Assembly: GCF_037392515.1 (NCBI RefSeq)
Contig: NC_090285.1
Location: 70,781,515 to 70,845,514, forward strand
DNA length: 64,000 nt
From: Haliotis asinina
Taxonomy: Eukaryota
Direction: 5' to 3'
Shown here: one piece after another, positions 1-64,000 of the stretch
How the letters are laid out: every line of letters begins with the position of its first letter
How positions within the stretch are numbered: the stretch's first letter is position 1
Notes under the pieces: model-generated
Told to the model about the DNA's origin: nothing
The model's input: only the letters and a program-made list of their open reading frames with translations
Databases searched by the model: none
Program-made: the position numbers and the translations under genes

Positions 1-400
1 TTCAGTAAAACTTGTTAGATATATGTGGCAGACCCCAAAGTGGTGACTTTTGGTATGTACAGGTTTTTGTGATTTTTTATTTTCTTGGTTTCCATGGAAA
101 CGTTTTTGACTTAGTCTCAAAAGTGAGAGGTGTGTTTTGTTTCCGGAGCAGAACCCTAAAACCGTTCAATATTTTTCTGCTAAACTTGGTAGATATACAA
201 GACAGATCTTGAAATGGTGACTTTTTGCTTATTACAGATATATGGCATTTATATTTTTCATGAATTCCATGGAAATAATTCAAACTTAATCTAAAAAAAT
301 AATAAGTAACTGTCAGATGATTTGTCCATTCAAACATGTTGGGGCCAGGGGGATATGTTATCTTCTGAGGACTCCTGTTACTTTTGATTGTTGATTTATT
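1..400. repeat. ~165-bp satellite-like repeat units, same family as 47500-48470 but in inverted orientation
   Basis: Shadow ORF 77-514(-) translates almost identically to ORF 47570-47854(+) (HGIHEKYKCHISVI...). Shared motifs ccatggaaac and caccactttgggg. Confidence 0.6.
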
Positions 401-469
401 GATTTTCACATTTTGCTTGTTTGACCGGACGATTTTCGAGTGAAACGAATACGTCCGAATAAGTGGGGT

Positions 470-655
470 TCGACAGTAGATGTATTTAATCCATGTTCCA
501 TGTATATAATCCATATTAGATGTATTCAGTCTGTAATGTATAACAAATGTCTTGTATGGTTGGCGAGTATTTTAATCGGTCATTCGCTGTTACAGGCCGG
601 TGAGTACATGACCCCTACAATGCCTTTTGCCTCCCAACTTTTAGTAGAATAAACA
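470..655. repeat. Dispersed repeat copy (paralogue of 5822-6010); serves as the empty site for the Tc1 insertion at 4511-5819
   Basis: cagtctgtaatgtaTAacaaatgtcttgtatggttggcgagtattttaatcggtcattcgctgttacag is nearly identical to the sequence flanking the Tc1 element. Confidence 0.6.
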
Positions 656-1087
656 TGCAACTTACAGACTACAAACTGTCTGGATGCTAAATATTATTCC
701 ATTTAGCACAACACATTAAACACTATCATATAGGAAATTGAGGACTTATATAAACTGAAAGCCATAAGAAATATAACACCTCTTCATATGTAAATAATTT
801 CCCTACCATGTCAAGTTGAAGAACCGATTTGTGTGTGCTACATAGATTGTTCATTTCACAAGAAGAGTAAGTAATGCTGTTTTTTGTATGATGCTCATGG
901 ACAGTGTTGAACCCATGTGTTTAAGAGTGGTATCAATCGTTCAGTTTGCGATCAATCACAGTAAACAAAAGAGACATTAAAAAAGGCAGAATTTAATGAA
1001 ATCTTAGATTAGTATCTGGTGTGTCCTCCATTGGCATTCAAACATGCCTGAACTCGAATACGTCTCCACTCATCCATTAGAGCAGCA

Positions 1088-1400
1088 CTAAGTTGTTGAT
1101 GTGTATGTGGCTGTTGCTGATGTAACCAGATCCGACAATTGAGGTAATCCCAGAGGTATTCGATGGGATTCATATCTCACAGGCCATGGCAAAACGTGAA
1201 CGTTGTTGATGTTGAGGAACTGTAACGTCTGTCTGACTACATGGGGTCGAGCATTATCCTGTGGGGAGAGGGTGTTAGGATTCTGCTGGGTGAACGGCAG
1301 GACCTCTGGCTGTAGAACCTGGTTGATGTACCTCTGTGCGGTGAGATTGCCGTCAATCACAATGAGGTTTGCTTTCCTGTCGCCAAGCATACCACCCCAG
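1088..1400 (-). mobile_element. Tc1/mariner transposase C-terminal (DDE) fragment
   Basis: Translation GSVMVWGG...SPQDNARPH...LPWP matches the Tc1 DDE signature. Truncated, no intact ORF. Confidence 0.7.
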
Positions 1401-1756
1401 ACCATAACGCTGCCTTCTCCAAAGGGTACAACTTCTTGCATCCCGTTGGTTTGCATCAACTATCTCCTCCAGTTTCATAGCTTTGGGAGCAGATGTTCTA
1501 GTGATGAAACTGACATACTGCTCTGCAACTTCTTCCTGCATTGATTGTTTTCCAACAGGCTTAGAATGACGTGACATGTAGTCTGCAGGATTGTCATTTC
1601 CAGCTCTGTATTTGATCGTCAGTTTGTAGTGTTGGAGCCTCAGGCCCCATTGTTCAATACGTAGAGGTGGGTTTGGTTTCATCCAAATATGTTCTGATGG
1701 CTTGTGATGTTATCACAGTGAAGTGTGGGGCACCACACAAGTACATGTTAAAATGT

Positions 1757-2218
1757 TCACAGGCCCATACCACTGCTAAGGTCTCTCGTTCTGTCTGGCT
1801 GTATCTGGACTCGACTTCTGCTAAGGCCTCTCGTTCGGTCTGGCTGTATCTGGACTAGACTTCTGCTGAGGCCTCTCATTCTGTCTGGCTGTATCTGGAC
1901 TCTACTTCTGCTAAGGCATCTCGTTCTGTCTGGCTGTATCTGGACTTGACTTCTGCTAAGGCCTCTGGTTCTGTCTGGCTGTATCTGGACTCTACTTCTG
2001 CTAAGGCATCTCGTTCTGTCTGGCTGTTTCTGGACTCGACTTCTGCTAAGGCATCTCGTTCTGTCTGGCTGTATCTGGACTTGACTTCTGTAAATGATCT
2101 TGTTGTTTTGTGTCAACATGGCTTCTAGACCATATGGGCTGGCATTCACAAAGATCTTGATGTTTTTCTTTGGATCAAAGTCTGTGTTTACACAGTTGTT
2201 AGACAGAGCTTCCTTCAA
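1757..2218 (-). CDS. RNase H fragment interrupted by a 45-bp tandem array
   Basis: FVNASPYGLEAMLTQ start of RNase H. The rest of the ORF is repeat-encoded (RSRVQIQPDRTRCLS)n. Confidence 0.55.
   Translation of the reverse strand: MKEALSNNCVNTDFDPKKNIKIFVNASPYGLEAMLTQNNKIIYRSQVQIQPDRTRCLSRSRVQKQPDRTRCLSRSRVQIQPDRTRGLSRSQVQIQPDRTRCLSRSRVQIQPDRMRGLSRSLVQIQPDRTRGLSRSRVQIQPDRTRDLSSGMGL
1775..2095. repeat. 45-bp minisatellite, ~7 copies
   Basis: Unit ggctgtatctggactcgacttctgctaaggcctctcgttctgtct repeated head-to-tail. Confidence 0.9.
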
Positions 2219-2254
2219 AGTGTGGAATCCACTGTCTTGCTCATCTTTCCAGTT

Positions 2255-2777
2255 CTATTCACAGTCTTTTTTGGTGAGTCTTCGAAGTTCTGATATTGTT
2301 GCATAATCTTTGATGAATCCTCCACAGTAGTTTGTCATGCCATGGAACCTTTTGACCTCACTGACGTTTCCTGGTTTGTCTGTATTCTGTATGACATCAA
2401 CTGTCTTGGGGTCAGGTGAGACACCTTCTTGACTGAAGACTAAACCAACAAACTCTATTGTGTCTTTGTAAATCTTTTCCTTGTTAAGTGTTAACCCGCT
2501 GTATCTCAGTCCTTGACATACTGCATCAAGTGCTTCGTCATGTTCTCCAGTGGTTCTGCCATACACTATGATATCATCACTACAGTTCTTGGAGTATGTC
2601 TCTTATGACAGTTCTGATTTCTTCTTGGAAGACTTCGGATGCGGAAGACACTCCGAAACTCAGCCTCTTGTATCTGTATAATGCTATGTGCGTACTGAAT
2701 GTTGTGATTTGACGCGATTCAGGATGTAGCAGCAACTGGTGATATCCAGAGCGCAGATCAAGTTTACCGAACACCAT
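2255..2777 (-). CDS. Reverse transcriptase fragment (Ty3/gypsy type), two frames
   Basis: KLDLRSGYHQ, TFSTHIALYRYKRLSFGVSSA, LTLNKEKIYKDTIEFVGLVFSQEGVSPDPKTV. Confidence 0.8.
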
Positions 2778-3023
2778 TTAAGTCGTTTTTAATTTCACCA
2801 ATTGTTGGACATTGATGTCGTTCTTGCTATATTGCTTTGTTGGCTGATCTCATGTCCACACAGATTCTTATATCAGTTCCGTTCTTCTTGGGTGTGACAA
2901 TGGGGGAAAGTAAAGGTGTGGGGCTTGTCCCTCTCAATGATGTCAGCCTCAAGAAGCTTGTTAAGTTCTTTCTCCACTTTCTCTTGTAAATGTGTGTTTG
3001 AGCTATGGGTTTGACGGTCGGAT

Positions 3024-3632
3024 CTATGTGAAGTTTGAATAGTGGAATAGTTCTGGATATTTAGTAATTGGGGATACTTGTCTAATGATCTTTATGAGTC
3101 TTAGTGACTGGGCTGTTTCATTTCCTAACAATGATCCAAGTGTCCCTTCAGCAACACAGAATTTGTGTAATTGTGTCATTGCACTTGTTTCCTCTAGCAG
3201 GTCACATTGTCCTAGAATCCTGACAGGTTGATTTGTTCCATAGGGATAAAGCTTTGCACTTTTATTTCTGTATAATCTTGGACTGCCAATCTTTCTGTAT
3301 AACTTTTCATTGATAATGTTCTCTGAAGTCCTTGTATCAACCATGACGCTACACATTTCACTGTTAATGTTCACATCAACCACTGCAGATTTTGAGTCCT
3401 TCATGTGCCATATGTTGTTTATTGACTTGCTGATAAGGCAGCAGTATCCATCTTCTGATGTGTCACTGTGTCTTCTGATCACGTTCACATGACTCTTTTT
3501 CTTCCGTAGTTTAATGCAAGCTTTCATAAAATGATTAGGCTTTTTGCAAAAGTTACAAGTCTTTCCCTTGGCTGGACACTCTCCATGATGTGGATATTCA
3601 CCCCCATAGTACAAACATTTTGACTTGTCCAC
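3024..3632 (-). CDS. gag nucleocapsid CCHC zinc knuckle plus protease-region fragment
   Basis: CNFCKKPNHFMKAC has C-x2-C-x4-H-x4-C spacing. Downstream VDTRTS lies in the protease position. Confidence 0.6.
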   Translation of the reverse strand: MDKSKCLYYGGEYPHHGECPAKGKTCNFCKKPNHFMKACIKLRKKKSHVNVIRRHSDTSEDGYCCLISKSINNIWHMKDSKSAVVDVNINSEMCSVMVDTRTSENIINEKLYRKIGSPRLYRNKSAKLYPYGTNQPVRILGQCDLLEETSAMTQLHKFCVAEGTLGSLLGNETAQSLRLIKIIRQVSPITKYPELFHYSNFT

Positions 3633-3736
3633 TTTAAATGGTGCAGTTAGTTGTGACTCATTTTCTTTGTTGTGTTGTTTTCCTCTGTCTTGTTCTGAGC
3701 TACTGTATCTTGATTCATGTTTCTTCTTGTTTCTTC

Positions 3737-3988
3737 TTATTTTGGGCGTAATTTGTTCACTGCTGCACGCTCCTCACTTTCCATAGCACTAGCTTGTGAG
3801 TCAGCCATTTCTACCGTCCTCCCCATTTCCATGATATCTTTGAGTGATTTCCCTGTTTCACGTAGTACACGCCGTCTCAGTCTGTGTGATGAACAATGTT
3901 GAATCAGTTGAGAAAGAATGTCTTTCTCAACATCATGAAACCCACATTTTTTGGATAATTTTCTCAGTTCTCTCACCCATTCATCCAA
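3737..3988 (-). CDS. Retrotransposon gag fragment
   Basis: 83-aa ORF, gag-like helical segment upstream of the zinc knuckle. Confidence 0.4.
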   Translation of the reverse strand: MDEWVRELRKLSKKCGFHDVEKDILSQLIQHCSSHRLRRRVLRETGKSLKDIMEMGRTVEMADSQASAMESEERAAVNKLRPK

Positions 3989-4189
3989 TGACTGTCCTAG
4001 CTTCTGTTTACAATTTCTAAATTTGAAAATTTCCTTTTGAACATTCGTGTGCGGATCAAAGTAGTCAGACAGTCAGTATCTTCTTAGTGTTTGCATAAGT
4101 CTGTATTCCATCACCGCTGTTAGCCATATATATATCGTACACAGACTCGCCAGCATAATGTAACAAATGCACACGTTTTTGACATTGTC

Positions 4190-4310
4190 CTTTAGTTTCA
4201 TTGCAACAAACATTATCTCTAGCTTTTCAACATATTTCTTCCATTGTCCTTTAGTTTCATTGCAACAAGCATTATCTCTAGCCTTTCAACATATTTCTTC
4301 CGTCCAGACT
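4190..4310. repeat. ~60-bp tandem duplication, 2 copies
   Basis: ttgtcctttagtttcattgcaacaa(a/g)cattatctctagc(t/c)tttcaacatatttcttcc appears twice. Confidence 0.85.
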
Positions 4311-4510
4311 CTACACTGCTCTTGTCAGAATCAAGGAGGAAAGAATGGAATGCCTGTCTGATCCTTCATTTTCGCGCACTACTACTGTTGACGTGTTTAC
4401 TGTTAGATCCTCTGAATCTCACGACTGTTGTACACAAAAGTCTGTTTGTACATACAGTTCATCTGTTTATGGGGTTTCTCGTAGTTTCCGCTCATCGCCA
4501 GTGTAATGTA

Positions 4511-5819
4511 TACTACCGACAAGAAATAAGGGAACTAATGAAATAATAGCGAATTTGAAACTGCTTTAAATATCCACTAAATCAATTTTAGGCGTCAAGT
4601 TCAATATCTGGTGTGTCCACCATGTTGGGCAACACATTCACGGCACCTTGATGGCATGCTGTAAAATCAATTTCCAGATGGTTGCCCGTGGTATTGCCCG
4701 CCATTCCTCTTGGAGAGCTGCACCAAGCTGGGCCAGGTTGGCGGGTCCTGGGTCCCTGGCGTACACCCTTCGACCAAGAACGTCCCAGAGATGTTCAATT
4801 GGGGACAGGGCCAGTCCAATGTCTGGATACCTTCATGTCGGAGATAAGCGGAGCTGGAGACAATTCGGGCCCGATGTGGTCTGGCATTATCATCTTGAAA
4901 TACAAAATTTCTGTCGATAACTCTAGCCAATGGAGCCACAACAGGACGCAATATTTGGTCAACATATCGCTGACCAGTCATGGCTCCATTAATGATGACC
5001 AAATCTGATCGTCTGTCATGTGTAATCCAACCCCAAACCATGACACTACCACCTCCATATCGATCATGGTCAAGAATTGCTGCTCTGGCATATCGCTCCC
5101 CGCTCTGTCGCCAACAACGTTTTCTGCCATCTGTGAATCGTAGGCAAAACCTTGACTCATCAGAGAACATGGTGTAACGCCAGTGACGCATAGCCCGTCC
5201 CTGATGCTGCCTAGCCCATGCCAATCTTTGGCGCTTATGGTGAGCTGGAAGGGTGACACCCTTAAAAGGCCGTCTTCCTTTCAGACGAGCTTGATAGAGT
5301 CGGTTGAGGTTGAAATGCGTCTTCCAGTGAGTGTGCGGAATTCTCTATTGATGGCAGGGGCCGATTTAAACCTATCGCGTAGAGCAATTAACGTAATGAG
5401 ACGATCCTGTCGTGGTGTCGTTGCAACCTCACCCGTTTGACGGTACTTATCTCACAGGTGTGAAATTACACTTTTTGATTTACCCATCTGCCGGGCAACT
5501 TCACATAATGATGTTCCCCCCCCCCCCCCCCCTCTATCATCCCCACAATTCTCCATTTTGTTGCTTCACCGAGATACTGCCTCGGAGGCATTTCTGTCAG
5601 TAAGTGTCAATCTCTATTGCATTAGTGATTGCGACTTCTCCAGTACATTTACAGGAGTTAACTTCTGTATGCACGTGTAGCACGTGCTGGGCATGCATTA
5701 TGCGAAATTCCATTGTCATTGGATGTTGCGTTTGGGAGATACGCCACGATAACGGACCCTGTCACAGTCAAAGTCATCTACATTCAATTTCTGGTTTCCC
5801 TTATTTTCTGTCGGTAGTA
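4511..5819 (-). mobile_element. Tc1-like DNA transposon, ~1.3 kb, degenerate transposase, TIRs and TA target duplication
   Basis: Left end tactaccgacaagaaataagggaa is the reverse complement of the right end ttcccttattttctgtcggtagta. TA at 4509-4510 and 5820-5821. Internal DDE transposase ORFs. Confidence 0.8.
4667..5224 (-). pseudogene. Tc1/mariner transposase DDE domain (frameshifted)
   Basis: FSDESRF, GGGSVMVWG, FQDDNARPH, DWPCPQLN. N-terminal part in other frames at 4978-5440. C17 run at 5517-5533. Confidence 0.8.
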
Positions 5820-5821
5820 TA

Positions 5822-6010
5822 TAACAAATGTCTTGTATGGTTGGCGAGTATTTTAATCGGTCATTCGCTGTTACAGTCCGGCAAGCACATGGCCCCCCAC
5901 AATGCCTTTCGGCTTCCCTCTTCCATAGACTATCGGATTCTACTTAACCGGACCAAAACACTACACAATCCATGTTACATGTATATAATCCATGTTCGAT
6001 GTGTATAACC
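5822..6010. repeat. Dispersed repeat copy that carries the Tc1 insertion (paralogue of 470-655)
   Basis: taacaaatgtcttgtatggttggcgagtattttaatcggtcattcgctgttacag plus a catgttacatgtatataatccatgttcgatgtgtataac block. Confidence 0.6.
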
Positions 6011-6229
6011 CACAGATGTATATTCTTTGCTGCGTTACTTTGTTCTTGCATTGTTCTTTTAAGAATCTGAGCTGAAACATTGCATCATAATATAATAAAG
6101 GAGTTGTCATTCATGAAATATCTTGCATTTATTGTAACCAGATCAGTGATTGCATTAAATATATTGACTCAAGGTTGTGCTGTGGTATATTTCAGATACT
6201 GTGACACAGTTTTCATCAGATGAGCTGCA

Positions 6230-7780
6230 ATCACGAACCTTGGATGTGTATGATCCATCATCCAGGTATTCACCCACTTGCCCGAGCTATTCACCGACTT
6301 CACCCAGGTACTCTCCAACTTCACCCAGCTACTCACCAACGTCACCTAGGTACTCACCAACTATGCCCAGGTACTCTCCAACTTCACCTAGGTATTCACC
6401 GACTATGCCCAGGTACTCTCCGACTTCACCTAGGTATTCACCGACTATGCCCAGGTACTCTCCGACTTCACCCAGGTACTCACCAACTTCACATAGGTAC
6501 TCACTGATTGTGCCAAGGCACTCAGTGACTTCACCCATCTACTCACTGACTTCAGCCAGGTACTCACCAACATCACCAGCTACTCGCTGACTACTCCCAT
6601 CTACTTAAGACTTCACTGAGGTACTCACCCTGGTACTTACCAGTTTCAGCCAGCTACTCATTGACTTTACCCAGGTACTCACTGACTTCACTGAGGCACA
6701 CACTGACTCCACCTAGTTACTCAATGATGTCATTCAGGCCAGTTACTGACAGACTACTCCCAGGTACACACTGTCTTCACCCATTTAGTCACTGACTGCA
6801 CCCAGCTACTTACCCACATCAACCAGCTACTCACCCAGTTACTCACCAACCACACAGATACTCACTGATTTTGCCCATTTACGCACAGACTATTCCAAGG
6901 TACTCACTGACCTCAACCTGCTGCACTTCAACCTGCCACTCACAGACTACTTCGAGGTACACACCGACCTCAACCAGCTACACTTCAACCTGCCACTCAC
7001 AGACTACTTCGAGGTACACACCGACCTCAACCAGCTACACTTCAACCTGCCACTCACAGACTATTCCAAGGTACACACCGACCTCAACCAGCTACACTTC
7101 AACCTGCCACTCACAGACTACTACCAGGTACACACTGACTTCACCCAGCTACTCACAGACTTCAACTTGCTACTCACAGACCACATCCAAGTACTTACTG
7201 CAGCCTTCACCCAGTTAGTCACTGACTTTAACCAGGTGCTCACGACTACTCCCATGTACTCACTGACTTCACGCAACAACTATCTGACTATTCCAAGCTA
7301 CTTATTGACTTCATCCTGCCACTCACTGACTTCACCCAGGTACACACTGCCTTCACCCAGGTACTCACTGACTATAACCAGGTGCTCACAGACTACTCCC
7401 AGGTACTGACTTCATCCAGGTACACGCTGCCTTCACCCAGGTACTCACTGACTATAACCAGGTGCTTACAGACTACTCCCAGGTACTGACTTCACCCAGG
7501 TACACGCTGCCTTCACCCAGGTACTCACTGACTATAACCAGGTGCTCACAGACTACTACCAGGTACTGACTTCACCCAGGTACACGCTGCCTTCACCCAG
7601 GTACACACTGACTATAACCAGGTGCTCACAGACTACTACCAGGTACTGACTTCACCCAGGTACACGCTGCCTTCACCCAGGTACTCACTGACTATAACCA
7701 GGTGCTCACAGACTACTACCAGGTACTGACTTCACCCAGGTACTTACTGACATCAATGAGGTATTCACCGACTACTCAAA
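6230..7780. repeat. Satellite: 21-bp units (6250-6560) degrading into an ~80-bp higher-order repeat (7290-7750)
   Basis: cccaggtactctccgacttca / cctaggtattcaccgactatg units. ggtgctcacagactact... recurs every 80 bp. Confidence 0.9.
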
Positions 7781-8399
7781 ACTACACATCAATTTCATCC
7801 AGCTATATACTGACTTTACGCAACTACTCAGCAAGACCACAGAGGTACTAACAATCTGCTGCAAATTACTCAGTGACATCACCTAACAACACACTGGTCA
7901 CTGACACTTACTTACCGCTAACTACCACTCATCGGCCCCTCACCTCAAGTTGACATATACACATGGAAAGATGTTTTTCAACACTGATGACTTTTAACTG
8001 GTATATAGCAGTATATGTTCATACTAGGGCAGGCATCGCATGCAATATGTATGTCCAAAGTTGTGTGTATGTATAAAGTTGAAGTAAACTGTTCTTACCG
8101 TTCAGTAGCTGGGAAAATCAGCTGAGGGCTTCCTCAACTGACAAAGATGGTTAGTTGTTGGAGTGAGGAGGAAACAGAGGGATGTTGCAAGAGATGTTGG
8201 TGGTCATCCATTGACTAGTTTGCTGTTTAGCCAAAGATCACAATGAAACTAATGATTTTAAGGTAGGCCAGTGTTCAGGCCTATTGCAAGTCACAACTCG
8301 AAGGAAGCATACAGCCTTCCCTGGCTTCCACATTGTCGTTGGTCCAACAAAAGTCTCCAAATGACCTGTGGTACACAGTGAAAAATAAACTAAAACTTA

Positions 8400-8800
8400 C
8401 ATAGATTTTGACGTAGCTTTCAACCAACTAAACATGAAATCCCCTTTTAACCAGCTGAATGTGAAATCCCATTTCAACCAACTAAACATGAAATCCCCTT
8501 TTAACCAAGGGAATGTGAAATCCCCTTTTAACCAACTGAATGTGAAATCCCCTCTTAACCAACTAAATGTGAAATCCCCTTTTAACTAACTGAACATGAA
8601 ATCCCCTTTTAACCAAGTGAATGTGAAATCCCCTTTTAACCAACTGAATGTGAAATCCTCTTTTAACCAACTGAACATGAAATTCCCTTTCCACCAACTG
8701 AATGTGAAATCCCTTTTAACCAACTAAACATGAAATCCCCTTTCAACCAACAAATTGTGAAATACCCTTTCAACCAACTGAATGTGAAATCCCATTTTTA
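8400..8800. repeat. ~39-40-bp minisatellite, ~10 copies
   Basis: gaatgtgaaatccccttttaaccaact(g/a)aa(c/t)atgaaatcccc repeated. Confidence 0.9.
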
Positions 8801-10061
8801 ATGTAATGAGAAATGCAAAATATGCCAACAAGTAATGAGGTTTGAACTAAATTTGAAAAAAACCCTGTCTATTTAGCAAATGTTAAATGTTAATATGTAA
8901 CTCTCTCAGATATGTCTGTTTATGTTTCTATTTTATCTATGCTATTCTAGTTTAAACATATCAGTTTGAGAGAGCTACCTATTTACCTGTCACTAGAGCT
9001 TACAACTCAACATCCACCCCCTGTCAAACTACACACTATCGAACGTTGAATACAGCATGAAACGTTAATGCAGAGTGGTTAGGTTTATGCTATGAAACAG
9101 TGGTGTACGAGAACGTCCTTTCTGTGCCGGACCCTTCAGAACAAGCTGCATATACAGCCCATTGTTATGTGTGGGGTACAAAGCAGCATCATGTGCTTGG
9201 GGTCAAGTACGTCACTTCAGTTTGAGGTGATGGAGAAGGGTGGACACGTCAGAGGAAAGTTGATTTCTTTTTTCATGACTCATGTCTGAGCTCGTAATTG
9301 GTGCCATAGGAGCACTGCATGTGCTCGAAGGAATACATGAGCAATCCTCCAGGACAAAATCTTGATGTACTGGTTCAATCCCTTCATCACGAATGGACCA
9401 CAATAATTGTAAGATTCAGTGTCTGATAGTCATTGAGGATGAGGGTGAGGGATGGTCTTGCAGATGGCAGAGGTTACATCAGATTTTGACACTGTGCTTT
9501 GCTATTAATACTTTTGTGATTTCTTGAAAATTGTTGGCCAGATTCTTGAAAATGGCTGTTTGTAGTTTGTCATGATTGCTTCTATGGATGCACTATAGTT
9601 TTTCATTGTTTATGTGCTTAGATTTGCTATATTGTTATTCTTTGAGGTTCAGTGTATCCAGATAGTTAGTTGAACTGAGGTTTGGATAAGTTCCCTTGCT
9701 ATGGTGAATACGAACATATTAACACTAAGAAATATTTTGGATGTTACAATGATTTTTTCCCACGTGTATGTTATGTATGTGATTCCAGGAATGTGATTTG
9801 AAATCTGCTCACAGATGGTTGACTATAAAAGTAGTGGTCATCTTAAACATGTAGACTCCACATTTCTGCATTTAGTATTTTATGAAATTTGAAATTAATT
9901 TGAAACACTGTATTTGTTGAGTGACTAACCGAACCAAATTTATTTCTGGATTGACTGAAGTGTTCAAGTGATGCTGCTTATACTGCCCTGTCTGACTGAA
10001 CATGGTATTGTCTTGTGTTCTTCTCTTCATGTTTCTCATATGACTTCCTGTTCTGTCTCGG

Positions 10062-10150
10062 GCTATGGGGTAGCCAAGTGGCTTGTCATGCCAAACACCC
10101 GGGGAGATTCCCAACATGGGTGCAATATGTGAAGCCCATTTCTGGTGTTC
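10062..10150 (+). mobile_element. tRNA-derived SINE, 5' head
   Basis: gggtagccaagtggcttgtcatgcc...gtgtgaagcccatttctggtg shared with copies at 11365, 50722, 51425, 52905, 55910, 56300. Confidence 0.7.
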
Positions 10151-10440
10151 CCCCAGTGTGATATTGCTGGAATATTGCTAAAAGTGGCATATCAGCCGAT
10201 TTCCGGTGTCCCCCGCCGTGATATCGCTGGAATATTGCTAAAAGTGGCATATCAGCCGATTTCTGGTGCCCCCCCGCCTGGATATCGCTGGAATATTACT
10301 GAAAGTGGCATATTAGCCGATTTCTGGTGTCCCCCCCCATGATATTGCTGGAATATTACTGAAAGTGGCATATTAGCCGATTTCTGGTGTCCCCCGCCAT
10401 GATATCGCTGGAATATTACTGAAAGTGACATTAAACCAAA
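10145..10440. repeat. 60-bp tandem array (~5 copies) derived from the SINE central domain
   Basis: gccgatttctggtgtcccccgccatgatatcgctggaatattgctaaaagtggcatatca repeated. Same motif as the SINE core. Confidence 0.85.
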
Positions 10441-10472
10441 TTCACTCACTCCTATTCCTTGTCACTCCACAG

Positions 10473-10887
10473 GAGTCATCGGTCAGCTGACACAAGGACG
10501 TCTCCGGAGAGAGACTCGCCGCACTTACATGTGTTTAAAAGAAGCAGCAGGATGTTTCCAATGAAAGAGAAGGAGGATTCAAAATCACGTGAATTCCGAT
10601 TCAAAATTGCCCAGAGTGAGGAAGAAACTGAATGCCTGGCTCTTTTAGGAGAAAAAAAATGTAAGAAAAAACAATGTAAGAAAAAGGCCGCACTAGGAGA
10701 GTTATCTGAAACTAGACCAAAGGATTCGAGTGATGAACCCTTGTCAGGCATTGTGCAGGATAAGAATGCAGTGCATACAGTGGTGTTGCCAGTGATGGAG
10801 TTGGGTGTCGGCCTGCCATGTATACGGGAGTACAGAGTGGAACTGAATGCTGCTCGCATATCAACACTTCTTACCCTACAACAAAAG
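10473..10887 (+). CDS. Candidate internal coding exon (138 codons) of an unknown gene
   Basis: Open frame bounded by the acceptor ttccttgtcactccacag|G and the donor AAG|gtaggt. Lys/Glu/Ser-rich product, no family recognised. Confidence 0.3.
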
Positions 10888-11059
10888 GTAGGTCTACAAG
10901 CTGCATGTCATCCAAATCTGTAATGAAAAGTAAGCAATATGTCCTTAACAGAAAGGTTCTAGAAGGAACAGCTGACAGCACAGGACTTTTCTCTAGAATC
11001 CTAGGTACCTGTATTGGAATGTTCAGGTGGGTTCATACAGTACAAGCCTCACAAAACTC

Positions 11060-11330
11060 CACAACAATGTGACTCGGGGTAGGGGAAAGATTAAATTTCT
11101 GACTAAACTAAACAACAACGTGACTCAGGGGTAGGGGAAAGATTAAATTTCTGACAAAACTCCACAACAACATGACTTGGGGTAGGGGAAAGATTAAATC
11201 TGTAGCAAAACTCCACAACAATGTGACTTGGGGTAGAAGAAAGATTAAATTTCTGACAAAACTCCACAACAACGTGACTCGAGGGTAGGGGAAAGATTAA
11301 ATTTCCGACAAAACTCTTTTCAAAGACTCT
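11060..11330. repeat. ~60-bp minisatellite, ~5 copies
   Basis: gtgactcggggtaggggaaagattaaatttctgac(a/t)aaactccacaacaa repeated. Confidence 0.85.
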
Positions 11331-11364
11331 AGTCTCATACTAGAGTGAATGAGTGAGTATAGTT

Positions 11365-11530
11365 TTATACTGTTTTTAGAAATCTTGCAGCAATACGACA
11401 GTGAGGGACACCAGAAATGAGCATCACACATTGTATCATGGAAGAATCAAACCAGTCTTCATTGTGACAAGCAGAAGTTTTAACCACCAGGCTACCCCAC
11501 CACCCCCTCTTATTTGTAGAACCCAGTGCA
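11365..11530 (-). mobile_element. tRNA-derived SINE copy (reverse orientation)
   Basis: Reverse complement gives gggggtggtggggtagcctggtggttaaaacttctgcttgtcaca...gtgtgatgctcatttctggtgtccctcactgtcgtattgctgcaagatt. Confidence 0.7.
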
Positions 11531-12099
11531 CTAAAAGAGAATCTCACACCAATATCTTTTGATATCTCATATTCAAAGACTATTCTGTGATTTCAAGCTT
11601 TATGAAACTGAAGGATTCTATATGTCCTACAAGGCATTGTGACAGTATAGTATGGCCAGAAGTTATTGAAAATTTTAGGAACATGTTAATAAGATTTCTA
11701 GTATAAACAACCTTGACCAGCTATCATGTGCTTGGTTTTGGTTTCATTCAAGGGAGACAACTCCATTAATCCTTTTTTGTTAGTTTGTGAAGAGTTATCC
11801 CCCTTTGTATACTTGCTATCACACGACATTTTCAGTGATGTTAGAGTGTTACAACAAGGATATCAGATCAGCTAAAGTGATTTCAAGTAGAGCAGGCAAA
11901 TGGATATGGCATGGAGAACCAGGGAAGCGCAGGCAGGCCCAGAAAGTTGACAGTTGGTAACAGGAGGGCTTGGTATTCTTGTTTCTAAAAATAACGAAGG
12001 AGTTTAGAAAGCTTAAGAATGGATGTGATTGATAGAGGAACTGTGGCTGTCTGTAAGGAGACAATTAGAACTGCCTGCAGTGGAATGGCAGAAAAGTCA

Positions 12100-12700
12100 A
12101 GGAATTCCATCACCGATTATGAAAATGCTTACTGCATAGAGATTTTAACTGGGAGAGTGTGATTTTCTCAGATGAAAGTTCTGTGGGACTGTTTCATGAT
12201 GCACTGAAATTCTGGACAAATCAAACTGAAACACTTATGTACCAGTGCCCAAAGTACAGTCCAAAATTTAACATGGGTTGGGGGGAGGGGGCGCTTCTGT
12301 GTATTTGGGAAACATGAACAGTGAGCGGTAGATATATATTCTTGACGACATTTAATTCCATCTGCTTACATGTTCTATGTTTTGATTTTCCAGCAGAACA
12401 ATGACCCAAAACATCGGACCAAAAATATTACATTATTAGATTGGTCAAGGTATAGCCCGACCTAAATCCAATAGAAAATGTTTGGGGACATGAAGGAAAG
12501 TGTCAATAAGAAAAATCTGACGAATATTGCTGAAATGAAAGTAGAGGTGGTCCGATATGGGGACAGCATTGACCACGAAATTATAGCTCTTTGATCAGTA
12601 GTATGCCCTGCAGCATTGAAGCCTGCATTGCCGCCCATGGTGACTTGACAAAATACTAACGGTTAACCTGTCTCTGAATCTGGTGTTATGTTCTGCTAAT
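12100..12700 (+). mobile_element. Tc1/mariner transposase fragment (degenerate)
   Basis: Translations FQQNNDPKHRTK and PDLNPIENVWG (DDE C-terminal region); upstream FSDE-like segment. Multiple stops. Confidence 0.65.
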
Positions 12701-15019
12701 CTTTGCATTTAATATGTGAGTAATGATGAAAAAATTATATAATTTACAATCTTAAAGGGGCACTGATGCGGAGCAATTTCCCTGGACTGGTTGTTCCTTT
12801 TGTTATTGTTTTTCTCCCATGAGTACCCGGATGATAGCCCAGAATTTGTGACTGGTTCGTTACCTCTGCTGTGCAGCTCGTATGCGCAGTTGAGAGTTTA
12901 ATTATAGACAAATCAACTAAGGTGAAGTCATTTTTACTTCATTACAAATGTATTATTACAACAAATGAAGGTTAATCATCTGCCAGTGGTAGAAATGGTA
13001 AAAAACTATTAGGACGGAAAAATAACGAAGCCAATGTACGTCTTTACATTTTGTCTCATAACCTTAATTAGTTTATTGTCATATGTGTATGATTTTGAAA
13101 ATTAGTAAAAGAACACACGGTCTGCTTATACTTGTAGTAAATTTCTAACATGACTGTAACATTTAAACATTGTATAGACTGCCAGTGTGGATCCTATTTC
13201 ACACATGCCCTATGCACGTGTTTTCTGTCATACAGATTCTGCTGAATGCTACAACAAATAAAACAAAATGCAACTAATGAATTTAAGACAGACTAATGTT
13301 TTAGCAACAATGTCAGGCCACTACCTTGTTCTGGAATGTATCCATCAATATCCATATAAAAGAACGATATTGCATTCATCTGCAGCTGGTAAATAATCCT
13401 GCTCTATGTCATGTGTCTTACAACAGTCTAATTTGTGAAAAAGTGACACATCGTTTCAGGTCTTTCAGATTGGTGAAAACCTGATAAACCTCTGATTGGT
13501 CTCTCAAGATAGCACACCTGGCAACTAATTGTATGATGTCAGCCATTCTAGGTGATTTAGTTAACCAATAATGACCAATCAATCAATCAACGCAATGGTG
13601 GTTAATTCTTTGAAAGGAGGATGTTTTTACACTCGCACTTTACAACAGGGTGTTGTCAGTAGATTAGTACATCTACACACACTGCCTTTTGACGAATCCT
13701 CTGTAGAAGATAAAAGTAATTAATCAATCAGTATGTTATCGGTTAATCCTTTGATAGATATTTGTGTTTGTAACTCACCAAATAAACCCTCTTGCATCAC
13801 TTACATGGACATATTACATAACATACAATACATTTGCCACTACAAACCTTAATTTGTAATGTTGAGTATTTACTCCAGACAGGAGAAATGCTAAATGGGA
13901 ACCTTTGTTGGGTAATGTTAAGTGGTGTTACCACTAATTATACCTGTTAGAAATTCAAATTCATTCACTTACCATCAAGTGAATGATGACAAATAACACG
14001 TGTAGGTTTATACCATCAAACGCGAGTTACAGCAAGGACGATGTAATCTCTGTGTTGCATGCAACCTGAAAACACTTATGGACAAAAACTTTTGAGGATA
14101 CCAGCAGAACTTCCTTGTTACATAAGAAATACAAACAGACATTTGCTGTGTACTTGAGTAAATACGTGTAATCAATTTTTTTTGACATAGGAACATTTTC
14201 AGATTTCTCTACCAATGGCAAAGTCGTGTTTAGTTTACGAATTTAAATAAATTAATTGTGTGTTTTTATTTTCATAAATAATTTACCAAAATGTACGTAT
14301 GATTTTTGCTATGACAACTGGACCAACCCTCAAAACTAAATATAAAGCTTGGCAATCTTTCAGACTTACATGAAACAAATGGCTTGCTACATGTATGAAA
14401 ATATCATATTTTTACATGACATGATTAAATATTGAGATAAAAAAAACACCGAAATAGGATCAAACTGGATCAGTCACTATACCATCCAGGCATCAGAAAA
14501 ACACTACACTGCTGGGATATTTTGTTACAATCAGACAAGGAATACCATGGATATTTTGAAATAATGGCATATGATGGGCATCCGGCCTCCTGACTGTTTA
14601 GGGTGAAACATTTTGCTAATGTGGACAGGAGCCCAGTCCCTTTGTCCATCACAGTCAAGGGAGCAGGTGCTGACCAATTTGCAGCTTGGTTTCGTAATTA
14701 GACTGTTGGTGAGAAACATTATTTGCTCCACATCAGTGCCCTTTTAAATGCTCCTGTTGAAGCAGGTTTTGGATAATGGGCATTTATTTCTCTTCCGTAT
14801 GCATCCTGTCTCAGCTCCCTTGTGTGACCTGTTTGCATCTCTGATAATAGAACTGATGATTCCTTTAAGAATTGTTTTGACTGAACCTTGCATGCTACTT
14901 TACCATGGAGACATGTAAGTGTAGTATGGTTTCAGCTGTGTTCATTATGGCTTACTTATTCAGTACCACTATAGATTTTGCAGAAGGATTTTTCACTTCA
15001 GTGTTATTTGCTGTTATAG

Positions 15020-15119
15020 GATGGATTCTGGGAGTTCTGCAGTGACCTTGATCAGTCTCTCGGCATCAACTCGGACGCCTGCAAGACTATGTTATTCAAA
15101 GCCGGACTGAAGTCACTAG
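15020..15119 (+). CDS. Coding exon of unknown gene (33 codons, ends in phase 1)
   Basis: Acceptor ttatag|GAT, donor CTAG|gtgaga. DGFWEFCSDLDQSLGINSDACKTMLFKAGLKSL. Phase matches the next exon exactly. Confidence 0.45.
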
Positions 15120-15445
15120 GTGAGAGAGAATCTCTTTGAACCAATTATTTGCACCTTGAAAGCAGTTTAATCTAGTTTGTCATACAGACCCTGAAGTGAA
15201 TATATCCAAGAAAGTCAACACAACTCTGGAAAATGTGGCAAGAAACTCTCAGGGCTCCTTTTCATTATAGTCTCATATTTCACTATCAATTTTTTTTCTG
15301 TAAAATATGTTCATAAAAGAGACTAGTTTTTAGTCTACTTGAATCCTGTTTGTAGGTTTATATCCATGGCAAAACCTTTTGGCAAAACCTTGACAACAAA
15401 TCATGTACCTGTGTTTGTATCTGTGGTCAATGTGTGATGTTGCAG

Positions 15446-15855
15446 GTATTTCTGTGGCTGATGAGATGCTCCATCTCTTGGCAACACTACTGGTGATTTT
15501 CAGCATCTTGGAGGTGCTGTGTCCAGAGTTATTCCCCTTGTCGTTCAACAGTCACCTCGAGTATTCTTCTCAAAAACATCAAATTCAGCAGTCCCAAAAA
15601 GGAATCCAAGACGAGTTGTTGACCCCAGTGTTGCAGAAATCACTGAGTCAGGGGTTAGATTTCTGCCTGGATTCAGACAGAAAACATCCACTGATCTGCC
15701 GTTCCCTGGAGCTTGGGCCAGACTGGGTGTCAGTGACAGCCCTGCTGCTGGGATTGAAGAAAGAGCAAGGCACCATGGCTATCTCAGGGTTGAAAACCTT
15801 ACGCATCTTACTGGATGATTTGGGAATTTTACAGCCCAAAGTGATCATGCTGTGA
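15446..15855 (+). CDS. Terminal coding exon of the same unknown gene (stop TGA at 15853-15855)
   Basis: Acceptor gttgcag|GT completes a Gly codon with the previous exon. 136 open codons: ISVADEMLHLLATLLVIFSILEVL...LGILQPKVIML*. AT-rich 3' region follows. Confidence 0.45.
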
Positions 15856-16079
15856 GATTAAACCTGTTTTATTGAGTTTTGTGAGAAGTATGTTGGGTAG
15901 ATACACTTTCTTGATTGTATTTTTTTTTGTTATTTCTTTTGAGAGTGTCCCGGGATCCAGACTGTGGACATCAGTAGATTACAGTTGAGACATATTTGAT
16001 GCCTTTCACACATGGAGGCAACTCTGTGCAGGTTTCTGTATCTTCCTATGATGCTTGGGGTCCTCTTTTGATCTTGTAA

Positions 16080-16450
16080 CAGTTATGGAGCTTACTGTAG
16101 TGCTGTTGTAAGTGAAGCAGATACAGATTCACCATGATAGTCTGCTGTATGAAGCTCTTGTTTATCTTAATAATATAGCTATTTCATGTAATATCTTCTA
16201 ATATATTTTTTTCTAAATTGCTGTTGTAAGTGAAGCAGATAGATTAAGCTTCTTGTTGTGTCATGTTTGTTTGTTTGTTTTTTGTAATAATTTATGGCTG
16301 ATGTCTTAGAGGAGTGTAGCAAGCAGTCATATGATCAATGGCTTTAGAACAGATTCACCGTGATATTCTGCTGTATGAAGCTCTTATTTATCTTAATAAT
16401 ATAGCTATTTTATGTAATATCTTTTAATATATTTTTTTCTAAATTGTATT
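16080..16450. repeat. ~225-bp tandem duplication (2 copies) in the putative 3' UTR region
   Basis: cagattcaccatgatagtctgctgtatgaagctcttgtttatcttaataatatagctatttcatgtaatatcttctaatatatttttttctaaattg is present twice. Confidence 0.85.
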
Positions 16451-17227
16451 TAATGAAATAAAAGAATGAAACTACTTAACTTTTACAAGGGTGATTTTCT
16501 ATGATGAGTATTCATACCAAGAGTTCAGTCCCATCTCCATGACAACCATTAGTTGTATAGCTTCTGGTTACATGGCAAGCAAGGAGTTTGGGTAAAAAAA
16601 TTGTTGGTATGGTTGATAGCTAAATGTCTTCTTGAATAGTGATGTACAGACTGGAGTGTGGGGCCCGAGTGATTTCCACAAAAGGTGGTCAGGCTTGCTG
16701 ACTTGGTTGACACATTTCTTTGTATTCAGTTGCATACATAGATAGTCATGCTGTTGATCACTGGATTGTTTGGTCTAGACACGCTTATTCACACACCATC
16801 CCCAAAATAGCTGGAATATTGCCTTGCTGTGTTACACAATAAACCACCCAACCAACAACAACCCAATCCTCATCTCGAAGTCTCTCCACTACAGAACGAT
16901 GTAAAAAGTATCTTTGTCTTAAATAGATTTTATTCTGTGTTTTACAAAATGTACATTCAGAAAACATTCATATTTACAATATACACAGCTCTCAATCACA
17001 TGTTGACAATGGACACACCATGTGGACTGAATCATTGAATCACAGAGTAGCAGATTCTGTAAACTCAAACACTGCATTGTTGAATCACTGATTTTGTAAT
17101 CATTGGTTCTGAACCCACATACACTGAATTAATGAATTGCTGATTCTGCACATTTAACACATTGACTGCCACCATGAGTATGCTAGGATCAATATCTGCT
17201 TGAATATGTCACGACGAGTTACCTTGA

Positions 17228-17375
17228 AGGTATATCAGTGGTATTTTAAATCAAGTTTCACATGCTGGTGAAACAGTCACAATAAGCATTGTTTCCTGGC
17301 AAGAATCCAAGGAGACGTTTGTTTCTTGTGCCTATTTTGCCAGCATGTGAAACTTGTTCTAAAATACCACTGATA
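17228..17375. repeat. Fold-back / MITE-like inverted repeat (38-bp arms, ~65-bp loop)
   Basis: tatatcagtggtattttaaatcaagtttcacatgctgg ... ccagcatgtgaaacttgttctaaaataccactgatata. Confidence 0.6.
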
Positions 17376-18264
17376 TAGCTGTGAGATAACTTGAAGTGGC
17401 AAACTCTACTTGTAGTGGCAAACTAGATCCTATGTGTGTATCCATGAGGCAGTCAACATGTAAAACACTGAATCATTTAATCACTTGCACTGTATATTTT
17501 AAAAGGTAAATCAATGAATCTCTGAGTTTCTGGATATAATATCCTAGAAAAATGCTGATCCCTACATTATGTGACAAAGGACATTAGATATTCATGCATG
17601 TACAATTGTGTCTGCACCAACATATATTTATCTTGTTACACTATGATACAGTGTCAACACAGATTTCCAAACAAAAGTGTGGCTCAGTCCAGAGTATGGC
17701 TGGTCCCGTGATACATTCTGCAATTTACTGTCTAGAGTAGTCACCCCTTAGGCATGCTGGATCCTATGATCCATGTTATCATGCTAGGTAAGTCAGCAGA
17801 TTGAGGATGCTATACCAAAGCAACAATCAGGTTCACTTGTAATGTCCTATTTCCTTTCAAACCTGACCACTCTAGTTCCTCCCAGCATCAAAGGTGTACT
17901 GTGTATCACATGTTGTGTACTACATGTTGTGTATCACATGTTGTGACCAGCTGTGAGAGCATGTTACTGATAGCCTGTTCATTGCGAGACATGAACCCTC
18001 AATGAATATATTTCTATTTAAAATGAGAAAAAAGGGCAGAGAAAAGAGCCCATCTGAAAGTGCATCAATTATGAATTTAAAGTAGCGTGGTTTCACTGTG
18101 AACATGTGGTGGAACTTCCTCACGTGGAGGACTGCAGCACATACACCTGGCAGAGGAACATCATTCCTCGATGTCAGCAGAGTGGAATGTTACATCTCAC
18201 TTCCAAAATACTATATTTACAATCTGTACTTGATGTTGTATCCCATCAAATCATAAAGACGTTT

Positions 18265-18588
18265 TCAGCTATCAAACTCAAGACCATCCAGTTCATCCTT
18301 AAGCTCGGTATTGACCTGAGTCTCAATGCTGGACGGCACAACGTCAAGGCAGATGTCGTACTGCTGGTCAAGCCCAAGGTAGGAGTCACTCATCAGGTAG
18401 AGGGTGTAGATGACACGTCCCACTGTCTCTGGTGTGTACAGAGCAAGCTGAGCCTTGGAACGACCACGCACGTACCCCATCCGCTTGAGTGCGATCAGTT
18501 CCTTAGTCTCCACCTCACCCACCACAACAACCCAGCCTTCATCCTTTGGCTTCGGGAATCGTGGACTGTACGCCTTGCTGTCAGACTT
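18265..18588 (-). CDS. ASCC3: Brr2-family helicase terminal coding exon (stop at 18265-18267)
   Basis: KSDSKAYSPRFPKPKDEGWVVVVGEVETKELIALKRMGYVRGRSKAQLALYTPETVGRVIYTLYLMSDSYLGLDQQYDICLDV... vs Brr2 [27 protein letters not shown]...[23 protein letters not shown]. Acceptor ttacttcag|AAG. Confidence 0.75.
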   Translation of the reverse strand, partial: KSDSKAYSPRFPKPKDEGWVVVVGEVETKELIALKRMGYVRGRSKAQLALYTPETVGRVIYTLYLMSDSYLGLDQQYDICLDVVPSSIETQVNTELKDELDGLEFDS

Positions 18589-19345
18589 CTGAAGTAACAA
18601 ATCACTGTCATGAATGACATATTTTATACACTGGAGCCAGGAAACCATGGCTATGCTGCTGTGACAAGCTTCAAGCACCTGGCTACTGCACCCTCGTACT
18701 TCATGTAAAACATTTGCTACTTTTATTTTGTCCACAAGCAGGCAGCAATATAACTGTGATGGTGGCTCTGTGAGTTAATATGTTCAGACAAGAGCATATA
18801 AAAAGGTGAAACTATACAAATAATGGACAATGACAACCTGACACAGACGAGTCACAGAGCCCAACTACCACATGCAGGAAACCAGTGAACATTAAATCAG
18901 ATTTGGTCTTCAGGAATACTTGTTTGATTTGGCATTTAGAAGCTGGTATGATGAACAGGAACAATTCTTTATGGATTGATCTATCCTTCGTGTATATACT
19001 CTCCTTGTCCATAATGTTGTCGATCATGTGTTTGGTAATGGCGTTAGCATCTACAACAAAACATTTTCAATAAAGAAGTTGTCTATCCATAAAAAATCAT
19101 TCCTATTCGATTGTACGAAAAGACACACCGTTTTTGTTGAAACATGTCACCAGTTGCTTAGACTGATGCTGTATAGGCTCTGGACTGCCTGGTCCTGATT
19201 ATTTACAGACCATGATGAAACAGCTAGAACATTGCTGAGTGTGACCATGAAAAGACAACTACAAACACTTGACATCTCCATCTGGCATGTAGTGTACATC
19301 AACATCATCAGTGTCCATGAGGGTCACTGAAAGTACACGACTCAC

Positions 19346-19437
19346 CCGGGTCTTGTTGACTCTTGCCAGGTCAACCTGAAGGACATATTCCTGATCAGCA
19401 TGGACCTCGATCCAGTCTGAGTCTTGACGCCGCCCAC
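19346..19437 (-). CDS. ASCC3: Brr2-family helicase exon
   Basis: GRRQDSDWIEVHADQEYVLQVDLARVNKTR (VLQVDLAR ~ Brr2 VVLVQLER). Acceptor ctacag|GT completes Gly. Donor CGG|gtgagt. Confidence 0.55.
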
Positions 19438-19449
19438 CTGTAGCAAGTA

Positions 19450-19450
<1 letters not shown>

Positions 19451-19494
<44 letters not shown>

Positions 19495-19495
19495 T
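19451..19495. repeat. (GAT/ATC)15 microsatellite abutting the exon 19346-19437 acceptor
   Basis: catcatcat... x15. On the gene strand it reads GATGAT... 14 nt upstream of the inferred AG. Confidence 0.95.
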
Positions 19496-19727
19496 CCTTG
19501 TGGTTGAAAGTTTACGATGTGCATTGCTTTACATTGTTGAGTACATGCTTGTGAATATCTGTCAAATTTTAACGGTTAGTTTACTTTATTCAAGTGTGTT
19601 ATGTTAAACAATGATTCTGAATAATCACAACTATGTCTTTTTACAATCAATTATTACTTATAATTCTTCTTTTGGTTGACTTTAGATTATTAAGATGTTA
19701 GATTTTAATGGATGAAACATGTCCTAC

Positions 19728-19842
19728 CTGTAACGGACAGATTAACTAATCTCTCCTCCTCCTTGCCCCTTGACCCTTCCCAGAATCCCTTGACTGTGAT
19801 GGAGACACTGATCTGTGGCAGACGACTCAATACCAGGTACAC
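19728..19842 (-). CDS. ASCC3: Brr2-family helicase exon
   Basis: VYLVLSRLPQISVSITVKGFWEGSRGKEEERLVNLSVT(G) vs Brr2 [20 protein letters not shown]. Acceptor ggctttag|G, donor ACAG|gtagga (phase 1). Confidence 0.6.
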
Positions 19843-19989
19843 CTAAAGCCAAATATTATAATTGTATCTTTTGATCTTTCATTTTGATTTGAAAAAGATC
19901 AGCTATTCATGTTTTACAGATTATAAGTATAGAAATCCACTATTTTTATATGTACAAAGTCTCCAAAAAAGACAAAACACCCTGTTTGT

Positions 19990-20125
19990 ATAACCATACA
20001 TAAGTGTCTATCGGTCTGTTCGTATAACCATACATAAGTGTCTATCGGTCTGTTCGTATAACCATACATAAGTGTCTATCGGTCTGTTCGTATAACCATA
20101 CATAAGTGTCTATCGGTCTGTTCCT
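19990..20125. repeat. 33-bp minisatellite, 4 copies (intronic)
   Basis: cataagtgtctatcggtctgttcgtataaccata repeated. Confidence 0.9.
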
Positions 20126-20174
20126 GACAACAGTAAGCTTGCTAAGCATCATCCAGTTATATCATGGATGGCAC

Positions 20175-20790
20175 ACAGTGTCAGCTCACCAGCTACATCA
20201 TGACATCTATAGTGTCAGCTCACCAGCTACATCATGACATCTATCGTGTCAGCTCACCAGCTACATCATGGCATCTATAGTGTCAGCTCACCAGCTACAT
20301 CATGACATCTATCGTGTCAGCTCATTAGCTACATCATGGCATCTATAGTGTCAGCTCACCAGCTACATCATGACATCTATCGTGTCAGCTCATTAGCTAC
20401 ATCATGACATCTATAGTGTCAGCTCACTAGCTACATCATGGCATCTATAGTGTCAGCTCATTAGCTACATCATGGCATCTATAGTGTCAGCTCATTAGCT
20501 ACATCATGGCATCTATAGTGTCAGCTCATTAGCTACATCATGACATCTATAGTGTCAGCTCACTAGCTACATCATGGCATCTATAGTGTCAGCTCACTAG
20601 CTACATCATGGCATCTATAGTGTCAGCTCATTAGCTACATCATGGCATCTATAGTGTCAGCTCATTAGCTACATCATGGCATCTACATTGTCAGTTTACT
20701 AGCTACATCATGGCATCTACATTGTCAGTTTACTAGCTACATCATGGCAGACACACAGTGTCAACTCACTAGCTGCATCATGGCAGACAA
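20175..20790. repeat. 34-bp minisatellite, ~18 copies (intronic)
   Basis: gtgtcagctcaccagctacatcatgacatctata with ca/tt and ga/gc variants. Confidence 0.9.
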
Positions 20791-20805
20791 ACAGTGTCAA
20801 CTCAC

Positions 20806-20956
20806 CTGATCAATCTCAGTCTGGTTCATCTCACCACTCAACATGGCAGCCAGGGCCTCAAACTTCCCATCACACACCGATACAAGCTCTGGGAGAGTCT
20901 CAATTGGTCCTCGCAGCTCTGGGAAACCCTTTTGTCTGGCACCTCCCCCTCGGGGC
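20806..20956 (-). CDS. ASCC3: Brr2-family helicase exon
   Basis: (R)PRGGGARQKGFPELRGPIETLPELVSVCDGKFEALAAMLSGEMNQTEIDQ. Acceptor tgtttag|G, donor CAG|gtgagt. Confidence 0.6.
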
Positions 20957-20989
20957 CTAAACACAAACAAACCAAATAAGAGACATTAA

Positions 20990-21350
20990 ACTATGACATT
21001 GTACGTACCTGACACATGGAATGATGGGAATGTACGTACCTGACACATGGAATGATGGGAATGTACGTACCTGACACATGGAATGATGGGAATGTACGTA
21101 CCTGACACATGCAATGATGGGAATGTACGTACCTGACACATGCAATGATGGGAATGTACGTACCTGACACATGGAATGATGGGAATGTACGTACCTGACA
21201 CATGGAATGATGGGAATGTACGTACCTGACACATGGACTGATGGGAATGTACATACCTGACACATGCAATGATGGGAATGTACGTACCTGACACATGCAA
21301 TGATGGGAATGTACGTACCTGACACATGCAATGATGGGAATGTACGTACC
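20990..21350. repeat. 31-bp minisatellite, ~12 copies, starting exactly at the 5' splice site of exon 21350-21501
   Basis: Unit on the gene strand is catgtgtcaggtacgtacattcccatcattc. Every copy carries CAG|GTACGTAC. Confidence 0.9.
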
Positions 21351-21501
21351 TGAAACAGTAAACATGGTAGGGCATGATGTTAGGGAGAGTGAGAAGAGTG
21401 GAGTCCTCCAGCCATCGACCTTGCACCACCATCTGTATCAACTGAATCACCCGTAGAGATGTTGCCAGCCAGCCCTGGTCTGCCGACACATCCAACATGG
21501 C
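21350..21501 (-). CDS. ASCC3: Brr2-family helicase exon
   Basis: AMLDVSADQGWLATSLRVIQLIQMVVQGRWLEDSTLLTLPNIMPYHVYCF vs Brr2 [42 protein letters not shown]. Donor TTCAG|gtacgtac. Confidence 0.7.
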
Positions 21502-21895
21502 CTGAAGTGAGGTGAAACAAATGTAACTGTTAAGTGAACAACCTAAAATACATTGCAAACAAAGAACACTTTGGCCGTCAAGGGCGGAGACCAAATTTCA
21601 CAACCCAAACAATGTGTCATTGGGCATATATAGTTTCAACACTGACCTTGCAACAATGGTATAGACACACATGTGAAAGACTGATCATACACTGAAGTTG
21701 ACAGAAGACTTACTAAATTCAAATCTATGAAGGCTGCAGGAATGTGGGCACAGTCAGAAATTTGCAGCAATAATGACTCCATGACATTGCATATGACGTA
21801 CAAAAAAAGGACAGAAACACGGGACAGAGTTGTCTCCCTTGTACTGTCAGAGGAACATCTGAAACAGTTGTTGAGAGGAGGATAAGGGGACCCAC

Positions 21896-22064
21896 CTGGA
21901 GGATCCTGATGGCTTGGTCCAGCACAGACTTTGTGTCGGTGTAGTAGTCTGTTGAGGGCAGCTGCAGCTGGGAGAAGTGAGCCTGTAGTAGGATGTGGGT
22001 CTTGGTGTGGGCTGAGTCATAGGAGTGGGGGTTCACTGCCAGGGGTACCTTTTGGGCCAAGTCA
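21896..22064 (-). CDS. ASCC3: Brr2-family helicase exon
   Basis: [56 protein letters not shown] vs Brr2 [36 protein letters not shown]...ILSKAIRLIQ. Phase consistent. Confidence 0.75.
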
Positions 22065-22081
22065 CTATCACAACATAGAGT

Positions 22082-22120
22082 GAGTGAGTGATAGAGTGAT
22101 TGAGTGAGTGAGTGAGTGAG
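22082..22120. repeat. (GAGT)n microsatellite
   Basis: gagtgagtgagtgagtgagtgagtgagt. Confidence 0.9.
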
Positions 22121-22518
22121 TGAGTGAGTTTTATTATCCCCTCCACACGTTTAGTGCGAAGCAGGGGATATAGTACTAGGTTCCGTAAGATTTACAGTAG
22201 TCAGCGAGATATTTCAACAACCATTCCCAGAATTTTCTTCATATTCAACACCAAGCTTATTCTTGGGAAGGTGCAACAAGAATGCTCACCTTGTCACACG
22301 ATATCTCAAGAACAGCTGACTGGGTATTCTTATTTGTTACCAGCCTTCACCTTGGAAAGGCGCATTTAACTTCATCTTGAACTACTACCTGCATTTTCGT
22401 TACTTTTTAAGTTTAATTTGACAATAATTTACGGTGTGGGACTACATCACCTTAGTGATAATGTTTTTATTTCAATTTAAACATCATGAAATTCTGGAGT
22501 CCATGCCAGCCACCTACC

Positions 22519-22574
22519 TGTTGATCTGGTCTTCATTATGGCGGACTGGGAGCTCAGCATACTCATGGGCATTC
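22519..22574 (-). CDS. ASCC3: Brr2-family helicase exon
   Basis: NAHEYAELPVRHNEDQINS vs Brr2 NAAEYENIPIRHHEDNLLR. Acceptor cacag|A, donor AACAG|gtaggt (phase 2). Confidence 0.7.
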
Positions 22575-22860
22575 TGTGAGGGGAACAAGAAAGATGTGAA
22601 ATCACTACCATCTCCATACTAACTATTCTTAAAAAAGTCCACAAAGTTAGGAGCAGATGTGTGTTTGTTCAGGTCTACTTCATCCTTCTTGTCACTAAAA
22701 CTGCAACCACAACGTCAGACAATATATGCATCACCCAAACTAAACATCATCTATTACATCTCAGTATCTGTCACATTTTATATGGTCATTTAATGTGGCT
22801 TTATCGGAAATAGGGACATGAATTACTAACAATGCCCAGATTAATGAGATCCAGACATAC

Positions 22861-22995
22861 CGACAAAATATCCAAGAGCTCTGGCAGTGTTGATTCAGCC
22901 TTGAGTTCATTACAGAACATGCGCACGGTGTTGTGGTTCAGGTAGTAGTAGGACGAGATGCGGCCCAGGGTCAGTGGTGAAACACTGCGGTTGTC
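22861..22995 (-). CDS. ASCC3: Brr2-family helicase exon (start of the second Sec63 domain)
   Basis: DNRSVSPLTLGRISSYYYLNHNTVRMFCNELKAESTLPELLDILS vs Brr2 [41 protein letters not shown]. Acceptor ctttctag|G, donor TCG|gtatgt. Confidence 0.7.
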
Positions 22996-23499
22996 CTAGA
23001 AAGATGCATTATGTTTCCATAAACACAGTATCCAGGAAGGCTGATGTTACTGACATGCAGCTGGGACATGACATAAAGAAGAGTATCTAAACGACATGAC
23101 ATAAAAAAGAGTATCTAAGGGACATGACAGAAAGAAGAGTATCAAAGGGATATGACATAAAGAAGAGTATCAAAGGGACATGACATAAAGACGAGTATCT
23201 AAGGGACATGACATAAAGAAGAGTATGTATGAGACATGACACACACAAGAGTGTATATGGGACTTACAACTGCAGACAGCAGGTACATTCCGTTCAATAT
23301 AGAACAATATGTTATGGATAACAACTTCTTTATTGTGTGAGTGTGACATTTTGATACAGACTCTTCCAACACTGTCAAGCAAAAATGCCACAATAAAGGA
23401 AGGAAATGTACATAAATACTGAATACAACAATGAGACAACATAATAAACAAAGAAAACATAATAGACGAAGAAAACAACAAAATAGCCATGACTGGTTA

Positions 23500-24620
23500 A
23501 GCATTAAGCTGGAGAAACCAGTAAGTACATAAAGGGTGGTGAATTGAAGCCAGAGAACCTGCCTGTTGTGAAGTCCATTTGGTTGTTGGCAAGAATGGTG
23601 ATGTCAGACCACTGTGTTTGATGATTGGGGTTTGCTTTGATGTGGTCAGAAATGGCTGATTTGCTGTCGGAATTGGTAACAGAGTTGTGATGTTCTTTGA
23701 CTCGGGTGTTGATGGTCACAATGTTTCACCTATGTAGCTTTATCCACAGTTCTGGGTTGTTGTTGATGGTGGGTTGTTTTCTTCTGTTGGTATGGAAGGG
23801 GTTGCTGAGGCTGGAGGATGCGGAGAATGTTGTGTCTATCCCTGCATTTTTGTTGTTTCAGGAGTCAGCTGATTTGATGCCATAGTTTATGAATGTAGGG
23901 AATGGATATCTTGATATGGGCTGATTCTGGTTTAGATCTATTGGCAGGAGGTGACAGCGTTGCACCTATGGTTCTGGGCCCTTATTCTCAAAACGTTCAA
24001 AGCCCTAAGAATTGTTCCCTTTGAAAGTAGCCAGGCTACGAACAATTCGAGAATAGAGGGTCTGGTGACTATTTCAGGCGGGTAGTGGTTACATTCTGCA
24101 TAGACTTTCCTCAGGAGTTCAATTTCTTCCTGTAGATTTGATGAACAGATGTTTTTGGCTCTTCTGGTCAGTGAAGAAATGGTGCCAGTCTTGACTTTAG
24201 GGGATGGTTGGACTTTTAGTGGAAGTATTGATTCGTATGGGTAGTTTTTCTGTACACAGAGGTCTGGAGTAGGTTGCAGGAGGTATGGCATACAAGAACG
24301 TCGAGGAAAGGTAGTTGGTTGTTCTGCTCTGTTTCAGTGTTGAATTTGATGTGGGAATGCTGTTTGTTACTATGGGTGAGGAACTGAAAACGGATCATGA
24401 TGACGCTGGAGGATGATGAATGCATCATCCACTTTACGGTACCAGCAGGCGGTTTTGCAGGGTGCAGTTTCTAGAGCCATATCTTCCAGATTTGTCATGT
24501 AATCTCTTAGAATGGGGATAGCTGATAGAAGTCTGTGGATTTGCTCATAGACAGCATCGCCCCATGTGAAATAGGTAGATTTGATGCAGATGTGGGTGGG
24601 TCTGAGTCGGTAGAGAGGCT
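23500..24620 (-). mobile_element. Penelope-like element fragment (RT with RYVDD-type motif plus C-terminal GIY-YIG-like nuclease), degenerate, intronic
   Basis: Minus-strand translations WYRKVDDAFI, VYRKTTHTNQYFH, LPFLDVLV, RVKEHHNSVTNSDSKSAISDHI...NHQTQW, in several frames. Confidence 0.45.
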
Positions 24621-24689
24621 GGTGTTAAGGGGTTGTTGAATGTTTTCTTTGACTGTTATATTCAGTATACATATACATTTCCTCCACTT

Positions 24690-24880
24690 CCTGTATCACT
24701 TCTGCTTCACAACGGTACATACATCTGTATCACTTCTGCTTCACAACGGTACATACATCTGTATCACTTCTGCTTCACAACGGTAAATACATCTGTATCA
24801 CTTCTGCTTCACAACGGTACATACATCTGTATCACTTCTGCTTCACAACGGTACATACATCTGTATCAAAATGTCGCACT
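24690..24880. repeat. ~34-bp minisatellite, 5 copies
   Basis: cacttctgcttcacaacggtacatacatctgtat repeated. Confidence 0.9.
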
Positions 24881-24986
24881 CACACAATAAAGAAGTTGTT
24901 ATCCATAAAATACTGTTCCATATAGTAGATCTCAACTTCTAAAATGCCACTCAAACAATCAGGGACTTTCTTTATTGAACACTTAC

Positions 24987-25098
24987 CTCGCCCACCTGCA
25001 GACAGTAAGAACATTCTAGTTCCATCAGGGCCTTTTCTACCAAACCAGACAGATACTTGTTGATGATGTCCTGCTCAGTATTATCCAACTTGTAGTAA
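24987..25098 (-). CDS. ASCC3: Brr2-family (Ski2-like) helicase, C-terminal cassette exon; most likely ASCC3-like, alternatively SNRNP200
   Basis: Acceptor ttgcag|T, donor GAG|gtaagt. YYKLDNTEQDIINKYLSGLVEKALMELECSYCLQVGE aligns to Brr2 [35 protein letters not shown]. Confidence 0.6.
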
Positions 25099-25099
25099 C

Positions 25100-26000
25100 T
25101 GCAATACAACATACACTGATGAGTACATCATTCATCATCCAGTACAACATATGGCAGTCAATACAACTTACACTGATGAGTACATCATTCATCATCCAGT
25201 ACAACATATGGCAGTCAATACAACATACACTGATGAGTATATCATTCATCATCCAGTACAACATATGGCAGTCAATACAACATACACTGATGAGTACATC
25301 ATTCATCATCCAGTACAACATATGGCAGTCAATACAACATACACTGATGAGTACACCATTCCTCATCCAGAACAACATATGGCAGTCAATACAACATACA
25401 CTGATGAGGATATCATTCATCATCCAGTACAACATATGGCAGTCAATACAACATACACTGATGAGTACATCATTCATCATCCAGTACAACATATGGCAGT
25501 CAATACAACATACACTGATGAGTACACCATTCCTCATCCAGAACAACATATGGCAGTCAATACAACATACACTGATGAGGATATCATTCATCATCCAGTA
25601 CAACATATGGCAGTCAATACAACATACACTGATGAGTACACCATTCCTCATCCAGAACAACATATGGCAGTCAATACAACATACACTGATGAGGATATCA
25701 TTCATCATCCAGTACAACATATGGCAGTCAATACAATATACACTGATGAGTACATCATTCATCATCCAGTACAACATATGGCAGTCAATACAACATACAC
25801 TGATGAGTACACCATTCATCATCCAGTACAACATATGGCAGTCAATACAACATACACTGATGAGTACACCATTCCTCATCCAGAACAACATATGGCAGTC
25901 AATACAACATACACTGATGAGGATATCATTCATCATCCAGAACAACATATGGCAGTCAATACAACATACACTGATGAGTACATCATTCATCATCCAGTAC
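25100..26000. repeat. 57-bp minisatellite, ~15 copies (intronic; explains long ORFs on both strands)
   Basis: atggcagtcaatacaacatacactgatgagtacatcattcatcatccagtacaacat repeated. Confidence 0.95.
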
Positions 26001-26239
26001 AACATTAAGCATCTCATCTCTGGACATGGGAGTACTCTCCTTCTAATAAATTATTCCAGTGGTTATAGACAGCAAAGAACATTGGACCAAAGTCCTCAGA
26101 TTTGTTGAAACATGTTCACTCCAGATGAACAAATGAAATCCTGCATTAACTCTTAGAACCATGGGGTCTATAGGTTGTATTATGGTTGACTAATTGTTGT
26201 TTGAGTGTTTAATATCAGTGGTATGATGAAGTCAGAAGT

Positions 26240-27930
26240 TGTGTCTAACTAGACAAAATGGATATATTCTCACTGAAGTTGTGTGTAACTAGATAACATG
26301 GATATATTCTCACTGAAGTTGTGTGTAACTAGATAACATGGATATATTCTCACTGAAGTTGTGTCTAACAAGACAACATGGATATATTCTCACTGAAGTT
26401 GTGTCTAACAAGATAACATGGATATATTCTCACTGAAGGTGTGTCTAACAAGTAAACATGGATATATTCTCACTGAAGGTGTGTCTAACAAGATAACATG
26501 GATATATTCTCACTGAAGGTGTGTCTAACAAGACAACATGGATATATTCTCACTGAAGTTGTGTCTAACAAGATAACATGGATATATTCTCACTGAAGTT
26601 GTGTCTAACAAGATAACATGGATATATTCTCACTGAAGGTGTGTCTAACAAGATAACATGGATATATTCTCACTGAAGGTGTGTCTGACAAGATAACATG
26701 TTTATATTCTCACTGAAGGTGTGTGTAACAAGATAACATGGATATATTCTCACTGAAGGTGTGTCTAACAAGATAACAATGGATATATTCTCACTGAAGG
26801 TGTGTCTAACAAGACAACATGGATATATTCTCACTGAAGGTGTGTCTAACAAGATAACATGGATATATTCTCACTGAAGTTGTGTGTAACTAGATAACAG
26901 GGATATATTCTCACTGAAGGTGTGTGTAACTAGAAAACATGGATATATTCTCACTGAAGGTGTGTCTAACAAGATAACATGGATATATTCTCACTGAAGG
27001 TGTGTCTAACAAGATAACATGTTTATATTCTCACTGAAGTTGTGTGTAACTAGATAACATGGATATATTCTCACTGAAGGTGTGTGTAACTAGATAACAT
27101 GGATATATTCTCACTGAAGGTGTGTCTAACAAGATAACATGGATATATTCTCACTGAAGGTGTGTCTAACAAGATAACATGGATATATTCTCACTGAAGG
27201 TGTGTCTAACAAGATAACATGGATATATTCTCACTGAAGGTGTGTCTAACAAGATAACATGGATATATTCTCACTGAAGGTGTGTCTAACAAGATAACAT
27301 GGATATATTCTCACTGAAGGTGTGTCTGACAAGATAACATATATATATTCTCACTGAAGGTGTGTCTAACAAGATAACATGGATATATTCTCACTGAAGT
27401 TGTGTGTAACTAGATAACAGGGATATTTTCTCACTGAAGGTGTGTCTAACAAGATAACATGTTTATATTCCCACTGAAGTGTGTAACAAGATAACATGGA
27501 TATATTCTCACTGAAGGTGTGTGTAACAAGATAACATGGATATATTCTCACTGAAGTTGTGTGTAACTAGATAACATGGATATATTCTCACTGAAGGTGT
27601 GTGTAACTAGATAACATGGATATATTCTCACTGAAGGTGTGTCTAACAAGATAACATGGATATATTCTCACTGAAGGTGTGTCTAACAAGATAACATGGA
27701 TATATTCTCACTGAAGGTGTGTCTGACAAGATAACATGGATATATTCTCACTGAAGGTGTGTCTGACAAGATAACATATATATATTCTCACTGAAGGTGT
27801 GTCTAACAAGATAACATGGATATATTCTCACTGAAGGTGTGTGTAACTAGATAACAGGGATATTTTCTCACTGAAGGTGTGTCTAACAAGATAACATGGA
27901 TATATTCCCGCTTAAACTGTGTCTAACTAC
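26240..27930. repeat. 40-bp minisatellite, ~42 copies
   Basis: gatatattctcactgaag(g/t)tgtgt(c/g)taac(a/t)agataacatg repeated. Confidence 0.95.
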
Positions 27931-28356
27931 ATAACATGGGTATATTCCCTATGAAATTAGACGTTAGGGAAATACAAGGGAGAGACAATGGAAACACAAT
28001 GGAGACACAATGGGAACAAAAATGGGGGAAAAAACGCAGGTGTAAATAAGTCAGTTTCAAACAACTACAATTTTCATAATGATGCAAGAACAGTTGTGGC
28101 ACAAGGTAGTTTACGTCTGAGCGAAATAAAACCTATTGTAACTGCTTTCTGTTGCCTGTGTGTTTCAAGAATAGTTTCAATTCCTAACAGTCAAACCCGA
28201 CGGAGATATCTTAGAGTGCAATGTTCCTGTTGTACTTTCCTGATGTACTCTGTACATAGTTTCTCAAAATATGATACAATTTTTTGCAATTGTTAAGGCC
28301 TGGGCCAGACAGTGTGTATGATGGACAGAAGCCATCTGCGCTATATCACTGTCTCG

Positions 28357-28712
28357 AGTAGTATAGGGAATGGGGGTTTTAAAACACTTTCACAAAAAGT
28401 CTCTACAACGCCTTATTTACTAAATAAGACGTTGGTGGGCCCCTTAGCTCTTGCTACTATTACCCCTACTACAAAAAAGTTGGCGGTAATTACTGTGCCT
28501 TGGTAGGAGGTAACACTGTGCCGTACGGTACGATCAATAATTCTTCTCTTACAAATCCCCTACCCGGCCCACCCCTCAAGTAGTACAAGTTAGGTTCGTC
28601 GGCTTTCATATCCACTTTATCTATGTTGTAAGTTTTGACTGACCATATAGGATCGGTGGCTCGCTTACGGCTATCACCCTCGTGTTCCCCCGGCTGGTAT
28701 AGATACCTCACT
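28357..28712. repeat. Left terminal inverted repeat (contains the integrase 3' coding end)
   Basis: Reverse complement of 42335-42690. Only ~3 substitutions visible (integrase-tail translation differs at 2 of 73 residues). Confidence 0.9.
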
Positions 28713-29458
28713 AGGGCCCTATCTGGTATCTGTTTCTCCTTCCCACGCAATGGAGCGGCCGACTCTGCAACTATTGATTTTAGTTTGATAGCGTCTGCCG
28801 GTTTCTTACCGGTGAGACGGGTGACTTCATGGTTGATTGCCGACACCACCTTAGGTAACCTCGTGACCCATTCAGTCGATCGTTTTCCAGGGGTGACCAT
28901 CTCCCTAGCATACTGATAGCCGAACAAGCGCTCAGCCAAAGTCCTATTAAATCTCTCAACTATGGCTTGGCTGCGATGGGCTCCGGCCGTGCCACGCCTG
29001 ACCTTTGTATCGTGTTTGGCTAGCAGTTGTGACACGGCACCCATGAACTCCCGTCCGGGGTCAACTTGCAGCTCTGTTGGCCACGTCAGCGGGCTGCGTT
29101 TGTATATGCGTTCGAATCCTCTGGCTACCTGGGCCGAATCTTTCGTGGTCAAGGGTTCGGCTTCCTTGTAACGACTGGCTACGTCCACTACGGTTAAGGC
29201 ATACTTGTACCTCTTGTCGTGGGGTAGGAACAGTAGGTCTGCCTGGTGAACGCTATTAGGTATGTTAATACCGAACCTCCTTCTAGGCACGTAGCGTGGT
29301 GCCGGCAAATAGATCTGCCACAGGGCTTGTTTTTCAAGCCACGCTTTGGCTTCCTCCGGGGGTACTCGCGCTATTTTAGCTAGCTTATCTACTGCGCTAG
29401 CTCCTTTCCAGTACCCACGCGGGCTGTAGTAAATAGCCTCAAATTTTTTCATGTCCAT
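28490..29458 (-). CDS. Retroviral-type (rve) DDE integrase, 322 aa
   Basis: Catalytic triad contexts TVVDVASRY, LQVDPGREF, AIVERFNRTL. The C-terminal ~73 aa (SH3/chromo-like) are encoded inside the TIR. Confidence 0.9.
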   Translation of the reverse strand: MDMKKFEAIYYSPRGYWKGASAVDKLAKIARVPPEEAKAWLEKQALWQIYLPAPRYVPRRRFGINIPNSVHQADLLFLPHDKRYKYALTVVDVASRYKEAEPLTTKDSAQVARGFERIYKRSPLTWPTELQVDPGREFMGAVSQLLAKHDTKVRRGTAGAHRSQAIVERFNRTLAERLFGYQYAREMVTPGKRSTEWVTRLPKVVSAINHEVTRLTGKKPADAIKLKSIVAESAAPLRGKEKQIPDRALVRYLYQPGEHEGDSRKRATDPIWSVKTYNIDKVDMKADEPNLYYLRGGPGRGFVREELLIVPYGTVLPPTKAQ

Positions 29459-32400
29459 ACGCGTATGTGTTTATCCCATCAATAGCTATCCAACGTTTCG
29501 TGTCCATAGGCGACAGGGACGTCTTGTTTATAGTCAGTCTGTATATCTTATGCCCATCACTTCTAAGTGTGTTCATTTTATGTCTAAAGGTACGGGTCTT
29601 GAACAGGGCTTCCTTGAATCTGGCGTGTTTGATGTGTTGTTTCACCACATACTTCTTAACCCCCTTAGCCTTCCGGATCTCACTATTGTCGGCTTTCAGT
29701 ATGGAGTACATCTTAGGTCTCAAACCTATGTACTCGGCTATGGGCGTGCCAGCACACTCGTCCTTCATCTTACCTAGGACCTTTTTATTTACCGTACTGT
29801 GTATGGCATGGGTCTTAGGGTAGTCGCTGGTGTCGTATAAATCGAGGTGTTTTTTCATGTCCTCGTACACGTCCTCGGTTCGAATCTCCATCAGCAGGGA
29901 ATCCGTGTCAGTGTACAGCACTTCACACCTGTCGCCGTACTGTTTCTTGAGCTCGTTGTAGTAAAAGTCGTACATCAGGTGTTTGGATAAATCGAGGATG
30001 CTCATCCCCACGTAAACAGGCCGGTTGAATTTTATGTGGCTTTTCTTCATGTGTAGGGCAACCAGGTTGTCTGTGAATATCTTACTACGGTTGAATGCCG
30101 GACTGGCTATCAATCTCCTGAGCTTGTCTTCCTCACTCGACCGAACCAGCTTCACGGTCACGCGTTTCCTCAGGTTCTCCATAGTCTTACCAAACACCGA
30201 GTTGTTCATGAGCTTGTAGAGATTTTTCTCAAAATCACTGGTGGCTTTTTTTCGTAGGTCTGTGTTCATTCTGATGTAGGGCTCCATCCATGGGCTCTGG
30301 TCGAACATGAGCACCCTGTGTATTTTGGTCAGCCTCATACCCAACGACAGGTACAGCTGTAGGTTGCGATAGTGAACGATGTACTTGGTCTTATTCATTA
30401 AGTTAGGCACGAGTTTTTCAACGTCTGTCACACGCCCACCTGACAAGTTATGTTGGTACTCAGACATCCAGTCTGGGTTAACCCTCATACGTTCGGGGGC
30501 CAGGGGGTAGCTGTTGTGCGATGTGTGTAATTCCTTGGGATACTCTAAGTCAACCTCGAGGATATAACCTTTGTTCGAATCTGGTGCAACCCCCGTAACA
30601 TCAACGTGGGGTACCCATTCGAATCCCCCTGTAGGTAGATACTGACTCATGGCCCAGCCGTACAGGTTGTTTGCGTCGAGGTAGAGAATGTGATTGGTTG
30701 GTTTGTTAGGATCGTAACCTTTCACGTATTGATTATTTGCTTTCGCGTATCGTTTGGATGCCATGGAAATCCCACCTCGCAAACCTTTCTCAATGAATAG
30801 GTGCATGTCGTAATCTGTGAGCAATTCCAAATTAACTCCGGTCTTTTTAAGCAAGGCGTCCCACGACAGACCTGGGCTGGTGTAATACCATGCGGGGTCG
30901 AGTTTATACTGCTTGAAACATGTCCGCCTAAACGTTTCAAACACGTCGGCTAACAGCAGTACATCTGTCCTCAAGTACAGGTCGTGATAATCACCCAGGT
31001 TCTTACAACCCAGTTTATTCCATACGTTAGTCGCGTGCGAGTAATCATCTCGTGAGACGGACGCCTCATTCAGCTTGCTATAAAAGCAGTCAATAGGGGG
31101 TAGTCTGGTCTCGGTGAACTTAGCCCAACTATCCATGTACTCATAGGGGTACACACCCTTCTCATAAGCAGGGGTCTAGTCTCGGCGTCTGTGTATCGAT
31201 CGGTGATAGGGAAGGTATTGTTGGCCTTGACCAGACTGTCGAGTGACGACAGGAGGAACTGAAACGAGTCAATGAACCTAAGTCCGTTTAAGCTGAAGGA
31301 GATGTATCTCTCCATGTTGTTGGGGATGCACGTTATATTACCATCGATTTTCGCGATGGCCTGCATGATCAAGTGTGAGTCGTACCCTCTCAAGTTGTGA
31401 AAGACAACGGGGATGTTTATTGTCTTAGGGTTGATTTTAAGCTTGAGGTTGCACGCGTTGTGAGCGGCGCCTCTATACTTACCAGTTATGTGACAGTGAT
31501 CTCTCACCGAATCACCGTTAAGTGGTGAGTCACACACGTGACAGTTAGTGCTACTAGCGTGGGCTAGCCTGTCGACTCGGGTCAGACGCATGGGAGCGAT
31601 TTTATACAATGCATTCCTAATAATTTTTTCTTCCTCCTGCAAACACTTTAGAAACCTTTCAGCCGCGTCAGGCCCCCTATACACTACCGGAGCTTTCGTT
31701 TCCCCGTCACAACGGACGACAATGTATCCAAACGAACAGGCTTTATGCTCTTGTGTTTTGTGGGTAAAGGCACCACTGGGAGCCTCGCCGGCGGCAGCCA
31801 CTAAGGCTTCGAAGTCGGCGTATATGATATAAGGCACAGACATTTGGTTCTTGTGGTTACCGAATTTTAGGATATTATCACCTTCCTTAGGCATGTCGAC
31901 TCGTATGGCCGTCTGCCCCACACCTTGGCAATCATCCCGGTGGGATTCTAATAAATCATCTCGTGTGAAGCCATGTAGGCATCGTTCACAGAAGTGGGTC
32001 TTTTCTCTGTGTGCCGATTGGTCATACAACAGCCTGCTAAAGTGTTTTATCCATGTGTAGTGATACTTGTCACCTCGCTGGATCATGAATATATTGATAA
32101 CGCGAGCGGGGGGTACCCCCCGGCTGACCTTCACTTCGCTGACCCTGTGTACTATTGTTGTGTTACCTTCGTGCCCAAAGACATTTATAGCCAGATTATT
32201 CTGTTTTTCTACTTTAGTGATCTGGGATATGGGGGTGGGTTCATCTATACCATCCCAGTTGAGCCCATCATCCTGAGGATAATTAGAAGGCCTGTTCGGA
32301 TTAGTGTCAGCTGGAAATAAGGCTGACCTGATAGCTAACCTCAGGCAATCGTTTCCTCTATTCTTAACGTTTACTATAGCATGTTTGTTCCTATAGTAGG

Positions 32401-33172
32401 GAGGCAAGGCTAGGTATGACCCGCCTCTAAACGGCACGTAGTTAGCTATGTCTAGATAGACATTATCGATTTTATCTACAGCCCACCCGGACCCCAAGTG
32501 TGTGTAGCGTTCTAGGTATTCTTGTATCTGCTGAAAACTGGTATCGATTGATGTATCAATGGTCTCTGTATGTGTGGCGACCTCTTGTTGACCTCGGAAG
32601 TAAGGCTGAACATATTCAGTGGTACTCCCAACCTGCTTATCGAGCGACATTTTCACTGTGATCTGAAACTTGATACTTCCTAGGTTATTTAGTTCCTGGT
32701 TGACCTTATCAGCTATCAGAGGCTTGATATCTGTAATGTCTATGTTTCTATCAACGTGCATGCGCCAACCTCTCAAATGATTGGCTACAGCGCGCACAGT
32801 GCGCACGAACTGTAGGTCAATAGCTCTATTCTGTCGTAATAATTCTACAAGCTGTGGTTTTCTCATACGGGAATACCCGCCTAAACCCAAATCGTGTGCC
32901 TCGATTTTCAGTTGTTTTACAGTGGGAGGTTTTGCTACGGGGGCATGTGATAACAATGCGGTTAACCCGGCTCTCCCCAGGTTTGAATAACCCGTGTATC
33001 CAAGCTGTTTTGCTTGAGCTTTTAATTGTTTTACTGTAGGAGGGGCTTCTAAACCTAGTAATCTCAACAATGCTGACTTCCGCATTCTAGAATACCCGAT
33101 CACACCTCTCTGTTTTGCGACCCGCTTGAGCTCGCTTACAGTAGACATCGTGTTTACACCTAAGAGAACCAA
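29439..33172 (-). CDS. Protein-primed family-B DNA polymerase (pPolB), split by one frameshift near 31150-31180
   Basis: Exo I IYADFEALV, Exo II FHNLRGYDSHLI, KGVYPYEYMDSWAKF, motif A YLDANNLYGWAM, motif B KLMNNSVFGKTMEN, motif C VLYTDTDSL. ORFs 33172-31070 and 31154-29439 overlap by ~85 nt in different frames. Confidence 0.9.
32830..33172 (-). CDS. pPolB N-terminal region with three SAP/HeH-like repeats (terminal-protein region)
   Basis: VSELKRVAKQRGVIGYSRMRKSALLRLL / VKQLKAQAKQLGYTGYSNLGRAGLTALL / VKQLKIEAHDLGLGGYSRMRKPQLVELL. Confidence 0.5.
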
Positions 33173-33208
33173 TGTCTAATTGGTTCACAGTAAGGGGAGG
33201 TAACCCTT

Positions 33209-33475
33209 TCACACACTGGAGTCTATCTTGAGCAGTCGCCTACGTTCTTTTATGTAGCCTTTTTTATTCTCGTAGATGAGTTGATGTCTGACTACGTTCG
33301 CTCCGTGAGCTTTACATAGACAGTAGTGTCCTTTAACCCCGATACCACACACAGAACACGTGTAGTTAGGACTTCCCATATGGAAACAACAGAACCCCTG
33401 ATTCCTGCATTTCCTACCACAGGCCTCGGTCTTCCCCATAAGTATGTATTCGCATCGGTATGGAGCGGGTCTCAT
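33209..33475 (-). CDS. Small Cys-rich (zinc-ribbon-like) protein, 88 aa
   Basis: CGRKCRNQGFCCFHMGSPNYTCSVCGIGVKGHYCLCKAHG, about 12 Cys with CxxC-like spacing. Just upstream of pPolB on the same strand. Confidence 0.5.
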   Translation of the reverse strand: MRPAPYRCEYILMGKTEACGRKCRNQGFCCFHMGSPNYTCSVCGIGVKGHYCLCKAHGANVVRHQLIYENKKGYIKERRRLLKIDSSV

Positions 33476-33494
33476 GTTTACTTATATAGGTATT

Positions 33495-33920
33495 TTAATT
33501 TAATTGCTTCGCAACCAACGCAGTAGCTGCTATACCCAACACTATGAAGCCCAGTTCACGATTCATTTGTCCCTTGGATGGTGTGTAGTATTGAGCGAGT
33601 GTGGGTTTATTGAGCGGTTCCAATTGTTTACCAGTTAGTAGGTAGTATTCTTTCATTGCTTCATCGACATCGTTGAATGTTTGAACGGCATGGTTTTCAC
33701 GCTGGAGTTGTTCGTTAATAAAATCGATCCTCTGGAGGCATTTTTTAGCGTAATCGGCCTGTGCTCTTTGTAATTTCTCAGTAGCGAGATCGTGTCGCTT
33801 CCTTTCTTCCTGTATTTCAGCCGCGTGATCATCTCGTAGTTTCGAGAAGAGGAAATTACTCCCGGAAAATGCCAGGGCATTCACTAACGCCCCACCGACC
33901 ATCATAGCTATCGTGGCCAT
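33495..33920 (-). CDS. Hypothetical membrane protein, 141 aa (N- and C-terminal hydrophobic segments flanking a coiled coil)
   Basis: MATIAMMVGGALVNALAFSG ... EIQEERKRHDLATEKLQRAQADYAKK ... LGFIVLGIAATALVAKQL. Confidence 0.5.
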   Translation of the reverse strand: MATIAMMVGGALVNALAFSGSNFLFSKLRDDHAAEIQEERKRHDLATEKLQRAQADYAKKCLQRIDFINEQLQRENHAVQTFNDVDEAMKEYYLLTGKQLEPLNKPTLAQYYTPSKGQMNRELGFIVLGIAATALVAKQLN

Positions 33921-33927
33921 CCTATAT

Positions 33928-34155
33928 TTATTTCATTATATTATCAGGTATGATCCCTTGTTTTACTAGGATGTCTTTTGTGGCCATCGCCATACCAAGG
34001 TTCATTATGAGCATACCCATATCCTGCAGGTTGAAATCTAGCTTGATAGTTGGTTGTTTAAGCACCATTTTAGTCAACCGAGCGTACCCTACTGCTAGAC
34101 TGGCTACCACTGTGGCGTGGTATGCGTCGTTGACGAACGTTTTCCCCTCAGACAT
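33928..34155 (-). CDS. Hypothetical small protein (~75 aa from MSEGKTF)
   Basis: ORF 33928-34269 trimmed to the internal ATG. AT-rich region directly upstream. Confidence 0.35.
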   Translation of the reverse strand: MSEGKTFVNDAYHATVVASLAVGYARLTKMVLKQPTIKLDFNLQDMGMLIMNLGMAMATKDILVKQGIIPDNIMK

Positions 34156-34495
34156 TATGTATATGATATAAAATATTAAAATTATAACATGATATGCGGG
34201 TCGACAGTGGGGCCTGCCGGCGCGTGGGGGTATCCCCCACACCCCCAGAGTTTCCCTCAGTTCTCCCACTATATAACAATGTTATAACCACGGCAGCAGT
34301 TACGCCTACAGCCAACAACAGTCGGGTTGGGTTGGTCACTTTATGTTGGTTACACCACCGTTTTTTACCGGCAGCTACTCTCTTAGGATTCTTCTGCCTG
34401 GTTACTGTGGGGGTCACTTCCCTCACTGAAGGGGTCTCCACCGTCACTGTTGGGGGTGGGGTCTCCTCCACTGGGGTTTCCTGTGCAGCATCCAT
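34148..34495 (-). CDS. Hypothetical Pro/Thr-rich protein with one transmembrane helix, 115 aa
   Basis: TPVEETPPPTVTVETPSVREVTPTVT ... LLLAVGVTAAVVITLLY. Confidence 0.45.
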   Translation of the reverse strand: MDAAQETPVEETPPPTVTVETPSVREVTPTVTRQKNPKRVAAGKKRWCNQHKVTNPTRLLLAVGVTAAVVITLLYSGRTEGNSGGVGDTPTRRQAPLSTRISCYNFNILYHIHNV

Positions 34496-43030: not shown

Positions 43031-43933
43031 GTTTAAGTCCCATTTGTGACATCATCAAAATCCACAGCTGTGGGCCATTAAATCATTTCATAAAGCAAGC
43101 ACACAGCAGTTTTCCTATTTCCAAGCCCTGTCCTTCAGTCCTTAAACATACATCCTTGTGTGAACCTCTTGTATATAAATACTGACTTGGCCTATCATGT
43201 TTACAACATCCGTCTTTACAATTAACTTCCTTCCATGAAGATTCTCAGAGAAGTCAGATGCATTATTCTGATAGGAAACAGCTGAGGTTTGATTGTGGTC
43301 TTATATGTAAGCAACGAGATGTTAACCTACCTGCACCAGGTGCAACCTAAGTTATAAGAATAGGGTGCAACCTAAGTTATAAGAATAGTTGCACCAGACA
43401 AATTCCAGAGGCACTGCTTCTATTGGAATGTGTAATGAAAGAAATATGCTTTTGCATTATGTAGATGTTTTATTAAACGTTTACCCACTCAAAAACTGAT
43501 TTGCACTTTGTGGAAGTTAGACTAATAACCAGGTTGCACCAGTGCAAGTAACAAAGCACTAAATCCATATGAACCAAGTGTGTGCCTCGCAGGCAGAAGT
43601 CAACTTGAGCTCTCACAAACTTCCCCTGTTTCACCTATTTTTATCAAGTCCATGTCTATGAAAACTGCACAGCAGTTGGGTCATGTTCTGGAGAATCTTC
43701 CTATGATGTTTTTGAAGTCCAAGACTGTTGCAAAATGTTGACTTTGCTGATATTAACATTTTGCAATCTCATCTATATTGATACTACTGCAGTGGACAGC
43801 AATTGTTCATCAATCAGTGAGCCAAGCCCACATACCAGCAGGATCACTATGGGTGTTAGCCAACTCTCCTACAGCAGAAGCCAGCTGACTGACTGGCTCT
43901 CTTGAATCAAACACACAATGGATTCAGCCAGAG

Positions 43934-44719
43934 TTGTTACGTCACATAAGAAGTTTGAACATCAGTGAGATTAAACCCACAAATAGAGGCTGTAGAGGTG
44001 GCAAACGTAAACAAAAAGCATTATGGTCTGCTCGTGAGATTTCAAGTGAGTACCCTTATGATCATACATCACAACCGGTTAATGACAGGACATCACTTGA
44101 TAGTCTGAAGATAAGCGTATGGAATGCTCAGTCTGCTAGAAATAAAACTGTTGAAATTGCTGACTACATCATAGAATCAAACATTGACATTCTTTTCTTA
44201 ACTGAAACTTGGTTGTCAGTAATCGGAGATGAATCAAAATGCTCTGAGATCACACCAATTGGTTACAAACTTCACCATGTACACCGACTTAGTGGTAGAG
44301 GCGGAGGTATAGCTATGATATATAAGAAGGACATGGTTATCAGTTTCTCTAAACTGACTGATAGATTCGTTACTTTTGAGTACGTGGTGGCTGTCATCAG
44401 CTTTGGGAAAATGACATTGAAGACTGTCTGTCTATATAGACCCCCACCCTCAAAAGGAAATAATCTGAAAAACTCAGATTTTCATACAGAGTTTTCATCA
44501 CTGTGTGATTATTTAGATGGCAAGACTGGAACCTACCTAATTCTGGGAGACTTCAATGTCCAGTTTGACAAAAAAGAAAATAAACTGACAAAAAACGTGT
44601 GTGCAGTTCTTGACTCTCATGCCTTAAAGCAACATGTTGCTGAGCCCACACACAAATCTGGCCACGTTCTTGACTGGATACGTAGTACGTGGTGGCTGTC
44701 ATCAGCTTTGGGAAAATGA
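43934..44719 (+). CDS. LINE apurinic/apyrimidinic-type endonuclease (EEP) domain
   Basis: ISVWNAQSARNKTVEIADYIIESNIDILFLTETWL ... LILGDFNV. Confidence 0.8.
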   Translation: MLRHIRSLNISEIKPTNRGCRGGKRKQKALWSAREISSEYPYDHTSQPVNDRTSLDSLKISVWNAQSARNKTVEIADYIIESNIDILFLTETWLSVIGDESKCSEITPIGYKLHHVHRLSGRGGGIAMIYKKDMVISFSKLTDRFVTFEYVVAVISFGKMTLKTVCLYRPPPSKGNNLKNSDFHTEFSSLCDYLDGKTGTYLILGDFNVQFDKKENKLTKNVCAVLDSHALKQHVAEPTHKSGHVLDWIRSTWWLSSALGK

Positions 44720-45276
44720 CATTGAAGACTGTCTGTCTATATAGACCCCCACCCTCAAAAGGAAATAATCTGAAAAACTCAGATTATTCAGCATTTCATA
44801 AATGATCTGAAGGCATCAACACTCCTTCGTTGTCCTCCTGATGATGTTAATGAACAGGCAGCATTGTTTGATAAAACATTGCTTGACCTACTGAATAAGC
44901 ATGCACCAATCAAAATCAAACTAATTTGTCCTCAACATACAGCACCTTGGTACTGTTCAGAGGTCAGAAACACAAAGAGAAAGAGGCGTGCTGCGGAGTG
45001 ATGCTGGCGTAAGTCACGACTTGAAGTCCACCGCCAGATGTACAACTCTGCACGGAATGAAGTAAACAGATGTATCAGAAAGGCTAGATCAGATTACATC
45101 ATTCAAGAAATTAACACTAACAGTGATATTCCTAAGCTCTTGTTTTCCACGATTAACAAGTTGCTCGGCAAGAAGGCGGATGTCACTTTGCCACATGGTA
45201 CTGATACAACTCTGGCAACAACTTTAGTACGTATTTCTCAGAGAAAATATCAAAGATACGCCATGGTCTGGGGTCC

Positions 45277-46876
45277 GTGTGTGTTACTGGTTCTTATATA
45301 AACTACATGGGAACCAAATTTCCTTCTTTCACCCCAGTCTCGGAACTGCAATTAAAGAGACTAATGACTTCATCTAAACCAACATCTTACTCGCTAGACC
45401 CACTACCCACAAAATTCCTCTTTGGATTAGTGGACGTGCTTCTTCCCATGATAACAAAGATTGTACACACCAGCTTGGCCACTGGAAAGGTGCCATCATG
45501 CTTCAAAGAGGCAGTTATCAAGCCACAAATCAAGAAACCAGCTCTTGACACTCAGACCTTGAGCAACTACCACCCGGTATACAACCTGACATTCATGTCA
45601 AAGATTCTAGAAAAAGTTGTTAAAGCACAGCTCGTGGAACATCTTCAAAAGTCTAATCTGATGGACAACTATCAGTCCGCATATAGAGTGGCACACAGCA
45701 CTGAGACGGCTCTAAACTGTGTTATGAATAACATAAAAATGTCAGTTGATTCTGGAGACATTGCCATGTTTGTCCTGTTAGATTTATCATCCGCTTTCGA
45801 CACCATCGACCACGCAATGCTGCTGAGTCGTTTGGAACATGACTATGGCTTGAACGGCACTGTCCTGGAGTGGTGTTCATCATACCTTACAGATAGGAAA
45901 CAGTTTGTCCAAATAAATAAAGCTATGTCCTGCCTGTGGTGTCCCTCAAGGGTCCGTGCTAGGTCCGATCCTTTTCACCATGTACACAAGACCTCTGGGA
46001 CACTTGATATCAGAGAAGCATGTGGCTCATCATTTCTATGCCGATGACTCGCAGCTGGTAGACAGTTTCAGACCCATCTTAGCAAGTCAGATGGAATCTT
46101 TGCATAACATGGAAAGTTGTCTCAACATTGTCAAATCCTGGATGTCAACCAACCTGCTTAAATCAAATGACGAAAAGACAGAGGCCATCATCATCGCTCC
46201 ACCTTCTAGACAGCAAAAATCCCGGCTAACCCACTTGCAAATTGGACAGTCTCTCGTACCTTTCTCGCCTCATGTAAAAAATCTTATTGACTCTTCTCTT
46301 ACTACGGATAAGCAAGTGGACCATCTCTGCGAAGTATGTCACTTTCATTTGAGAAACATAGGATCAATCCGTCATCTTCTTACAGCTGAAACCACAGCCA
46401 CTCTGGCTGGATCACTCATACTTTCTCGTCTGGATTACTGTAACAGCTTACTCATGGGAATATCAGGAGATCAGCTGAACAGACTGCAGAGGATACAGAA
46501 CAGGGCTGCCCGTATAATAACCAGGACTAAGCTCCATTCTCACATCTCCCCTGCTCTAAAGTCACTGCACTGGCTCAGGATCCGTGAAAGGATTGACTTT
46601 AAGATCCTTTCTTTAGTCTACATGTCTTTACAAAACACTGCCCCTGTCTATCTTCAGGACATGTTTGCCCACTACAAGCCCTCTAGAAATCTCCGATCAG
46701 CTGACCAACTGCTCTTGACTGAACCAGTATATAAACTGAAATCTATTGGGGCTCGATCCTTCTCACATGCAGCTGCCTCATTATGGAACTCTCTCCCATT
46801 TAACCTCAAGAGTGCACCTACGCTATCTTTGTTTAAATCTGGACTAAAAACGTATCTCTTCCAACGCTACCACTAA
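45277..46876 (+). CDS. LINE reverse transcriptase (two overlapping frames)
   Basis: FVLLDLSSAFDTIDHAMLLSRL, GVPQGSVLGPILFTMY (shifted frame), HFYADDSQL, LLKSNDEKTEAIII. Confidence 0.85.
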
Positions 46877-47140
46877 CTGTATCCACTGTTGTCCGCCCTG
46901 TGCATATGCAAAGATGTCATACGCGCTTTGAGCATGTCCCTCAGTGATGTGGAACACTAGCGCTTTGTAAATACCCTTACTATTATTATTATGTTTTACA
47001 GATTGAGATAGAAATGCAGCAGAGAGGGTTCGGCTGATCCTGGCACAGTCAGGCTGGTCAAGCTCATCATCAGCTCAGGGCCCTCGCCCCCTCTACACGC
47101 AGCCCAGACAGCGAATGGGACTTCTCCCAGGAAACACTGC

Positions 47141-47407
47141 CTAGTCGAACCCACCAAGAACTTTCCGGAGAATATGGAGGCTCCCCAACACTGCAGCCTT
47201 CTGCATTACCCAGATTGTCAGAAGGGCTGTGCTCCCAGTGGAGAACCCGGGCACTCTCCTCATCTGTGCCAAGAGATCAGGAGGTACCAAACCAAGGGTA
47301 CCGAGAACAATGGGGAGCCTGACGACAGTGTACTTGGGATGCAAGCGAGACATTTCAAAGGCGAGGTCCGCATATTTATCATGCTTTTCCTGAATCTTGC
47401 CAATCAC
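47141..47407 (-). mobile_element. Retroelement ORF C-terminal fragment (non-LTR-like)
   Basis: VVRLPIVLGTLGLVPPDLLAQMRRV...AAVLGSLHILRKVLG, the conserved tail seen in many invertebrate retroelement ORFs. Confidence 0.3.
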
Positions 47408-47499
47408 ATTGCTGTCAATTAAATCGAGACCTGGTATGTTAATGAGTGAACATGGCTACAGTATTATGCAGCTGAACAAATCAAGATTATCTCCATGAA

Positions 47500-48470
47500 A
47501 ACGTTATATTACAAAAGCCACAAAAAATCCTTCAATTCTACAGATTTTTTTAGCTGACCAACCCTGATAGTGATAATGAACAAGAGTCATCAGAAGATGA
47601 CATATCCCCCCGGCCCCTACATATTTGAAAGGACAAATCATCCAACAATTACTTATTGCGTTTTTAGACCAAGTCTGAATTGTTTCCATGGAATTCATGA
47701 AAAATATAAATGCCATATATCTGTAATCAGAAAAAGTCACCATTTCAAGATCTGTCTCACATATCTGCCAAGATCTTTTGAAAGATATGAAATGGTTTTC
47801 GAGTTGTGCTCTGGAAACGAAGTCAGAAATGTGTTCATGGAACCGAGAAAATAATACATCATAAAAACGTGTAAATAGCAAAAGGAATCACTTTTGGGGT
47901 CTGCCACACATATCTACCAAGTAACACTGACAGTTTTTGAGTTCTGCTCCGGAAACAGAACACACCTCTCACTTTTGAGAATAAGTCCATAATGCTTCCA
48001 TGGAAACCGATAAAACAATAAATCACAAAAACCTGTAAGTAGCAAAAGGCACCACTTTAGCTTCCAGTTGATATATCTATCAAGTTCTGTAGAAAAATAT
48101 TGAACAGGTTTTGAGTTCTGCTCCGGAAACGAAGCACATCCCTTCATTTTGAGACTAAGTCCGAAATGTTTCCATGGAAACAGAGAAAATAATAAATCAC
48201 AAAAACCTGTAAATACCAAAAGGCACCACTTTGGGGCCTGCCACACACACCTACCAAGTTTTGCTGAAAAATATTGAACGGTTTTTGAGTTCTGCTCTGG
48301 AAACGAAGCCCGCCATTAGACTAACACCAAAATGTTCCATGGAAAAACAAAAAAAATATAAATGCCAAAACTCTGTAAATAGCAAAAGGCATAACTATAG
48401 GTTGAGATTATTACATCTATCAAGTTTGGTCTAAAAATATTGAACGGTTACTGAGTTATGCACCGGAAGC
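47500..48470. repeat. ~165-bp satellite array (~6 units); family shared with 1-400 and 51680-52560
   Basis: ...ccatggaaac(a/c)gagaaaataataaatcacaaaaacctgtaaata(c/g)caaaaggcaccactttggggcctgccacacac... Confidence 0.8.
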
Positions 48471-48609
48471 AAAATGATTACGGACGGACGGATGGTCCGA
48501 CGGACAGACGAGGTGTCGACTAAAAGGTGGTGGTGACCAGGTGTCGGATAAAAAGCTTCAAGCTTTAGTTTGCTGTGGTACATGTGGAATGCATGTTATC
48601 ATTCTTCAC

Positions 48610-48840
48610 TTAATCATTGAGGCAGAATGGTGTGTCAGGAAACATTGTAACCATCCAGATGAATGGTGTGTCAGGTAACATTGTAACCATCCAGATGAAT
48701 GGTGTGTCAGGTAACATTGTAACCATCCAGATGAATGGTGTTTCAGGTAACATTGTAACTATCCAGATGAATGGTGTTTCAGGTAACACTGTAACCATCC
48801 AGATGAATGGTGTGTCAGGTAACACTCTCACCATCTGGAT
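48610..48840. repeat. 33-bp minisatellite, 7 copies
   Basis: gaatggtgtgtcaggtaacattgtaaccatccagat repeated. Confidence 0.9.
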
Positions 48841-49209
48841 GAATGGTCATGTAAACATGGGCTATACTGGAGACTGGTCAAGGGTATATATTTCAACAAA
48901 AACAAACACTGACTGCTCCTGTACATGCTGTGAATTTATCTGGTGCAGTAGGTTGTAGACTTCTTCCGTGAACACTGACTGCCTGGCAAAGAGATGTCAC
49001 ATGTTAGTATGTTCCTTGTCTGATTTGTGTGAGAGTCTCCTTGAGAGATCAGGAAAAGACAGAAACTGGTCTGATAACCACCTTCATAACTCACCACACC
49101 GAGATAACTGTACCAAAACAATTCAACTGAGTGAGTGACAATATAGACCAACAGAGTAAAAATCTTATCAAGTGAAAGTAAGGTGAGTGAGGGATTGTGT
49201 GAACAGATG

Positions 49210-49870
49210 AATGACATAATGTCTGCTACAAGTCAGTCTCCATACTGACAAGGGTGTTAGAGTGTCTGCTACAAGTCAGTCTCCATACTGACATGGATGA
49301 GAGAGTGAGTGTCTGCGACAAGTCAGTCTCTATTCTGACAAGGGTGAGAGAGTGAGCGTCTGCTACAAGTCAGTCTCCATACTGGCATGGATGAGAGAGT
49401 GTCTGCTACAAGTCAGTCTCCATAGTGACAAGAGTGAGAGAGTGAGTGTCTGCTACAAGTCAGTCTCCATACTGACATGGATGAGAGAGTGAGTGTCTGC
49501 TACAAGTCAGTCTCCATACTGACATGGATGAGAGAGTGAGTGTCTGCTACAACCCAGTCTCCATACTGACATGGATGAGAGAGTGTCTGCTACAAGTCAG
49601 TCTCCATACTGACATGGATGAGAGAGTGAGTGTCTGCTACAACTCATGGCCAGTCTCCATTCTGACAAGGGTGAGTGAGTGAGTGTCTGCTACAACTCAT
49701 GGCCAGTCTCCATTCTGACAAGGGTGAGTGAGTGAGTGTCTGCTACAACTCATGGCCAGTCTCCATTCTGACAAGGGTGAATGAGTGAGTGTCTGCTACA
49801 ACTCATGGCCAGTCTCCATTCTGACAAGGGTGAGTGAGTGAGTGTCTGCTACAACCCAGTCTCCATACTG
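49210..49870. repeat. ~60-bp minisatellite, ~11 copies
   Basis: gtctgctacaagtcagtctccatactgacatggatgagagagtgagt with variants. Confidence 0.9.
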
Positions 49871-50410
49871 ACATTGATGAGTGAGTAAATATGTGATACA
49901 GCACTCTCTCATTACCGTAAAACACCAGCTCAGCTGAATAAAAGCACATGTATTGCTGTACACGATAGTATGGCATGATATAGGAAATATTGTCCATTTG
50001 AGCACTCCATGCACATTCACAACATATATTGTTGTTGATTTTCAGATGAAACTGGCAACTATATCTCTCTCTATTTTGTTTAAATCAGACTGAAGGTAAA
50101 AACTGCCTTATCATATGAAGAGACAACCCCAGATCCCCACCCAGACCCCAAAAGAAAGGCTTGTAGATTTAGCAATGTCATTTTATCATTCAGCTTGTCA
50201 CATTCTGTGTTTGCTTGAGATATTGACACACTTATGAACAGCCTGTAAAAGCAAGGGCTGATTAGGGTTTTGTTGTTGTGTATGACTAGTTTACATCCTC
50301 GACCTTCCCTCTCGTCACATCCTGGCAGTCAGTGGGAGATACACTTCCTTGTTTCTGGACTGCAGTGTGTTTCTGTGGCCAACACAGTCAAACTGTCACC
50401 AACGAACACC

Positions 50411-50462
50411 ATGGCGGCCAACACTCTCTATGTTGTCCTGGCTCTCTGCTCTCTGGGTCATG
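50411..50462 (+). CDS. Exon 1 of a novel type-I membrane protein gene: start codon plus signal peptide
   Basis: accATGG Kozak context. MAANTLYVVLALCSLGH then G|gtaagt donor (phase 1). Confidence 0.6.
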
Positions 50463-50721
50463 GTAAGTCTCAGTCATGTCCCATCTCCTGGATCTGTCTT
50501 ACGCTTGTCCCATCTCCTGCTGCTGTCTCACACGTCCTATCTCCTGGTGCTGTCTCACACTCAGTAATGTCCTGTCTCCCAGTGCTGCCTTACACTTGCG
50601 TCATCTCCTGGTGTAGTGCTGTGTCACACGTCATATCTCCTGCTGCTGTCTTACACTTGTCCCCATCTCCTGCTGCTGTCTTACACTTGTCCCCATCATC
50701 GTTTGGCTTCAGGGATGGTAG

Positions 50722-50885
50722 GGTAGTCTAGTAGTTAGAGTTCATTCATCATGCCAAAGACCAGGGTTTGATAACCCACATGGGTACAATGTGTGAAGCC
50801 TATTTCTGGTGACCCATGCTGTGATATTGCTAAAAGCAGCATAAAACTAAACTCACTCTTTCTTCACATGGTGCTATCACACACT
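50722..50885 (+). mobile_element. tRNA-derived SINE copy
   Basis: gggatggtagggtagtctagtagttagagttcattcatcatgccaaagacc...gtgtgaagcctatttctggtgacccatgctgtgatattgctaaaagcagcataaaactaaactcactc. Confidence 0.7.
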
Positions 50886-50999
50886 TCAAGGCAGCCACCG
50901 TGAATTTGCTTTCTCAAATGTTCCTGGTTGCGTACAAATACAGGAGACATTTGTACTCCTTGCCGAACACAATGTGATCAAATCAATCTGTGGGAGTAT

Positions 51000-51410
51000 T
51001 TACAATATCACCTGTCAATCCATTTCAATAGGAACAATTACACCTGTCAATTTAATTCAACAGGAACAATAACACTTTACAATCCATTTCAACAGGAACA
51101 AAAAAACCCAAAACACTTGTCAGTTCATTCAACAGGAGCAATAACACCTGCCAATCCATTTCAACAGGAACAAAAAACAAACACTTGTCAGTTCATTCAA
51201 CAGAAGCAATAACACCTGCCAATCCATTCAAACACCTGTCAGTTCATTCAACAGGAGCAATAACACCTGCCAATCCATTTCAACAGGAACAAAAAACAAA
51301 CACCTGTCAGTTCATTCAACAGGAGCAATAACACCTGCCAATCCATTTCAACATGAACAAAAACAAACACCTGTCAGTTCATTCAACAGGAGCAATAACA
51401 CCTGCAAATC
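51000..51410. repeat. ~60-bp minisatellite, ~6 copies
   Basis: cacctgtcagttcattcaacaggagcaataacacctgccaatccatttcaacaggaacaaaaaacaaa repeated. Confidence 0.85.
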
Positions 51411-51424
51411 CATTTCAACAAGAA

Positions 51425-51600
51425 ATTGGGTGGTGGGGAAGTCTAGTGGTTAAGCGTTTGCTCGTCATGCCGAAGACCTGCATTCTGTTTCCCACATAGG
51501 CAAAATGTGTGAAGCCCATTTCTGGTGTCCTCCACCATGATATGTCTGGAATATTGCTGAACACGGCATAAATGTAAACTCACTCCCTTACTCAGTAGGA
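51425..51600 (+). mobile_element. tRNA-derived SINE copy
   Basis: gggtggtggggaagtctagtggttaagcgtttgctcgtcatgccgaagacc...gtgtgaagcccatttctggtgtcctccaccatgatatgtctggaatattgctgaacacggcataaatgtaaactcactccc. Confidence 0.75.
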
Positions 51601-51679
51601 ACAATAACACCTGTCAATCCATGAGAACAAGAGAACAAAGACATTAATGTACCCACCACAATGGCAAAATATTCTTCAT

Positions 51680-52560
51680 AAATATGTCTACAAGTTGTAA
51701 TTATGTCAAATGTTTTGGCATGTGTATAGCAAAGTGGAAGGACAGTACTGAAAGATTTTTAAATTCTGCTCCTGAAAAGAGCAATATCAGAAGCCAACCT
51801 TATTGTCATGGAGACATAAAAACTATTTTAGTCAGAATTAACTACCAAAAGGCACCAGTTCACCACTAGATATGCATATGTATGAAATTTTAAAGTTCTG
51901 CTCGAGAAAAAAGCTGTATCACCAATTTGAGTAAGAGGCAAACTTGTTGCAATCGAAACTCCCAAAAATATTTTATTCAGAAATCCAAAACTACCAAAAG
52001 GCACCAGTAGATCACCAAATCTATCTATGTGCAAAGTTTGGTGAAAAAACATTGAACAGTTTTAGATTTCTGCTCCAGAATAGAGTACTGCCATCAATTT
52101 CAAACCATGAAAAAAAACCCAACCAATTTTATTCAGAAATCCAAAACAACGGAAAGGCACCTGGTCACCACTAGACCTACCTATGTATGAAATTTGGTGA
52201 TGAAACAGTAAACAATTTTTAAGTTCTGTTCCAGAAGAGAGAAAAACTACTACCAATTTCGGTCTAAGTCTAACTTGTTGCCATGGAAATGCCAAATATA
52301 TTTTAATCAGAAATCCACCAACTAGCAAAAGGCACCAGTAGACCATGACAGATCTATATATGTGCCAAGTTTGGTGAAGAAATATTGCATGGTTTTAAAA
52401 TTCTGCCCAGGAAAAAAACACTACCACCAATATCAGTTTAAGTCAAACTTGTTGCCATTAGAAACACAAAAAACCATTTTACTCATAAATTTAATACTTC
52501 CAAAAGAAACCAGTAGACAACCACATCTACCTATGTGCCACGAGTTTGGTGAAGAAACAT
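51680..52560. repeat. ~170-bp tandem units related to the 47500-48470 satellite (~5 copies)
   Basis: ...aaactaccaaaaggcaccagtagatcacc...tatgtgc(a/c)aagtttggtgaa(a/g)aaa(c/t)attg(a/c)a...tt(t/a)a(g/a)atttctgc(t/c)c(c/a)... Confidence 0.7.
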
Positions 52561-52699
52561 GAACAGTTTGAAAGCTAAGCTCCTGAAAAGACAAAATTGC
52601 ATGGACGCATGAACAAATGGATGAACGGAGTCCATTTTAATACCCCCCAGCAAAACGCAATCCATTTCACTAGGTACAATAACACCTGTCTATCCATGA

Positions 52700-52870
52700 A
52701 TGTAGGAACATTAATGTGGCATGGTGGTGAGCTGTCTAAGGTGACAAGACGTGTGATCCAGTGAGTTTGAGGTGCTGGGTTCGAGCCTACCTGTGATCAG
52801 GTGTAAAAACCTTGGAGTCAACTTTGTGTGCAGGCTCTTTCTGCGTTGTCACAATCCCTAGTGTGCATTT
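52700..52870 (+). mobile_element. tRNA-like SINE of a second family (B-box GGTTCGAGCC)
   Basis: gtggcatggtggtgagctgtctaaggtgacaagacgtgtgatccagtgagtttgaggtgctgggttcgagcctacctgtg. Confidence 0.5.
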
Positions 52871-52904
52871 ACCCTGTAGCGCTTTAAAGAATTCTCGAAT
52901 CCAT

Positions 52905-53020
52905 TGGTAAATGGCCAGACAGTGGCCACATGTGGCAGGGGCAGCAGAAATGGGCTTTACACTTTGTACCCATGTGTCAAATCAAACTTGGGCCTTTGGC
53001 GTGACAAGCGAACACTCAAA
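52905..53020 (-). mobile_element. SINE copy (first family, reverse orientation)
   Basis: cagaaatgggctttacactttgtacccatgtgtcaaatcaaacttgggcctttggcgtgacaagcgaacactc is the reverse complement of the SINE head and core. Confidence 0.6.
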
Positions 53021-54824
53021 TGTCACATGCAACGTAAAACACAACTTTGCAGATTCTGGTACCTTTCGGTATTCACTTACCGAAACAAATCATAAAAATG
53101 CCAATTCAACCTATAAAGTTGAAAAAAAAACGCGATGAAAAAAAAGCCCACAAAATTGGAGTTCAAACGTTTCACTAAATTCCCCCCAGCGCTGGGGGGA
53201 AAACTGGTTTCAACAGCTGTGCTCCGCTGCGCCCAGAACGCATGCCCAGTGAATAGGTTCGCGGAGCTTGAAACAGTATGCATGCCCAGCGTCTGAGGTC
53301 GTGAGCAGTAGTCTAAACTTGGTTGTGTACACAAACAAGTAAATAATCTACTTGTTACGTAAAAAAACTTGTTGATTGTGGTAAGCAGTCTCTGTCACAG
53401 AGAAAGCTCAGTGTCTGGTTTATTCACACCTATGTGTCTGTCTGCCTGTCTGCTAAAGACAACATGCAATCCACAGCTTCAATCATTGACCACTTGCAAT
53501 TTGAACTTAACACCTATCAGACTATACGACATAAAGAAAATAAGTTGATTAATGACTCGTGCACTCAAGTCCTGTGTCTGTCATATTATGTAGGCACGTG
53601 TGATACACATGGCATGTTTTATGTCTGTGGGTTGCAAACAAACTACATTCATTTTTTTCGGATGACTGGATCTGAGGGAAACTGGTACTGATTGGATCGA
53701 GCGCAAATTAAGAGAACATGTATTTTCCAAACCCAACATCTCTATATACATTCTTCATGTGTAACGACTTCTTTTAGTGTATATGATTTTGTTTGACAAC
53801 AGTATATGAATCCATACTGAAAGGAGGCATCAAGTACACAAAAGAAGTTGTTATCCATAAAGAATCTTACTTTCTTATAACTGACTATACTTCTAAAATG
53901 CCCATCAAACAGATCATCTTTCTGTACACACAATGAACCCTCAGCATATCAGCAAATGAAACAGCCAATCGGAAGCCGTCGTTACACTTGAGTGCATATC
54001 CACCCGCTATGACGGGGGAAGTGAGCCCAAGTACAAAATATTGCACGTTTTAATCACGATTGTATGCTTATAATTTTGTTTATTTGTTTTTTTTTAAAAG
54101 AAGCAATGTATATTATATGTCATGAATAAGTGATAAATGTGTTTTATTTATGTTTGATTTTTTGGTTGCATGTGACCTTTAACCACTAGGCTACCCAACA
54201 TGCAAACATTTAGTTGTGGCTACAGCAACGTGCAGTAAACACAGACAAAGTGGTGTGACTATGTATCCCAGGCCTTTCGGCTCTGAATGGGTACCTGATA
54301 GGAACGGGAAAGCCACATTAACTCCGTGTGCCTAGTGGCTGCAAGAGTTGTTCGTTCCCCTGGGAGATGAGAGACTGACATCCAATTATCAAGGGTGAAA
54401 AACAAAGGGCCTTTGCACAGCTGGATATTGATAATATACAAATGTTAGCATGATAATAACAACAACTGTCAATCCATGTAAGTACGTTCAATAACACTTA
54501 CTAATCCATGTCTATAGGAATAATAGAAACAATAAAAACATATTCCACATTCATAAGAAATCTGGAATAACACTTCAGTCTATGTCAGTCACACAAATAG
54601 AAACTGCCATTAAAGCCATGGCGATAGGTGCCTTCCCCTCACTTCCTTGCACAGAACCTTGTACAAGTAAGGTATACACCCCATGAAATATCTCTCCCTC
54701 AGTATGAACTACAGCACAACACCCCTTGACACAGGTCACAAATACAGGTCTAGAAATGATCAAATACTTCATTTGATAAATACATAGTGTCCTGTAATTA
54801 ATTCTGTATTTCTTCGTATACCAG

Positions 54825-55268
54825 GTTCTGTTCTGATTCCGATGTGTTCCCACCTGGAGACCAACTGCTCCAACTTCCCTGTTACGTTGTACATGAATGG
54901 TGAAGATAATTCAAGTTCTCCTGTTTGCTCGTGTGAAGTTCAATCAGACAGTCACTTCTACATCACATTAAAGAGGTTCAGACAAACCAGCCTGGGAACT
55001 GGAAGCTTCATCATCCACATGGCAGCTACCACTATGTCCAACATGACAAATACAAGCAATACCGTCATGACATATGGTCTAGACCTGTTTACAATGCACA
55101 ATGATCTGGGTGGATCTGACTGTTTGCTACAGGTGGGAGACAACACAAAAGGCCTCCCAACACAAACCTGCTGGTTCAGGAACAGGTCATCTGAAGGTGG
55201 TGTCACCCTGCAGACCCCTAACAACCTGTCACATGACGGCTATCTCTATCTCAGCGTGTATGGTGAAG
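54825..55268 (+). CDS. Exon 2: extracellular domain (~148 aa, 8 Cys, about 6 N-glycosylation sequons)
   Basis: Acceptor tataccag|GT restores the frame (G+GT=Gly). GSVLIPMCSHLETNCSNFPV...NTSNTV...CWFRNRSSEGG...YLYLSVYGE. Donor GAAG|gtaaaa (phase 1). Confidence 0.6.
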
Positions 55269-55909
55269 GTAAAATCCTGTTATCTTCCACACTGAAACTA
55301 CCTATACTACTAGGGCACACTGGAGGACAGGCCCCTGTCAGGATGTTCATCAGTGAGTGTGGATTCACACCACATATATAAACCCCAAGTGTGCCTCTCA
55401 CTATATATTAGGTGATCTCTTTTTTTCCAAGAGTAACTGCATTTGAGGTTTTTGTTTTAAATGGACAGGTTTAACTTTTTGCTAGAAAGACCTCTTCCAA
55501 GGTTTTACTTTTCCTAACTTTACATGAACATCACCATTCAAATGATATGAGTGTATGAAATCAGTTGAAAAATATCATGCAGATAAAAGCTCAACGTGCA
55601 AATGTTTTCGGTAGCACGATTGAACTGAAACTCTCAGATTTGTAGGCTAACACTCTACCACAAAGCCACATGACCAATGAAGGAAGTGGGGTTGAATTAT
55701 CTATTTATAGCCACTGTCATTAAATCGGCTTTATGTGCCCTTCAGTTATTGTTATGTAGCTTAATTAAATGTTCATCTACATTGTAATTATCCATCACTG
55801 AGAGAAACACTTCTCCTTGGTTTTGGTAGACAATGTAAGACCATCAGGTCAGGAAATCCCTTTGATTTTACATTGTCTACCAAAATCTTGGAGGCATGTT
55901 TCCTCCTAT

Positions 55910-56045
55910 ACTAAGCAATATTCCAGCAATATCATGGTGGAGGGACACCAGAAATGGGCTATACACATTGCACCCTTGTGGGTAATCGAACTTAGGTCTT
56001 TGTCATGACAAGCAGACACTTAACCACTAGGCTACCCAACAGCCC
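55910..56045 (-). mobile_element. SINE copy (reverse orientation)
   Basis: Reverse complement reads gggggctgttgggtagcctagtggttaagtgtctgcttgtcatgacaaagacc...gtgtatagcccatttctggtgtccctccaccatgatattgctggaatatt. Confidence 0.75.
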
Positions 56046-56109
56046 CCGACAGTCAGGCAGAGGCTTGACTTGCTTAACTGCCTGTCCTTAAAACCCAATG
56101 CCTTTAACT

Positions 56110-56275
56110 GTGGCTTACAATAGGAAACACAGGATTACCCAGGTGAGACTCTAATATTAATACAGGATTACCCAGGTGAGACTCAAATATTAATACAGGA
56201 TTACCCAGGTGAGACTCAAATATTAATACAGGATTACCCAGGTGAGACTCAAATATTAATAGGCTGAAGTATTGC
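56110..56275. repeat. ~35-bp minisatellite, ~5 copies
   Basis: ggattacccaggtgagactcaaatattaatacag repeated. Confidence 0.9.
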
Positions 56276-56299
56276 TAAGTGCAGTAAGTAAGTGGTTTG

Positions 56300-56420
56300 C
56301 GTTTTATGCCACTTACAACAATATTGCAACATTGTGAGGGACACGGGAAATGGGCTTCACATGCTGGGAATTGAACCTGTGTGTAAAGTGAACGCTTTAA
56401 CCAATAGACTACCCCACAGT
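56300..56420 (-). mobile_element. SINE copy (reverse orientation)
   Basis: cattgtgagggacacgggaaatgggcttcacatgctgggaattgaacctgtgtgtaaagtgaacgctttaaccaatagactaccccacag. Confidence 0.65.
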
Positions 56421-57646
56421 CTGGGCTGAATGCAGAGACAAACAGCACACACATGCGCAAACATATCACCATTGTCCATGTTGCAACTTGTATACATAAA
56501 GGACTTTGTATTATTAATGGATGAAACATTCCCCAGCCCCCCAACTCCCCCAACAAGTTCTTTTCCCAGTCAGGTGCATCTAGCACTTCCATGTTCACAT
56601 CCACGAGTGAAAACAGTTATAGCTGCTTTACAAAAAAACTCACAATAATCTGTAGCAGCAGGAGATCAGGAAAAACTGTTGTCGGCTAATTATTGATCAA
56701 TTCCTGTATTGGGAACCAACTGCTCCTATGTTCACACACCTGTTCTACCCACATCCACACAGTTTATTCCTCACCCTTTAATCAACTGACCACCCTTGGC
56801 AAAGCTTCTTGGTAACTAAATAATTGTGTACTTGCTTTTCAGGTAGTATTCAGTTTTGCTGTAAGCCTGTACAATCTTTCCTCAACAAGAGTGTGCATAT
56901 AATGAACTCAAGGACAAAAAACATGGTAGGCAACAAAACTTCACCTCCAAGAGCTGAACTACGGACAGATGAAAGACGCGGTAAGCAACTTCAATCAGAC
57001 AGTAATGCATTTAAGTATAGGAGAAAACACTTCTCGGTTTTGGTAGACAATGTAAATACAGAGGGGGAGGGGAATGCCAACTCCGATGGTTTTACATTGT
57101 CTGCCAAAACAAGAAGTGTTTTCTCTTACATATATACCGTCAATGATGGGTAATTACAGTGTAGATGATCATTTAATGAAGTTACTTAACAATAACTGAA
57201 GCACCCATAAAATCAACAGTAACCCTCACCTTCGTTGGCCTGGTGGCCATGTGGAAGAGTGTCTGCCTACTGATCTGACATTTGTGGTTCTAATCCCCTT
57301 TCGGAAAACATTTGAGTAGTGAGTTTTATCTTGAATGTTATTTTTCAATTGATTGCAAGCACTCATGTATCATTTGAATGTTGATGTTCATATAAAGTTT
57401 GGAAAAGTAAAACCTGGGACGTGGTCTTTCTAGCAAAAAGTAAAACCTGGGAAGAGGTCTTTCTAGCAAAAAGTAAAACCTGTCCCTCAAAAAACAAAAA
57501 CCTCAAATAAGTTTATTCTGGGAAAACAAGAGATGACCTAATATATAGTGAGAAGTACACTTTCTGTTTATATAAAGAATTCACGCACTATACACTGCAG
57601 ATCTTATAGCTACATAGATTTGTATATGTCCTTCATATTTTAACAG

Positions 57647-57722
57647 TGATGACTGCAGCAATCATCATTTTGGGTATTGGCTGTGTTGTCCTGGGAATGG
57701 CCATTTGCTGGCTCATACACAG
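57647..57722 (+). CDS. Exon 3: transmembrane helix
   Basis: Acceptor ttttaacag|TG. (V)MTAAIIILGIGCVVLGMAICWLIH. Donor CACAG|gtaact (phase 2). Confidence 0.6.
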
Positions 57723-57779
57723 GTAACTCTCTACTGCATCATTGGTAAAACAAATATAATTACACAAAAACACACACTT

Positions 57780-58930
57780 ACCCCTGGACAGGAGGGTGGA
57801 CAGGGTAGAAAAGGCTGTGTAACCTGTAGATTAAGGACCAAAGGTAGAGATAAGAGGGAGGATAGGGTAGTAGAGAAGGTTGGGGAACTTAGTGATAAAG
57901 GACCAAGGGTAGAGATAAGAGGACAATAGGGCAGTAGAGAATGTTGGGTAGAGAATGACCAAGGGTAGAGTTGAGAGGGAGGATAGGGCGATAGAAAAGG
58001 TTGGGTTGTGGATTAAAGACCAAGGGTAAAGTTGAGAGGGAGGATATGGTAGTAGAAAAGGCTGGGAAACTTGTGGATTAAGGACCAAGGGTAGAGTTGA
58101 GAGGGAGGATAGGGCGATAGAAAAGGTTGGGGAACTTGTGGATTAAGGACCAAGGGTAAAGTTGAGAGGGAGGATAGGGTAGTAGAAAAGGCTGGGAAAC
58201 TTGTGGATTAAGGACCAAGGGTAGAGTTGAGAGGGAGGATAGGGCGATAGAAAAGGCTGGGGAACTTGTGGATTAAGGACCAAGGGTAAAGTTGAGAGAG
58301 AGGATAGGGTAGTAGAAAAGGCTGGGAAACTTGTGGATTAAGGACCAAGGGTAGAGTTGAGAGGGAGGATAGGGCGATAGAAAAGGTTCGGGAACTTGTG
58401 GATTAAGGACCAAGGGTAAAGTTGAGAGGGAGGATAGGGTAGTAGAAAAGGCTGGGAAACTTGTGGATTAAGGACCAAGGGTAGAGTTGAGAGGGAGGAT
58501 AGGGCAACAGAAAAGGCTGGGGAACTTGTGGATTAAGGACCAAGGGTAAAGTTGAGAGGGAGGATATGGTAGTAGAAAAGGCAGGGAAACTTGAGGATTA
58601 AGGACCAAGGGTAGAGTTGAAAGGGAGGATAGGGTAGTATAAAAGGTTGGGAACTTGTGGATTAAGGACCAAAGGGTAGAGTTGAAAGGGAGGATAGGGT
58701 AGTAGAAAAGGTTGGGAAGTTGTGGATTAAGGACCAAGGGTAGAGTTGAGAGGGAGGATAGGGTAGTAGAAAAGGCTGGGAAACTTGTGGATTAAGGACC
58801 AAGGGTAGAGTTGAAAGGGAGGATAGGGTAGTATAAAAGGCTGGGAAACTTGTGGATTAAGGACCAAGGGTAAAGTTGAGAGGGAGCTTAGGGTGATAAA
58901 GAAGGCTGGGGAACCTGTGGATTAAGGACC
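57780..58930. repeat. ~60-bp minisatellite, ~19 copies, in the intron between the TM exon and the tail exon
   Basis: gattaaggaccaagggtagagttgagagggaggatagggtagtagaaaaggctgggaaacttgtg with variants. Confidence 0.9.
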
Positions 58931-59040
58931 AAGGGTAGGGAAGAGATAAGAGTGTAGGGAAGATAAAGAGGGCTGGGAAACTGAAGCTTACATAAAATAT
59001 GCTGCATGTCTCCAGTTTCAGCAATATCAACTGGGTAATA

Positions 59041-59055
59041 GAATCATAATCATAC

Positions 59056-59088
<33 letters not shown>
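59041..59088. repeat. (CAT)16 microsatellite
   Basis: catcatcat... uninterrupted. Confidence 0.95.
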
Positions 59089-59090
<2 letters not shown>

Positions 59091-59818
59091 GCTGGGAATG
59101 CTCAGTTCAATTTGCCATTAATGTATGATTTGTTGTGATCCTTGTCCTATCTGTCGACACCATAGCCTCGACTGTTAGTTGCAGTTAGTGTTCAAGGGAT
59201 GTCATCCTCTTCATATTAGAGATTCTTCATATCTCTTGATAACCTCAAGTCAAAGCTGCCAAGGTGGAATATTCGCACTGGCATTAATCCTAGGAATGTT
59301 CCACAGGAAATTCCTCTGTTCCAATCATATTCAGCAGAAAGCTCCCCTATCCCATTTATATGTAAAAATCAAAACTGTGAGGTTTTGAACCAACTGAAGA
59401 TACACTTTAGATATAATTTAGATATTAGGTATGTACTGGCAGCCAATATGTTGCCTTGCACATGCAATGCACGCGCTCTGCATTCGCTACCTGTGTCTTG
59501 TGAGGACATACTGACGAACACTCACATACTTCACAGCAATTCAAAATTTATAGCAGTAAAGAAATTCAATTCAAGAGCTACTCCTCAGAAAATCCTTGGG
59601 CAATTCTGAAGAAAATCACTGGGAAGGAGAAACTTGGGAGACATTATACAGTGGGGGTTTTCATTCTGCAGAAAGTCCTTTTGTTCTGGTGATTTTCTGC
59701 AAAAGGTCACTCTATTAAAGTGACATTTTACTGAAAGTTCATCACCTTGTAATATAGCTGACATAATGTTCAAATAATGTTTTAAGCAAACTTATCATCA
59801 TAATTATGAAAATTGCAG

Positions 59819-61658
59819 AAATAAACAGTTATCTCAGAAAAGACACAAGAAAGCTCGGAAGAAAATATCAACTCACACACACTGGAAACCTGAAGCTGAA
59901 AGCCACTATGAAGAAATGCATGAAGATCTGACCAAAACAGGAAACACTGAATCCACATCAGAAAATGTGCAGCAACTTGACAGTGAAGCCTATGAACTGG
60001 CCAAGGCCCCAGTTCCCTTGTGTAGCCCCTGCAACATGGCCAGCGACCAGGATAGCAGTCTGTATGATGTTGCCAGTGCTCTCAACAGCAAAGTTGTAGC
60101 ACCATCAGGCAATGTTGACAAGAAGGGTGGTGCATTTGACACTTGTAAACCAAATGGAAAACATGGTCACATGGATTCTGATAACATCTATGACAAAACT
60201 GTCTTCACTGCAGATTCCAGTACACCTGTTCCAGCGTCTGATAATGGTGACGATGTTCCAGTGTCACATTATATAGACGAACATAACCTAACCTCTGCTG
60301 TGCCAAGTTCCATGTCCACCAGAGGTGATGTCAGCAGTGTACTGCCCAGTGTTTCTGATAAAAAGCCAAAGAAATCATTGGATAAGACCACAAGTCATTC
60401 TGCTTTGAGACTTGTGAGGCAGAAGTCTGTAGAAGTACGGTTCTTTGAATCTGGTGATTTGGGGCCTGAAGTTGGCATGGATAGCCCTGATGCTGACATG
60501 CAGGTGTCACAGTTCATTAATGCTGCACACAATTCTACACCTGAAGTTTGTGAGGAAGAATTTGAAAATGTGTCATCATGGAGTAACTGTTTGGATAGTG
60601 AAGATGAAGAAATCTATGTGAATCAGGAGGTTGGCAAGGGATGCTACAGCACTAGCAATAAAAGTAAATCTTTGGAAGATTCCCAGAGTATCTCCTCTAC
60701 ACAGGGAGACAGCCAGTGGGCCAGTTTGACAGACAACCACAGGATAAGTTCATCCCCATCCAAACCACAGTCAGACACTATAAGGAAAAGTGTGTCCCCT
60801 TCAAGGACAGACAGTCAGTTGGCATCATCACCTGTGAGTTGTGTGCCTGAAAATTCAGTATTTCACAATGTACTTCCAGCATCATCAGCAGACAGCCTTT
60901 CATCAGGCGCCTCACAGACCTTGGACTTGGATAATGATGATATGATCTACCAAAACGTTGCCTTGGAAATGACAAACTCCACAGCATCATTGCTAGACAT
61001 CACTTCAGATCCTGAAAAACCTTATGAAAACCTCAAGAGAGGACAAACTTATGTCCCTGACAGCAAAACTCCAGCATCACTCAACAAATCTGATGAAGTT
61101 GAAGTGGTCTTTCTGCTGGGATCAGATTCAAACAATGCAGAAGAAGAGGAGTCTGGAGCAATGCCCAAAACACGATCAGCTAAAATCGGTCACAAACATT
61201 CATTTTCTGTAGATGAAACTTCTAAAATCCAAAGACCAACAAGAAAGCACCGTACACGTAGTGATGACACAAATATGCTGATACCTTCTAACTCAAGCTC
61301 CGATGAAGATATCTTGGAGATGACAAACAACAACTTGTATGAAGGCATAAACAACAGTTTGAGAGCAACACCCATCAAAGAGCCTGCTAGTCAAACAGTC
61401 AACACTCAGACAAGAACAGTTCCTCTGAAGCAGCTACCTGGACCTGTTGCCACAAGTGTCAGATCCTCCAATGAGGATCTTGGTGATGACAGTGACGATG
61501 AGATGGTCATGATGGAGAATGATATATATGAATGCCTGAAGGGGGGAGTGTCACTCTTCCCCTCCCCTCTTGCTGCACAGATCAAGCTGAAGGTAGAATG
61601 CACTAATCCCAAAAATACTTTGTATGAAAATGAGACTTTTGCAGAAGAAAGGCCATGA
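59819..61658 (+). CDS. Exon 4: basic stop-transfer then ~610-aa Ser/Asp/Glu-rich cytoplasmic tail, stop at 61656-61658
   Basis: Acceptor aaattgcag|A (AG+A=Arg). RNKQLSQKRHKKARKK... runs in frame into the 580-aa ORF 59916-61658. Confidence 0.6.
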
Positions 61659-61749
61659 ACAGCACAGTATTTCATCTTAAGTGAATGACACTGTGACACA
61701 TCAGGAGGACCTTGGTGTGAGATGAAGAAAATGTTTGCATTTCTCTCAT

Positions 61750-63530
61750 GAAGTCACTTGGTAGTATACTCTTGTGGCATATCATGTCTACACTCTACAT
61801 ATACACACCATGCCTACACACCATGCTAACATGCCTTGCCTATATGTCTTGCTTATGTGTCATGCCTATATGCCGTGACTACACATCCTGCCTACATGCT
61901 GTGGCTTTATGCAGTGCCTACATGCTATGCCTATACATTGTGCCTACACACTGTGCCTACATGCCTTGCCTACATGTCTTGCTTATACATCATGCCTACA
62001 TGATGTGCCTATAAGCTGAGCCTACATGCCTTGGTTTCATGCAGTGCCTATACTCTATGCCTATACACTGTACCTCTGCACTGTGCCTACATGCTGTGGT
62101 TTCATGCAGTGCCTAAATGCTGTGCCTATACACTGTGTCTACACACCATGCCAACATGCTGTGACTTCATGCCGTGCCTATACACTGTGCCTAGACACTG
62201 TGCCTCTGCACTGTGCCTACATGCTGTGGCTTTATGCAGTGCCTAAATGCTGTGCCTATATACTGTGTCTACACACCATGACAACATGCTGTGGCTTCAT
62301 GCAGTGCCTAAATGCTGTGCCTATACACTGTGCCTACACACCATGCTGATATGCTGTGGCTTCATGCCGTGCCTATACACTGTGCCTACATGCCGTGGCT
62401 TCATGCAGTGCCTATACACTGTGCCTCTGCACTGTGCCTACATGCCGTGGCTTCATGCAGTGCCTAAATGCTGTGCCTATACACTGTGCCTACACACCAT
62501 GCTGATATGCTGTGGCTTCATGCCGTGCCTATACACTGTGCCTACATGCCGTGGCTTCATGCAGTGCCTATACACTGTGCCTCTGCACTGTGCCTACATG
62601 CCGTGGCTTCATGCAGTGCCTAAATGCTGTGCCTATACACTGTGCCTACACACCATGCTGATATGCTGTGGCTTCATGCCGTGCCTATACACTGTGCCTA
62701 CATGCCGTGGCTTCATGCAGTGCCTATACACTGTGCCTCTGCACTGTGCCTACATGCCGTGGCTTCATGCAGTGCCTAAATGCTGTGCCTATACACTGTG
62801 CCTACACACCATGCTGATATGCTGTGGCTTCATGCCGTGCCTATACACTGTGCCTACATGCCGTGGCTTCATGCAGTGCCTAAATGCAGTGCCTATACAC
62901 TGTGCCTACACACCATGCTGATATGCTGTGGCTTCATGCCGTGCCTATACACTGTGCCTACATGCCGTGGCTTCATGCAGTGCCTATACACTGTGCCTCT
63001 GCACTGTGCCTACATGCCGTGGCTTCATGCAGTGCCTAAATGCTGTGCCTATACACTGTGCCTACACACCATGCTGATATGCTGTGGCTTCATGCCGTGC
63101 CTATACACTGTGCCTACATGCCGTGGCTTCATGCAGTGCCTATACACTGTGCCTCTGCACTGTGCCTACATGCCGTGGCTTCATGCAGTGCCTATACACT
63201 GTGCCTCTGCACTGTGCCTACATGCCGTGCCTATACACTGTGCCTACATGCCGTGCCTGTACACTGTGCCTCTACACTGTGCCTACATGCCGTGGCTTCA
63301 TGCAGTGCCTATACACTGTGCCTGTACACTGTGCCTCTACACTGTGCCTACATGCTGTGGCTTCATGCCGTGCCTATACACTGTGCCTGTACACTGTGCC
63401 TCTACACTTTGCCTACATGCCGTGGCTTCATGCAGTGCCTAAATGCCGTGCCTATACACTGTGCCTCTGCACTGTGCCTACATGCTGTGGCTTCATGCAG
63501 TGCCTATACACTGTGCTATATAATTCCAGC
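61750..63530. repeat. Long minisatellite array (~20-bp core units in ~140-bp higher-order repeats) in the 3' flank of the membrane-protein gene
   Basis: gtgcctacatgc(c/t)gtggcttcatgcagtgcctatacactgtgcctctgcact... Many repeat-induced ORFs on the plus strand. Confidence 0.9.
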
Positions 63531-64000
63531 AAAGTTTCCATTCAGATTTTGACACAACATCAAGAGCATGCCAAACTGTGATGACAGGTATTGTAGTACA
63601 ACTGAACTCTCTTACTCACTCAAGCAGACATTGTAGCCATCCATTCATATGAGCAAGTGAGAAAAAATACCTTAATCTATGCATATAATGTTAGAATGTC
63701 ACTACCTGGGGATGGTTCAATGGGGCCTATGTATGTGTGGACCCGACACTGCTTCAAAGGAAGGTCAAGTGAAGTGAACCTGAGTGTACTCTCATCCTAA
63801 GTCCAGATGCTAGGGTCCTTTAGACAATTACATATCAGCTTTCTACAATCTTGAAACAGATTCAACTTCATATCTGTACCAACATGTTTCAGATTCAGAT
63901 ATCCACCAGTATATTTGTTTTCAACATGCAGAAATCAGATATGCATGTGTGGTTCACTTTCTGGTAGAGAGAAATGAGAGATTGTCAGAGTAGTACACCA

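Follow-up and report, generated by a model that had tools for sequence, protein, structure and literature searches.

How does a gene come to carry an intron whose donor site is re-created eleven times in a row, and which of these donors would the spliceosome be expected to use? This question is raised by a 64,000-nucleotide stretch of Haliotis asinina DNA (hereafter the window), in which a 31-bp minisatellite begins at the end of an exon on the minus strand. An earlier sequence-only reading had proposed that the array was seeded across a 5′ splice site that it has perpetuated ever since, making it a ready source of cryptic splicing or NMD isoforms. Our analysis indicates that the exon is part of ASCC3, and that the array is very probably a lineage-specific, tolerated and recently homogenised by-product of minisatellite formation, of the type known as a mirage, in which the first donor is the one in use. 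From the arguments set out below, we infer that it is near-neutral and not a regulatory device. Throughout, a slash marks a splice boundary or its equivalent in a repeat unit.

An ASCC3 exon and the array that adjoins it

The exon from which the array starts, here called Ee, encodes part of the C-terminal Sec63 unit of the ASCC3 helicase (Pfam Sec63, E=1.4e-25), and both of its limits had been placed exactly by the sequence-only reading, as judged from the Pfam match and from colinear homology. It is one of nine colinear ASCC3 exons that tblastn with full-length ASCC3-like proteins recovers on the minus strand, from 25098 to 18265. Exon Ee follows an acceptor ttcag/GCC at 21502/21501, encodes AMLDVSADQGWLATSLRVIQLIQMVVQGRWLEDSTLLTLPNIMPYHVYCF (AMLDVSADQGW...YHVYCF) together with the two leading bases of an Arg codon, and ends in TGTTTCAG/GTACGTAC. 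The named homologues of the encoded product are ASCC3, and the closest of them are molluscan, from Mytilus (72%), Candidula (63%) and Bulinus (59%). In a collection of 5.8 billion proteins, no protein or ORF of the source species was found, the best single-exon identity being 85%, and no further upstream ASCC3 exons were found between 25100 and 64000 of the window.

The position of the authentic donor is indicated by homology. Joining Ee to the next exon, Ef, gives the reading YHVYCF/RPRGG, which is colinear with homologues and is obtained from the donor at 21350 only. The alignment across this junction with P0040, P0041 and P0042 is ungapped, homologues reading YHVSCL/RSMGG, YHTYFF/RIQEK and YHLYCF/RTDGG, and the conceptually spliced product of 434 aa aligns end to end with homologues of 323-2172 aa. 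The sequence-only reading depended on the array abutting a genuine exon, and this is what we find: the first unit of the array spans the exon/intron junction, being composed of the final 8 nt of the exon and the initial 23 nt of the intron.

TRF describes one array with a period of 31, 11.5 copies, 97% matches and a score of 660, in keeping with the approximately 12 copies of a 31-bp unit originally noticed. The unit string reported with that count has 30 letters and omits a G/C-variable position; the full unit on the minus strand is TGTGTCAG/GTACGTACATTCCCATCATT(G/C)CA. Searched against the window, the 30-nt string gives 11 matches at no more than 3 mismatches, versus 0 expected from 100 shuffles. 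When the array is written out in register, its first line is the exon sequence CCCTACCATGTTTACTGTTTCAG/GTACGTAC and lines 2-12 read ATTCCCATCATT(G/C)CATGTGTCAG/GTACGTAC, with one unit carrying GTATGT and a second substitution. Every unit does re-create a donor, as had been claimed: CAG/GTAYGTAC occurs at 12 sites in the 31-nt register of the minus strand, the first of which is the exon end, while sites 2-12 follow at exact 31-nt spacing down to 21009. The G-type and C-type variants of the unit are grouped in blocks, which in this one haplotype are consistent with the usual trace of unequal exchange and fit, but do not prove, turnover of the array. With 11 full units amounting to 341 nt, the array takes up 87% of the intron. 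The 52-nt intron tail holds the acceptor, a pyrimidine tract and two branch-like motifs, TTAAT and CTTAT, which precede the 3′ splice site by 29 nt and 20 nt, respectively.

Table 1. Coordinates of the ASCC3 features, repeats and mobile elements of the window, and of donor-spanning arrays in other ASCC3 loci (positions in the latter refer to each locus).
Feature	Positions	Strand	Remarks
ASCC3 exon Ee, 152 nt	21350-21501	-	Pfam Sec63; tblastn with full-length ASCC3-like proteins; ungapped alignment across junction
Inferred authentic 5′ splice site CAG/GTACGT	21344-21352	-	last exon base 21350, GT 21349-21348, phase 2
Intron Ee-Ef, 393 nt	21349-20957	-	phase 2
31-bp minisatellite	21000-21357	-	TRF
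Eleven pseudo-donors CAG/GTACGT (one GTATGT)	21001-21321	-	donor scores and register; G of CAG at 21319, 21288, 21257, 21226, 21195, 21164, 21133, 21102, 21071, 21040, 21009
3′ end of intron, 52 nt	20957-21008	-	GTACGTACA (truncated 12th unit) then AATGTCATAGTTTAATGTCTCTTATTTGGTTTGTTTGTGTTTAG; otherwise unique sequence
ASCC3 exon Ef, 151 nt, encodes (R)PRGGGARQKGFPELRGPIETLPELVSVCDGKFEALAAMLSGEMNQTEIDQ	20806-20956	-	next exon; homology
Second minisatellite, 34-36 bp, ~19 units	20177-20805	-	register print-out; TRF gives 20177-20785
57-bp x 16 array	25102-26005	-	ends 3 nt before acceptor of exon Ea
(ACTC)13	22078-22129	read on -	ends 13 nt before acceptor of exon Ed
(ATG)15	19450-19494	read on -	ends 12 nt before acceptor of exon Eg
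40-bp x 43 minisatellite	26235-27947		upstream of exon Ea; largest in window
Polinton/Maverick-like element	28490-~42300	mostly -	upstream of exon Ea
LINE-type retrotransposon remnant	43934-46876	+	AP-endonuclease domain
Field of 21, 42, 57 and 80-bp repeats	6258-7773		donor-like motif on both strands
Array with strong donor-like motif	48625-48847
33-bp array with strong donor-like motif	56129-56261
Putative tRNA-derived SINE	55950-56050		by eye only
Bulinus truncatus L003 (GCA_021962125.1)	10684-11114		47 bp x 9.2; 26 nt exon + 21 nt intron; orthologous Ee-Ef junction
Muraenolepis orangiensis L009 (GCA_027704905.1)	14365-14466		20 bp x 5.1; ACCTCCACCTGTTCAG/GTAA; orthologous Ee-Ef junction
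Candidula unifasciata L005	6081-6711		45 bp x 14
Tegillarca L010	743-1191		67 bp x 6.7
Mytilus edulis L004	15362-19989		~80 bp; at least 42 CAG/GTAAGT copies
L001	3088-3508 and 7640-7838		147 bp and 102 bp
L007	6137-8448		156 bp x 14.8

Origin of the array and choice among its donors

Each unit repeats the end of the exon as well as the donor. The exonic TGTTTCAG and the corresponding repeat sequence TGTGTCAG are identical at 7 of 8 nucleotides, a match with a chance of ~4e-4 by our own calculation, which upholds the proposal that the array arose by duplication across the exon/intron junction. The same match argues against a chance neighbour of the donor without any exon sequence, whether a common minisatellite of introns or a repeat carried by a transposon. 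Such an accident would not be strange in itself, since the window is dense in minisatellites (71 TRF rows) and the ancestral intron was ~83 nt, so that any array within it must fall near a splice site. However, a pattern search of the 64 kb of the window and of 8 related loci found the 31-bp unit nowhere but in the array itself, and the array consensuses of the window are not significantly enriched for donors (5 of 27 score at least 8 bits versus 2.1 expected). Because this enrichment is not significant, the perfect donor seen here is not a general property of the window's repeats, and we rejected a window-wide tendency of arrays toward donor motifs. An origin from a transposon, an introner or a dispersed family was likewise rejected, as no copy lies outside the array in the window or the 8 related loci. 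Taken together, chance adjacency is scarcely credible.

The host intron and the array appear to differ greatly in age. The position of the Ee-Ef intron is conserved in six other animal loci (L001, L002, L003 from Bulinus, L004 from Mytilus, L005 from Candidula and L009 from Muraenolepis), and the 31-bp unit is found in none of these six. In L001, the intron at that position (...TGTCTCAG/gtaatg...caacag/GCC) is 765 nt long and contains no array. Judging from these sequence comparisons, the intron is old, while the 31-bp array is apparently lineage-specific and young. The Paralvinella locus (L006) is intronless over this region and was uninformative. A further clue to the order of events is provided by the single mismatch between exon and repeat. 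All 11 intronic copies have a G where the exon has a T, and this T lies within a Phe codon, TTC, which is the same codon in Mytilus. Because the 11 copies share the G and the exon keeps the T, the array probably expanded from a second copy that was no longer constrained.

These features are accommodated by a simple series of events. A 31-bp segment straddling the junction, with 8 nt from the exon and 23 nt from the intron, would have been duplicated in tandem, after which the second copy, free of coding constraint, would have acquired its G in place of T. The downstream copies may then have been amplified to 11.5 units and made uniform, by unequal exchange or by slippage during replication, with the intron lengthening from ~83 nt to 393 nt. 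One more rearrangement has to be assumed, because the present 52-nt tail cannot yield the unit by a single simple duplication.

The resulting donors are hardly distinguishable from one another. On an approximate donor matrix each of the 12 sites scores ~9.9 bits (9.6 for the GTATGT copy), which falls within the range of 5.8-12.9 bits for other donors of the same gene, and 10 of the 11 pseudo-donors are identical to the authentic 9-mer. By analogy with the systems described below, the spliceosome would take the most upstream of these near-identical donors, and the other 11 would be removed with the intron. The array may also contain a safety net against mistakes. Every unit boundary, in all 12 units, is AG/GT and is acceptor-like as well as donor-like; the units run GT...CAG, and a retained run of units, again bounded by splice-like signals, could be excised by another round of splicing. 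At 31 nt, a unit is too short for an intron on its own. Pyrimidines make up a fraction of 0.65-0.71 of the sequence preceding each CAG, versus 0.53-0.88 at the real acceptors of the gene, and the unit contains no yTnAy branch motif.

Two further properties of these sites were considered and set aside. A role as a recursive splice site (ratchet point) was rejected, as the intron is only 393 nt long and the array is missing at orthologous loci; the pyrimidine tract and AG abutting each donor are comparable with the real acceptors, but the unit lacks yTnAy. Structural masking of the pseudo-donors was dropped as well. The donor core, GUACGUAC, is perfectly palindromic, and adjacent donors pair in the predicted fold, but the 461-nt region exceeds shuffled sequence in stability by no significant margin (z of -1.77, with 5 of 100 shuffles folding as well).

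If the pseudo-donors were in real use, in line with the potential for cryptic splicing seen by the sequence-only reading, they would generate a ladder of isoforms. That reading had stated that use of any downstream donor would shift the frame, since 31 is not a multiple of 3. This holds for 8 of the 11 copies: donors 2, 3, 5, 6, 8, 9, 11 and 12 (the authentic donor being 1) would shift the frame and lead to a premature stop within exon Ef, making the products NMD-prone. It fails for donors 4, 7 and 10, which would add 93, 186 and 279 nt. The array contains no stop codon in any frame and the added length keeps the frame, so that use of these three donors would result in in-frame insertions of 31, 62 and 93 aa. 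Real use of the copies is made conceivable by their scores, which are as high as that of the real donor, by the absence of stops and by the location of the junction in a stretch whose length differs among homologues (gaps of 3-14 residues), where an insertion might be tolerated. There is also precedent, as the two nearest pseudo-sites are used in addition to the authentic site in IFI6 and CBS, although only the authentic site is used in LMNB2 and PDGFA (PMC1557585). The balance of published cases is against such use. In F7 the most upstream donor alone is used, though all of the donors are functional (PMC1557585), and in amphioxus mirages normal splicing is reportedly undisturbed and the most upstream donor is reportedly used (PMC3087553, PMC3902484). 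In addition, ASCC3 is a single conserved helicase gene in which heavy mis-splicing would be costly, and the annotated Bulinus and Candidula proteins, whose genes have comparable arrays, lack an insertion, although these are gene models and provide no proof. We therefore regard appreciable use of the pseudo-donors as decidedly improbable.

Use of the first donor is itself not beyond challenge. The introns concerned are short (~290-2000 nt), so that splice-site pairing over the intron could be to the advantage of downstream donors. In certain experiments with duplicated donors, the one closest to the acceptor is preferred. The F7 paper itself records that, when a different group had earlier duplicated a donor, the results were opposite to those in favour of scanning (PMC1557585).

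Donor-spanning arrays in the window and in other ASCC3 loci

The 31-bp array has a neighbour of a similar kind. Immediately downstream of exon Ef lies a minisatellite of 34-36 bp, the register of which starts exactly at the donor GT (20805) of that exon, CAG/GTGAGT (CAG/GTGAGTTGACACTG...). The GT is kept in 11 of its downstream units and mutated to AT in 7, which suggests that this may be a similar array of greater age and now in decay. A comparison of TGATGCAG with the exonic TGATCAG suggests, though weakly, that the unit took over some sequence from the exon.

Other repeats of the window lie close to ASCC3 acceptors. The last unit of the 57-bp array upstream of exon Ea ends in ...GTATTG and is followed by CAG/TTACTAC; because the array reaches to 3 nt from the acceptor, the branch and pyrimidine region of exon Ea consists wholly of repeat sequence. 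Two simple repeats, (ACTC)13 and (ATG)15, end shortly before the acceptors of exons Ed and Eg (Table 1). The consensus of the large 40-bp array contains AAG/GTGTGT on the plus strand, antisense to ASCC3. The field of repeats at 6258-7773 is complex, is built on CCAGGTACTCAC / GGTGAGTACCTGG, and has no gene identified within it. The arrays at 48625-48847 and 56129-56261 were set aside, as neither has a recognisable exon upstream; the putative SINE lies just upstream of the second. Among mobile elements, the large Polinton/Maverick-like element includes an rve integrase (Pfam E=1.7e-10), an adjacent ORF in which the B-family polymerase motifs KLMNNSVFGKT and YTDTDS were recognised by eye, and several further long ORFs without a Pfam match. 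In the LINE remnant, the AP-endonuclease domain is matched at E=4.8e-10, and the match to a reverse transcriptase (E=7.4e-5, 23.0 bits) falls short of the Pfam gathering cut-off of 29.6.

Outside the window, arrays that repeat an exon end and its donor proved to be common at ASCC3. At least one is present in 8 of 10 ASCC3 loci (the window, L001, L003, L004, L005, L007, L009 and L010). Those of the snail Bulinus and the gadiform fish Muraenolepis lie at the orthologous Ee-Ef junction and differ from the 31-bp unit in both length and sequence; judging from these units, the window, Bulinus and Muraenolepis carry what appear to be three independent arrays at the same junction. The further exon-end and donor arrays have units of 45-156 bp in 2 to more than 40 copies. 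Two other duplications were noted. In L001 (4328-4652), a repeat contains an acceptor and the 5′ part of an exon but lies ~800 nt upstream of the real exon, and in L008 (6863-7347), the whole of ASCC3 exon Eb is triplicated in tandem with its acceptor, its donor and ~30 nt of intron (168 bp x 2.9).

We compared the frequency of donor-spanning arrays with random seeding in seven loci, where unit-length seeds were placed uniformly on the gene spans after removal of extra copies, and wholly exonic placements were excluded. Donor-spanning arrays number 8 of all 47, where 2.6 are expected (P=0.0035), 7 of the 46 left when the window array, as the ascertained one, is omitted (2.6 expected, P=0.012) and, again without it, 4 of the 10 arrays with 5 or more copies (0.8 expected, P=0.005), figures that apply to one gene, with thresholds set after seeing the data and exon ends taken from BLAST alignments, and with several loci reached via partial gene models whose breaks may coincide with such arrays. 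Strictly acceptor-spanning arrays number 0 in the same seven loci, versus 2.7 expected. This asymmetry fits a rule by which the first site met is used and which filters the duplications that survive, because an extra downstream donor is harmless and an extra upstream acceptor is not.

The excess hints at something beyond neutrality, subject to ascertainment bias, and raises the possibility that the arrays are functional. In that case, the reiterated donors would recruit extra U1 snRNP beside the real donor, which would strengthen exon definition or suppress premature cleavage, and copy number would tune ASCC3 output. The state of the donors agrees with this, as all 11 pseudo-donors of the 31-bp array are intact, whereas 7 of ~18 in the neighbouring older array have decayed to AT. 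However, recent homogenisation, evident in the 97% identity among units, explains intact donors equally well, the 31-bp array is missing from every relative examined and is thus unconserved, and the enrichment test is post hoc, covers a single gene and is open to ascertainment bias. Repeat number in IVS7 of human F7 has been linked to factor VII levels, which counts in favour of a functional element. Against this, the neighbouring intron sequence of F7 reportedly contains no autonomous regulating element (PMC1557585). On balance, a regulatory role for the array is improbable, and a near-neutral by-product remains our preferred reading.

Donor-spanning arrays also appear to interfere with gene annotation. 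Public gene models split ASCC3 in both L009 (5001-14384 and 15386-19384) and L004 (10001-13985 and 14011-21837), and in Muraenolepis a model stops within the donor-spanning array. Arrays of this kind may disrupt automatic annotation systematically and bias surveys that start from fragment models, and they are worth flagging in annotation. When spliced Bulinus transcripts crossing the array of that species were sought, none was found.

The recurrence across ASCC3 orthologues, in this one gene, suggests that arrays of this class are far commoner than the literature implies. We put forward, tentatively and as a possibility that is still doubtful, that donor-spanning mirage arrays arise time and again, and directionally, in animal genomes rich in minisatellites and are not rare curiosities. 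If this is true genome-wide, surviving tandem duplications would record a first-site-met rule for donor choice or, alternatively, would point to a bias of mutation toward starting minisatellites at 5′ splice sites. The arrays would then be abundant natural experiments on the choice among identical splice sites, and the GT...CAG units of the window would let mis-chosen donors be corrected by re-splicing.

Comparison with known junction-spanning arrays

Arrays that span a splice junction and repeat its donor have already been described as a class, of which the Haliotis ASCC3 array is a new example and not a new kind. It shares the three structural hallmarks of the mirage and F7 arrays, namely a head-to-tail unit of ~10-160 bp, a first monomer that spans the boundary and a reiterated splice site. 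No mollusc report of junction-spanning arrays was met in our literature searches, which were not directed at molluscs.

The closest relative is IVS7 of human F7, which contains 5-9 copies of a 37-bp monomer, in the first of which 4 bp come from the exon and 33 bp from the intron (PMC1557585). Minisatellites of the F7 type are also present in CBS IVS13, IFI6 (6-16) intron 2, LMNB2 and PDGFA intron 4 (Borensztajn et al. 2006, PMC1557585). Like F7, the ASCC3 array has a boundary-spanning first monomer (8+23, compared with 4+33) and an authentic donor followed by identical pseudo-donors; the units are similar in size, and some of the pseudo-sites preserve the frame in both. The CBS minisatellite also has a unit of 31 bp. 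The ASCC3 array differs from that of F7 in its gene and lineage, which is probably that of a mollusc, in its stronger donor (CAG/GTACGT compared with UGG/gugggu), in its 12 copies, in its occupation of most of a short intron and in having units bounded by AG/GT. Whereas silent pseudo-sites and copy-number polymorphism have been shown for F7, the ASCC3 array is known from one sequence alone.

The amphioxus mirages are found in Adh3, TnC, globins and PGBD5, span exon-intron boundaries and have units of 10-160 bp (PMC3087553, PMC3902484). As in these, the ASCC3 repeat consists of a piece of exon and its splice site, its 31-bp unit is within their range, the genome is that of a minisatellite-rich invertebrate and concerted evolution is apparent within the cluster. 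Unlike the ASCC3 loci, where strict junction-spanning is confined to the donor side, amphioxus has mirages at 3′ as well as 5′ boundaries. Amphioxus mirages have been shown to be unstable in length, both somatically and between alleles, while the ASCC3 array represents one haplotype.

Two other systems resemble the array in part. In the repeats of UBC and VCX3A, an AGGT site can be spliced either as a donor or as an acceptor (Duan et al. 2024, PMC10809524), and expansions of AGGT-containing repeats have been argued to be less harmful on the grounds that extra units can be spliced out (PMC10809524). The ASCC3 array likewise has AG/GT at each unit boundary and a pyrimidine-rich run upstream, which makes its sites candidates for dual use. 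In UBC and VCX3A, however, the two intron ends occupy corresponding points of the repeat, and the units encode protein and have lengths divisible by 3, whereas in ASCC3 the acceptor lies in the unique 52-nt tail and the 31-nt unit is non-coding. The 393-nt intron corresponds to 12.7 units, which is not the whole multiple characteristic of the UBC type. In the Rogers model, a new intron appears when a stretch of exon containing AGGT is duplicated in tandem (Hellsten et al. 2011, PMC3265369). The ASCC3 array is similar in that splice signals are carried within a tandem duplication whose extra copy the spliceosome would remove, but different in that no new intron is created and an ancient one is merely lengthened.

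Measured against these systems, the ASCC3 array adds a clean invertebrate example to a small and mostly forgotten class, which provides the best natural model so far for how the spliceosome chooses among a row of identical donors. The rule that the most upstream donor wins was established in mammalian cells, and ASCC3 presents it with 12 equal, acceptor-like donors placed 31 nt apart in a short intron.

Follow-up and report, generated by a model that had tools for sequence, protein, structure and literature searches.

A Haliotis-restricted, rapidly evolving membrane protein gene nested in ASCC3, with a candidate SH2-docking cytoplasmic tail

What kind of protein, if any, is encoded between positions 50411 and 61658 of the 64,000-nt stretch of Haliotis asinina DNA analysed here (the window)? 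A sequence-only reading had reconstructed, from splice phase, a new four-exon gene for a type-I membrane protein. Its four segments (50411-50462, 54825-55268, 57647-57722 and 59819-61658) were all found at these coordinates, with canonical AG/GT splice sites. Their lengths of 52, 444, 76 and 1840 nt give phases 1, 1 and 2 exactly, and when joined they form a 2412-nt ORF of 803 codons with zero internal stops. The gene has five coding exons, however: that at 56843-56980 had been missed, and the four-exon version keeps its frame because the skipped exon is 138 nt long. Apart from this one phase-neutral exon, the splice-phase reconstruction was accurate. The coding exons are as follows (slashes mark exon-intron junctions).

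50411 to 50462, forward strand: coding exon 1; start codon caccATGG, in the Kozak context that had been proposed; putative signal peptide MAANTLYVVLALCSLGH, followed by the first base of G18; donor G/gtaagt, phase 1.
54825 to 55268, forward strand: coding exon 2; main ectodomain, predicted beta-rich; acceptor ccag/, donor G/gtaaaa; six N-x-S/T sequons and five invariant Cys.
56843 to 56980, forward strand: coding exon 3; 138 nt, 46 aa (GSIQFCCKPV...TDERR), a membrane-proximal stalk carrying two sequons as well as the sixth invariant Cys of the ectodomain; acceptor cag/ (cag/GT), donor G/gtaagc, phase 1 to 1.
57647 to 57722, forward strand: coding exon 4; transmembrane helix VMTAAIIILGIGCVVLGMAICWLIH; acceptor acag/, donor G/gtaact.
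59819 to 61658, forward strand: coding exon 5; polybasic stop-transfer and 612-aa acidic, Ser-rich tail; acceptor gcag/; ends in TGA.

The gene is neither new nor overlooked by automated predictors, as had been suggested. RefSeq holds two Gnomon models, XP_067674879.1 (849 aa, isoform X2) and XP_067674878.1 (877 aa, isoform X1), which match the window at 100% identity in every shared exon. In isoform X1, exon 2 ends instead at a donor 84 nt downstream (A/gtgagt at 55352), which adds 28 aa. An orthologue search, proposed earlier as a check, returned models in three further species: LOC124279145 (H. rubra), LOC124112360 (H. rufescens) and XP_071113984.1/XP_071113985.1 (H. cracherodii). The discovery of the gene in itself therefore adds nothing, since the locus is already modelled in four abalone species. 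Exon 3 is included in both H. asinina isoforms and conserved in all four species; the layout that skips it is modelled in RefSeq only for H. cracherodii X2 (XP_071113985.1). The exact 803-aa four-exon product is absent from a 15-billion-protein collection, this gene's RefSeq cluster included. It may occur as a minor isoform, which would be without the sixth conserved ectodomain cysteine.

In every species checked the gene is nested, antisense, in a large intron of ASCC3, a helicase gene. Its own introns carry repeats. The 1.1-kb minisatellite that had been reported is there, and it is also present in the intron of the H. rubra orthologue. The proposed SINEs are supported only in part: a dispersed family of 130-170 bp repeats lies in introns 1-2, but a tRNA-like head was sought and not found. 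An inverted repeat brackets exon 3.

57805 to 58938, unstranded: minisatellite in intron 4, 65 bp x 17.7 copies.
55375 to 55912, unstranded: left arm of the inverted repeat (~540-560 bp, 69% identity), partner 57014-57574.
57014 to 57574, unstranded: right arm of the inverted repeat, partner 55375-55912.

An orphan gene that is intronic to another gene, has a high pN/pS and carries a frameshift in the last exon of the H. rubra assembly could be a chance assembly of open reading frames, a pseudogene or a mis-prediction. We regard such a non-functional origin as extremely improbable. The ORF has stayed open across four species, at dS of up to ~0.6, and H. rubra, H. rufescens and H. cracherodii keep all five exons of H. 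asinina together with the splice sites. Stops make up 5.1% of codons in the window, so that the 613 open codons of the last exon have a probability of ~9e-15 by chance and the ORF is not fortuitous. The pN/pS values, at about 0.6-0.75, indicate fast evolution but are significantly below 1 (0.62 for the whole gene in the H. asinina/H. rubra comparison, Fisher p = 2.8e-5). An assembly error is indicated for the H. rubra frameshift: it falls in an A5 homopolymer, and beyond it the altered frame can be read through ~200 more codons as far as the conserved stop. The locus thus holds a real, spliced gene, whose product is a single-pass, N-glycosylated membrane protein of type I.

Kyte-Doolittle hydrophobic peaks occur only at residues 5-8, in the putative signal peptide, and at the transmembrane segment. 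Residues 5-16 (LYVVLALCSLGH) form a hydrophobic core, with the small residues G-H-G before S19, and this segment is conserved in all species. The single internal peak (2.8, residues 212-236) is followed by the positively charged stretch RNKQLSQKRHKKARKK, in agreement with the transmembrane helix and polybasic stop-transfer described before. Eight N-x-S/T sequons lie upstream of the helix and the positive-inside stretch lies after it, as in a type-I protein. The ectodomain (~150 aa; six conserved Cys when the 46-aa stalk exon is included) is predicted to be beta-rich and N-glycosylated. Exon 2 does carry the multiple sequons that had been noted, but with only six Cys, of which five are invariant, to call it Cys-rich was generous. 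AF2 models, the structure prediction suggested earlier, are all-beta and then show a helix at the transmembrane segment.

This topology bears on the RefSeq name of both H. asinina models, "serine-rich adhesin for platelets-like". A mucin-like or adhesive surface glycoprotein, as the name implies, could draw on the Ser content of the tail (15%) and on a Pro/Ser-rich stalk exon in the Californian species (NASPSPSPSPSPNPSPSPSASPPS). The Ser-rich part, however, comes after the transmembrane helix and polybasic stop-transfer; it is thus cytoplasmic and cannot be an O-glycosylated mucin, and the protein has no SRR-type dipeptide repeats, LPXTG motif or Pfam match. We consider this reading very unlikely and effectively refuted by the topology. 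Membership of the serine-rich repeat adhesins themselves (SraP/GspB, bacterial proteins and the source of the name) was rejected as well: the abalone gene is a spliced eukaryotic one, and its Ser-rich part is non-repetitive. The name is a compositional misnomer, an artefact of automated naming, and is corrected here: with the Ser-rich part on the cytoplasmic side, the protein is not an adhesin.

The earlier statement that the ectodomain belongs to no recognisable family stands. In a Pfam search no family passed the gathering threshold, and none did for the ectodomain (Ig, CUB, MAM, GOLD and others); a sequence search of the PDB gave no match. The predicted fold is a low-confidence generic beta-sandwich, with no confident structural match. 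An exhaustive profile (HMM) search of 1.84 billion representatives returned two matches, both from Haliotis, and a word-indexed search returned five, every one with a named source being Haliotis. The protein is restricted to this genus and uncharacterised.

At 612 aa the tail agrees with the length of ~610 aa given before, and it is acidic and Ser-rich (S 15%, D+E 16%, net charge -37), but these residues are enriched in a sequence that is not true low complexity. It is predicted to be disordered and is probably phospho-regulated. The features that it conserves best are short tyrosine motifs in acidic surroundings. Tyrosine is its best-conserved residue type: 10 of its 13 tyrosines are invariant, compared with 43% overall (Fisher p = 0.013), and the residues at +1 to +3 after the tyrosines are likewise conserved.

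Exon 5, conserved tyrosine motifs: YEEM (Y267), YDVA (Y319), YVNQ (Y503), YQNV (Y614), YENL (Y639), YEGI (Y744), YECL (Y807).
Tail, motifs conserved across species: YE[ED]M, YVNQ, YQNV, YENL, YE[GD]I, YExL.
Exon 5, conserved serine islands: LVRQKSVEV, GHKHSFSVDE, RTRSDDT.

Short tyrosine motifs are degenerate, and the same residues can be read in two ways. A trafficking or cargo protein would use them as YxxPhi clathrin-adaptor signals and the acidic serine clusters (SEDEE, SSSDEDI, DDSDDE) as CK2-regulated sorting motifs, cycling between the surface and the endosome or TGN with no signalling. Five tail motifs (YEEM, YQNV, YENL, YEGI and YECL) fit YxxPhi, and several of the acidic clusters are conserved in a strongly negative tail. 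Yet YxxPhi occurs at chance level (P = 0.10), whereas YxN, found at 4 of the 13 tyrosines, is enriched (P = 0.007). The motifs YVNQ, YQNV and YENL show no change across five species, and neither the invariant Asn at +2 of these three sites nor the lack of a hydrophobic residue at +3 in YVNQ is called for by a pure YxxPhi function. Sorting signals are also found mostly in short tails, and a disordered tail of 600 residues with six or more of them would be unusual. We therefore think the trafficking reading improbable.

The explanation that we prefer, to which we give about an even chance, is that the protein is a receptor particular to this lineage which carries, in its own tail, a LAT-like platform for SH2 docking. 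Its five coding exons correspond to the putative signal peptide, ectodomain, stalk, transmembrane helix and tail. Once the ectodomain bound its ligand or became clustered, cytoplasmic kinases would phosphorylate tyrosines of the tail, and the phosphorylated tail would then serve as a built-in docking scaffold. In this scaffold YE[ED]M would be a PI3K-p85-type YxxM site, YVNQ, YQNV and YENL three Grb2/Drk-type YxN sites, and YE[GD]I and YExL Src/Syk/Shc-type sites, with docking modulated by the conserved basophilic and CK2-type serine sites. In short, a receptor would be fused to a LAT/NTAL-like adaptor tail. Gene structure, conservation, topology features, restriction to the genus, the difference in rates and the conservation of the motifs are observed; we infer the function, and with it tail phosphorylation, the SH2 partners and the ligand.

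LAT carries YVNV and YENL. The YxN motif is the Grb2-binding motif of LAT/NTAL (PMC2196071; PMC3291652), and NTAL has five YxN sites and an extracellular part of ~6 aa (PMC2196071). Like the vertebrate leukocyte adaptors LAT, NTAL, LAX and PAG, the abalone protein is single-pass and has a long, motif-poor tail whose conserved elements are its tyrosines; like them it has multiple conserved YxN sites, with YVNQ, YQNV and YENL against the five of NTAL. Unlike them, it has a glycosylated, Cys-containing ectodomain of 150-195 aa in place of a very short extracellular peptide, its tail is much longer, and no sequence homology was detected in the profile search, the PDB or Pfam. It also lacks their juxtamembrane palmitoylation motif: no CxxC is conserved in the species compared, and a Cys near the cytoplasmic end of the helix (AICW) occurs only in H. 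asinina, the others having AIGW or VTFW/ITFG. By analogy it may work like LAT-type adaptors, though it does not belong to their family.

Receptors with a built-in docking tail exist, such as CD28 (YMNM), and they have an Ig-family ectodomain and a short tail. The abalone protein resembles them in joining an ectodomain and transmembrane helix to a tail with PI3K-type YxxM and Grb2-type YxN sites; it differs in that its ectodomain has no assignable family. An ITAM or ITIM immunoreceptor was considered and rejected, as all 13 tail tyrosine contexts gave no ITAM-spaced pair (YxxL/I-x6-12-YxxL/I) and no ITIM ((S/I/V/L)xYxx(I/V/L)). No tail tyrosine pairs a permitted -2 residue with I/V/L at +3, and MENDxYExL bears only a loose resemblance to a hemITAM.

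The two halves of the protein evolve at different rates. Between H. rufescens and H. cracherodii the nonsynonymous rate of the ectodomain is 3.8x that of the tail (p = 2e-7) and 1.75x the local intron divergence (dN 0.110, dS 0.095, intron divergence 0.063; p = 0.004); with introns as the reference, the tail is under constraint (p = 3e-7). Ectodomain identity between H. asinina and the Californian species is only 47%. Measured against synonymous sites of the same region, the ectodomain omega nevertheless does not significantly exceed 1 (p = 0.84), and it is 0.58 for H. asinina/H. rubra, so that relaxed constraint in place of positive selection is a possible explanation.

Haliotis is known for rapidly diverging extracellular recognition proteins, such as the gamete-recognition proteins lysin and VERL. 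The ectodomain is like them in that its nonsynonymous rate exceeds local intron divergence in the two Californian species; it has no sequence relationship to them, and the present protein is a putative membrane receptor whose cytoplasmic part is large. A species- or immune-recognition surface protein under diversifying selection, like the abalone gamete-recognition proteins, with the ectodomain as its functional part and the tail mostly a weakly constrained spacer, would fit these rates, the low identity and the confinement to one genus. The omega values do not favour it, and the significant constraint on the tail, with its islands of conserved motifs, argues that the tail is not a mere spacer. 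We judge this reading improbable, and it complements the receptor and scaffold explanation without excluding it. The fast-changing ectodomain suggests that the target recognised is itself changing, for example a pathogen or a species-specific ligand.

Three traits of this gene stand out: SH2-type docking motifs conserved as a set, an ectodomain with an evolutionary rate about four times that of the tail, and a conserved nesting in ASCC3. A bolder scenario, which we hold only tentatively and think unlikely in its entirety, is that a genus-restricted orphan receptor arose, or diverged beyond recognition, in the ASCC3 intron within the abalone lineage and combines a positively selected ectodomain with a self-contained PI3K/Grb2/Src-type phosphotyrosine scaffold; it would be an independent invertebrate counterpart of LAT, perhaps for species-specific or pathogen recognition. 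If the scaffold function is true, the gene would offer a tractable lineage-specific receptor joining the ancient phosphotyrosine/SH2 machinery in a commercially important mollusc.

Splicing in silico the four segments joined in the sequence-only reading gives a clean 803-aa open reading frame starting at caccATGG. The segment lengths (52, 444, 76 and 1840 nt) bear out the claimed phases of 1, 1 and 2, and canonical splice sites are present in all segments (G/gtaagt; ccag/...G/gtaaaa; acag/...G/gtaact; gcag/; the slash marks the exon boundary). Stop codons account for 5.1% of all codons in the window, and the chance probability of a 613-codon open exon is ~9e-15; the observation is therefore real, far beyond chance. 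The four exons are accurate and the layout is incomplete: tblastn with the RefSeq protein XP_067674879.1 revealed a further 46-aa exon. The coding exons are as follows.

50411-50462, plus strand, exon 1
54825-55268, plus strand, exon 2
56843-56980, plus strand, exon 3 (138 nt, 46 aa; acceptor cag/, donor G/gtaagc)
57647-57722, plus strand, exon 4
59819-61658, plus strand, exon 5

Since exon 3 is 138 nt long and its skipping keeps the frame, it could not have been revealed from splice phase alone. The gene had also been put forward as new, and it is already in RefSeq as an automated model. A search of 5.8 billion proteins returned five matches, and all those with a named source came from Haliotis. 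The top match, XP_067674879.1 (Haliotis asinina "serine-rich adhesin for platelets-like isoform X2", 849 aa), is 100% identical to the window by tblastn. Isoform X1 (XP_067674878.1, 877 aa) also has a donor farther downstream in exon 2, A/gtgagt after 55352. The RefSeq cluster holds X1 and X2 only, the exact 803-aa product is absent from the protein collection, and, as to transcript evidence, exact look-ups for the 849-aa and 877-aa products found nothing on record. In the literature, no paper mentions the LOC/XP identifiers or the protein name in Haliotis. The sole Logan contig (DRR299178) was discarded as transcript support: it contains the intron-4 acceptor and was therefore judged to be genomic, not cDNA.

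The five-exon structure is kept in H. rubra, H. rufescens and H. cracherodii. Exon 3 is skipped in isoform X2 of H. cracherodii (812 aa), whose layout matches the four-exon one exactly. The H. rubra RefSeq protein is cut to 669 aa by a 1-nt frameshift in an A5 homopolymer (positions 19085-19100 of the H. rubra locus L001, QXJH01000247.1). Because the shifted frame stays open for ~200 more codons, up to the conserved ...AKERP stop, this truncation is probably an assembly error. We take the gene model and topology as correct with very little doubt.

Several repeats lie in and around the gene. An inverted repeat pair of ~540-560 bp and 69% identity (55375-55912 and 57014-57574) flanks exon 3. Flanking inverted repeats are known to drive exon skipping and back-splicing, so a circular RNA from exon 3 is conceivable, if speculative. 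The 1.1-kb intronic minisatellite noted from the sequence was recovered at 57805-58938 (65-bp unit, 17.7 copies). Of three other large minisatellites, one starts 150 bp past the stop codon (61811-63520, 52/156-bp units), one lies 500 bp ahead of the start codon (49220-49886, 47-bp units), and one is a ~1 kb block in the ASCC3 intron (25037-26108). Neither AATAAA nor ATTAAA occurs from the stop codon (61658) to the window end, and the 3' UTR would thus either cross the minisatellite or have a variant signal. As for the SINEs proposed in the introns, dispersed 130-170 bp repeats are indeed present in introns 1-2, in both orientations (50749-50862, 51428-51600, 52932-53019, 55914-56052); ARAGORN found no tRNA-like head in them. 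Further copies lie at 10053-10450 and 11335-11507 and in the H. rubra locus, and the family looks like a SINE or MITE.

The gene is nested antisense within an intron of the ASCC3 helicase gene, an arrangement conserved across the genus. This follows from opposite-strand gene calls that span the locus: in H. rufescens as in H. cracherodii, the whole locus lies within a 2198-aa call (ASCC3_N, DEAD and Sec63 domains) that reaches past both 10-kb flanks, and in H. rubra an equivalent 2199-aa call spans the orthologous locus. In H. asinina, the 3' exons of ASCC3 were recognized from Sec63 domain matches and from phmmer searches of concatenated minus-strand ORFs against PDB; from ~25 kb to 60 kb, these searches found no more ASCC3 exon ORFs of at least 42 aa. 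The same intron houses a 14.3-kb Maverick/Polinton-like element.

18265 to ~24.6 kb, minus strand, ASCC3 3' exons (Sec63 domain matches named ASCC3; PDB 8alz_B at E = 6e-18)
28357-42690, Maverick/Polinton-like element
28357-28717 and 42330-42690, terminal inverted repeats of the element (361 nt, 98% complementary)
28490-29458, minus strand, rve integrase of the element
29439-33172, minus strand, protein-primed PolB-like ORF, split in two (YTDTDS motif and Endonuclease_7 match)
35121-35756, minus strand, poxvirus-A32-type packaging ATPase of the element

Several ORFs of no assigned family are possible capsid genes of this element. The orthologous intron of H. rubra lacks the whole block, so the insertion is recent, and the element may still be intact. 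In the same intron, a decayed, frameshifted non-LTR retrotransposon follows at 43934-46876 on the plus strand, with an Exo_endo_phos endonuclease and an RVT_1 reverse transcriptase spread over three ORFs; the matching H. rubra interval is much shorter. Elsewhere in the window, DDE-transposase-like ORF translations recognized by eye mark Tc1/mariner-type remnants on the minus strand (1088-1459 and 4667-5224). A degenerate 21/42-bp tandem array of ~1.2 kb (6258-7491, plus strand) encodes in one frame RNA-polymerase-II-CTD-like heptads (YSPTSPR, about 15 times, in a 137-aa ORF at 6177-6590) and is probably merely a minisatellite.

The product is a predicted type-I single-pass membrane protein. 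Kyte-Doolittle analysis gives two hydrophobic peaks only, one at the N-terminus (LYVVLALCSL) and one at the transmembrane segment VMTAAIIILGIGCVVLGMAICWLIH (score 2.8), which is followed by RNKQLSQKRHKKARKK. This topology places the Ser-rich part in the cytoplasm, and on this ground a reading as a mucin or "serine-rich adhesin" was rejected; the automated RefSeq name is a compositional artefact. Six ectodomain cysteines are invariant, five in exon 2 and one in exon 3. The four-exon form thus leaves an odd cysteine, and we infer that the form containing exon 3 is the structurally complete one. The protein could not be placed in any family. In Pfam, neither the H. asinina sequence nor any of four orthologues reached a threshold, all matches being transmembrane-driven noise (such as TMEM51, TMEM100 and Ureide_permease), and a PDB sequence-profile search with the ectodomain and transmembrane segment gave no matches at E <= 10. 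When 1.84 billion representatives (50% identity) were searched exhaustively with an HMMER profile, the two Haliotis cluster representatives were the only matches, and no remote homologue turned up outside the genus. As far as HMMER sees, the family is therefore restricted to Haliotis, without paralogues.

The cytoplasmic tail has 612 aa (S 15%, D+E 16%, net charge -37). In a five-species alignment, tyrosine is its best-conserved residue type, with 10 of 13 invariant, while for tail columns overall the invariant share is 43% (Fisher p = 0.013); the surrounding contexts are also conserved.

Conserved tyrosine contexts of the tail across species
Y267, YEEM / YEDM
Y295, YELA / YALA
Y319, YDVA
Y503, DEEIYVNQ
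Y614, IYQNV
Y639, KPYENL
Y744, NNLYEGI / NNLYEDI
Y807, MENDxYExL

By established SH2 specificity, PI3K p85 has YxxM as its consensus, whereas YE[ED]I lies near the Src-family optimum. YxN occurs at 4 of the 13 tail tyrosines (binomial P = 0.007), three of them invariant; it is the motif for the Grb2 SH2 domain and recurs in LAT, NTAL and LAX (PMC2196071; PMC3291652). Further conserved islands are basophilic-kinase-like (LVRQKSVEV, GHKHSFSVDE, RKxRTRSDDT), and conserved acidic Ser clusters are CK2-like. On the best reading, the protein would be a receptor that carries its own phosphotyrosine scaffold; the scaffold function of the tail is a tentative proposal, plausible and short of probable. 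A trafficking protein, relying on YxxPhi signals and acidic clusters, is unlikely: five tail motifs fit YxxPhi, a class that shows no enrichment (P = 0.10). An ITAM/ITIM reading was excluded on inspection of the motif contexts. The protein functionally resembles LAT/NTAL-type adaptors but lacks three of their four defining features (short ectodomain, CxxC palmitoylation motif and sequence homology), so it does not belong to that family.

Substitution rates were obtained by Nei-Gojobori counting, with codons threaded onto a four-species alignment. Between H. asinina and H. rubra, pN/pS is 0.62 for the whole gene (p = 2.8e-5 against neutrality) and 0.58 for the ectodomain (exon 2). The whole-gene value establishes that the gene is genuinely coding and weakly constrained; on pN/pS and conservation, the reading as a non-functional ORF, whether pseudogene or chance, was rejected. 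Between H. rufescens and H. cracherodii, pN in the tail (0.029) is below the divergence of the gene's introns (0.060; p = 3e-7), whereas the ectodomain nonsynonymous rate is 1.75 times intron divergence (p = 0.004) and 3.8 times that of the tail (p = 2e-7); within the ectodomain, pN (0.102) and pS (0.089) do not differ significantly. At the protein level, H. asinina and these Californian species are only ~47% identical in the ectodomain; the tail reaches just 56%. This rate pattern fits episodic positive selection on the ectodomain, without proving it. That the protein serves in recognition, with the ectodomain as its key part, seems rather improbable, and would complement the scaffold reading, not replace it.

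What remains is of modest interest: a fast-evolving, receptor-like protein that is confined to abalones, has a conserved SH2-docking-like tail and is encoded by a gene nested in ASCC3.
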